Assembly: GCA_041659445.1 (NCBI GenBank)
Contig: JBAZYG010000001.1
Location: 330,001-362,000 of the forward strand
Length of the DNA stretch: 32,000 nucleotides
Reading direction: 5' to 3'
DNA from: Candidatus Saccharimonadota bacterium
GTDB lineage: Archaea; Nanobdellota; Nanobdellia; Pacearchaeales; GW2011-AR1
A program made the translations under genes and the position numbers. Below the pieces are notes generated by a model. The model was given only the letters and a program-made list of their open reading frames with translations. It made no database searches and was not told where the DNA came from. Below are positions 1-32,000 of this stretch, in pieces. How positions within the stretch are numbered: position 1 is the first letter of the stretch; every line of letters starts with the position of its first letter.

Positions 1-2
1 AA

Positions 3-401
3 TGTAAAATAGGAATTCCTTCTAGAAACATCGAAAGAATAATAAAAGGAATAATGGAACAAGAAAGATTTTGTGAACTTACTATACCCTCAGAAGATAC
101 TAGATATTTTTATGACCAAGTAAACGGCACAATGATAATAATTCCTAAACAAAATAAAGAAAGAATATTCATTGCAGGTCCAGAAAAAGAAAGAGCAGTT
201 TCAAGATTGAATTCAATTCTTGAAAACCCAAATCCAAAATTAATTGATGCACCAAGACTTGTTAGAGTTGTGAAAAAAGAAGATGACTACAAAATTTATA
301 ATATTGAAAAAATTATAAAAGGAACATATAATCCTTTTTTTCATTGCATAGAAAAAGGAACATATAATAAAATTGAAAAAGAAAATAAAAAATTAAAATG
401 A
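3..401 (+). CDS. Hypothetical protein, possibly 5'-partial at the window edge
   Basis: The ORF track gives 54..401, but the frame stays open back to nt 3. No TATA-like element lies 27-29 nt upstream of ATG-54, so the gene may start upstream of the window. No motif recognised. KGTYN occurs twice near the C-terminus. Confidence 0.45.
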   Translation, partial: CKIGIPSRNIERIIKGIMEQERFCELTIPSEDTRYFYDQVNGTMIIIPKQNKERIFIAGPEKERAVSRLNSILENPNPKLIDAPRLVRVVKKEDDYKIYNIEKIIKGTYNPFFHCIEKGTYNKIEKENKKLK

Positions 402-718
402 AAAAATTATTAAATCTTTTAACAATACCTATATTTACTTTTGGTTTATTTGGATGTAGAGATTCAAGTCAAGATTTTGAAAATGTAAAAGAGTATGATA
501 ATTACAAAGCAATTGCGAGTTTTGGTCCAGAAGGAAAAAAAATGTTTATATCAAATGGAAAAGATGACATATTTGCAGAAGGAGATTCAATGCACAAAAC
601 ATTTTATTTACTTAGAATATATTTAAGTCCTGAAAGTGAATTAACAAAATATGCAAATGTAGATTCATTAAACAAAATTTATAACGAAGTTAAAGAAACT
701 GGTGAAAAACATAATTAA
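398..718 (+). CDS. Putative secreted lipoprotein, function unknown
   Basis: The N-terminus MKKLLNLLTIPIFTFGLFGC is a hydrophobic signal ending in a lipobox-like LFGC. An ATGA overlap with the upstream ORF (398-401) suggests co-translation. Confidence 0.55.
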   Translation: MKKLLNLLTIPIFTFGLFGCRDSSQDFENVKEYDNYKAIASFGPEGKKMFISNGKDDIFAEGDSMHKTFYLLRIYLSPESELTKYANVDSLNKIYNEVKETGEKHN

Positions 719-720
719 AA

Positions 721-1626
721 TTAAATATTTTCTTTAACAATCTTAACCATTTCTTCTAAGAATTCTTGTGCACGTTGTTGCCAAACATCAATTTCTGCAC
801 CTTTAACATCTTTCATTTCTCCATGTTCAATTTGTTTATGAAGAAACAATAAATCCCTATACCAAATAATGTATTTTGCTTTTAATCTTCCTGGATCAAC
901 AAAAGTTTCTTTTAAATTTCTTGCAATGTGCTCTGGGGAAGGTGGAATTACTCTTGCTGAAATTAATGCAGCGTGAGCAGAATCAACCATTGACCAATAA
1001 ATTCCCTCGATTGCTCCTAATTCTGCACCCCTACTTCTTGCAAGATGAATTGGTGCTCTTTGTAAACAACTATAAATTGCTTCAGGTGTAGGTTTAATTT
1101 TACCCTCGATTAAAAGGTATTTTAATGGATTAAAAAAACCAGCTACATCAATCATTGCTTCGCCATATCTTAAAATATTTAAAACAATTGGATCACCTCT
1201 TAACAAATCTTCCCACCATGTTGAAAGTTTTACTGTGTTAATATGTAAATCTGCTGAATAAGGATTTGTTCTCAAAATTTTATCTAATTCTTCTCTATAC
1301 CATGCAATTAATTCTTGGTCCCATTTTACAGAAGCATCGTCGAGGATTAGTATAATATCAATATCAGAACCAACATCAATTTTTTTCTTTGCAACAGAAC
1401 CAAAAAGAACTATTGATTTTATTATTTTATCGAATGTTTTATATGCTTTAACAGCAAAATCCATTGCAATATCTTTTTCTGTTTTTAATTGCAGTGTGGG
1501 ATATTTTTTTGCACCTTGTTTTCTTTTTTGCTCAACTTCTTGTTTATAATTTTCTTTAAGTTCTTCTGATTTTTTAGAAATTTCTGACTTAACAGAACTT
1601 TTTTTAGAAACTTTTTTTATTTTCAT
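721..1626 (-). CDS. KNTase-like nucleotidyltransferase: minimal NTase domain plus a helical HEPN-like C-terminal domain, with a Lys-rich N-terminal tail
   Basis: NTase signature LFGSVAKKKIDVGSDIDIILILDD (G-S ... D-x-D). The C-terminal helical region contains RDLLFLH, an R-x5-H spacing as in HEPN. The first ~50 aa are K/E-rich. GAGG lies upstream of the ATG. Confidence 0.6.
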   Translation of the reverse strand: MKIKKVSKKSSVKSEISKKSEELKENYKQEVEQKRKQGAKKYPTLQLKTEKDIAMDFAVKAYKTFDKIIKSIVLFGSVAKKKIDVGSDIDIILILDDASVKWDQELIAWYREELDKILRTNPYSADLHINTVKLSTWWEDLLRGDPIVLNILRYGEAMIDVAGFFNPLKYLLIEGKIKPTPEAIYSCLQRAPIHLARSRGAELGAIEGIYWSMVDSAHAALISARVIPPSPEHIARNLKETFVDPGRLKAKYIIWYRDLLFLHKQIEHGEMKDVKGAEIDVWQQRAQEFLEEMVKIVKENI

Positions 1627-1676
1627 TCTACCTCTCTTTATATTATATATTTAATTGGCTTTTTAAATATTCTTGA

Positions 1677-3473
1677 TTATTCTCTTCCGCCACCCATTCG
1701 TCCGCCAGTTCCGCCTCCGACAACTCCGCCAAATTCTGTAGGTAATCTTGAAAAAGTTGTTCCAAATGTTTCGTAATTTGTTTGAGGCAACCAGTTTCCG
1801 ACTAAACCTTCTGAATATCCTTGATATAATCCAAGTGACTGATTCCATTGAGGTCCTGCTCCTGAAGTGTAAAAAGAAGAACCAAATGCCTCGAAAGTTT
1901 CTTTTATTGGAGGAGTTTGCATGTGTTGCCACCAATCTCCTGCTTCAATAATTTTTTTTGCTTCAAAACCTTTTTCACCAAGTTTACCCATCATTTCTTT
2001 TAATGGAACATTTCCCATTCCCATTGGTAATTCAGTGTGTTCAAAACCAAAATTATCTGAAAGATGAACGTGTTTCAAATAAGGTGCGATTTTTTCTGTT
2101 TCTTTAATTATATCTTGCTCTTTAAATCCTTGTCCTCTTAACATATTAATATGCCCAACATCCCAAGTTGCACCGATTAATTTTTCAGCGATTTTTTCTG
2201 CTTCTCGTCTGCCTTTTCCTTCTTTCTCGACGAGATTTTCTACAAATTGATTTCTTGATGCTTTGACTAAATTTCTTAAATCTTCACCAGTGCTTAAACC
2301 AAAACCTGCTGGAGGATTTTCAATGCACATGACAGGAGCTTTTTCACCAAATTTTTTGTAAGCTTGAAATGCAGCATTTCCAAAAGTCTGAGATGATTTT
2401 TCAACTGCAAATTCTTCTATAGGCACAATTTGTCGAGGAGCAAGAGAATCATCTTTTAAATTATAAAGTAATTTTTTCATTGCAAGAGATTGATTTAAAA
2501 CATCTCCTCTTGAATTTTCAATATCTTTCCCATATTCTTTAGAAATTTCAAATAATTTTTTTTTCTGCTCGTCTGTTGCAAGTTTGTATGCATTACTAAA
2601 AACATTCATTGCAGATTTATTTATTTCACCTAAATACGTTTGTGCGTCGTTGTATTTTAAGTAAGCTTGCACTTGTGTCTGAGTTAAATCATTAAACTGT
2701 CCTTTAATTATTTTTTCCATTGCATCTCTATCACTTAAGATATGCCGAATTTGAAATTCATTTTGAGCAAGAATTTCGTCAAATCTTTCTTTGTTCATAA
2801 CAATTTGATTAATAGAATTATTCCATTTTGTCTCGTTAACGTCATTTATTCTTTTTTCAGGAGTTCTTTCTTGTGAGATTATTTTTCCGCCTTTGCCTCC
2901 AGGATAAAAATCTTTTTCATATTCAAAGGCACTCATTTGCCCAGACTCTTTGTCAACTATAACTAATCGTCGAGCTTTTCTTCCTTCTTCACCATTTAAT
3001 TCTTTCCATTCTGAACCATGAATTCCTTCTGCTGAATGAAAAATAACATGGACATTTCCGTCAGGTCTTACATCTTGACTTCTTTCCAAAGTTTGAAAAA
3101 TTTTCCTTTCTTGACTTTCTCTATCAACTTCACTCCAACCAGTCTGAGTCATTCCTGTAGTATCAATAACTGGACCATGCACTGAAACATCAATTCCAAT
3201 TAATTTTGAAAGTTTATTTAATTCTTTTAATTGCTGTTGTGGAACTGCATCAAAAATTTTTGGACTTATTAAAGTTAATTCAATATGCTTAACACCTGAA
3301 GATAATTTTGTAGAAGCGTCTTTAATTATATTCGCTGTTTGGGGATTTGTTGTTATACCAAAGCTTCCTGCATTTGCTCTAACACCAGTAAAATTTTCAC
3401 CATAACCAGGTTTTAAAGAAGAATATCCTCCTTGATATGTATTATTTATTGTATAATCACTTGTTTTTGCCAT
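1677..3473 (-). CDS. Xylose-isomerase-like (AP endonuclease 2 family) TIM-barrel protein with a large helical insertion and Gly-rich termini
   Basis: Barrel-type motifs KHIELTL, VSVHGP, IFHSAEG, CIENPP, WDVGHINM and HVHLSDNFGFEHTELPMG. About 200 aa of helical sequence sit between IFHSAEG and CIENPP. The C-terminal tail is FGGVVGGGTGGRMGGGRE. TATA-like TTTAAATA lies 27 nt upstream of the ATG. Confidence 0.5.
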   Translation of the reverse strand: MAKTSDYTINNTYQGGYSSLKPGYGENFTGVRANAGSFGITTNPQTANIIKDASTKLSSGVKHIELTLISPKIFDAVPQQQLKELNKLSKLIGIDVSVHGPVIDTTGMTQTGWSEVDRESQERKIFQTLERSQDVRPDGNVHVIFHSAEGIHGSEWKELNGEEGRKARRLVIVDKESGQMSAFEYEKDFYPGGKGGKIISQERTPEKRINDVNETKWNNSINQIVMNKERFDEILAQNEFQIRHILSDRDAMEKIIKGQFNDLTQTQVQAYLKYNDAQTYLGEINKSAMNVFSNAYKLATDEQKKKLFEISKEYGKDIENSRGDVLNQSLAMKKLLYNLKDDSLAPRQIVPIEEFAVEKSSQTFGNAAFQAYKKFGEKAPVMCIENPPAGFGLSTGEDLRNLVKASRNQFVENLVEKEGKGRREAEKIAEKLIGATWDVGHINMLRGQGFKEQDIIKETEKIAPYLKHVHLSDNFGFEHTELPMGMGNVPLKEMMGKLGEKGFEAKKIIEAGDWWQHMQTPPIKETFEAFGSSFYTSGAGPQWNQSLGLYQGYSEGLVGNWLPQTNYETFGTTFSRLPTEFGGVVGGGTGGRMGGGRE

Positions 3474-3509
3474 GATAGTTTAAGTTAAAAATTATTTAAA
3501 TAACTATTG

Positions 3510-4151
3510 TTAATATTGTGACGGGGTGTATTTAACTTCTTGCCCAAGGTTTTTATTTTTATCTTTAAGAGAGCTTGATTTAAATTTTTCAGGCACAGTA
3601 TATTTTTCAACATGTAAGTCTTTTACTAAATTTGCTTGCTCTGATTCCATTCGCATTACTTTTTTTGTTTCAATTAAAGGATTATTTTTTCCTAAATTTT
3701 GAAGTTCTGAATTTGAAAGAGTATGAAAAGGATTCATGTGCTCGACATAATTTACTGAACTTTGTGAATATTTTTTTTCATTATTTTCTGTTGTTGGAGA
3801 ATAACTAAAATCATTCTTTGAATTTTCATTTGAATTATTAAAAGAATCTGGAGAAGAATCTGAAAAAACTTGTTTTTCAAGTCTTTTTGAAAATGGGGTT
3901 TCTTCAATTTTTTCGAGAATAACAGGATCAACTTCTGTATTTTTTTCTAGAAATTTTAAAAATTGAACGTCATTAATTTCTTCTAAATCTGATTGAACAT
4001 GTCCTTGTTTTTTTGGTTTTTCAATAGTTAAGTCAATTTCTTTTTGTTTTTCTTCTTTAATTTTTATTGAAGATTTTAAAACTTTGATATTTGATTTTTT
4101 CTTTGGTTTTTTTTGTTTTAGGTTTTTTTCTTTAGAATTATCTTTTTTCAT
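3510..4151 (-). CDS. Hypothetical low-complexity K/E/S/N-rich protein
   Basis: Long ORF in an otherwise non-coding slot between neighbouring genes. Lys-rich N-terminus (KEKNLKQKKPKKKSNIK). No recognisable domain. Confidence 0.45.
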   Translation of the reverse strand: MKKDNSKEKNLKQKKPKKKSNIKVLKSSIKIKEEKQKEIDLTIEKPKKQGHVQSDLEEINDVQFLKFLEKNTEVDPVILEKIEETPFSKRLEKQVFSDSSPDSFNNSNENSKNDFSYSPTTENNEKKYSQSSVNYVEHMNPFHTLSNSELQNLGKNNPLIETKKVMRMESEQANLVKDLHVEKYTVPEKFKSSSLKDKNKNLGQEVKYTPSQY

Positions 4152-4205
4152 AAAAAATTCATGTTAAAGAAATATTTAAGGGTTTTGAAAAAAAGAAATT
4201 AAAAA

Positions 4206-4997
4206 CTATTTTTCTTTTTTTACCTCAACTCCACTATTCTCCTCAGCCTTATAACCACTATATTTTTCAAGATTGTGAAAACCCTGAAATTTAAGTACTC
4301 CATCCCAAAAGCAAATCCAAGAAACTCCTTGTATTGGTAAATTTCTTTCTTCAATATATTCCTCTGGTCCAAAAATTTCGGAATATTCTTTTAGTTCTGA
4401 AGAAATCTCTGTTAATTGTTTTCTTCCTTTCTTTCCAAAACTAGCAAGTATAAAACCGTCTTCTGAAAGTTCTTCTATAGAGTGTGTTCGATCTGAGCCC
4501 TGCCTATTATAAATATAAAAAAAGTAACTTCCTTTAGGAGCAAATCTAACTAAACCATCTTCGCTAAACCTAACACCATCTATTTCTTTTGCTTGGTTTT
4601 TCATTAATATTTTTTCTTCCAACTTTTTAATATTTAATTTTTTGTACTCTCCAAGTGCATTTAAGTCTTTACAAACAAAAATACCCTTATCAGTAAGTAT
4701 ATTTAAGTTATAAACCCAAAAACCATCATTTGATATTACTTCTTTTATTACTTTTTCCTCGTCTGCATATTCAGGAAAATATTTGAATTCATAAAAATAT
4801 GAATGGTGAAGCAAAGATGCAATTTCATCTCCTGTTGAAACTTCCATTCCTTGTGATAATATTTTTTTTCCTACTTCTAAATAATCCCCATATTCAAAAG
4901 GATAAATGAATCCTGTTTCCTTGTCCTTATTTGGAATCCGCAATTCTATTGTTGATTTTTTAATTATGGGTTGTGTTTTTGGGACGTATTTTGTCAT
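4206..4997 (-). CDS. Hypothetical protein
   Basis: 263-aa ORF with TTTATAAA 29 nt upstream of the ATG. No motif recognised. Confidence 0.5.
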   Translation of the reverse strand: MTKYVPKTQPIIKKSTIELRIPNKDKETGFIYPFEYGDYLEVGKKILSQGMEVSTGDEIASLLHHSYFYEFKYFPEYADEEKVIKEVISNDGFWVYNLNILTDKGIFVCKDLNALGEYKKLNIKKLEEKILMKNQAKEIDGVRFSEDGLVRFAPKGSYFFYIYNRQGSDRTHSIEELSEDGFILASFGKKGRKQLTEISSELKEYSEIFGPEEYIEERNLPIQGVSWICFWDGVLKFQGFHNLEKYSGYKAEENSGVEVKKEK

Positions 4998-5062
4998 TCT
5001 TTTTACTAGAAATTAAAGTTTATAAATGTTACTTTTAAAAAATTACTACAGAATTCCAAGAA

Positions 5063-6481
5063 TCAAACAAAACTAGCCATACCGTGTGCTTTTTTATAAA
5101 CATCAAATATTGAAAGCAAAGTGTTTTTTGCGTTTTCTGATGATTTTTTTCTAAAAAAAGTTTTTTCATACCAATCATCTGGTTCAATATCTCCAATTTT
5201 TTCTTTTTTCTCTGGAGTTTTCAAAACTTCTTTTGGCTTTTCAGGTTTTTTCGTTTTTCTATTATAAATCCCAAACAAAGCTAAAAAAGGATTTGAAGTA
5301 TCTGTTGGTCCTTCTGGTTCTTTAGGTTCATCTTTTAGAAAATATTCTATATCATCTTTTAATTGGTCTAAACTTTCTTCACCTATTCCATGAATTAAAC
5401 TAAATGCTGCATTAATGTCTGAATCATCTAATTCTTGATTTAATTTTTTTAATTCTTCGTCGTTTAATGAATAAGCTCTGAATGTTATTTCTGCTCTACC
5501 TCCGAATGCAAAATGAGATTGTTGTTGAACTTTTTGAGGTATTCCTCTGAAACTAAATTCGACTAAAACGCAACTATAATAATTTCTTGTGAATTTTTTT
5601 AAAATTTTTTCATTTGTAAATTCTTTTGGAAATTCTCCTTCAAGTGCTAAATCTTTTATTTTTAATGCGTTTTTTCCGAGGAGACTTAGCTCTAAAATGA
5701 TTGTATTAAAAGTTTTTACTAATGCAGGATTTCTATCTTGGTCTTTCATTTCTAAATCTGCAGCTGCTTTCAAGTAAGGCTTTGCCCAACGAGAATAAAG
5801 CTTTAAACTATTCACTTGACTTTTTAAATAAGTTCTTTCAATTTCATATCTTTTTCTTAATTCGTTTTCTGATTGAACTGCCCAAATATTAAATTCTTGA
5901 ATTCTTGGTATAAGAATTCTTTTTACTCTATCGTTTAAATCTAATCCTTCTGCGTCTTTAATATCTTTTGCAGCCAAAAATGCGTCGATTAAAGTTACAA
6001 ATCCTGCTTGGCCTAAAGCCATTGCTTTAACACTTGAATTTCCTTTTTGAATATCAACTTTATCCATCCAAATTTGTTTCAAACTTAAAATTGCAGCGTC
6101 TTTTTTTGACGAACTTTTCAAATCATCATAAACAGAAAGTCTTGTTTTGAATTCTCTTAAATCATAAATAATATTTAACACACTTCTCAAAACTTGATTT
6201 ATACTTCCTAAAAGTTGTGCACCTTGTTGTTGCATTGCTGTTGCTTTTCCTCCTAGCTCTGAAAAATGTCCTGAACCTGGAGATGAAGAAAAATTATCCA
6301 AAAGTTTTTCAGGTTTTAAACCAAAATCTTCCATTAAATCAAGCAAGAAAAAATAAATTGGTTCAAGGGTTTCTGACGACGAATCATAAACCAAAGTTTG
6401 CTCTGCTTCTGGTTTACCTTTTTTTTGATAATATGGACTTATAGATTTTATAATTTCATTAATGGACTTCACCTCTACCAT
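5063..6481 (-). CDS. Hypothetical, largely alpha-helical protein (472 aa from the preferred start)
   Basis: The ORF track starts at 6526. I prefer Met-16 (ATG at 6481, MVEVKS...) because TTTAAAAC lies 27 nt upstream of it, matching the promoter spacing seen elsewhere in the window. The C-terminal region is K/E/P-rich. No family recognised. Confidence 0.55.
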   Translation of the reverse strand: MVEVKSINEIIKSISPYYQKKGKPEAEQTLVYDSSSETLEPIYFFLLDLMEDFGLKPEKLLDNFSSSPGSGHFSELGGKATAMQQQGAQLLGSINQVLRSVLNIIYDLREFKTRLSVYDDLKSSSKKDAAILSLKQIWMDKVDIQKGNSSVKAMALGQAGFVTLIDAFLAAKDIKDAEGLDLNDRVKRILIPRIQEFNIWAVQSENELRKRYEIERTYLKSQVNSLKLYSRWAKPYLKAAADLEMKDQDRNPALVKTFNTIILELSLLGKNALKIKDLALEGEFPKEFTNEKILKKFTRNYYSCVLVEFSFRGIPQKVQQQSHFAFGGRAEITFRAYSLNDEELKKLNQELDDSDINAAFSLIHGIGEESLDQLKDDIEYFLKDEPKEPEGPTDTSNPFLALFGIYNRKTKKPEKPKEVLKTPEKKEKIGDIEPDDWYEKTFFRKKSSENAKNTLLSIFDVYKKAHGMASFV

Positions 6482-6558
6482 GTTTAAATTAAGTATTTTG
6501 GTTTTAAAAAATCTTGCTATATGCAAATTTTTAAATATTCCTTTTAATTTAATTAATC

Positions 6559-6978
6559 ATGGGACTTTTCAAGAAAAGACAAAAAGTTGTGGATTGGACT
6601 GACAAAATGCAAAGACAGCAAGAGAAAATTGACAGATTGAAATCTGAAATGTCTGGAATTTCATCGAGTTCTCAAACTTCAAATACTTCTTCAAGTTCAT
6701 CACAAGAATCAACGCCTTTTCCTTTTTTTGCAGGAATTGGAGCAGATAATTCAAATTCAACGAGTTCATCAAATTACAATTCAAATGAAAGTTCAGATGA
6801 CACAAGTGTTGAAGAACGAAGAAAAAGATTGACTAAAAGACTTATGGATATGACAAATAAAATTGAAGAACTTTCAAATTCAATTTATCAACTTCAGCAA
6901 AGAATTGAAGTTCTTGAAAGAAAATCTGGATTAACAAGTTCTGGCTCAAGTTTAAATGATTCTGAATATGATTTTTAA
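6559..6978 (+). CDS. Hypothetical Ser-rich protein with a C-terminal coiled coil
   Basis: Basic amphipathic N-terminus MGLFKKRQK, a central S/N/T low-complexity stretch, and heptad-like C-terminal sequence (IEELSNSIYQLQQRIEVLERK). TTTAAATA lies 29 nt upstream. Divergent from the 5063..6481 gene. Confidence 0.5.
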   Translation: MGLFKKRQKVVDWTDKMQRQQEKIDRLKSEMSGISSSSQTSNTSSSSSQESTPFPFFAGIGADNSNSTSSSNYNSNESSDDTSVEERRKRLTKRLMDMTNKIEELSNSIYQLQQRIEVLERKSGLTSSGSSLNDSEYDF

Positions 6979-7012
6979 ATAAATTTATTAATCTCTCTTT
7001 CTAATTTAAATC

Positions 7013-8224
7013 ATGACAAAAATATCAGACAAATTAATCAAAGCATATGCACTGAAAAATGCAATTCATTATTCAGGAAAAGCAAATTCAGGTGCTGTTA
7101 TTTCTTCTCTATTTAATGAAGGTTTAAAAAAAGAAGAGATAAAATCAATCATGCCGAAAGTTTCAGAAATTGTCAAGGAAATTTCAAAATTAAGTTTAGA
7201 AAAACAAGAACAAGAATTTGAAAAATTAAAAGAACTTGTTTCTGAAAGAGAACACCGAGAAGGATTACCTGAATTACCGAATGTAAATTCAAAAAAAGGA
7301 GTTGTTATGAGATTTAGACCAGCACCTTCTGGACCTTTGCATGTCGGACATATTATTGCAGGAATGCCAAGTTCTTTATATGTAAAAAAATACGGCGGAA
7401 AACTTTATATTATAATCGACGATACTGACCCTGAAACAACTCTTCCAGAAGCTTACGAAAACATAAAAAAAGATTTTAATTGGATTTTTGGAAATGTTTC
7501 TGAATATATTTCTTCTTCTGATAGAATGAAAATTTATTATGATTATGCTGAAAAACTTATTAAAAAAGAAAAAGCATATGTCTGCACTTGCTCTTCTGAA
7601 AAATTTAAATTATACGCCGAGTCTAAAGAAGATTGTCCTTGCAGAAATAATGAATTAAAAGAAAATCAGTTTAGATGGAAAAAAATGCTTGATAAAAAAG
7701 GTTACAAAGAAGGCGACGCTGTTTTGAGAATGAAATCAAATATGCAATATCCAAATCCAGCAATGAGAGATTTTCCTTTAGCAAGAATTAATCTTAGCAA
7801 TCATGCACGACAAGGAAAAAAATATCGAGTTTGGCCTTTGATGAATTTAGTTGTTCCTGTTGACGACATGGAATTTGGAATGACGCATATTATAAGAGGA
7901 AAAGACCATGCAGATAATGCAAAAAGACAAGAATTTATTTTTAATGTTTTTGGAAAAACATATCCATGGGCTTTTTTCATGGGAAGAATTAAATTCTCGG
8001 ATTTAATCCTATCAAAAAGAAAAATAAAAGCTGCAATTGAAGCAGGAGAATATTCTGGATTCGACGATGAAAGACTTCCTACAATTTCTTCTTTAAAAAA
8101 AAGAGGTTACAAGCCAGAAGCTTTTGCAAAATTTGCAGAACAAAGAGGATTAACAGAAGTTGATAAAGTTATAAGTCAAAAAGATTTTTTCGAGATAATT
8201 GATAATTTCAATCGAGAAGCATAA
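7013..8224 (+). CDS. gltX: Glutamyl-tRNA synthetase-like protein: archaeal/eukaryal-type class I catalytic core with no anticodon-binding domain
   Basis: HIGH motif in RFRPAPSGPLHVGH and KMSKS-type motif LSKRK. GlxRS-type blocks IIIDDTDPE, NPAMRDFPLARI, KYRVWPLMNLVVPVDD and THIIRGKDH are present. The helical N-terminal extension is KAYALKNAIHYSGKANSGAVIS. The protein ends at 403 aa. Confidence 0.75.
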   Translation: MTKISDKLIKAYALKNAIHYSGKANSGAVISSLFNEGLKKEEIKSIMPKVSEIVKEISKLSLEKQEQEFEKLKELVSEREHREGLPELPNVNSKKGVVMRFRPAPSGPLHVGHIIAGMPSSLYVKKYGGKLYIIIDDTDPETTLPEAYENIKKDFNWIFGNVSEYISSSDRMKIYYDYAEKLIKKEKAYVCTCSSEKFKLYAESKEDCPCRNNELKENQFRWKKMLDKKGYKEGDAVLRMKSNMQYPNPAMRDFPLARINLSNHARQGKKYRVWPLMNLVVPVDDMEFGMTHIIRGKDHADNAKRQEFIFNVFGKTYPWAFFMGRIKFSDLILSKRKIKAAIEAGEYSGFDDERLPTISSLKKRGYKPEAFAKFAEQRGLTEVDKVISQKDFFEIIDNFNREA

Positions 8225-8297
8225 CCTTTTTATAGTAGTTTTTTCTATATATTTTATAGTTAAAGAAAGTTTAACTGAAAATTGAAAGGAGGTTAAG

Positions 8298-8756
8298 ATG
8301 AATAATAAAAAAGGTTTATCTGATGTTGTGACTACTTTAATAATTATTTTACTAGTTTTAATAGCTGTAGGAGTTATTTGGGGAGTTGTAAACAACTTAT
8401 TAAACAAAAGTAAAGGTTCAATTGAAGGAAGCACAAAATGTTTTGATTTAGATATTACAGCAACAAAGCTAAACCAAACAAGTAATGTTACTGGAGACTA
8501 TGCTCTTACTTTAAAGAGATCTGCAACAGGTGATAATGTTGAGATTTTTGCAAAAGTTGTTGTATCAAACAACATGAATAGTTCAGGAGTTTTAGATATT
8601 GGAAGTCAAGGAGGATTAACACCCTTAGGAGTTAAAACATATACACTCCAAAATACAGGAATCACTGATGTAAGTAAAGTAGAAGTTACTCCTTATTACA
8701 TTGATGAAAACGGTCAAGAAAAGCTTTGTACAATAACAAACTCTTTTGACTTTTAA
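8298..8756 (+). CDS. Archaeal type IV pilin-like protein with a class III signal peptide
   Basis: The N-terminus MNNKKGLSDVVTTLIIILLVLIAVGVIWG has a KG/LS prepilin-peptidase-type site followed by a hydrophobic helix. A GGAGG Shine-Dalgarno sequence lies 7 nt upstream (gaaaGGAGGttaagATG). Confidence 0.65.
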   Translation: MNNKKGLSDVVTTLIIILLVLIAVGVIWGVVNNLLNKSKGSIEGSTKCFDLDITATKLNQTSNVTGDYALTLKRSATGDNVEIFAKVVVSNNMNSSGVLDIGSQGGLTPLGVKTYTLQNTGITDVSKVEVTPYYIDENGQEKLCTITNSFDF

Positions 8757-8792
8757 TTTTTTATTTTTACTTTTTCTATTTTTTTATTTTTT
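8757..8792 (+). terminator. Oligo-T-rich putative archaeal terminator between convergent genes
   Basis: Several T5-T7 runs lie immediately after the pilin stop codon (ttttttatttttactttttctatttttttatttttt). Confidence 0.3.
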
Positions 8793-8813
8793 AAGAACTT
8801 AGTGAGAACTAAA

Positions 8814-9014
8814 TTAAGGTAGCTTTTGTTCTAGAAATTTATCTATTTCTTGATAGAAAATTTTTCTTGTTAAAGGAATATTTCCGACACTTGAATAACC
8901 GAGGACATCATTTAAATTTCCATAATGAAGAGATAGTTCTTTGAAATTTGTATTTATTGTATTAATTAAATGTATATCTTCAGAACTTAATCTTTTTTTA
9001 TCTTCTAAACCCAT
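8814..9014 (-). CDS. Hypothetical small protein (66 aa)
   Basis: The ORF is preceded by the conserved 18-nt promoter module at 9033..9050, with TATA 29 nt from the ATG. Confidence 0.4.
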   Translation of the reverse strand: MGLEDKKRLSSEDIHLINTINTNFKELSLHYGNLNDVLGYSSVGNIPLTRKIFYQEIDKFLEQKLP

Positions 9015-9032
9015 TATTCTTTCAAGTATCTT

Positions 9033-9050
9033 TTATTTTTAAAGATTTAT
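9033..9050 (-). promoter_or_regulatory. BRE/TATA promoter module ATAAATCTTTAAAAATAA, copy 1 of 3
   Basis: Exact 18-mer read on the minus strand. TTTAAAAA starts 29 nt upstream of the ATG at 9014. Confidence 0.55.
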
Positions 9051-9058
9051 ATTTTGAA

Positions 9059-10246
9059 TTAAATTTTAACTATTAAATAAACATCATCGTTCTTTTTGAC
9101 AACAGAAGGAACTTTTATTGCAATTTCTTGAAATTTTTTTGCGTTTAAGATGTTTTTATTTTTGAATTGCATGCTAGCTATTTTGAAATTAATAATTCCA
9201 ATTTCTTTTCCTATAATACAAACTTCGTCATTAATTTTTAAATCTGAAACAAGCTTAATTGTTGCAACTGAAATTTTTGGATAATAATGCAATACTTTTC
9301 CAACAAAATGTTTTTTTGATGTTGCTGCACTGTGTTCTATTTTTGCAAAATCATCGTTTGTTGGAGTCCCTAAATAAAATCCCGAAGAGAATTCTCGATT
9401 GTAAACTTTTTTTAATTCTTCAATAAATTCTGAGATTTGCTCTTTTGTCAAAGGTTTTTTTGAATCCAATGCTTTTCGATAGACTCTAACAACAACATCT
9501 ACATATCGTGCATCTCTATTTCTTCCTTCTATTTTAAATGCTTTAATTCCAGAATTTTTTAATTTATCAATAAAAGGCAAGGTGCATAAATCTTTTGCAG
9601 ACATTACTTTATTATTTTCTAATTTTAATTCATAACCTTCTTGTAAATCCTTAACTAAATAACTTCTTCTACAAGGATGCAGGCATTGCCCACGATTTGC
9701 AGATTTTCCGAAGAGAAACTGAGAAGTAAAGCATCTTCCTGATTCAGCGACGCACATTGCTCCATGAATAAAACATTCAACATCTATTGATTTGGATATT
9801 TTTTTTATTTGCTCTAAAGAAAGTTCTCTTGCTAAAACAACTCTTTCTGCTCCGAGTTTTTTATAAAATTCTGCTGACTTAGAATTTGCAACTGAAGCTT
9901 GAGTTGAAATATGAAATGGAATTTTATACTTTTTACATAAAGAAATCACAGATAAATCCCAGCAAATTACTGCATCAACTTTGTTTTTTATTTTTTTAAT
10001 TACACTTTCTATTTTGCTTAATTCAGAATCATAAATTATTGTATTTAATGTCAAATATCTTTTGATTTTTTTTGGTTTGCAAAATTTTTCAATTTTATCT
10101 AAATCGTTTATTGAAAAATTTCCTGCATTTGCACGCATTGAAAATTCTTTTAATCCAAAATAAACTGCATCTGCTCCTGCATTTATTGCTGAAACTAACA
10201 TAGGGAAATTTCCTACTGGAGCTAAAAGTTCATATTTTTTATTCAT
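9059..10246 (-). CDS. Peptidase U32 family protein (collagenase-like; RlhA/TrhP-type family)
   Basis: Typical U32 N-terminus ELLAPVGNFPMLVSAINAGADAVYFG, plus LARELSLEQI, CFIHGAMCVAESGRCFTS and KIEGR blocks. Confidence 0.8.
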   Translation of the reverse strand: MNKKYELLAPVGNFPMLVSAINAGADAVYFGLKEFSMRANAGNFSINDLDKIEKFCKPKKIKRYLTLNTIIYDSELSKIESVIKKIKNKVDAVICWDLSVISLCKKYKIPFHISTQASVANSKSAEFYKKLGAERVVLARELSLEQIKKISKSIDVECFIHGAMCVAESGRCFTSQFLFGKSANRGQCLHPCRRSYLVKDLQEGYELKLENNKVMSAKDLCTLPFIDKLKNSGIKAFKIEGRNRDARYVDVVVRVYRKALDSKKPLTKEQISEFIEELKKVYNREFSSGFYLGTPTNDDFAKIEHSAATSKKHFVGKVLHYYPKISVATIKLVSDLKINDEVCIIGKEIGIINFKIASMQFKNKNILNAKKFQEIAIKVPSVVKKNDDVYLIVKI

Positions 10247-10286
10247 AAAAAATAAAGATAAAGAGAGTTTTTAAGATTGCCTAAAC

Positions 10287-10520
10287 TTAACGAACCAAAA
10301 GAAATTGTTCTAAGTTTTTAATTTCTAAATTATAAGCAGGAGTTTCATCATGGTGTAATTCTTTTATAGAATATTTACCTTTTTCTTTGTCATAACTAAC
10401 TATTTTCCCATAAACCCATCTTATAGAACTATCTTTTATTAAAACCTCTTCATTCAAAGAATTTAAAATTAGTAATTTTTTAGAATCTTCATTTTTAATT
10501 GGTTCTTCTATAAATCTCAT
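10287..10520 (-). CDS. Hypothetical small protein (77 aa)
   Basis: The ORF is preceded by the conserved 18-nt promoter module at 10539..10556, with TATA 29 nt from the ATG. Confidence 0.4.
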   Translation of the reverse strand: MRFIEEPIKNEDSKKLLILNSLNEEVLIKDSSIRWVYGKIVSYDKEKGKYSIKELHHDETPAYNLEIKNLEQFLLVR

Positions 10521-10538
10521 AAAAAGATTAGAATAAGT

Positions 10539-10556
10539 TTATTTTTAAAGATTTAT
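10539..10556 (-). promoter_or_regulatory. BRE/TATA promoter module ATAAATCTTTAAAAATAA, copy 2 of 3
   Basis: Exact 18-mer. TTTAAAAA starts 29 nt upstream of the ATG at 10520. Confidence 0.55.
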
Positions 10557-10571
10557 GTGTTAAAATGAAAA

Positions 10572-10871
10572 TTATTTTTTTTTGTAAATTGCATTACATT
10601 TGTAATAATAAAGCATTAAAAACCCTTTTTCATCACTAAAAGAATAAGTTTCTTCTAGGTTATCGTTTGGGTCTAACTTTACTTTTCCAATTAATTCTCC
10701 ATTGGCATCATCTTCTATTTTCACAACACAATTATTTAGTTCTCCTTCAATTAATTTTTTTAATTTTTTTTCAAATTTGCTATCTTCTAAAATAGATTCT
10801 TCTAATTCGTTCAAATTGGATTCTTTTTTAGATAAAATTTCTGGTCTTTTTAATAAAAGTTCCCAAGCCAT
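10572..10871 (-). CDS. Hypothetical small acidic protein (99 aa)
   Basis: The ORF is preceded by the conserved 18-nt promoter module at 10890..10907, with TATA 29 nt from the ATG. Confidence 0.4.
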   Translation of the reverse strand: MAWELLLKRPEILSKKESNLNELEESILEDSKFEKKLKKLIEGELNNCVVKIEDDANGELIGKVKLDPNDNLEETYSFSDEKGFLMLYYYKCNAIYKKK

Positions 10872-10889
10872 GAATTTTTTAGATATAAC

Positions 10890-10907
10890 TTATTTTTAAA
10901 GATTTAT
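10890..10907 (-). promoter_or_regulatory. BRE/TATA promoter module ATAAATCTTTAAAAATAA, copy 3 of 3, back-to-back with the + strand TATA of the PP-loop gene
   Basis: Exact 18-mer. TTTAAAAA starts 29 nt upstream of the ATG at 10871. On the + strand, TTTATATA at 10903..10910 lies 29 nt upstream of the ATG at 10932. Confidence 0.55.
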
Positions 10908-10931
10908 ATACTGAAAAACCTAAATTTTCTC

Positions 10932-11759
10932 ATGGAAGATATAATTTTAAAAATTGAAAAACAAGTTAAAGAAACAATTTTTAAATACAAAATTTGTAAT
11001 AAAAAAGAGAAAATTTTAATAGCTTTGTCTGGAGGAAAAGATTCTACATTAACTGCATATCTTTTGAAAAAATTTGGATATAATATTGAAGGATTTCATA
11101 TTAATTTGGGATTAGGAGAATATAGCGATAGATGTGAAAATGCAATAAAAGAGTTTTGCAATGAAAATAAAATAAAATTTCATGTTTATGATATTAAAAA
11201 AGAAATGGGTTCAAGAATGTGTTATATACGACAAGGTGTGCAGTCCAAAATAAAATTAACAAATTGTGCTGTTTGTGGAGTTATAAAAAAATCAATCATG
11301 AACAAAGAAGCAAGAAAATTAAAAGTAGACAAAATTGCAACAGGGCATAATTTAGACGACGAAGTTCAAACATTTTTAATAAATATTTTCAAAGGTAGTC
11401 CAAAACTTTCTTCAAATTCAGGACCAATTTCAAGAAACAATCCTGATGAAAAATTCATTCCAAGAATTAAACCCTTGTTTTTTGTTTTAGAAGATGATAT
11501 TAGAGAATATGTTAAAAAAAAGAAACTAAAGATAATTCCTCAACCTTGTCCTTGCGGAATTGATTCTTACAGAATACAAGTTAGAAAATTTTTAAATACT
11601 ATTTCTGAAAAACAAAAAAGAAACATAATCCAAAGTTTTGAAGAATTATATGAAAGAATTGAAAAAAATCAGGACAATAGAATAAATTATTGCAAAAACT
11701 GTGGAGAACCTTCTAGGAATGAATTATGTAGGAAATGTATTTTACTAAAAAATAAATAA
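10932..11759 (+). CDS. PP-loop ATPase, tRNA 2-thiolation family (TtuA/NcsA/TtcA-like)
   Basis: PP-loop SGGKDS in ALSGGKDSTL, then GHNLDDEVQTFLIN. Cys pairs are CAVCG, PCPCG and C-terminal CKNCG...CRKC. Confidence 0.75.
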   Translation: MEDIILKIEKQVKETIFKYKICNKKEKILIALSGGKDSTLTAYLLKKFGYNIEGFHINLGLGEYSDRCENAIKEFCNENKIKFHVYDIKKEMGSRMCYIRQGVQSKIKLTNCAVCGVIKKSIMNKEARKLKVDKIATGHNLDDEVQTFLINIFKGSPKLSSNSGPISRNNPDEKFIPRIKPLFFVLEDDIREYVKKKKLKIIPQPCPCGIDSYRIQVRKFLNTISEKQKRNIIQSFEELYERIEKNQDNRINYCKNCGEPSRNELCRKCILLKNK

Positions 11760-11776
11760 AAAATTAAAAAATAAAT

Positions 11777-12070
11777 TTATCTTCTCTTTTTTGATTTAGA
11801 AGATTTATGGGATTTTTTTGAAACTGGTTTTTCATTGTTTTTTGTTTTCATGCCCAATTTAGAAAATACAAAGATATACAATATTTCTAAGATACCTAAA
11901 GTATTAACAATTCCCAACACAATAAACCAAACAATACTTTTGTGCCTTGCAGATTTCCACAATGCAACTAATTTCCATGCAAGAGACCAAACAAGTAAAA
12001 TTACAGTTAGCCAAATTGGAAATCCCAAATTCAAACCATAACTTGTAAAATAATTTAAATCCATTTTCAC
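11777..12070 (-). CDS. Small two-TM membrane protein with a basic C-terminal tail
   Basis: Two hydrophobic helices (FPIWLTVILLVWSLAWKLVALW and IVWFIVLGIVNTLGILEILYIFVF), then KSHKSSKSKKRR. GGAGGTG lies 4 nt upstream of the ATG. Confidence 0.55.
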   Translation of the reverse strand: MKMDLNYFTSYGLNLGFPIWLTVILLVWSLAWKLVALWKSARHKSIVWFIVLGIVNTLGILEILYIFVFSKLGMKTKNNEKPVSKKSHKSSKSKKRR

Positions 12071-12192
12071 CTCCTAATAAAATAAAGAAAATCTTTCTTT
12101 TAAAACTTACCTAAAAAAATATTTTTGTTTGTTACTTTTTTTTAATAGTCCAAAATGTTTAAATAGAAAAATGTTTTTTAGGTTTTCTAAAA

Positions 12193-12239
12193 ATACAATT
12201 AATAGTATGAAAAAGAGGCAAATATACAACATATTGTAT
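12193..12239 (+). promoter_or_regulatory. Two tandem NrdR-box-like palindromes overlapping the nrdR-nrdJ promoter
   Basis: Box 1 is ATACAACATATTGTAT (12224..12239; arms ATACAA/TTGTAT). Box 2 is ATACAATTAATAGTAT (12193..12208). Both resemble the published 16-bp NrdR-box consensus acaCwAtATaTwGtgt. Centre-to-centre spacing is 31 bp. Confidence 0.6.
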
Positions 12240-12251
12240 GTATAAAAATAA

Positions 12252-12689
12252 ATGAACTGTCCATTTTGCTCATATACAACATCTAGAGTAACAGATAAAA
12301 GAGAATCTCCTGGAGGGATAAGAAGGCGAAGAGAATGTCTAAAATGTAAAAAGAGATTCACAACTTACGAAAAAATTGAAAAATCAGATTTATATGTTAT
12401 AAAAAAAGATGGTAGAAGAGAAAAATTCGAAATAGAAAAAATACAAAGAGGTGTTGAAAAAGCTTTTGAAAAAAGACCAGTTTCAATTGAGAAAATTTCA
12501 AAGATGATAAACGAAATTGAAGAAGCAATAAGAAAAAGAGGGAAAAAAGAAATATCTAGTTCAATTATAGGTGATTTAGTATCTAAAAAAATAAAAAGGT
12601 TGGATAAAGTAGCATATGTGCGGTTTGCATCAGTTTACCGTGATTTCAAAGACATAAGTGATTTCAAAAAAGAAATAAAAGAATTATAA
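12252..12689 (+). CDS. nrdR: Transcriptional repressor NrdR (zinc ribbon plus ATP-cone)
   Basis: The N-terminal zinc ribbon is MNCPFCSYTTSRVTDKRE...RRRRECLKCKKRFTTYE. The ATP-cone-like remainder includes VIKKDGRREKF and AYVRFASVYRDF. Its stop overlaps the nrdJ ATG (TAATG). Confidence 0.9.
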   Translation: MNCPFCSYTTSRVTDKRESPGGIRRRRECLKCKKRFTTYEKIEKSDLYVIKKDGRREKFEIEKIQRGVEKAFEKRPVSIEKISKMINEIEEAIRKRGKKEISSSIIGDLVSKKIKRLDKVAYVRFASVYRDFKDISDFKKEIKEL

Positions 12690-15379
12690 TGACGAACACA
12701 CTAGAAAAAAAAGTTTATACTCGTGAAGAAGCTGTAAAAAATGCTTTAGAATATTTCAAAGGAGATCAATTGGCTGCTGATGTTTGGGCAAATAAATATG
12801 CCTTAAAAGATTCTCAGGCAAGAATATACGAATCAAACCCTAATGAAATGCACGTTAGACTTGCAAAAGAAATTGCAAAAATTGAAACAAAATATCCTAG
12901 TCCAAACTCTTTATCTGAAAAACAAATTTATGATTTATTAAAAGATTTCAAATATATAATACCAGGAGGAAGCAACATGTCTGGAATTGGAAATGATATG
13001 CAAATAGTTTCTTTATCAAATTGTTTTGTTATAGGATATAATGAAAATTCTTCTGATTCTTATGGAAGCATACTGATGGTTGATCAAGAGCAAGTTCAAT
13101 TAATGAAAAGAAGAGGAGGAGTAGGACATGATTTATCTTATATAAGACCAGAAGGATTACCTGTTAAAAATTCTGCACTAACTTCAACAGGAGTTATTCC
13201 TTTTATGATGAGATACTCTAATTCAACAAGAGAAGTTGCACAAGATGGAAGAAGAGGAGCTTTGATGTTAAGTTTACATATAAAACATCCAGAAGCAGAG
13301 AAATTTATTGATGCAAAATTAGAACAAGGAAAAATTACTGGAGCAAACATATCTGTTAAAATAGACGATGAATTTATGTATGCTGTTAAAAACGGAACAA
13401 AATATATTCAACAATTTCCAATTAACTCTGAGAATCCTATTGTTAAAAAAGAAATTGATGCTAAAGAATTATGGAATAAAATTATTCATAATGCATGGAA
13501 ATCTGCAGAACCAGGAATTTTATTTTGGGATACTATAAAAAGAGAGTCTATTCCAGATGTTTATGCTGATGAAGGTTTTAAAACAGTTTCAACAAACCCT
13601 TGTGGAGAAATCCCGCTATGCCCTTATGATTCCTGTAGATTGACTTCATTAAACTTATTTAGTTACATAGAAAATCCTTTCACAAAAGAAGCCACATTTA
13701 ACTATGAACTTTTTAAAGATCATGCAAAAAAAACTATGAGGATAATGGACGATATAATTGATTTGGAATTAGAAAAAATTGATAAAATTTTAGATAAAGT
13801 TGGTTCTGACCCAGAAGAGGAAGAAGTAAAAAGAATTGAAAAAAATTTATGGTTAAAAATAAAAAACAAAGCAATTCAAGGAAGAAGGGCAGGAATAGGA
13901 ATTACTGCAGAAGGAGATATGCTCGCAGCAATGGGATTAACTTATGGAACTCCTGAAGCGACAAAATTTTCAACAGAAATTCATAAAATGTTAGCATTAG
14001 AAATTTATAGAAGTTCAGTAGATTTGGCTGAAGAAAGAGGAGCTTTTCCAATTTATAATGCAGAAAAAGAAAAAGACAATCCTTTTATTAATAGAATTAA
14101 AGAAGCAGACCCTGAACTTTACAAGAGAATGGTTGAACATGGAAGAAGAAATATCTCTGCATTAACTATTGCTCCAAATGGTTCTGTAAGTATTGTTGCA
14201 CAAACAACTTCAGGAATTGAACCTGCATTTTTAATGGGTTATCAAAGAAAAGTAAAAGTTGAAAAAAATAATAAAGGATTTGAAATAGACTTTACCGACG
14301 AACAAGGAGATGATTGGCATGTTTATGGAAATGTATTTCACCCTAAATTTAAGGAGTGGATGAAAAAAAATTTATCTATTGAAGAAATTGAAAAAATCAA
14401 TAACATAAAAGATGAAAATGAATTTAAAGATATAATATATGAATTGCAAAAAAAATCACCATATAGTCATGCAACTTCTGAAGATGTAGATTGGGTTGAG
14501 AAAGTCAACATGCAAGGAACAATTCAGAAATGGGTTGATCACTCAATAAGTGCTACAACAAACATGCCAGAAAATGTTTCAGAGAATATTGTTGCACAAG
14601 CATACATGAAAGCTTGGGAATCAGGATGTAAAGGACATACTATTTATAGAGAAGGTTCAAGAGAGGGTATTTTAAGTTCTAAGAAAGATAAAAATTTAGA
14701 AGAAAAAGTTACTCTTGTTCAAAAGAATGTAAAACCACATCCATTATTAGATATAAAACCTCAATCAATAAAGTATAAGGTAAAAAGACAAACAGATAGA
14801 CTTCACATGATTCCGACTAGTGATTTGTATGTTGATGATAAAAATAAACTTGCTTATTTTTTACCTGATGAAAGTTTTACAAATAGATTACCTCCAGGAA
14901 CTCCAACAAGTGCAAGCTTTACAACTGAAGGTATACTTTTATCACAAGCATTTAGGGGAGCAGATCCAGATTATGTAGGATTAATCGAAATTTTACAATC
15001 TATTTCTTCAGATGAAAGTGAGGGAATTGGCCCAAGAAAAATAAAATCAATAGAACATGGAATGGGAATTGTATTAGAACATTATTTATTAACAAATGGA
15101 GTAATAGAAAGAGATTCTCTATCAAATAAATTAACTCAAGTTGTAAGAAAAAAAGATTTAAGAAAAGTTGAACCAGGAACAGAAGAATATTCTTCTATCC
15201 TATCTCAAGTAAGAGTTGGAGATAATGAACAAGCAGTTATTGTTAGTGGAAATAACGGAAAATTAGACAAAAAATTTATATGTAATCTTTGTGGATGTGA
15301 AAAACCTACTTTTAAAGATGGATGTAATTCTCCTGTATGTTCTAAATGTGGAAATGATAATGGTGTTGGTTGCGGTTAG
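12689..15379 (+). CDS. nrdJ: Class II (adenosylcobalamin-dependent) ribonucleotide reductase
   Basis: Active-site block TNPCGEIPL, plus GGVGHDLSYIRPEG, GILFWDT, TIAPNGS and TIYREGSREGIL. The Cys-rich C-terminal tail is CNLCGCEKPTFKDGCNSPVCSKCGNDNGVGCG. Confidence 0.9.
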   Translation: MTNTLEKKVYTREEAVKNALEYFKGDQLAADVWANKYALKDSQARIYESNPNEMHVRLAKEIAKIETKYPSPNSLSEKQIYDLLKDFKYIIPGGSNMSGIGNDMQIVSLSNCFVIGYNENSSDSYGSILMVDQEQVQLMKRRGGVGHDLSYIRPEGLPVKNSALTSTGVIPFMMRYSNSTREVAQDGRRGALMLSLHIKHPEAEKFIDAKLEQGKITGANISVKIDDEFMYAVKNGTKYIQQFPINSENPIVKKEIDAKELWNKIIHNAWKSAEPGILFWDTIKRESIPDVYADEGFKTVSTNPCGEIPLCPYDSCRLTSLNLFSYIENPFTKEATFNYELFKDHAKKTMRIMDDIIDLELEKIDKILDKVGSDPEEEEVKRIEKNLWLKIKNKAIQGRRAGIGITAEGDMLAAMGLTYGTPEATKFSTEIHKMLALEIYRSSVDLAEERGAFPIYNAEKEKDNPFINRIKEADPELYKRMVEHGRRNISALTIAPNGSVSIVAQTTSGIEPAFLMGYQRKVKVEKNNKGFEIDFTDEQGDDWHVYGNVFHPKFKEWMKKNLSIEEIEKINNIKDENEFKDIIYELQKKSPYSHATSEDVDWVEKVNMQGTIQKWVDHSISATTNMPENVSENIVAQAYMKAWESGCKGHTIYREGSREGILSSKKDKNLEEKVTLVQKNVKPHPLLDIKPQSIKYKVKRQTDRLHMIPTSDLYVDDKNKLAYFLPDESFTNRLPPGTPTSASFTTEGILLSQAFRGADPDYVGLIEILQSISSDESEGIGPRKIKSIEHGMGIVLEHYLLTNGVIERDSLSNKLTQVVRKKDLRKVEPGTEEYSSILSQVRVGDNEQAVIVSGNNGKLDKKFICNLCGCEKPTFKDGCNSPVCSKCGNDNGVGCG

Positions 15380-15452
15380 ATATATTTTTATCAAAATTTA
15401 ATTTATAAAAGAGAACAACAATTCTTAAAAAGGAATGAATTAATTTGAATTT

Positions 15453-16574
15453 ATGAGAAGAGGAGTTCTTCCTGATTGGAAAATAAGAGAATTCATAAAA
15501 GAAGGAATTATTTGCAATGCAGATGTAAATCTTGTTAATCCGAGTAGTCTTGATTTAAGAATAGGGTTTGATAAATGGAAACTTGTTGGAAGTTTTCTTC
15601 CTCTTCGAGAACAAAACATAAAAAAAATATTAAGTTCCAGAGAAATTGTAGACGATCATTCTTCAAAAGAACAATTTTATGTCGAATACCTTCAATCTTA
15701 TGTAATGCAACTTGTAGAAAGTCTTAATTTACCGAATACAATCAGTGCAAAAATGTTCAATAAATCTGGAAGAGGGAGAATTGGAATATCTGCTAAAGGA
15801 TTAACTGATGGCTGTTCTCAATTTGATTACATAAAAAATGGATATCAAGGAGATTTATATTCTGAAATTACTGCTACAAGTTTTCCATTAGTAATTCATT
15901 CAGGCATAACTCCTATTCCCCAAATAAGATTTTATGAAGGAAATCCTGAACCAATAGCTGGGTCAGATTTAGAATTATTATTAAGAAAACACCCTATATT
16001 AACAGACGATAATGGAAACCAGTCTTACGATGAAATTGAAAAAGAAGAAATGATTAGAACAGGAAAACTAACTTTTACAGCAGACATTCCAAAAAGAGGT
16101 TTGCTTGCATATATTGCAAAAAGAGACAGAAGAACAATTGATTTATCTAAAAAAGGAAATTATGTGCCTAAAGAATATTATGATGAAATAAAAAACAAAA
16201 ACAATTCAGGATTAATTATAATTCATCCAGGAGATTTTGTTTTAGTTAATTCTAAACAAAACATAAGGCTTCCTCCAACAGTTGCAGCAGAAATCGACGA
16301 ATATTCTCCTGAATTAGGAGACATGAAATCTCATTATGCAGGTTTGATAAATGCTTCTCATGGATATGATCCAAAAAATCCAAATGTTCCGTCACATATA
16401 GTTTTTGAAATTAGAGCAAGAGATGTTCCAATAATACTTCAAGACAACCAATCATTGGCAAAATTTAATTTGTATAATATGTTATATGAACCAGAAGAAA
16501 GATATATGGATAAAAAAAGCACTGGATTTAAGGATTTAAAATCCATCTTGCCAAATGTGTTCAACAAAAAGTAA
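15453..16574 (+). CDS. dcd: Long-form dCTP deaminase with tandem dUTPase-fold domains
   Basis: The N-terminus LPDWKIREFIKEG...NPSSLDLRIG is Dcd-like. There are two Dcd-type core blocks: GRGRIGIS...GYQGDLYSEITA and SHYAGLINASHGYDP...HIVFEIRA. The acidic residue of the xxE motif is kept in both. CTTAAAAA lies 29 nt upstream of the ATG. Confidence 0.7.
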   Translation: MRRGVLPDWKIREFIKEGIICNADVNLVNPSSLDLRIGFDKWKLVGSFLPLREQNIKKILSSREIVDDHSSKEQFYVEYLQSYVMQLVESLNLPNTISAKMFNKSGRGRIGISAKGLTDGCSQFDYIKNGYQGDLYSEITATSFPLVIHSGITPIPQIRFYEGNPEPIAGSDLELLLRKHPILTDDNGNQSYDEIEKEEMIRTGKLTFTADIPKRGLLAYIAKRDRRTIDLSKKGNYVPKEYYDEIKNKNNSGLIIIHPGDFVLVNSKQNIRLPPTVAAEIDEYSPELGDMKSHYAGLINASHGYDPKNPNVPSHIVFEIRARDVPIILQDNQSLAKFNLYNMLYEPEERYMDKKSTGFKDLKSILPNVFNKK

Positions 16575-16645
16575 TTCTCGACAACAATAATATTTAAAAA
16601 AGAATTTAACCCTTATGAAATATTAAAACAATAAAAGAGAGAAAA

Positions 16646-17227
16646 ATGATATTATCAGCACTTAAAGTTTTAGAATTAAATAAAAAATACAATTTAATTG
16701 AAAATTTATCAGAAAGAGAATTAGAAAATCCAGAAGGAACCATTTTAGATTTAAGAATTGGACAAATTCATAAAATAATTGGAGAAAGTTTTTTAGGGAT
16801 TCAAGAAAGATATTCTTCAAAAATTGAAACAATTGGAGATGTAAATAAAGACGGAAACAAAAAATTCACAATAAAACCTGGTGAATTTTTTCTTGTTACA
16901 ACAATAGAAATAATTTCTTCTCCTGCTGAAAAAATAAAATATGATGCTTCTTTTCCAGAAGGATACATTATTCCAAAAATTTTTCCAAGAACTTCTTTAC
17001 AAAGAGGAGGATTAAGTTTGCATTGCAGTAATACTAATCCAGGATATAAAGGACAATTAACATTTGGAATAAAAAATCAAGGCGATCAAGATTTTGTATT
17101 TGAATTAGGAGCAAGAATGTTTAGCATTGAATATGTTGCAGTTGTTGGAGAAATTAAAAGAATTTATTCTGGACAACATCAAGGTGGAAGAGTTACAAGC
17201 GACGGAAAAAAAGAGGTTCAAAATTAA
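16646..17227 (+). CDS. dCTP deaminase/dUTPase-family paralogue with a degenerate active site
   Basis: Family blocks LDLRIGQ, PRTSLQRGGLSLH and NPGYKGQLTFGIKNQG, with C-terminal YSGQHQGGRVTS. At the canonical ID-PG...LE positions this protein reads TN-PG...FG. Confidence 0.7.
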   Translation: MILSALKVLELNKKYNLIENLSERELENPEGTILDLRIGQIHKIIGESFLGIQERYSSKIETIGDVNKDGNKKFTIKPGEFFLVTTIEIISSPAEKIKYDASFPEGYIIPKIFPRTSLQRGGLSLHCSNTNPGYKGQLTFGIKNQGDQDFVFELGARMFSIEYVAVVGEIKRIYSGQHQGGRVTSDGKKEVQN

Positions 17228-17671
17228 ATGAAAAATTATAATTTAATTCCGCAAGAAAAAAACAATTATTGTCTTTGCTCTGTTATTCAAGCAATTTTTG
17301 ATAAACATGGAAAAAAAATTTCCCAAGATCAAATTGCTCCTCAATTAAATTCTGGAGAAAATGGTTTTTATTTTGATGATTTTAAATTTAAAAATTTTTT
17401 AAATGCTTATGGATTTGTATATAGTTTATTTAAATATGATACAACACCTTTTAATGAACCTGATTTTTTATTGAGTGAAAATTTTGAAAAAGATATTTTT
17501 ATTGCTTGGAATAAGCATGTTGTTTTATTAAATGATTTTAAAGATCCATATATAGAATACATTAATCCAGATAAAGGAATAGTCCAAAAAAAAGAATTAA
17601 GTTCATTATTGTTTGAAATGAGCCAAAATAAATCTGGTTTTTTTGGAGTTATATCAAAAGGTATAATCTAG
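17228..17671 (+). CDS. Stand-alone papain-fold (peptidase C39-like) domain protein
   Basis: PQEKNNYCLCSVIQAIFDKHGKKISQDQIA has Gln about 6 residues before the Cys. NKHVVLLNDFKDPYIEYINPDKG matches the C39-like Q/C/H/D layout. Its ATG directly abuts the preceding stop (TAAATG). Confidence 0.45.
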   Translation: MKNYNLIPQEKNNYCLCSVIQAIFDKHGKKISQDQIAPQLNSGENGFYFDDFKFKNFLNAYGFVYSLFKYDTTPFNEPDFLLSENFEKDIFIAWNKHVVLLNDFKDPYIEYINPDKGIVQKKELSSLLFEMSQNKSGFFGVISKGII

Positions 17672-17710
17672 TATAATTATATTTATAAAACAAAACAATC
17701 TAAAAAGAAA

Positions 17711-18838
17711 ATGGTTCAACAATTTTTAGAACATTCAAAAAAGATTCTTACATCAGAACGTTCTAATTTTAAATGGGGAAGTAAAGGTTCTGGGCTTATT
17801 TCTTTATTTGGATACCAAAATGAATATGATTTAAGAGAAGGATATCCTTTAGCAACAACTAAAAAAATGTTTACAAAATCCATGATTCATGAAACTCTTT
17901 GGTTTATAAGAGGAAATACCAATATAAAATATTTAGAGGATAATGGTTGCAAAATTTGGAGAGGTAATGCTTTTGAATACAATCTACCTGCGATGGTTAA
18001 AGAAAGTATTTTTCCTAGAAACCTATTAGAAAAGAGTGTAAAATATTCTTCTGATTGGGATAAATCAATGTTAGAATATGCTCAAAAAATAAAAGAAAGT
18101 TCTGAATTTGCAGAAAGATTTGGAGATGCTGGTCCTATTTATCCTGCTCAATGGAGACATTGGAAACATTTTGATGAAAAACAAGGTAAAATTGTAGAAA
18201 TAGATCAATTAAGAAATATGATTGAAGGACTAAAGAAAAAACCTACTGGAAAAAAACACATTGTAACTGCATGGAATCCGGGAGATGTTCCGAATATGTC
18301 TTTACCACCTTGTCATGTTCTTTTTCAAGCAACTATTAATGAAGAAAACGAATTAGAATTAAACCTTTATCAAAGAAGTTCAGATATGTTTTTAGGTGTT
18401 CAGTTTAATTATGCTAGTTATTCCTTAATTACACAATTAATTGCACAAGAAGTTGGTGCTATACCAAAAACATTTATTCATAGTTTTGGAGATACCCATT
18501 TTTATACAGGATTAGAAAATAAAAGTAATTGGTATAAAGAACATTTTCATGAGTTTAGAGAAAGGGTTAGAAAAGTTAAAAGTAGAGAAGGATATTTAGA
18601 GATTCTTGACTGGGTAAATAAAAATGCACCAAGAGATGCTAATCAAACCGAAGAAAATTATGAACCTTCAAAAGATTATGATCATATTACTGCAATACTT
18701 GAACAATTATCAAGAGAACCAAGACCATTACCTAAGCTAATAATTGCAAAAAAACCATTTGATAAGTTAAACATTGATGATTTTATTATTGAAGATTATA
18801 ACCCATATCCAAAAATTGAAAGAGCGATGGCTATTTAA
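17711..18838 (+). CDS. thyA: Thymidylate synthase ThyA, long form with two insertions
   Basis: HETLWFIRGNTN, GPIYPAQWRHW, the catalytic Cys in LPPCHVLFQ, YQRSSDMFLGVQFNYASYSL, QLSREPRPLPKL and C-terminal ...AMAI. TTTATAAA lies 29 nt upstream of the ATG. Confidence 0.9.
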   Translation: MVQQFLEHSKKILTSERSNFKWGSKGSGLISLFGYQNEYDLREGYPLATTKKMFTKSMIHETLWFIRGNTNIKYLEDNGCKIWRGNAFEYNLPAMVKESIFPRNLLEKSVKYSSDWDKSMLEYAQKIKESSEFAERFGDAGPIYPAQWRHWKHFDEKQGKIVEIDQLRNMIEGLKKKPTGKKHIVTAWNPGDVPNMSLPPCHVLFQATINEENELELNLYQRSSDMFLGVQFNYASYSLITQLIAQEVGAIPKTFIHSFGDTHFYTGLENKSNWYKEHFHEFRERVRKVKSREGYLEILDWVNKNAPRDANQTEENYEPSKDYDHITAILEQLSREPRPLPKLIIAKKPFDKLNIDDFIIEDYNPYPKIERAMAI

Positions 18839-18839
18839 A

Positions 18840-19325
18840 ATGAATTTAAAAATAATTGTTGCAATATCTGAAAATAATGTCATTGGAATAAATAATAAGA
18901 TTCCTTGGAGAATTCCAGAAGATATGAAAAGATTTAAAGAATTAACAACAGGACATCCAGTAATTATGGGAAGTAAAACTTATTTATCAATTCCTGAAAA
19001 ATTTAGACCATTACCTGACAGAAAAAATATTATACTTTCTAAAAAATTAGAACCCCAGAACGGAATTTACATTGCAAAAAATATAGAAGAAGCATTAAGT
19101 TTTACTGAAAATGAAGATTCATTTGTTATTGGTGGTAGCCAGATTTATGAAGAATTTTTGCCTAGAGCAAATTTTTTAGAAATAACAAAAGTTCACGAAA
19201 CTTTTGATGGAGATTCTTTTTTTCCAGAAATAAATTGGAATGATTGGAAAAAAATTTATGAAAAAAGGCAAAAATCTGAAAAAGGTCTTGAATTTTCTTT
19301 CCAAACATTTAAAAGAAATCTTTAA
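18840..19325 (+). CDS. folA: Dihydrofolate reductase
   Basis: MNLKIIVAISENNVIGINNKIPWRIPEDMKRFKELTTGHPVIMGSKTY plus VIGGSQIYEEFLP. I start at ATG 18840 (a TAAAATG junction with thyA). The ORF-track ATG at 18774 lies inside thyA. Confidence 0.85.
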   Translation: MNLKIIVAISENNVIGINNKIPWRIPEDMKRFKELTTGHPVIMGSKTYLSIPEKFRPLPDRKNIILSKKLEPQNGIYIAKNIEEALSFTENEDSFVIGGSQIYEEFLPRANFLEITKVHETFDGDSFFPEINWNDWKKIYEKRQKSEKGLEFSFQTFKRNL

Positions 19326-19349
19326 AAACAAAATATTTCTCTTAAAAAA

Positions 19350-19679
19350 ATGATAACAAATGAATTAGTTCCAGAATTAGCAAATAAAGAATTTGAAAAA
19401 TTTGTAAAACAAGGCATTGTATTAGTTGATTTTTTTGCAGAATGGTGTATGCCCTGTGTTATGATGGGCCCGGTTATTGAAGATTTAGCTGAAGAATTTT
19501 CTGGAAAAATTAAAGTCGGAAAAATAAATGTTGACGATAATTCTGAACTAGCTTCTAAATTTAATATCTCTTCTATTCCTAATCTTATTTTATTTAAAGA
19601 TGGAAAAATTGTCGAACAATTAATTGGAGCTAGAACTCACGAAGAAATTGCAGAAGTTATAAAAATTTATATTAATTGA
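19350..19679 (+). CDS. trxA: Thioredoxin with a CMPC active site
   Basis: VLVDFFAEWCMPCVMMGPVIEDLAEE, with SIPNLILFKDGK (cis-Pro region). The length is typical of a thioredoxin at 109 aa. Confidence 0.85.
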   Translation: MITNELVPELANKEFEKFVKQGIVLVDFFAEWCMPCVMMGPVIEDLAEEFSGKIKVGKINVDDNSELASKFNISSIPNLILFKDGKIVEQLIGARTHEEIAEVIKIYIN

Positions 19680-19719
19680 ATACAATAATCTTTTTATACA
19701 ATAAATTTTAATTATTTTA

Positions 19720-19998
19720 ATGGTATTTAGCAAATATAGTTTTGGGAAATTAGAAGACTATATTGTCGAATATGATTTTGCTGGAAAAATTTATCACTCA
19801 GTTCCAATTGAAGCATGTAATAAAGAACAAGTTAAAGAATTATTTAAAAGAAATTATGACAAATCTTGTTTAATAAAAAAAATTAAATCCTCTTCAGAAA
19901 TTTGTGATGAGATTGTAGAAAATCTTATGCAAAGCATTAAAAAATCTTTTGAAAAATCAAAATTAGAATTTTCAAAAAAAATTAAAATACTTGTTTAA
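19720..19998 (+). CDS. Hypothetical small protein (92 aa)
   Basis: ORF with a TATA-like TTTTATAC about 28 nt upstream. No motif recognised. Its 3' end overlaps the convergent gene by 17 nt. Confidence 0.4.
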   Translation: MVFSKYSFGKLEDYIVEYDFAGKIYHSVPIEACNKEQVKELFKRNYDKSCLIKKIKSSSEICDEIVENLMQSIKKSFEKSKLEFSKKIKILV

Positions 19999-20455
19999 AA
20001 ACTTCATTCATATAAACCATTGCCCAATTTCTTAAAAATAAAGCTCCTTCAAAAGAATCAACATTTGTTTGAGCATAAATAAATAATTTATTTTTTACAT
20101 TTTGAAATTCTTTTCTTTTTTCATCAGAAAATTTAATATAAGGTGAGGAATAAATTTGACAATTAGAATCTTCTTCATCAAAATATAAACCTCCTCCATA
20201 ATCTCTGCTTATTTGGAAACCAGTTACCAATCCATTTTCATTAGTTTGAATTAAATCTTCCCATCTTGTTGGAAATTTTTCTTTTTTCAACTCTTTACAC
20301 CATTCTTGCGCGACTTCTGGAAAAATTCTCTTAGCAATTTCTTCATCTAATTTTAAAGAAGTGTCTAATAATTTTGGATGAATTGGAATTTGAAAACAAG
20401 TTTCGTGAAGAATAGGCAATTCTTGTTTTTTAAAAAATAATTTTTCAATGTCCAT
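19982..20455 (-). CDS. Hypothetical protein (157 aa)
   Basis: ORF with TATA 27 nt upstream and the shared 22-nt upstream element at 20485..20506. No motif recognised. Confidence 0.45.
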   Translation of the reverse strand: MDIEKLFFKKQELPILHETCFQIPIHPKLLDTSLKLDEEIAKRIFPEVAQEWCKELKKEKFPTRWEDLIQTNENGLVTGFQISRDYGGGLYFDEEDSNCQIYSSPYIKFSDEKRKEFQNVKNKLFIYAQTNVDSFEGALFLRNWAMVYMNEVFKQVF

Positions 20456-20484
20456 GAAAATTTTAAATTATATTTGTTTAAATA

Positions 20485-20506
20485 ATTAATTATGTTCAAT
20501 AAGATA
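20485..20506 (-). promoter_or_regulatory. 22-nt upstream promoter element, copy 1 of 2
   Basis: The + strand reads ATTAATTATGTTCAATAAGATA. It begins exactly 30 nt from the ATG at 20455 and abuts the TATA box. Confidence 0.45.
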
Positions 20507-20527
20507 GTTTAAAATTATATTTTACCT

Positions 20528-20920
20528 CTAATTAATTTTTATATCTTCTAAAATTTCTTCTATAGAACTTTTATGTTTTACAAATTTATGAAATGGAAAA
20601 ATAGAATTTTCTCCTTTTTCTCCAATAAGATAAATTAAAGGTTTTCCAAAAATTTCTTTTGAAGTAATAGCAGAAGCTAATTCTCCATACATATCTGTGC
20701 CTCCACTATCTCCTAATAAAACATAAACATCTGAATTAATAATTGATTTAATTACTTTATATGAATACTTTTGAATCAAAATTTCGTTTTTACTATATGG
20801 TTTCAAAGAAGATTTTTTAGTCCAATCAAAAATTACTTCGTGTCCATGATTTTTTAATTTTTTATACATTCTTTTAACTTCGTCTAATTTAGATGTTCTT
20901 GAGGAAATGTAGAATTTCAT
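20528..20920 (-). CDS. Nucleoside 2-deoxyribosyltransferase-like small Rossmann-type protein (tentative)
   Basis: MKFYISS start, then VYVLLGDSGGTDMYGELASAITS..GKPLIYL. This resembles the G-x-x-x-E-hG-hA-x-x-x-GKP layout of NDT-like proteins. Assignment is by eye only. Confidence 0.4.
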   Translation of the reverse strand: MKFYISSRTSKLDEVKRMYKKLKNHGHEVIFDWTKKSSLKPYSKNEILIQKYSYKVIKSIINSDVYVLLGDSGGTDMYGELASAITSKEIFGKPLIYLIGEKGENSIFPFHKFVKHKSSIEEILEDIKIN

Positions 20921-20949
20921 AAAAAGAGAATAAAAAATTAGTTTTTAAG

Positions 20950-20971
20950 ATTAATTATGCTTAATAAGATA
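20950..20971 (-). promoter_or_regulatory. 22-nt upstream promoter element, copy 2 of 2
   Basis: The + strand reads ATTAATTATGCTTAATAAGATA, 20/22 identical to copy 1. It begins exactly 30 nt from the ATG at 20920 and abuts the TATA box. Confidence 0.45.
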
Positions 20972-21002
20972 CTTTTATAAAAACGTAGTATTACTGAACT
21001 TT

Positions 21003-21773
21003 ATGAAAAAACTAATAGTTTATGATGGCTCTTCAATAGAACCAAATCCAATAAAAAATTTTTTAGATAGGAATGATCTGATTGGAATTCAAAGAAAATA
21101 CTTTATTAATTTATATCCTTTCATGAACTTAAAAAATAAAACCCCTTATTTTATTACAGATTTTAATTTCAAACACCACCAAGATGTTAAAAACATTGAA
21201 ATTGCGAGAAAGATTAAAAAAATAGATAAAAAAAATTTATCATTAATAATATTTGACTCTCATACTGATATGTATCAAGAAGGTGAAGGATATTACCATT
21301 TTGAAAAAAAAGTAACTATGGCTAATTGGATTGCATATATGGTTTCTAGAGAATATTCAAATATTTCATTAATAGGTGTAACAGACTTTACACATTCTTC
21401 TAGACAAAGAAAAGGATTTGAGTATGGTAATTTAAAAAATAAAGTTTCATTTTTTTTAGGTGAAAATTACAAGCAAGAAAAAGATTTTAAAGAATATAAT
21501 GGAGAAATTAAATTAAATAATATTAAAGATTTTTTTGACGCTTCTTTGATGGAAAATAGTTTCATAAGTTTTGATTCAGACGTGAGTTCAGATTTTACAA
21601 ATACAAATTCTAAATTTGCTGGGAGACTAGGAAATTTGGGTTTAGAAGATTGTAAAAAAATAATAAATTATATTAAAGAAAATTCAAATTTAATTGGATT
21701 TTCTTTTTTTGCAACAGGTTTTGCAGAAGCCTTTAACGAAAAAGATCATAATTTAAATTCATTAATAAACTGA
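21003..21773 (+). CDS. Divergent ureohydrolase (arginase/agmatinase)-superfamily-like protein (tentative)
   Basis: IIFDSHTDMY resembles the D-A-H-x-D metal motif, and ISFDSDVSSDF resembles S-x-D-x-D. No clear GGDHS motif is present; only KHHQD lies upstream. Confidence 0.35.
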   Translation: MKKLIVYDGSSIEPNPIKNFLDRNDLIGIQRKYFINLYPFMNLKNKTPYFITDFNFKHHQDVKNIEIARKIKKIDKKNLSLIIFDSHTDMYQEGEGYYHFEKKVTMANWIAYMVSREYSNISLIGVTDFTHSSRQRKGFEYGNLKNKVSFFLGENYKQEKDFKEYNGEIKLNNIKDFFDASLMENSFISFDSDVSSDFTNTNSKFAGRLGNLGLEDCKKIINYIKENSNLIGFSFFATGFAEAFNEKDHNLNSLIN

Positions 21774-21793
21774 AATCTTTAATCCAAAGGTTT

Positions 21794-21801
21794 TTTAAAT
21801 A
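21794..21801 (+). promoter_or_regulatory. TATA box (TTTAAATA) 29 nt upstream of the first partial tRNA-Lys 5' copy
   Basis: It has the same -29 spacing as the protein-gene promoters in this window. No comparable TATA lies at this distance from the intact tRNA at 22017. Confidence 0.45.
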
Positions 21802-21820
21802 TAAATTAATTTAGTCAAAC

Positions 21821-21836
21821 ATGGCTCCGTAGCTCA
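21821..21836 (+). repeat. Partial copy 1 of the tRNA-Lys 5' end (tRNA nt 1-14 plus 2 upstream nt)
   Basis: ATGGCTCCGTAGCTCA is identical to 21945..21960 and 22015..22030. Confidence 0.85.
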
Positions 21837-21933
21837 CGTAAGGAAACGAGGTTTCCTTAACGTTCAACTTTCCTTCGGCACAGAACAGCAATTTCAAAAT
21901 TGCCTCCGAGGAAATTGCAAAAAAGCTACGAGC
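21823..21933 (+). other. Hairpin-rich ~110-nt element closed by pairing of the partial tRNA 5' end with a downstream complement
   Basis: GGCTCCGTAGCT (21823-21834) pairs with AGCTACGAGC (21924-21933) with one bulge. An internal hairpin is CGTAAGGAAAC-GAG-GTTTCCTTAACG (21837-21862). Stem TTTCCTTCGG / CCGAGGAAA (21869-78 / 21906-14) encloses GCAATTTCAAAATTGC (21888-21903). A second AAATTGC at 21912-18 allows alternative pairing. Confidence 0.4.
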
Positions 21934-21940
21934 AAAAAAT

Positions 21941-21969
21941 AAATATGGCTCCGTAGCTCAGCCTGGTCA
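21941..21969 (+). repeat. Partial copy 2 of the tRNA-Lys 5' end (tRNA nt 1-23 plus 6 upstream nt)
   Basis: AAATATGGCTCCGTAGCTCAGCCTGGTCA is identical to 22011..22039. It is followed by an imperfect hairpin GGTCA-AAACTGAAATAAATTTCGTTT-AGAG-TGACC. Confidence 0.85.
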
Positions 21970-22016
21970 AACTGAAATAAATTTCGTTTAGAGTGACCAA
22001 TCAGAACTACAAATAT

Positions 22017-22091
22017 GGCTCCGTAGCTCAGCCTGGTCAGAGCACTGGACTTTTAATCCAGGTGTCGGGGGTTCAAATCCCTCCGGGGCCA
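22017..22091 (+). tRNA. tRNA-Lys (anticodon UUU), 75 nt, no encoded CCA
   Basis: Manual cloverleaf. Acceptor GGCTCCG/CGGGGCC with one G-U pair. D arm GCTC-AGCCTGGTCA-GAGC. Anticodon arm CTGGA-CTTTTAA-TCCAG. Variable loop GTGTC. T arm GGGGG-TTCAAAT-CCCTC. Discriminator A. A T5 run follows. Confidence 0.9.
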
Positions 22092-22158
22092 TTTTTACAT
22101 TTTAATATATATTCTATAATACAGTAATAAATTTAAAGCGTGAACAAATAAAAATATC

Positions 22159-22740
22159 ATGGAAGAAAATAATTTAGAAATAACTGCTAAAGCGGGAGAT
22201 GCTTCTTCTGGGAAAATAATTATTAGTAGAAATGGGGAAATTAAAGAATACCCTACTGTTGTTTTTTCTGAAAAGCAATCAGAAATATTATTTGAAACTT
22301 TAAAAAAAATTTCGAATAAAAATTACAAAAGTTCCAATTTAAAAATAAGCCTCTATACAAAAGAAGACCATAATCATAAAAAAATTTCTTATAGAAGAGA
22401 AGAAATAGATTTTATCTTTGATTACACAAATTTTGAAAAACAAAAAAGAAAAGAAATAAGCCATAGAATCTGGAATCATCTTTCAGATTATTTAATTAAT
22501 ATAGAACATGTTCATCCAAAATCAGAAAATGCATTGTTTTCTAAAGAATATACTTCATTAAATAAAGAAATAACTGTGAAAAGAAAATTATTCAAACCAA
22601 TTTTAAACTTAATAGTAATTAGAGATACTCATTATTTTCCTAAAGATAAAAATGGAAAAGAATTGGATGGAGTAGAAATTTCAAAACCGTTAAACGTCGA
22701 ATTACTGGATGAATTCTTAAGATGTGGAAGAACCTATTAA
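22159..22740 (+). CDS. Hypothetical protein (193 aa)
   Basis: ORF with TTTAAAGC 27 nt upstream of the ATG. No motif recognised. It is the first gene downstream of tRNA-Lys. Confidence 0.5.
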   Translation: MEENNLEITAKAGDASSGKIIISRNGEIKEYPTVVFSEKQSEILFETLKKISNKNYKSSNLKISLYTKEDHNHKKISYRREEIDFIFDYTNFEKQKRKEISHRIWNHLSDYLINIEHVHPKSENALFSKEYTSLNKEITVKRKLFKPILNLIVIRDTHYFPKDKNGKELDGVEISKPLNVELLDEFLRCGRTY

Positions 22741-22787
22741 AACTAAACCACAAAAATCTTTTTAAAGAATTAAAAACCAAGATTTAT

Positions 22788-23132
22788 ATGGAAAAAATAA
22801 TCAAATATTACACTGAAAATTATTTTTATAATCCAAAAGAAAAAGAAACTTCTTTAGTTATAAAATATAAATTTCCAAAAGATTTGAGTAAAGAAATAAA
22901 AAAAGGTATTCGAGCAAGATTGAAAAATTTTGATGGAATCTTAAATTTTTTAGAAAAAAGTGAAAACGTTGAAAAAAAAGGAAATAAACAATTATTTTAT
23001 GTACGCAAACCTTCTTTCTTAAAGATATACAATTTGAAATTAGAATTATCTATTAAAGTTCAAAAAAAAGTTAAAAAATCTGAACTTTTTGATGCAAACA
23101 AATTAGAAAAATACTTGTTATTTGGAATATAA
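22788..23132 (+). CDS. Hypothetical Lys-rich protein (114 aa from the preferred start)
   Basis: The ORF track starts at 22722, overlapping the upstream gene. Met-23 (ATG 22788) has TTTAAAGA exactly 27 nt upstream, so I prefer it. Confidence 0.45.
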   Translation: MEKIIKYYTENYFYNPKEKETSLVIKYKFPKDLSKEIKKGIRARLKNFDGILNFLEKSENVEKKGNKQLFYVRKPSFLKIYNLKLELSIKVQKKVKKSELFDANKLEKYLLFGI

Positions 23133-23143
23133 TTCAAATAAAA

Positions 23144-23359
23144 TTATTTATTAAAAATTTCATTTATTGTGTTTCCAATATCTCCAATTATATTTTGATG
23201 CCATTTCCAGCAGAACACACTTCCGTCTTGACCAATTCCAATATCGCAATCAATTCCTATTTTAGCTGCTTCTGAACTTCCAATTAATCCCCAAACAAGC
23301 AAGACTAAAAGAATAATTCCAATTACTATTATAACAGTATATTTTTTCATTTTATACAT
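23144..23359 (-). CDS. Small secreted or membrane-anchored protein
   Basis: N-terminal hydrophobic helix KKYTVIIVIGIILLVLLVWGLIG, then IDCDIGIGQDGSVFCWKW with 2 Cys. Confidence 0.45.
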   Translation of the reverse strand: MYKMKKYTVIIVIGIILLVLLVWGLIGSSEAAKIGIDCDIGIGQDGSVFCWKWHQNIIGDIGNTINEIFNK

Positions 23360-23367
23360 TCATTATT

Positions 23368-23571
23368 TTATCTTTTCTTAAATAAATCATTCTGATTATT
23401 TCTTCCAACTAGATAATAAACTATTGCAGTAATTATGCTGAATATTATAGCAAGTATTATCCATAACACTTTCATGCCATCAGATAATTTTTTATTATTT
23501 ACAATAACATCGTATATTACCCATATAGCAGCAATAACTGCTAAAATTCCCAGTATTATATTAAAAAACAT
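23368..23571 (-). CDS. Small two-TM membrane protein, PLD-nuclease N-terminal (PLDc_N)-like
   Basis: ILGILAVIAAIWVIYDVIVN....MKVLWIILAIIFSIITAIVYYLVGR matches the typical PLDc_N small-protein pattern. AGGAGG lies upstream. Confidence 0.6.
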   Translation of the reverse strand: MFFNIILGILAVIAAIWVIYDVIVNNKKLSDGMKVLWIILAIIFSIITAIVYYLVGRNNQNDLFKKR

Positions 23572-23589
23572 TTTTCATTTTTCCTCCTT

Positions 23590-23685
23590 TTAAGTTTTCA
23601 TTATATTTTTTCCAGCAGGTCTATTTTTTACAGAACCTTTACCTCCAGGTCTTCCTGATTTTGCTCTTGATTTTGCTGCTTTCAT
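23590..23685 (-). CDS. Candidate unannotated sORF encoding a 31-aa basic peptide
   Basis: My own translation is MKAAKSRAKSGRPGGKGSVKNRPAGKNIMKT. GAGGTGG lies 5 nt upstream of the ATG. It fills the only gap in a co-directional small-gene run and is below the ORF-track length cut-off. Confidence 0.25.
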   Translation of the reverse strand: MKAAKSRAKSGRPGGKGSVKNRPAGKNIMKT

Positions 23686-23695
23686 TCTGCCACCT

Positions 23696-23932
23696 CTACT
23701 TTTTTTTGCCATTATTTCTTTCCTCCTTTTTTATCTTTTCTCGATTAAAAAACCAAACAATAAATAAAATTAATGCAATAAAAACTATAATTGAAAATAA
23801 CAAATTAAATCCGTAATATCCTCCCATCATTCCCCCTCCAAAATTCATCATTCCAAATCCTAAACCTCCAAAGAAGATTAAAACTAGAACAATCAATAAT
23901 ATTATCATTAGAGTGCTATTGTTATTTTTCAT
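23696..23932 (-). CDS. Small two-TM membrane protein with a Gly/Met-rich loop
   Basis: LMIILLIVLVLIFFGGLGFGMMNFGGGMMGGYYGFNLLFSIIVFIALILFIVWFF, then a basic tail. Confidence 0.5.
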   Translation of the reverse strand: MKNNNSTLMIILLIVLVLIFFGGLGFGMMNFGGGMMGGYYGFNLLFSIIVFIALILFIVWFFNREKIKKEERNNGKKK

Positions 23933-23955
23933 TTCATTTAAATAAATTTAATAAA

Positions 23956-24147
23956 TTAAGCTTTTTTTGCTGTATGGGCTATTATTGAAACTATAAGTAA
24001 CACTACAAAAATAATAGTTAGCCATTTTGCTATTGTGTATGAAACCCCTGAAATTATTCCAAATCCAAGTATTCCAGAAACTATAGCTAATATTAAGAAC
24101 AATATTGCCCAAACCAACCAACCGCCTACGCCTTTTTTATTTTTCAT
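23956..24147 (-). CDS. UPF0391/DUF1328-like small membrane protein (YtjA-like)
   Basis: LVWAILFLILAIVSGILGFGIISGVSYTIAKWLTIIFVVLLIVSII matches the YtjA-type pattern (LGFGG...AK...F). GGAGG lies 6 nt upstream of the ATG. Confidence 0.6.
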   Translation of the reverse strand: MKNKKGVGGWLVWAILFLILAIVSGILGFGIISGVSYTIAKWLTIIFVVLLIVSIIAHTAKKA

Positions 24148-24178
24148 TTTTTTCCTCCATTATATTAGAATTATTATT

Positions 24179-24535
24179 TTATAAGTTACGAAGATTCATT
24201 CTTTCCCAGAAATTGGGTTTGTATGTTTGTATACAACTTGTTTTTGACTCTTTGAAATTAATTTTACAATTTTTCTTAGTTTCCTTGTAATCAGAAGAAC
24301 ATTGTTTTGATACATTTCTATCTTTGTCTAAGTTTGAAGCATTACATTGCTCTAGTATATTCTTATTATCTTGGTAACATTCTTGTCTTACTTGTGATGC
24401 TTGTGCAACACAGTTTCCAAAAGTCATATTTTTAGAACTATTTTCAAAATCAGAATCATCTTCTGCCATAACAGTTGCAGATACTAGAACTATAAAAGAC
24501 ATTGCAACGAACAAAATTATTAATTCTTTTTTCAT
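24179..24535 (-). CDS. Secreted Cys-rich protein with a duplicated C-x10-C-x10-C pattern
   Basis: Signal-like N-terminus MKKELIILFVAMSFIVLVSATVMA. Six Cys are spaced x10, x10, x14, x10, x10. Confidence 0.55.
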   Translation of the reverse strand: MKKELIILFVAMSFIVLVSATVMAEDDSDFENSSKNMTFGNCVAQASQVRQECYQDNKNILEQCNASNLDKDRNVSKQCSSDYKETKKNCKINFKESKTSCIQTYKPNFWERMNLRNL

Positions 24536-24590
24536 TAATTAATATATTTTATCTTATTTATATAGTTGTGTTGTATGATTTCATACATCT

Positions 24591-24965
24591 TTAAAACTTC
24601 TGATCTCCACAAAAGTATAATTTTTCGTTTATTATTTTATCATCTTTCCAATGTTGAACATTTACACGATAAATTATTTTTTCTTCTTTGTTTTTATTTT
24701 CAATATTTATAGCCCATTCTGTCATAGAAACATTATCATCAATCCCTCCAAAAGTAACTGATTTTATTTCAGCGCTATTTAGTTTTTCTATTTCTTGAAG
24801 AAATATCATTTCTCTTTTTCTATTTTGTTCTTTTCCATGCATAGGGGGATTTCCATTTACTTGTATAATCACATTATCTCCATAATATTTTTCAAAGGCT
24901 TCCATAATTTTACCTTCTTTAATTAGATTATTCAGTTTTTCCACGTTATTTTTTAATTTTATCAT
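24591..24965 (-). CDS. NTF2-like / SnoaL-like fold protein
   Basis: MEAFEKYYGDNVIIQVNGNPPMHGKEQNRKRE...SMTEWAINI...VNVQHWKDDKIINEKLYF resembles SnoaL-like small proteins. Confidence 0.5.
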   Translation of the reverse strand: MIKLKNNVEKLNNLIKEGKIMEAFEKYYGDNVIIQVNGNPPMHGKEQNRKREMIFLQEIEKLNSAEIKSVTFGGIDDNVSMTEWAINIENKNKEEKIIYRVNVQHWKDDKIINEKLYFCGDQKF

Positions 24966-25041
24966 CTTTGGTTTATTGTATAAATTTATTTTATTTTTTT
25001 AAGAAAACTAAACCCTCTGGAAGGATATAATTAATTTCTAA

Positions 25042-25314
25042 TTATTTATGTTCCAGAGAGTCAATTTTTAAATTGAGGTTGTTTTTTTGCATCATAATTT
25101 TTTGCATCATAAAAGATTCAGGATTATTAGCAATAGGAATAAATTTCATTCGAGTCTCTTTAGTTAGTCCAATAATAGGTGTTATTTTTTGCACCTTAGC
25201 ACTAACAACTAGTCCATCTTCTTCTCTTCTTGTTATCCATCTGTAACTTCCTTTTTGTCTTATTGCATTCCTGTATTTTATTTTAACTACTTGCTCATTT
25301 TTTGTAGTTTTCAT
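25042..25314 (-). CDS. Hypothetical small basic protein (90 aa)
   Basis: The ORF lies 5 nt downstream of the repeat-protein gene on the same strand. No motif recognised. Confidence 0.4.
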   Translation of the reverse strand: MKTTKNEQVVKIKYRNAIRQKGSYRWITRREEDGLVVSAKVQKITPIIGLTKETRMKFIPIANNPESFMMQKIMMQKNNLNLKIDSLEHK

Positions 25315-25319
25315 TTTCT

Positions 25320-25676
25320 TTAGATAAAAATAAAAGAAGCCCCAATTGCTAAAACTGCTACAATCAATAAAAATACTGTCAAGCCTATACTTGGACCATC
25401 TCTTATTTCTCTTCTATTAGCAGTTAATTCATCGTTTCTCAATCTATTTCCTCCTAAAATTTGATCTGCCTTAAATCTTCTTTCTCCAGTTAGTTCGTCA
25501 TTTCTGATTCGATTATCTCTTGTTGTCTTGCTTGCCCTTACCCATCTATCTATATTAGCTCTTCTTTCTGTAGTTAGTTTATCATTTCTGATTCGATTAT
25601 CATCCATGGTATTATCTGCTGCTTCCCTTCTATCCATAGTTGCTAGATCATTTTCCATTCTTTGTTTATTTGTCAT
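25320..25676 (-). CDS. Tail-anchored membrane protein with three NR[IL]RND[EK]LT-x-[EN]RR repeats
   Basis: The preferred start is ATG 25676 (MTNKQ...), which has GGAGG 9 nt upstream; the ORF track starts at 25712. The repeats are DNRIRNDKLTTERR, DNRIRNDELTGERR and GNRLRNDELTANRR. The single C-terminal TM is GLTVFLLIVAVLAIGASFIFI. Confidence 0.55.
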   Translation of the reverse strand: MTNKQRMENDLATMDRREAADNTMDDNRIRNDKLTTERRANIDRWVRASKTTRDNRIRNDELTGERRFKADQILGGNRLRNDELTANRREIRDGPSIGLTVFLLIVAVLAIGASFIFI

Positions 25677-25781
25677 TTTATTTTTGCCTCCATTATAATA
25701 TATTTTAGACAATGAAGTATATATGCTAGAGCAGTAGTTGAGTATAACTGTTGTATGAGAAGAGACTTTTATTGTAAATAA

Positions 25782-26537
25782 TTAAACAACTTTTTTAGAA
25801 TAATCCCAAAGAATATTATAAAGATCAAGATATTCTTTTGCAACAATATCATTTTCTATTATAATTGTATAAATTGGATGAATCCATAGGGTAATATAAA
25901 CAGAATCATTACAAACTATTTGTGTTATTTGAGAAGTTTTCGATTGTTGATTTTTAGGCAAAAGTTTTGCTTCTGTAAATTTTAAATTACTAAGCGCTTT
26001 AATTTCTTCTTCTGGAAGTTTATAAAAAAGCAGTTTAAGTTCAATTTGTTTTTTTATTCTTTCGAGATGAAAGGAATGCATTAATTTATCATTAAGAACG
26101 TTGATTATGCTCTCATTTTCTGCAAGACCATAAATCCAGATTTCTGATTTTTTTTCTAATAAACTAAATAAAATGCTTTTTATAGCATTTAATCCTTCGA
26201 GAGTATAAACTTTTGGAGTCTGACCCGACACATAAGTTGTTTTTATATAGTTCATTGCAGATTTCAAGTTCTCTAACTTATCTTTTTCTTCATTAATAAT
26301 TAAATCAGTTGATAGAGCAGCAAATACTTGTTTTCCTTCTTTATTAGATAAATAAACTAAATTTCTTTCTTTAAGTTTTGTTAAAGTATCATATACATTA
26401 GCCCTATGCATTCGTGTTCTTTTTGAAACTTGTGTTGCAGTAGATTCTTTATTTTTTAACAAGTCTAAATAGATTATTGTTTGCATTTTAGGTATGCCTA
26501 CAGATTCAAAAGCCTTTAGTATTTGTTCTTCAGTCAT
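25782..26537 (-). CDS. TrmB-family transcriptional regulator
   Basis: The N-terminal winged-helix region is FESVGIPKMQTIIYLDLLKNKESTATQVSKRTRMHRANVYDTLTKLKERNLVY, followed by a ~170-aa effector-like domain. TATATAAT lies 27 nt upstream of the ATG. Confidence 0.75.
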   Translation of the reverse strand: MTEEQILKAFESVGIPKMQTIIYLDLLKNKESTATQVSKRTRMHRANVYDTLTKLKERNLVYLSNKEGKQVFAALSTDLIINEEKDKLENLKSAMNYIKTTYVSGQTPKVYTLEGLNAIKSILFSLLEKKSEIWIYGLAENESIINVLNDKLMHSFHLERIKKQIELKLLFYKLPEEEIKALSNLKFTEAKLLPKNQQSKTSQITQIVCNDSVYITLWIHPIYTIIIENDIVAKEYLDLYNILWDYSKKVV

Positions 26538-26761
26538 ATTTTAGTTAAGATGACTTATTATATAGTTTTATCTGTTTTACAAAAAAAGAAATTGAATATT
26601 TAATTCCTTAATTTAACTCATACACGAGAATTAATTGTTTTATAAAACTAAAATAGAAACATTTTTAAACCAAAAAATTCAACATTCTTTATTATTACAG
26701 AGTTATTAATGCCTCTAGAGCTATCTGTATTAAAATTTAAAAAACACCGACGGAAAACAAC

Positions 26762-26968
26762 ATGCATATTCTACAACCAAAACACATCAAACTCTCTGAA
26801 AAAGAGGCTCAAAAAATACTTGAAGAACTAAATGTTTCTAAATCGCAACTTCCAAAAATTTATTCAACTGATGTTGCATTGCCTGAAGGTTGCCAAGTCG
26901 GAGATATTATAAAAATTGAAAGAAAAGATGACGAGAAAATTTCTGTCTATTTTCGGGTTGTAGTTTAA
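26762..26968 (+). CDS. rpoH: DNA-directed RNA polymerase subunit H (Rpo5)
   Basis: PKHIKLSEKEAQKILEELNVSKSQLPKIYSTDVA...GDIIKIERKD...YFRVVV is the RpoH/Rpb5 C-terminal-domain pattern. It sits immediately upstream of rpoB. Confidence 0.85.
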   Translation: MHILQPKHIKLSEKEAQKILEELNVSKSQLPKIYSTDVALPEGCQVGDIIKIERKDDEKISVYFRVVV

Positions 26969-26969
26969 A

Positions 26970-29900
26970 ATGGAAAAACATTTAGTTATTAAAAGATATT
27001 TAGAAAATCATTCACTTGTAGAATCAAATATTACTTCTTTTAATGATTTTATCGAATATCGAATTCAAGAAATTGTAAATGAAATTAATGAAACTATCGA
27101 GAACGAAGACTTTGAAATAAAACTTGGGAAAATTAGTATAGGAAATCCCATAATCACAGAGGCTGATGGAAGCACTTCTAGAATTTTACCTTATGAAGCA
27201 AGAATTAGAAACTTAACTTATTCTGCACCAATTTTTCTTGAACTAACTGTAAAGAAAGATGGAAATGTTGATTCAGAAATTGTAGAAATTGGAAGAATAC
27301 CAATCATGGTAAAAAGTAAATTTTGTAATACTAAAGAAATGGATAAAGAAACATTAACTTCAAATTATGAAGATCCAATGGACCCAGGCGGATACTTTAT
27401 TATTAAAGGAAACGAAAGAGTTATGGTAATGGCAGAAGACCTTGCTGAAAACCAACCATTCATCGAGGAAAATAAAAAAAATGAAGTTACTTTAAAATTA
27501 TTTTCATTAAAAGGAACTTATAGAATTCCAATCACACTTACAGAAAGTAAAAAAGGACTTTTTGAAGTTTCATTTAGTAGATTTAAAGATATTCCTGCAA
27601 TAATTCTTTTAAAAGCATTAGGATTAATAAAAGAATCTGACATTTCAAAATACATTGGAAAAGAAACCGACGATGTTATTGTTAATTTATATGAATTTGT
27701 TAACATTGCAACAAAAGAAGATGCAATGCTTTACATTGCAGAAAAAGCAAACTTGCAAGGAACTAAAAAAGAAATTTTAGATAGAGTTAGACAAAGAATT
27801 GATTCTTATTTTTTCCCACACATTGGACAATTAAAAGATGACAGAATAAAAAAAGCAGTTACATTATGTAAATTAATTAAACAATTTTTAATTGCAAGAA
27901 ATAATCCTGAATTAAGAACAGATAAAGACCATTATGCAAATAAAAGAGTTAGACTTTCTGGAGATTTATTAGCTACTTTATTCAGAGTTAATCTTGGAAT
28001 TTTAATAAGAGATATACAATATTCTTTACAAAAATCAACAAAAAGAAAAAAATATTTTTCAATAAAAGTTCTTGCTAAATCAACATTATTTTCACATAGA
28101 GTTGAATCTGCAATCGCAACTGGTTCTTGGACAGGTGAAAGAAGTGGAGTTACACAAAATATGGATAAAACAAATTATCTTGCAACAATTTCTCAATTGC
28201 AAAAAGTCTCAAGTATGCTCGAGAGTGGACAAGAAAATTTCAAAGCAAGAACATTGCACCCAACACATTATGGTAGATTCTGCCCTATTGAAACTCCAGA
28301 AGGAACTGAAATTGGATTAAGAAAAAATTTATGTATCTTAAGTAAAGTTTCAACAAGAGTTGATTTAAATAAAGATAAATTTTTCAAAGATTTGGAAACA
28401 CTTGGATTAGATAAAGAACGTGTCGACGGCTTTGAAGTGTTTTTTAATGGATTATATATTGGAAATGTTCCAAATCCAAAAACATTTGTTAAAACAATTC
28501 GAGAAAAAAGAAGAAATGATGAATTACCAGAACAATTAAGTATTAGAGAAGATGAAGGATTGCAAACAATAAATATTTCTACTGAACCAGGTAGAGTTTT
28601 AAGACCATTGATTATTGTAGAAAATGGCTCACCAAGATTAAAAAATGAACATTTAATACAATTAGAACAAAGAGAAATTGCTTGGAAAGATTTAATCAAA
28701 AAAGGAATTCTTGAATACATCGACGCTGCTGAAGAAGAAGAAACATTAATTGCACTTTCAGAACAAAATTTAATTCCTGAAAATACTCATATGGAAATTG
28801 ATAGCATTAGTTTAATGGGTGTTGTTACAAGTTTGGTTCCTTACGGAAATCACGACCAGAGTTCAAGATTAAACAGAGGAAGTAAAACACAAAAGCAGGC
28901 TTTAGGATTATACGCTGCAAATTATTTATCTAGATTAGATACAGATGTTTCTATTTTACAATATCCCCAAAAACCAATTGTTAGAAGTTTTATTTATGAC
29001 ACTTTGAAAGCGTATCCTGCAGGACAAAATTTAGTTGTAGCAATTATGACTTATGAAGGTTATAATATGGAAGATGCTTTAATTTTAAATAAAGGAAGTT
29101 TAGATAGAGGAGTCGGAAGAAGTTTTTATTTCAGACCTTACTCTGCTGTTGAAATGAATTATGCAGGAGGATTAAGAGATGAAATCGTTGCTCCTGACAA
29201 AGATACTTCTGGATATAAAACAGAAGAAAGTTATAGACTTTTAGACGACGACGGAATTATTTATCCTGAAGCAGATGTTAACGAAGGAGAAGTTTTAATT
29301 GGTAAAACATCGCCTCCAAAATTCTTATCTGAAGCTAGAGAAATTTCTGTTAGAACTAAAAAAGATTCAAGTGTAACATTAAGACAAGAAGAAAAAGGAA
29401 TTGTCGAGGCTGTTTTTGTAACTGAAGATGATGAAGGAAATAAAGTTGTTCAAGTTAAAACAAGAGATCCTAGAATTCCTGAATTAGGAGATAAATTTGC
29501 TACTTCACATGGACAGAAAGGAGTTGTTGGTGCAATTGTTCCTGAAGAAGATATTCCATTCACTATCTCTGGAATAAGACCTGATGTTATTTTCAATCCA
29601 CACGGACTTCCAAGTCGTATGACTGTTGGTTATTTATTAGAATTACTTGCAGGTAAATTAGGATGTGCAAAAGGAGAAGTAATTGAAGGTACTGCATTTA
29701 GTGGTGAAAGCAAACAAAGCATTGAAAATCAATTAATAGATTTAGGATTCAGATACGACGGTAAAGAAACAATGTATCACGGAATTACTGGTAAAAGAAT
29801 GATTTCAAAAATCTTCGTCGGAAATTTGTATTATTTGAAACTTAAATATATGGTTGGAAATAAAATTCACGGAAGAGCTTCTGGTAAAGTTGCATTATTA

Positions 29901-30218
29901 ACAAGACAACCTATTGAAGGTAGATCAAGAGGAGGAGCATTAAGATTAGGAGAAATGGAACAACAAGCATTAGTTGCACACGGAGCATCTCTTTTATTAA
30001 AAGAAAGATATGATTCTGATAAAGTTGTTTTACCAATTTGTTCTAAGTGCGGTTCTATTGCAATCGACGACAATATTAGAAATAAAAAAATATGCCATCA
30101 ATGTGGTTCTGAAGAAGTTGAACCTATTGAAGTATCTTATGCATTCAAACTTTTAGTTGAAGAATTACAAGGATTACATATTAATACTCAATTTAAATTA
30201 AAAAACAAATATGAATAA
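26970..30218 (+). CDS. rpoB: DNA-directed RNA polymerase subunit B, unsplit (1082 aa)
   Basis: GGYFIIKGNERV, HYGRFCPIETPEGTEIGL, NHDQSSRLNRGS, TSHGQKGV, MTVGYLLELLAGK, GGALRLGEMEQQAL, and a C-terminal zinc ribbon CSKCGS...CHQCGS. Confidence 0.95.
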   Translation: MEKHLVIKRYLENHSLVESNITSFNDFIEYRIQEIVNEINETIENEDFEIKLGKISIGNPIITEADGSTSRILPYEARIRNLTYSAPIFLELTVKKDGNVDSEIVEIGRIPIMVKSKFCNTKEMDKETLTSNYEDPMDPGGYFIIKGNERVMVMAEDLAENQPFIEENKKNEVTLKLFSLKGTYRIPITLTESKKGLFEVSFSRFKDIPAIILLKALGLIKESDISKYIGKETDDVIVNLYEFVNIATKEDAMLYIAEKANLQGTKKEILDRVRQRIDSYFFPHIGQLKDDRIKKAVTLCKLIKQFLIARNNPELRTDKDHYANKRVRLSGDLLATLFRVNLGILIRDIQYSLQKSTKRKKYFSIKVLAKSTLFSHRVESAIATGSWTGERSGVTQNMDKTNYLATISQLQKVSSMLESGQENFKARTLHPTHYGRFCPIETPEGTEIGLRKNLCILSKVSTRVDLNKDKFFKDLETLGLDKERVDGFEVFFNGLYIGNVPNPKTFVKTIREKRRNDELPEQLSIREDEGLQTINISTEPGRVLRPLIIVENGSPRLKNEHLIQLEQREIAWKDLIKKGILEYIDAAEEEETLIALSEQNLIPENTHMEIDSISLMGVVTSLVPYGNHDQSSRLNRGSKTQKQALGLYAANYLSRLDTDVSILQYPQKPIVRSFIYDTLKAYPAGQNLVVAIMTYEGYNMEDALILNKGSLDRGVGRSFYFRPYSAVEMNYAGGLRDEIVAPDKDTSGYKTEESYRLLDDDGIIYPEADVNEGEVLIGKTSPPKFLSEAREISVRTKKDSSVTLRQEEKGIVEAVFVTEDDEGNKVVQVKTRDPRIPELGDKFATSHGQKGVVGAIVPEEDIPFTISGIRPDVIFNPHGLPSRMTVGYLLELLAGKLGCAKGEVIEGTAFSGESKQSIENQLIDLGFRYDGKETMYHGITGKRMISKIFVGNLYYLKLKYMVGNKIHGRASGKVALLTRQPIEGRSRGGALRLGEMEQQALVAHGASLLLKERYDSDKVVLPICSKCGSIAIDDNIRNKKICHQCGSEEVEPIEVSYAFKLLVEELQGLHINTQFKLKNKYE

Positions 30219-30219
30219 A

Positions 30220-30501
30220 ATGAATACAGAACAAGAAACAAAATTAATAGATATGTCTAAAAAGAAATTAGAAGGTATTTTATTAAAGGATTTTATTAAA
30301 ATCAGAAATTCACTAGAAGATTTAGATCTTAATTATGGAAACCCTATATTAAATAAAAATCAATTAATAAGAAGCAATCAAAGATATAATAAAAATATAC
30401 TTAATTTCAGAGAAGAATATGGTTTAACCTTTACAGAAATACAAGAAAAATATGAAAAATTATTACCAAAAATAAATGAATACCTAGGAGAACAAAACTA
30501 A
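30220..30501 (+). CDS. Orphan ORF 1 inside the RNA polymerase operon (93 aa; 96 aa if started at 30211)
   Basis: A start at 30220 gives the same TAAAATG stop-restart junction used at the other operon boundaries. The alternative ATG at 30211 overlaps the end of rpoB. The protein is predicted helical, with no motif recognised. Confidence 0.5.
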   Translation: MNTEQETKLIDMSKKKLEGILLKDFIKIRNSLEDLDLNYGNPILNKNQLIRSNQRYNKNILNFREEYGLTFTEIQEKYEKLLPKINEYLGEQN

Positions 30502-30502
30502 A

Positions 30503-30757
30503 ATGGTATACAAAGAATTAATAAAATTTGATAATAAAAAAGATTATGAAAAAGCTAGAGAATATTTAAGAGCTTTAATTAAAAATACTGAAGGGTCATG
30601 CGTTTTTGATGATGAAAGAGATCATTACGAAAGTGTTAATAAAGAAATGAAAATAAATTTAGACAACAAAAAATTTGCAATTTCTGCAGAATGCAAATAT
30701 TTAGATGATCAAAGTTTTTTAGAAAAAAAATTAAATGAATTCAAAAAAACAAAATGA
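30503..30757 (+). CDS. Orphan ORF 2 inside the RNA polymerase operon (84 aa)
   Basis: TAAAATG junction with ORF 1 and an ATGA overlap with ORF 3. No motif recognised. Confidence 0.5.
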   Translation: MVYKELIKFDNKKDYEKAREYLRALIKNTEGSCVFDDERDHYESVNKEMKINLDNKKFAISAECKYLDDQSFLEKKLNEFKKTK

Positions 30758-30996
30758 CAAATCAAAGTTATCAAACAATAGAAGCAAATGAAAAAGGTTA
30801 TGATGAAATGACTTCTTTTTTAGGGCAAAGCGGGTTTAACTTAGATAGAACTTCTAAAAATAAAAATTATTGGAGAAAGGGTGATTATGTTGTTAAACTT
30901 ATATCCTCTAAAAATAAAATTGAACTGATTAATGTTGATGATTTCACAAGAAAAAGTTTAGAATATATAGCACAACAGGAGAAAATAAGAAACTAA
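30754..30996 (+). CDS. Orphan ORF 3 inside the RNA polymerase operon (80 aa)
   Basis: ATGA overlap with ORF 2 and a TAAAATG junction with rpoA'. Its N-terminus is loosely similar to that of ORF 2. Confidence 0.5.
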   Translation: MTNQSYQTIEANEKGYDEMTSFLGQSGFNLDRTSKNKNYWRKGDYVVKLISSKNKIELINVDDFTRKSLEYIAQQEKIRN

Positions 30997-30997
30997 A

Positions 30998-32000
30998 ATG
31001 ACAGAAAAACCAATAAGAAAAAAAATAGGAGTAATAAGATTTTCACTCTTGAGTCCAGAAGATATCAAAAATATTTCTGTTGCAAAAGTTGTTACACCTG
31101 AACTTTATGATATTGATGGTTATCCTGTCGACGGTGGATTAATGGATTTGAGATTAGGAGCAATTGACCCAGGAGTAAGATGTAGAACTTGTGGTGGAAG
31201 AATCAAAGAATGTTTAGGACATCCAGGAAGTATTGATTTAGCTAAACCAGTTATTCATTTAAATTATGTTCCTTTAATTGAAATGTGTTTAAGATCTTTT
31301 TGTAAAGACTGTGGAAAATTAATGATTAATGAAAAAGATTTATCAAAATATTCTCCAAGTATGAGAGTAAAGAAAGCAAAAGATGCTAAAAAATGTCCTT
31401 ATTGTCAAGCTGCACAAGAAAAATTCAGATTAGATAAACCAACTAATTTTTACAAAGGAAAATCAAGAATTTTTCCAACAGAAATAAGAGAAATTTTGGT
31501 TAAAATTCCCGACGAGGAATTGAAAAAAGCAGGAGTTAATGCAAGAACATGTCGACCTGAATGGGCAATTTTAACTTCATTATTAGTTCCGCCTGTTACT
31601 GTAAGACCTTCAATTATTTTAGAAACAGGTGAAAGAAGTGAAGATGATTTAACACACAAACTTTCAGATATTATTCGAGCAAATCAAAGACTTTGGGAAA
31701 ATTTGAATGCAGGTGCACCTGAAGTTATTATCGAGGATTTATGGGATTTATTACAATATCATATTACAACTTTTTTTGATAACACAATTACAAGAGTTCC
31801 TCCAGCAAGACATCGTTCTGGACAACCATTAAAAACAATTACAGAAAGAATCAAGGGTAAAGAAGGAAGAATTAGAAAAAATATTGCAGGTAAAAGAGTA
31901 AATTATTCTGGTAGAACAGTTATTAGTCCAGATCCAAATTTAAAAATAAACGAAGTGGGAATTCCTTATGAAATCGCAAGAATTGTAACTGTTTTAGAAA
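30998..32000 (+). CDS. rpoA1: DNA-directed RNA polymerase subunit A' (Rpo1N), 3'-truncated by the window edge
   Basis: My own translation from ATG 30998 is MTEKPIRKKIGVIRFSLLSPEDIKNISVAKV...CRTCGGRIKECLGHPGSIDLAKPVIH...LVPPVTVRPS...GKEGRIRKNIAGKRVNYSGRTVISPDP. The frame is open to nt 32000. It is absent from the ORF track because no stop codon lies in the window. Confidence 0.95.
   Translation, partial: MTEKPIRKKIGVIRFSLLSPEDIKNISVAKVVTPELYDIDGYPVDGGLMDLRLGAIDPGVRCRTCGGRIKECLGHPGSIDLAKPVIHLNYVPLIEMCLRSFCKDCGKLMINEKDLSKYSPSMRVKKAKDAKKCPYCQAAQEKFRLDKPTNFYKGKSRIFPTEIREILVKIPDEELKKAGVNARTCRPEWAILTSLLVPPVTVRPSIILETGERSEDDLTHKLSDIIRANQRLWENLNAGAPEVIIEDLWDLLQYHITTFFDNTITRVPPARHRSGQPLKTITERIKGKEGRIRKNIAGKRVNYSGRTVISPDPNLKINEVGIPYEIARIVTVLE

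Follow-up and report, generated by a model that had tools for sequence, protein, structure and literature searches.

The leader of a tRNA-Lys(UUU) gene, in a 32-kb stretch of archaeal DNA that was analysed as a whole (hereafter, the window), belongs to an undescribed, widespread family of tRNA-derived leader hairpins. The leader carries partial copies of the tRNA 5' end, and each copy is followed by a spacer that ends in an antisense version of it. This antisense end was overlooked in a first-pass annotation of the window, whose claims about the sequence itself have all been confirmed, and it is a trait of the whole family, seen at more than 100 loci. No description of such hairpins was found in the full-text literature searched. 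The structure of these elements is well supported; their function, as read from sequence comparison, appears only partly understood. Our leading explanation, to which we give an even chance, is that the tRNA is made from a precursor in which each tRNA-derived leader module closes on itself as a hairpin, thereby neutralising its own decoy 5' end, and that the leader is then cut off.

The archaeon of the window has a GC content of 27%, and its genes in this stretch include an unsplit RNA polymerase subunit B, a TrmB regulator, and a nucleotide-metabolism cluster. The tRNA-Lys(UUU), flanked by genes for an arginase-like protein and, downstream, for an unknown protein of 193 aa to which no homologues were found, is the sole tRNA found in the 32 kb by ARAGORN and Rfam; it was called at 22016-22092 by the former and matched at 22017-22091 (71.2 bits) by the latter, in line with the position first proposed. 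The two upstream copies of its 5' end that had been reported were recovered with a repeat finder and by direct check. Specifically, an exact match of 29 nt (21941-21969 and 22011-22039) comprises 6 upstream nucleotides plus tRNA nt 1-21, and identity ends on both sides of it (T/C before, A/G after). The shorter string ATGGCTCCGTAGCTCA occurs three times, at 21821, 21945, and 22015, and its first occurrence (21821-21836, 16 nt) consists of 2 upstream nucleotides plus tRNA nt 1-14. Gaps of 104 nt and 41 nt separate successive copies. The annotation had also placed the only promoter before the first partial copy, and no second exact TTTAAATA lies between the box at 21794 and the tRNA; the distance from this box to G1 of the first copy (21823) is 29 nt. 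Likewise, no T5 run is present within 21802-22091. The proposed anatomy of a leader of about 194 nt with self-complementary spacers therefore stands, and the features are collected in Table 1. Further copies of the spacer at 21837-21940, which the annotation had suggested looking for, were found neither in the window nor in 150 loci; the same holds for the other spacer, and a dispersed repeat or MITE was rejected on this basis.

Table 1. Features of the tRNA-Lys(UUU) transcription unit (positions within the window).
Feature	Position	Strand	Remarks
TATA box TTTAAATA	21794..21801	+	only one before the whole unit; start inferred at ~21821-23
Copy 1, tRNA nt 1-14 (GGCTCCGTAGCTCA)	21823..21836	+	forms the 5' side of the stem that closes leader element 1
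Element 1 insert	21837..21923	+	hairpin 1 (21837-21862) and hairpin 2 (21869-21914; inner hairpin 21888-21903), from RNAfold
Antisense 1 (AGCTACGAGC)	21924..21933	+	pairs with copy 1 nt 2-12
A-rich linker 1	21934..21946	+	final 6 nt (AAATAT) belong to the 29-nt repeat
Copy 2, tRNA nt 1-21 (23 bases)	21947..21969	+	5' strand of leader hairpin 2
Unit 2 tip hairpin	21970..21993	+	CTGAA/TTTAG or AAAC..GTTT
Antisense 2 (TGACCAATCAGAACTAC)	21994..22010	+	TGACCA with TGGTCA (21964-69), CTAC with GTAG (21953-56)
Linker 2 (AAATAT)	22011..22016	+	abuts the mature 5' end
Intact tRNA-Lys(UUU)	22017..22091	+	contiguous 75 nt; CCA not encoded
Oligo-T run TTTTT	22092..22096	+	likely archaeal terminator, directly 3' of the tRNA

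The repeats do not depend on the assembly in which they were noticed. An independent ENA assembly, ERZ27249449, is base-for-base identical over 21774-22160, and Logan contigs from runs SRR6484324 and SRR18595301 span copy 1 plus 22 nt of its spacer. It is true that the Logan contigs end at 21858 and 22053, and that N-gaps lie inside the arrays of such units in some MAG scaffolds, as might be expected if repeats had been collapsed or chimerically joined. However, the ENA assembly agrees across the entire locus and more than 100 independent assemblies show the same architecture, and an assembly artefact, which had been named among the conditions that would overturn the observation, is almost certainly not the explanation.

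Folding of the region, a check proposed in the first-pass annotation, showed both leader modules to be structured. The predicted pairing of the first partial 5' end was recovered: AGCTACGAGC and copy 1 close a three-way element with two hairpins (21823-21933), which folds at -36.8 kcal/mol (z = -4.8 versus shuffles). In unit 2 (21947-22010; z = -2.7), the fold expected of the 41-nt spacer (GGTCA...TGACC) was recovered as TGGTCA (21964-21969) pairing with TGACCA (21994-21999), which together with GTAG/CTAC encloses the tip hairpin; the CTCAG/CTGAG helix typical of the family is degraded here (CAGAAC). The modular fold of the whole precursor, made up of element 1, unit 2, and the cloverleaf, has a free energy of -81.7 kcal/mol and lies no more than 1.5 kcal/mol above the global minimum. 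For the nascent leader, prior to synthesis of the tRNA, the modular arrangement has the lowest energy of all.

Units of the second kind are common in DPANN archaea. A scan of GTDB genomes with an exact pattern of two D-arm starts 40-70 nt apart yielded 90 loci, about 75 of them in MAGs labelled Woesearchaeota, Pacearchaeota, or Nanoarchaeota. A scan of metagenomes, with the antisense segment plus the tRNA as anchor, contributed 56 further loci. The scans yielded roughly 75 archaeal loci in GTDB genomes and about 40 in metagenomes; more than 100 loci are known in this way, mostly in Woese-/Pacearchaeota-type MAGs. The upstream copy of 23 bases (tRNA nt 1-21) is carried by tRNA-Lys (UUU or CUU), tRNA-Ile, and tRNA-Arg(UCU), and the break falls after A21 in nearly all of about 70 archaeal loci. 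Both scan patterns demand the GTAGCTCAGYCTGG D-arm, and the restriction to this group of tRNAs is read solely from controls within the loci, where some 14 other tRNAs (Gly, Glu, Cys, Met, Leu, Arg-CCU) have no copy. The window conforms to the family on two traits: a copy of nt 1-21 lies 70 nt upstream of an intact tRNA gene with the GTAGCTCAGYCTGG D-arm, within the family range of 55-90 nt, and D-loop antisense pairing of the form TGGNN/NNCCA surrounds the tip hairpin of unit 2. A covariance model of the class-A units picks out window unit 2 as its only significant match in the 32 kb (28.6 bits, E = 4.6e-5), although intact tRNAs score 25-33 bits with the same model and the tip class of the window is a different one; the model does not separate divergent units from intact tRNAs and was discarded as a membership test.

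Promoter and base composition are similarly arranged across the family. TATA boxes lie 29-38 nt before the first copy and none precedes later copies; leaders have a GC content of 44% versus 25% in the flanks, and T5 runs are found in 4 of 78 leaders versus 57 of 78 flanks. Some leaders contain arrays, with five units in L026 and two each in L013, L025, and L095, and the spacers within an array are identical or nearly so (L026, L013, L095). A CRISPR-like array or ectopic spacer integration was considered and rejected, the spacers being antisense to the repeat and identical within arrays; no Cas families were present among the proteins scanned with Pfam (20 window ORFs and 10 neighbour-cluster representatives).

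In all 71 distinct units, the tRNA-derived strand pairs with the 3' part of the spacer, and G19 and G20 are paired in every one of them. Folds of the units have a mean z of -3.8 relative to spacer shuffles, with 93% below -2. The 3' strand amounts to an imperfect antisense version of the copy, changing in step with the D-loop and acceptor sequence, and the spacer conservation and covariation whose lack in relatives would have counted against a leader RNA were evident in the class-A units (n = 33): 90% of cells are paired there, versus at most 46% with slid partners, and double-change cells number 40, versus 9.1 in shuffles (0 of 500). For example, variants of the D-loop are each matched by their partner (TGGTT/AACCA, TGGCT/AGCCA, TGGAT/ATCCA, TGGTC/GACCA), all four tip-stem pairs covary, and the complement of the acceptor differs by isotype (GGCTC/GAGTT, GAGGCT/AGCTTC, GAGCCT/AGGTTC). 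In L041, the decoy GCGCC is countered by GGCG, and close relatives preserve pairing with either GAGTT or GAAGCT opposite GGCTCC.

The kind of mismatch tolerated also points to the strand that folds. G·U accounts for 17% of pairs at G positions versus 6% for C·A at C positions; U·G was counted 19 times versus a single A·C, and combinations compatible with wobble pairing on the sense strand are 3- to 9-fold commoner than their antisense-strand equivalents. The roughly threefold excess of G·U over C·A indicates that the sense strand folds. Together, the folding, the covariation, the wobble asymmetry, the GC-rich and T-poor leaders, and the single TATA box support an RNA hairpin formed within one sense transcript. 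A DNA operator palindrome bound by a dimeric repressor is disfavoured by the variable tip of 12-35 nt that separates the half-sites and by the same asymmetry of G·U over C·A.

A second architecture, related to the type of the window's element 1, was also found in the family. It brings together a copy reaching about nt 12-14, hairpins in the insert, and a palindrome that resembles the D-arm (GCTCGGCCTGGTC-G-ACCAGTCTGAGC). Within the window, 21823-21933 has the corresponding type-1 traits, i.e., a copy to about A14, structured inserts, and a segment antisense to nt 3-12. The comparison of the tRNA-Lys locus in relatives, as the first-pass annotation had advised, shows where such elements have been kept. 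The 256-aa protein encoded upstream has four homologues in all. In L008 (neighbour protein 54% identical), a two-element leader also precedes the tRNA, here tRNA-Lys(CUU), and consists of an A14 copy plus hairpin (with compensatory changes), an A21 copy plus hairpin, and then the gene. In L067, from a Woesearchaeota MAG, the layout is that of the window. Hairpin 1 and the TCCTT/AGGAA stem are common to the window, L008, and L067, again with compensatory changes, and the equivalent of antisense 1 is TTCGCTACGGA in L067 and TTCGCTAC in L008 and L019. Element 1 of the window is homologous to those of L008 and L067 over the first ~45 nt, the only part that the automatic alignment of the three genomes aligned, and all three adopt the three-way fold. 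In L155 (60%), L006 (55%), and L156 (49%), the promoter stands immediately before tRNA-Lys and units are absent. The leader is thus inherited yet dispensable, since three close relatives do without it.

Three of the four explanations offered in the first-pass annotation concern DNA rearrangement or tRNA fragmentation. The first is that the repeats are leftovers of site-specific recombination (attL/attR or a miniature non-autonomous element) with no role as RNA. The layout of the DNA is certainly suggestive: the direct repeats (29 and 16 nt) are identical to part of a tRNA gene and extend 2-6 nt upstream of +1, and up to about 12 nt in relatives, which implies that duplication took place in DNA. 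The units are also patchily distributed and confined to tRNAs with one common D-arm sequence, and there is precedent in archaea, namely a 5' fragment of tRNA-Thr located 1.8 kb upstream of the gene and beside a recombinase in C. subterraneum (PMC3293823), and tRNA fragments of Thermococcaceae derived from integrated elements (PMC9897764). However, no integrase or transposase gene was found within 3 kb at about 75 loci, where the neighbours are housekeeping genes. The unit pattern had 0 matches in IMG/VR, and the leader matched nothing in phage and plasmid collections; all of these contain few DPANN elements. The spacers, moreover, are always short (30-110 nt), structured, and antisense to the copy, their acceptor complement is specific to the locus, and both their covariation and the asymmetry of G·U over C·A weigh against a scar. 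Recombination leftovers are accordingly an improbable account of the repeats. The second explanation, a small insertion with a long target duplication, fared in part: it fits the layout of the DNA and fails to account for the conservation.

The third explanation invokes split or alternative tRNA 5' halves, and in its most explicit form the partial copies are exons, the tRNA beginning with copy 1 at the transcription start, with no need of RNase P (as in N. equitans), and being interrupted by non-canonical introns after nt 14 and nt 21. The organisms do belong to the GTDB Nanoarchaeota, the promoter lies at a near-leaderless distance before copy 1, and the breaks at 14 and 21 are conserved; in addition, the self-complementary AGCT (nt 9-12) could provide a central helix of 4 bp. 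A scanner for bulge-helix-bulge motifs (4-bp helix, two 3-nt bulges, flanks of at least 2 bp) nevertheless found no canonical motif that would remove a unit, either in the window or recurrently in 70 loci, and the downstream gene is contiguous and intact everywhere (71 bits in the window). Upstream copies in L018, L041, L083, L087, and L098 have acceptor mutations that would break a tRNA, and GTAGCTTG often replaces GTAGCTCA in type-1 copies. We consider the exon reading very improbable, and decoys with mutated acceptor bases (AGCTCCG, TGCTTCG, CGGCTGG) show the downstream gene to be the functional copy.

The fourth proposal, a tRNA-derived regulatory or processing leader, is the only one of the four to survive, with both its architecture and its covarying pairs conserved in relatives. 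In the form we favour, 21794-22096 would be a single transcription unit, in which one promoter gives rise to a precursor of about 270 nt with its 3' end at the T-run. The 194-nt leader would consist of two tRNA-derived modules, starting with tRNA nt 1-14 and nt 1-21, respectively, and each closing with an imperfect antisense copy of its own starting segment, such that the partial 5' end serves as the 5' strand of a local stem enclosing a variable insert. Transcribed ahead of the tRNA, the modules would fold on themselves first, and the decoy 5' ends would be kept off the 3' strands of the tRNA's acceptor and D-stem. The intact tRNA could then fold alone, and an RNase P-type cut at 22016/22017 would set it free. 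A point against this step is that N. equitans, a relative of the organism, is the only known organism without RNase P. In L025, a tRNA-Cys lies 21 nt after tRNA-Arg with no promoter of its own, and endonucleolytic 5' processing must therefore occur in at least one unit-bearing genome. As to their origin, the modules probably arose by partial duplication at the DNA level, because the repeats include nucleotides upstream of +1. From this arrangement we infer that the unit is co-transcribed and processed at the tRNA 5' end, and that insulation is the property under selection.

Insulation was modelled with partition functions at 65 loci. The probability of the correct acceptor stem was 0.98 without the leader, and the native spacer raised it from the 0.03 obtained with shuffled spacers, which leave the decoy free, to 0.20, the native value being the higher in 54 of 65 loci (p = 4e-9). 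Because of this increase, the antisense segment would, in the model, neutralise a decoy that otherwise competes for the 3' strands of the tRNA. A native value of only 0.20 at equilibrium (0.017 for the window with its native leader) means, therefore, that the insulation argument needs co-transcriptional folding, and sequential folding would complete the neutralisation. Insulation explains the covariation. It leaves unexplained why there are decoys at all and where they came from, the high conservation of the tip, the sharing of one tip class across tRNA genes, and the arrays of up to five units; the unpaired acceptor strand of truncated-tRNA units in bacterial leaders also counts against it.

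Because insulation leaves the origin of the decoys, the conservation of the tip, and the sharing of tip classes unexplained, a small-RNA or switch function was retained as the main rival. The modules would then be functional RNAs in their own right, either hairpin small RNAs released from the precursor (possibly protein-bound via the tip) or a switch in maturation, the antisense segment pairing with the decoy, which leaves the tRNA free and permits processing, or with the true 5' half, which turns processing off. Several observations are consistent with such a role. Across lineages, the region of the tip and antisense shows 87% identity, a level of conservation similar to that of the tRNA, versus 61% for the promoter flanks, in a class-A set that was itself selected by similarity. 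The same tip class, with its four covarying stem pairs, occurs at the Lys, Ile, and Arg genes of one genome and differs between genomes, and arrays of 2-5 units suggest an effect of dosage. The antisense segment can pair equally well with the downstream true 5' half, the equilibrium probability of the correct acceptor stem is low, and RNase P has been controlled by designed leaders that sequester the cleavage region (PMC8925977). On the other hand, the patchy distribution weighs against it, with promoters set directly before tRNA-Lys in the close relatives L155, L156, and L006. No conserved partner gene was found near the loci, only housekeeping synteny (e.g., thioredoxin). Rfam 15 gave nothing credible in 21700-22016 at E up to 10, where only the tRNA was matched, and the leaders of six relatives had no match at E up to 0.1; hammerhead and other ribozymes and riboswitches were rejected for want of an Rfam match even at lax thresholds. 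Signatures of C/D box sRNAs and K-turns are equally wanting: 21823-22016 contains no TGATGA, the CTGA of the family simply complements TCAG of the tRNA copy, and tandem G·A is absent. Taken as a whole, a role as functional RNA is possible but clearly the lesser prospect. Somewhat less likely again is that the units constitute a new class of tRNA-linked regulatory RNA, be it an antisense toggle gating 5' maturation or a released, tip-recognised hairpin RNA derived from the tRNA 5' end. Such a toggle would act on the tRNAs that read the A-rich codons used most heavily in these reduced archaea (Lys, Ile, Arg-AGA).

Partial copies next to tRNA genes are commonly written off as scars of integration or as pseudogenes, and the leaders described here instead contain a conserved, covarying RNA structure, absent from Rfam, in front of specific tRNAs across many uncultivated DPANN archaea. 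For annotation, the units provide a rule by which they can be separated from true tRNA genes and from fragments, together with the caution that their arrays are collapsed or gapped in MAGs. They also offer a natural test case of a precursor that has to cope with decoy 5' ends. If they prove to be switches or stable small RNAs, they would add a new layer to the control of tRNA supply in organisms with single-copy tRNA genes.

Each known system that resembles these leaders does so in part. The tRNA-Thr-F fragment of C. subterraneum (PMC3293823) and the fragments of Thermococcaceae (PMC9897764), left by integrating mobile elements, share with the window a partial 5' copy upstream of an intact gene, a direct repeat, and duplication of DNA; however, kilobases of element DNA and a recombinase lie between their copies, whereas here there are 41-110 nt of structured, covarying antisense sequence. 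Like the split, tri-split, and multi-intron tRNAs of Nanoarchaeota and Thermoproteales, the units occur in the DPANN/Nanoarchaeota host group, break in the D-arm, and have pairing sequence after the 5' pieces. Split tRNAs, in contrast, rely on a bulge-helix-bulge and on complementarity between partner leaders, neither of which is seen here, where a self-complementary piece accompanies a complete, contiguous gene. In the leaderless tRNA genes of N. equitans, TTTAAA is located at -27 (PMC3491384), and the window resembles them in having a TATA box at a fixed short distance and a start within a few nucleotides of a tRNA-type 5' end, except that the start here belongs to a decoy and the real tRNA, 194 nt downstream, needs an endonucleolytic cut. 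The RNase P riboswitch leaders designed by Ender et al. 2022 (PMC8925977) likewise use alternative 5'-leader pairing to hide or expose the region that RNase P needs; those are synthetic and controlled by a ligand, whereas here a decoy and a true 5' half compete and the switching is putative. Finally, the truncated units of bacterial tRNA-Pro and tRNA-Ile leaders also place partial tRNA copies in tandem, with a period of 69-82 nt, but they keep the whole D-arm, replace the anticodon arm with a GC hairpin, and have no antisense to the acceptor strand.

Leader units, each a partial tRNA 5' copy with an antisense segment, also occur in a Woesearchaeota MAG (L025), where two of them lie upstream of a polycistronic pair in which tRNA-Arg(UCU) is followed, only 21 nt downstream, by tRNA-Cys. 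This gap is too short for a promoter, and the gene arrangement implies that 5' ends are processed endonucleolytically in this MAG.

The closest relative of the window without units (L155) carries a small inverted repeat, TTGGTAATAACCAA, immediately upstream of tRNA-Lys. The repeat is similar to a D-loop TGGT joined with an antisense ACCA, and it may have been left behind by a unit that was lost. N-gaps are present within the unit arrays of several MAG scaffolds (L058, L084, and L094), and short-read Logan contigs from the window's own strain end at 21858, in the leader, and at 22053, in the tRNA. For this reason, assemblies are no reliable guide to how many copies of the unit an array contains.

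Many unit-bearing tRNA-Lys and tRNA-Ile genes (L026, L042, L062, L083, L095, and others) possess long introns, of up to ~100 nt, at the canonical 37/38 position, and ARAGORN gives such intron-carrying genes the wrong isotype (e.g., 'Ser aga' or 'Stop tta').

Elsewhere in the window, a compact deoxynucleotide-synthesis cluster is followed by a thioredoxin gene, whose linkage to tRNA-Lys was found again in 21 related loci. A Glu/Gln-tRNA synthetase catalytic-domain ORF is short and may be truncated or split.

Features of the window and of two other loci
Feature	Position	Detail
Glu/Gln-tRNA synthetase ORF	window 7013-8224	403 aa only
Deoxynucleotide-synthesis cluster	window 12689-19325	
Ribonucleotide reductase	within cluster	896 aa
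dCTP deaminase	within cluster	two-domain, 373 aa
Long thymidylate synthase	within cluster	375 aa
DHFR	within cluster	
Thioredoxin	window 19350-19679	next after cluster
Inverted repeat	L155:955-978	
tRNA-Arg(UCU)/tRNA-Cys	L025:7077-7243	

The bacterial matches of the D-arm pattern scan of GTDB genomes are not plain tandem tRNA genes. Rather, in MAGs of Bacteroidota, Pirellulales, and Bdellovibrionales, an intact gene, either tRNA-Pro (L015, L056, L045, L072, L076, L052, L059, L097, and L061) or tRNA-Ile within the rRNA spacer (L027, L054, and L077), is preceded by one to three truncated tRNA-like units with a period of 69-82 nt. Each retains the acceptor 5' strand and the full D-arm, while a GC hairpin replaces the anticodon arm and the 3' acceptor strand is absent.

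Follow-up and report, generated by a model that had tools for sequence, protein, structure and literature searches.

Three small genes separate rpoB from rpoA in the RNA polymerase operon of the 32,000-nt stretch of DNA analysed here (the window). These genes, ORF1, ORF2 and ORF3, are probably cassettes in a translationally coupled, mobile accessory-cassette array at the rpoB/rpoA junction of Pacearchaeota. They are best read as something other than core polymerase subunits, since roughly half of the relatives carry no such genes. Few gene adjacencies in archaea are as conserved as rpoB/rpoA, a junction usually taken to be untouchable because subunit stoichiometry hinges on it. We found no description of an rpoB/rpoA cassette array in the literature.

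Organization of the locus

ORF1, ORF2 and ORF3 tile the 780 nt between rpoB and rpoA (ORF list, window). The features of the locus are:

26762-26968, + strand: rpoH (Rpo5), first gene of the operon (Pfam RNA_pol_Rpb5_C, E 1.1e-17)
26966-26972, + strand: TAAAATG stop-start junction of rpoH and rpoB (sequence)
26970-30218, + strand: rpoB, unsplit, 1082 aa (ORF list; Rpb2_1 to Rpb2_7 on the identical gene in locus L001)
30216-30222, + strand: TAAAATG stop-start junction of rpoB and ORF1 (sequence)
30220-30501, + strand: ORF1, cassette 1, 93 aa (alternative ATG at 30211 gives 96 aa)
30499-30505, + strand: TAAAATG stop-start junction of ORF1 and ORF2, within the 11-nt repeat AAACTAAAATG
30503-30757, + strand: ORF2, cassette 2, 84 aa (ORF list)
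30754-30757, + strand: ATGA, where the ORF2 stop overlaps the ORF3 start (sequence)
30754-30996, + strand: ORF3, cassette 3, 80 aa (ORF list)
30994-31000, + strand: TAAAATG stop-start junction of ORF3 and rpoA, within the second copy of AAACTAAAATG
30495-30505 and 30990-31000, + strand: AAACTAAAATG, 11-nt direct repeat flanking the ORF2+ORF3 pair (repeat search)
30998-32000, + strand: rpoA, 5′ part (translation; the complete gene is a fused A′+A″, 1161 aa)

The three ORFs and their TAAAATG and ATGA junctions had been described in an earlier reading made without database searches (the sequence-only reading), and their coordinates were confirmed. That reading also placed rpoA′ downstream. The gene that follows ORF3 is indeed rpoA, but it starts at 30998 rather than 30999 and is the fused, full-length gene rather than a separate rpoA′. 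The full-length rpoA in L001 has Rpb1_1 to Rpb1_5.

Spacings at the four junctions that flank or lie within the insert are +1, +1, -4 and +1 nt. Termination-reinitiation requires overlaps or very short spacers (PMC10666635, PMC6728339), and unidirectional genes with an overlap or a few-nt spacer were found both at the window junctions and in the census of relatives given below. The coupling is as tight as the sequence-only reading held, leaving no room for an internal promoter between the ORFs. The cassettes would lack a promoter of their own, because no spacer exists between the genes, and they would be expressed from the rpoH-rpoB mRNA via termination-reinitiation. A ribosome ending rpoB would restart on each cassette and then on rpoA. 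Near-stoichiometric production with the polymerase subunits, also proposed earlier, is what the spacing alone would suggest.

In transcription signals the insert does not stand out from rpoB and rpoA. The earlier statement that the insert has no T-tract terminator needs a qualification: T6 runs are present within ORF2 (30715) and ORF3 (30816), although rpoB and rpoA contain runs that are as long or longer. The insert has no minus-strand ORF of at least 40 aa and no RNA family match, and within 30100-31100 the only inverted repeats are weak A/T-rich pairs away from the cassette ends. TAAAATG is not enriched across the whole window (18 found vs. 23 expected); its significance in the window is positional.

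ORF1-3 are confirmed as genuine protein-coding genes. At 22% GC, this stretch has a stop probability of 0.108 per codon; just 8 shuffles out of 2000 contained even one stop-free run of at least 80 codons. The identical array was recovered in two independent assemblies (ENA, Logan).

Protein families and predicted folds

The sequence-only reading did not recognise any of the three proteins, and database searches agree with it. Pfam gave no match at E ≤ 0.01, whether with ORF1-3 or with 19 members of the ORF2 family; a PDB sequence search with the ORF1-3 families was equally negative, as were PHROGs and PADLOC searches with ORF1-3. The label "orphan" does not apply, since each ORF belongs to a small recurrent family, and as far as sequence comparison can tell all three families are found only in this operon. 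The possibility that homologues lie at unrelated loci had been raised as a check; every homologue context recovered for ORF1-3 is in the rpoB-rpoA-nusA-rps12 operon.

The ORF1 family is helical-looking, with the C-terminal motif YGLxFPE(I/L)xxxYExLLPxINKYLG, and ORF1 is predicted to be a small helical protein. Homologues occupy the same junction in L135/L142, L150, L132 and L072, and alignment with them favours the 30220 start of ORF1. Relative to L135 the dN/dS of ORF1 is ~0.43, near saturation. A relationship to acyl carrier proteins was considered and rejected: the PDB profile match reaches only E ~0.08 and the phosphopantetheine Ser motif is absent.

The ORF2 family has only 16 representatives among 1.84 billion proteins in a context-blind search. 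The contexts of 15 of the 16, together with extra members in the loci, are all in the rpo-nusA-rps12 operon. Conserved motifs are Y15 and L73-E74 (LEKKLNEF), and dN/dS is 0.2-0.4. ORF2 relatives lie at three different junctions of this operon; one pair with 47% identity sits at two of them, rpoB/rpoA in L175 and rps12/rps7 in L008. The ORF3 family (P0020-P0028) carries the motif RTIELSxxVD, and all seven contexts recovered (7/7) are at the rpoB/rpoA junction. Tandem paralogues are found in L072 (three), in L090 (two) and in the window (ORF2+ORF3). A C-terminal tail is shared by ORF1-family and ORF2-family members (L132 and P0018), and net charge within the ORF1-3 families runs from -6 to +8. 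A pool made up purely of hitch-hikers would leave unexplained why all recovered members of the ORF1-3 families belong to the rpoB-rpoA-nusA-rps12 operon.

A common β-α-β4-α (TBP-like) fold is predicted for ORF2 and ORF3. The AF2 model of ORF2 has this topology (pLDDT 74.8, pTM 0.62), and the ORF3 model (pLDDT 87.3, pTM 0.76) is identical to it in topology, with strands at 6-10, 29-32, 38-42, 45-50 and 55-59 and helices at 13-25 and 63-79. The two family profiles align collinearly (E 0.003-0.008). A hint of a duplicated fold had been seen in the N-termini of the two ORFs, and the models and profiles bear it out. ORF2 and ORF3 may be distant paralogues in which a single TBP-like domain serves as a ligand- or partner-binding module.

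Foldseek neighbours of ORF2 and ORF3 are TBP-like-fold domains (PGM C-terminal, RNase H3 N-terminal, OGG N-terminal, TBP). Among the nearest are the substrate-binding domain of RNase H3 and the C-terminal dimerisation domains of CPSF/Integrator. No match is significant (best E 0.016; TMq 0.4-0.64), and TBP itself is only weakly similar (1vol_B, probability 0.54, TMq 0.42). TBP was not matched at E ≤ 1 in Pfam scans of ORF2, ORF3 and the 19-member family, neither TBP nor RNase H3 was found at E ≤ 10 in PDB profile searches, and there was no sequence or profile match to a known archaeal polymerase subunit (Rpo3-Rpo13) or basal factor. A family net charge of -6 to +6 gives no support to nucleic-acid binding of the TBP-domain kind, in which the concave sheet makes the contact. 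Two other candidates were rejected. A HicA/dsRBD-like toxin has no Pfam match among ORF2 and ORF3, and their predicted topology has an extra N-terminal strand plus four further strands in TBP-like order. The resemblance of ORF3 to a Pth2-like ORF in L007 (18/42 residues identical) was judged a short local coincidence, with no PTH2 Pfam match.

A variable array in related Pacearchaeota

Far from being a one-off insertion, the insert represents one version of a cassette array that is widespread and variable. Sampling of related Pacearchaeota, anchored on RpoB, covered 77 species-representative genomes and 75 metagenome contigs. An insert between rpoB and rpoA is present in 37 of the genomes and 52 of the contigs, and absent from 40 and 23, respectively. 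The inserts consist of one to four or more small + strand ORFs at the exact rpoB/rpoA junction, and most arrays are a single gene. The 102 distinct junction proteins have a median length of 84 aa and form ~62 BLAST clusters, 51 of them singletons. At least four Cys are present in 28 of the proteins and a TM-like segment in six; some cassettes encode membrane or secreted-type proteins, and one encodes a 323-aa OB+HD protein. Cassettes end in Lys or Asn in 59% of cases vs. 19% expected.

The stop-start heptamer recurs at these boundaries. TAAAATG joins rpoB to the first cassette in 49/80 loci, one cassette to the next in 11/16 junctions (ATGA in 4/16), and the last cassette to rpoA in 33/80 loci (ATGA-type in 24/80). 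It also joins rpoB straight to rpoA in 20 non-redundant insert-free relatives. The heptamer alone is insufficient for a hotspot, because the rpoH/rpoB junction carries the same heptamer and is occupied in only 1 of 72 cases. With 62 clusters among 102 proteins at one junction, rpoB/rpoA is a core-gene-flanked turnover hotspot, and array content differs from ~95% rpoB nucleotide identity downwards.

Gain, loss and movement of cassettes

Locus L150 matches L046 except for a single additional ORF1-family cassette, which lies precisely between two copies of TAAAATG (rpoB 95% identical). Cassettes are gained or lost as exact units that run from one heptamer to the next. Arrays differ in where the ORF2 homologue stands: it takes first place in L083, L084 and L085, second place in L089 and the window, and third place in L148. 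One family can occupy different places in the array, and it is also found at other junctions of the operon. The cassette of L049 is 95-97% identical to those of L129 and L143, whereas the flanks, 600 nt each of rpoB and rpoA, are 78-81% identical, which indicates that at least one cassette moved recently between lineages. The dN/dS of cassettes is 0.14-0.63 vs. ~0.01-0.1 for the rpoB flank, values that point to purifying but relaxed selection. A lack of purifying selection had been named beforehand as something that would count against the ORFs; such selection is present.

The exchange mechanism outlined here is drawn from one clear transfer and one clean indel. No recombinase or specific recombination site was identified. 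Homologous exchange through the flanks as the sole cause of operon linkage was rejected: the L049/L129 transfer occurred without raised flank identity, so that homology, if used, was limited to a few tens of nt bordering the cassette on each side. The junction is A-rich (consensus AAW-TAA-A-ATG-A). It would preserve coupling, and it may also supply microhomology for cassette recombination, along with two conserved stretches, the final 25 nt of rpoB and the initial 30 nt of rpoA. A viral origin of the cassettes is not indicated by tblastn against 50,697 phage records (no match), by PHROGs (no family) or by BFVD (no useful structural neighbour).

Comparison with known systems

The array shares several features with integron cassette arrays. 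In both, small promoterless genes stand head to tail behind one upstream promoter (inferred here), and cassettes come, go and change order as discrete units. Both draw on a highly diverse pool, most of it without assigned function, and a short conserved sequence lies at each cassette boundary. Unlike an integron, the locus has no integrase or recombinase domain (30 window ORFs scanned; genes recorded on L001) and no attC-type imperfect hairpin, its boundaries being 1 nt or overlaps. The boundary element is the stop and start codons themselves, and the array sits within an essential operon with translational coupling, where it separates the genes for two subunits of a single enzyme.

Free-standing homing-endonuclease genes of T-even phages are optional genes that sit precisely between conserved essential genes, are patchily distributed and spread horizontally. 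The cassettes resemble them in precise optional insertion, patchiness and horizontal spread. They differ in being too small, too diverse and without a nuclease domain, and no flank co-conversion accompanied the L049/L129 transfer.

Chromosomal hotspots are intervals between persistent core genes that concentrate gene gain and loss and differ among close relatives (Oliveira et al., 2017, PMC5635113). Turnover between two persistent genes is common to both systems, but the published hotspots are islands or intergenic regions that often bring mobile elements and promoters of their own, whereas the junction here is a 1-nt coupled operon junction. The inserts are single genes of ~250 nt, and polarity and coupling of the essential downstream gene must survive them.

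Gene pairs coupled by termination-reinitiation are unidirectional with a -4 overlap or near-zero spacer, and RNA polymerase genes are typical complex-subunit pairs among them (Huber et al., 2019, PMC6728339; Huber et al., 2023, PMC10666635). The genes at this locus are likewise unidirectional with overlaps or near-zero spacing. Their main spacing, however, is +1 (TAAAATG) rather than -4 or -1, and the coupled chain is broken by variable non-subunit genes. Thermococcales have stand-alone monopartite TBP-domain proteins of 80-100 aa with one β-α-β4-α domain and no assigned function (Brindefalk et al., 2013, PMC3597702). ORF2 and ORF3, as predicted, are also small stand-alone archaeal β-α-β4-α proteins. 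The Thermococcales proteins are detectable with TBP (PF00352) profiles and have no reported operon linkage, whereas ORF2 and ORF3 are not detected by these profiles and are operon-linked.

Possible roles of the cassettes

Under the preferred reading of a mobile accessory array, the products would be dispensable small proteins of mixed roles that ride a constitutively expressed essential operon. It is possible, though we consider it doubtful, that the ORF1-3 families are optional partners of the transcription machinery, small proteins produced in concert with RpoB and RpoA that bind polymerase (e.g., at the clamp, the meeting point of the RpoB C-terminus and the RpoA N-terminus) or its nucleic-acid substrates and modulate it; fast turnover could then reflect conflict, such as shielding polymerase from viral or host inhibitors. 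The strict operon linkage in a context-blind search speaks for such a role, as do the 47%-identical pair at two junctions of the operon, the frequent tandem paralogues, the common C-terminal tail and the predicted TBP-like fold, with RNase H3 substrate-binding and CPSF/Integrator dimerisation domains among its structural neighbours. Tightly coupled pairs are also enriched for subunits of one complex (PMC10666635). The operon linkage, however, could stem from the cassettes' mode of spread instead of their function, and the structural and sequence searches gave no significant Foldseek match and no match to TBP or polymerase subunits. The range of net charge gives no consistent nucleic-acid-binding signature. 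About half of the close relatives are cassette-free, and others carry unrelated cassettes, some of them membrane or secreted-type proteins, which counts against the partner reading as well. The same observations, with the OB+HD protein, weaken the lineage-specific polymerase subunit proposed by the sequence-only reading.

A more elaborate proposal, which we regard as unlikely, combines these elements. The junction would be a dedicated, recombinase-free cassette dock in which (AAW)TAAAATG is both translational coupler and recombination core, and it would maintain a hypervariable, horizontally shared pool of small proteins produced in concert with RNA polymerase. At least the ORF1-3 families would act on the enzyme or its templates, perhaps guarding or modulating it when these episymbionts are in conflict with viruses or with their host cell.

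It is far less probable that the cassettes are selfish addiction or toxin-antitoxin-like modules, or defence or anti-defence genes, placed in an essential operon where they are costly to delete. Patchy distribution, quick turnover and one horizontal transfer would fit such genes, and the location renders imprecise deletion lethal. The toxin-antitoxin and anti-defence labels offered by the sequence-only reading nevertheless find no support in PADLOC, PHROGs or Pfam, and neither ORF1-3 nor seven other cassettes gave a match in these or in phage tblastn searches. Arrays are mostly single-gene with no toxin-antidote pair, clean unit loss occurs, and the HicA-like impression finds no backing in the Pfam scan or in the predicted fold, where four to five strands and a further N-terminal one follow a TBP-like order. 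Lastly, chance or annotation artefacts, or an assembly chimera, could be argued from small ORF size and missing database matches and nothing more, and this is already refuted by three stop-free frames tiling 780 nt at the stop probability given above, the identical array in independent assemblies, conserved families with dN/dS < 1, and a confident AF2 model of ORF3 from a 10-sequence family alignment.

Implications

In more than half of the DPANN lineage sampled, the rpoB/rpoA junction is a preferred slot for exchangeable small genes. Ultra-small, promoter-poor genomes can widen their accessory repertoire by threading genes into coupled operons, and a 7-nt stop-start signal can bound mobile units. 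The locus amounts to a natural library, compact and alignable, of ~60 small-protein families, of which no fewer than three are strictly tied to the transcription operon. It is a concrete test site for how new genes acquire expression, and for whether optional small partners tune or protect the polymerase of uncultivated archaea.

The insert between rpoB and rpoA

The sequence-only reading had placed three small genes between rpoB and the next polymerase gene, and the window coordinates and the TAAAATG (heptamer; stop TAA, A, start ATG) and ATGA junctions bear this layout out.

26762-26968, plus strand, rpoH, 68 aa
26970-30218, plus strand, rpoB, 1082 aa
30211/30220-30501, plus strand, ORF1, 96/93 aa
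30503-30757, plus strand, ORF2, 84 aa
30754-30996, plus strand, ORF3, 80 aa
30998 to window end (32000), plus strand, rpoA, partial in the window

The heptamer lies at 26966, 30216, 30499 and 30994, while ORF2 and ORF3 overlap by ATGA. Its association with the polymerase-gene junctions stands, but it is not over-represented across the window (18 found vs. 23 expected). The start of rpoA is corrected to 30998. The earlier label rpoA' is inexact because this gene is a fused A'+A'' of 1161 aa. A' and A'' are a split pair in most archaea. Fused rpoA genes (1161-1165 aa, Rpb1_1 to Rpb1_5) occur at 7701-11186 of L001, the contig containing the window array, and at the related loci L007 (5903-9394) and L008 (5893-9390). 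The insert had also been described as lacking a T-tract terminator; T6 runs do occur in ORF2 and ORF3, but runs as long or longer lie inside rpoB and rpoA too. An 11-nt repeat, AAACTAAAATG, is found on both sides of the ORF2+ORF3 pair.

We excluded an artefactual origin of these ORFs. The stretch has a G+C content of 22%, and any codon is a stop with probability 0.108. Even one stop-free run of at least 80 codons arose in only 8/2000 shuffles, and the actual insert consists of three such runs tiling the entire interval. The same array is present in ENA and Logan assemblies, which are independent of each other. The dN/dS was 0.14-0.63 in eleven cassette pairs, including 0.21-0.42 among ORF2 relatives, with about 0.01-0.1 in the adjacent rpoB end. 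The window ORF list has no minus-strand ORF of at least 40 aa beneath the insert.

Other features of the window

12252-19679, compact deoxynucleotide cluster: NrdR, ribonucleotide reductase, two dCTP-deaminase-like genes, a C39-peptidase-like ORF, thymidylate synthase, DHFR (TAAAATG join at 18836) and thioredoxin
19720-23132 and 24179-25712 (minus strand), serial ORFs of 90-256 aa without a Pfam family
22016-22092, tRNA-Lys (UUU), the sole RNA gene detected in the window
23132-24179, about 1 kb without an ORF of at least 90 aa, GC skew strongly negative (-0.39), no Rfam match at the gathering threshold
25782-26537, minus strand, TrmB-family regulator, divergent, towards the rpoH promoter region

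The ThyA match in the deoxynucleotide cluster covers 375 aa on a profile of 266 positions, pointing to an inserted stretch of about 100 aa. Across the source genome, orphan genes are frequent, both in the polymerase operon and beyond.

The junction in related Pacearchaeota

Loci from 80 species-representative genomes and 80 metagenome loci were fetched with an RpoB C-terminus query, which is blind to downstream content; RpoB identity was 80-90% throughout. rpoB is coupled directly to rpoA in 40/77 genomes, and 20 insert-free non-redundant loci have exactly TAAAATG between the two genes. Inserts full of plus-strand ORFs (cassettes; in series, an array) occupy the junction in 37/77 genomes (137-1137 nt) and 52/75 metagenome loci (150-1015 nt). 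Most loci have one cassette. There are two at L080, L132, L150, L127, L147, L166 and L169, three in the window, L089 and L148, and four or more at L072 and L083. The 137-nt spacer of L068 (5900-6038), with a 20-codon ORF only, looks like the remnant of a decayed cassette. At L111 the frame of a Cys-rich cassette runs beyond the rpoA start. At L171 (427-3680) the gene calls divide rpoB in two (366 + 685 aa), which is either a frameshift/assembly error or a genuine split; the related L172 has one gene of 1084 aa.

The 102 distinct cassette proteins have a median length of 84 aa (96/102 are at most 120 aa) and fall into 62 BLAST clusters, including 51 singletons. At least four cysteines are present in 28/102 and a transmembrane-like segment in 6/102. 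The only Pfam matches are in one 323-aa protein with an OB-fold plus HD-domain. It had been proposed that the inserted genes encode a lineage-specific RNAP subunit. As a core subunit this is disfavoured, since about half of the relatives have an empty junction and content elsewhere is heterogeneous.

Junction types at non-redundant loci
rpoB to first cassette (n = 80): TAAAATG 49; ATGA-type 0; spacer of 0-10 nt 22, longer 8, TAATG-type 1
Cassette to cassette (n = 16): TAAAATG 11; ATGA-type 4; spacer >10 nt 1
Last cassette to rpoA (n = 80): TAAAATG 33; ATGA-type 24; spacer of 0-10 nt 14, longer 6, other overlaps 3

The extended junction consensus is AAW-TAA-A-ATG-A, and Lys or Asn is the last residue in 59% of cassettes, vs. 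19% expected from composition. Reinitiation after termination requires an overlap or very short spacer, and at a spacing of about 20 nt it has collapsed (PMC10666635, PMC6728339). Taken with this rule, the overlaps and short spacers are compatible with a series of genes that each rely on translation of the preceding one, and we infer that the cassettes may be translated in this coupled manner.

Expanded junctions (130 nt or more) in the genome set
rpoH/rpoB: 1/72
rpoB/rpoA: 38/78, L001 (the window's own contig) counted
rpoA/nusA: 16/59
nusA/rps12: 18/39

Several junctions of this super-operon take in genes, and rpoB/rpoA is the tightest-coupled among these. The heptamer is insufficient by itself, since rpoH/rpoB also has it. 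Spacers at rpoA/nusA and nusA/rps12 are usually 40-100 nt, and these junctions have separate gene pools that do not mix except for the ORF2 family. The rpoA/nusA inserts (L003-L082; 130-973 nt) hold unrelated ORFs of 50-245 aa, e.g., at L063 (9689-10120), L065 (7025-7459) and L078 (9813-10550, minus strand, the single opposite-strand ORF). At nusA/rps12 there is a recurrent family of 96-125 aa (start MKKxIxxKxYxIxYxG..., motif ERIYY) with no Pfam match: L010 9909-10286, L041 10191-10511, L062 9926-10267, L068 10072-10380, L073 9906-10196 and L086 5318-5653.

Cassette turnover is seen in L046 and L150, whose rpoB ends are 95% identical and whose arrays differ by exactly one ORF1-family cassette between two TAAAATG copies. 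The ORF2 family stands first, second or third in arrays, depending on the locus. A Cys-rich cassette of 61-64 aa in L049 (5893-6087) has 95-97% DNA identity to that of L129/L143 (3455-3640), vs. 78-81% in the flanks (600 nt each of rpoB and rpoA). The identity shifts at the cassette borders, a pattern that marks a recent horizontal transfer confined to the cassette. Other homologous cassette pairs are more divergent than their flanks, consistent with fast vertical evolution.

Families and predicted fold of ORF1, ORF2 and ORF3

None of the three ORFs matched a family in Pfam, PHROGs or PADLOC, or any phage genome searched, which leaves the earlier toxin-antitoxin and defence readings unsupported. 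Each is alone in its 90% cluster, and the family profiles have no sequence relatives in the PDB. The C-terminal half of the ORF1 family alignment (A6) matches many acyl carrier protein chains non-significantly (E about 0.08); the phosphopantetheine Ser motif is absent from the family.

ORF1 relatives (motif YGLxFPE(I/L)xxxYExLLPxINKYLG) lie at rpoB/rpoA in L135/L142, L150, L132 and L072. The ORF2 family has 20 members by local iteration and only 16 proteins at E ≤ 0.001 in an exhaustive HMMER search of 1.84 billion representatives. The ORF3 family (motif RTIELSxxVD) comprises P0020-P0028 and members at L037, L078, L080, L147 and L157. Homologs at unrelated loci would have weakened the link to the polymerase operon. 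All ORF2-family contexts recovered (15/16 representatives plus extra members in the loci) are within the rpoB-rpoA-nusA-rps12 operon, and ORF3-family contexts are rpoB/rpoA in 7/7 seen.

ORF2-family locations
rpoB/rpoA: window, L032, L041, L072 (three copies), L082, L083, L084, L085, L088, L089, L090 (two copies), L134, L148, L153, L175, L176
nusA/rps12: L086, L087
rps12/rps7: L008

The proteins of L175 and L008 share 47% identity although they sit at different junctions. A 25-aa C-terminal tail (GKxxKEGFxIxxxDxKLVxxLR) is common to an ORF1-family protein (L132 3456-3827) and an ORF2-family protein (L090 282-602/P0018), and the two families are therefore single-linked in BLAST clustering. The tail could be a partner-binding peptide or a recombination product of neighboring cassettes.

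Predicted models
ORF2: pLDDT 74.8, pTM 0.62; strands 4-8, 33-36, 39-44, 48-54, 59-64; helices 12-27, 67-83
ORF3: pLDDT 87.3, pTM 0.76; strands 6-10, 29-32, 38-42, 45-50, 55-59; helices 13-25, 63-79

The models have an identical element order, beta-alpha-beta4-alpha, which supports one predicted fold in common. The suggested kinship of ORF2 and ORF3 gains from this fold and from collinear family profiles, but the E-value is only 0.003-0.008, for a single comparison; common descent is plausible, not proven. Foldseek gave no significant match in the PDB (best E 0.016). Its high-probability neighbors are all TBP-like-fold domains: CPSF/Integrator C-terminal domains (TMq 0.64), the substrate-binding domain of RNase H3 (3vn5, TMq 0.56) and the C-terminal domain of phosphoglucomutase. 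Similarity to TBP itself is weak. Thermococcales have TBP-domain proteins that stand alone (PMC3597702); TBP profiles detect those proteins but not ORF2 or ORF3. Net charge in the three families ranges from -6 to +8, so nucleic-acid binding is not indicated.

Interpretation

Under the main rival explanation, the transcription machinery is the target of the ORF1, ORF2 and ORF3 families. Their exclusive operon linkage over three junctions, tandem paralogy, the tail shared by ORF1-type and ORF2-type proteins and the predicted TBP-like binding fold all favor a role of this kind. However, the linkage could stem either from function or from the mode of spread.

The array is like an integron in its logic, but an integron has an integrase and attC sites and the array has neither (window and L001; inverted repeats checked around the insert). 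It also resembles hotspots flanked by core genes (PMC5635113), but at a single-gene scale within an operon. A literature search found no description of this array. We rate its three protein families as new. The best-supported reading is that mobile, dispensable small genes form a translationally coupled cassette array and draw their expression from an essential operon. The junction sequence and the conserved rpoB and rpoA ends would preserve the coupling and may offer a foothold for recombination.
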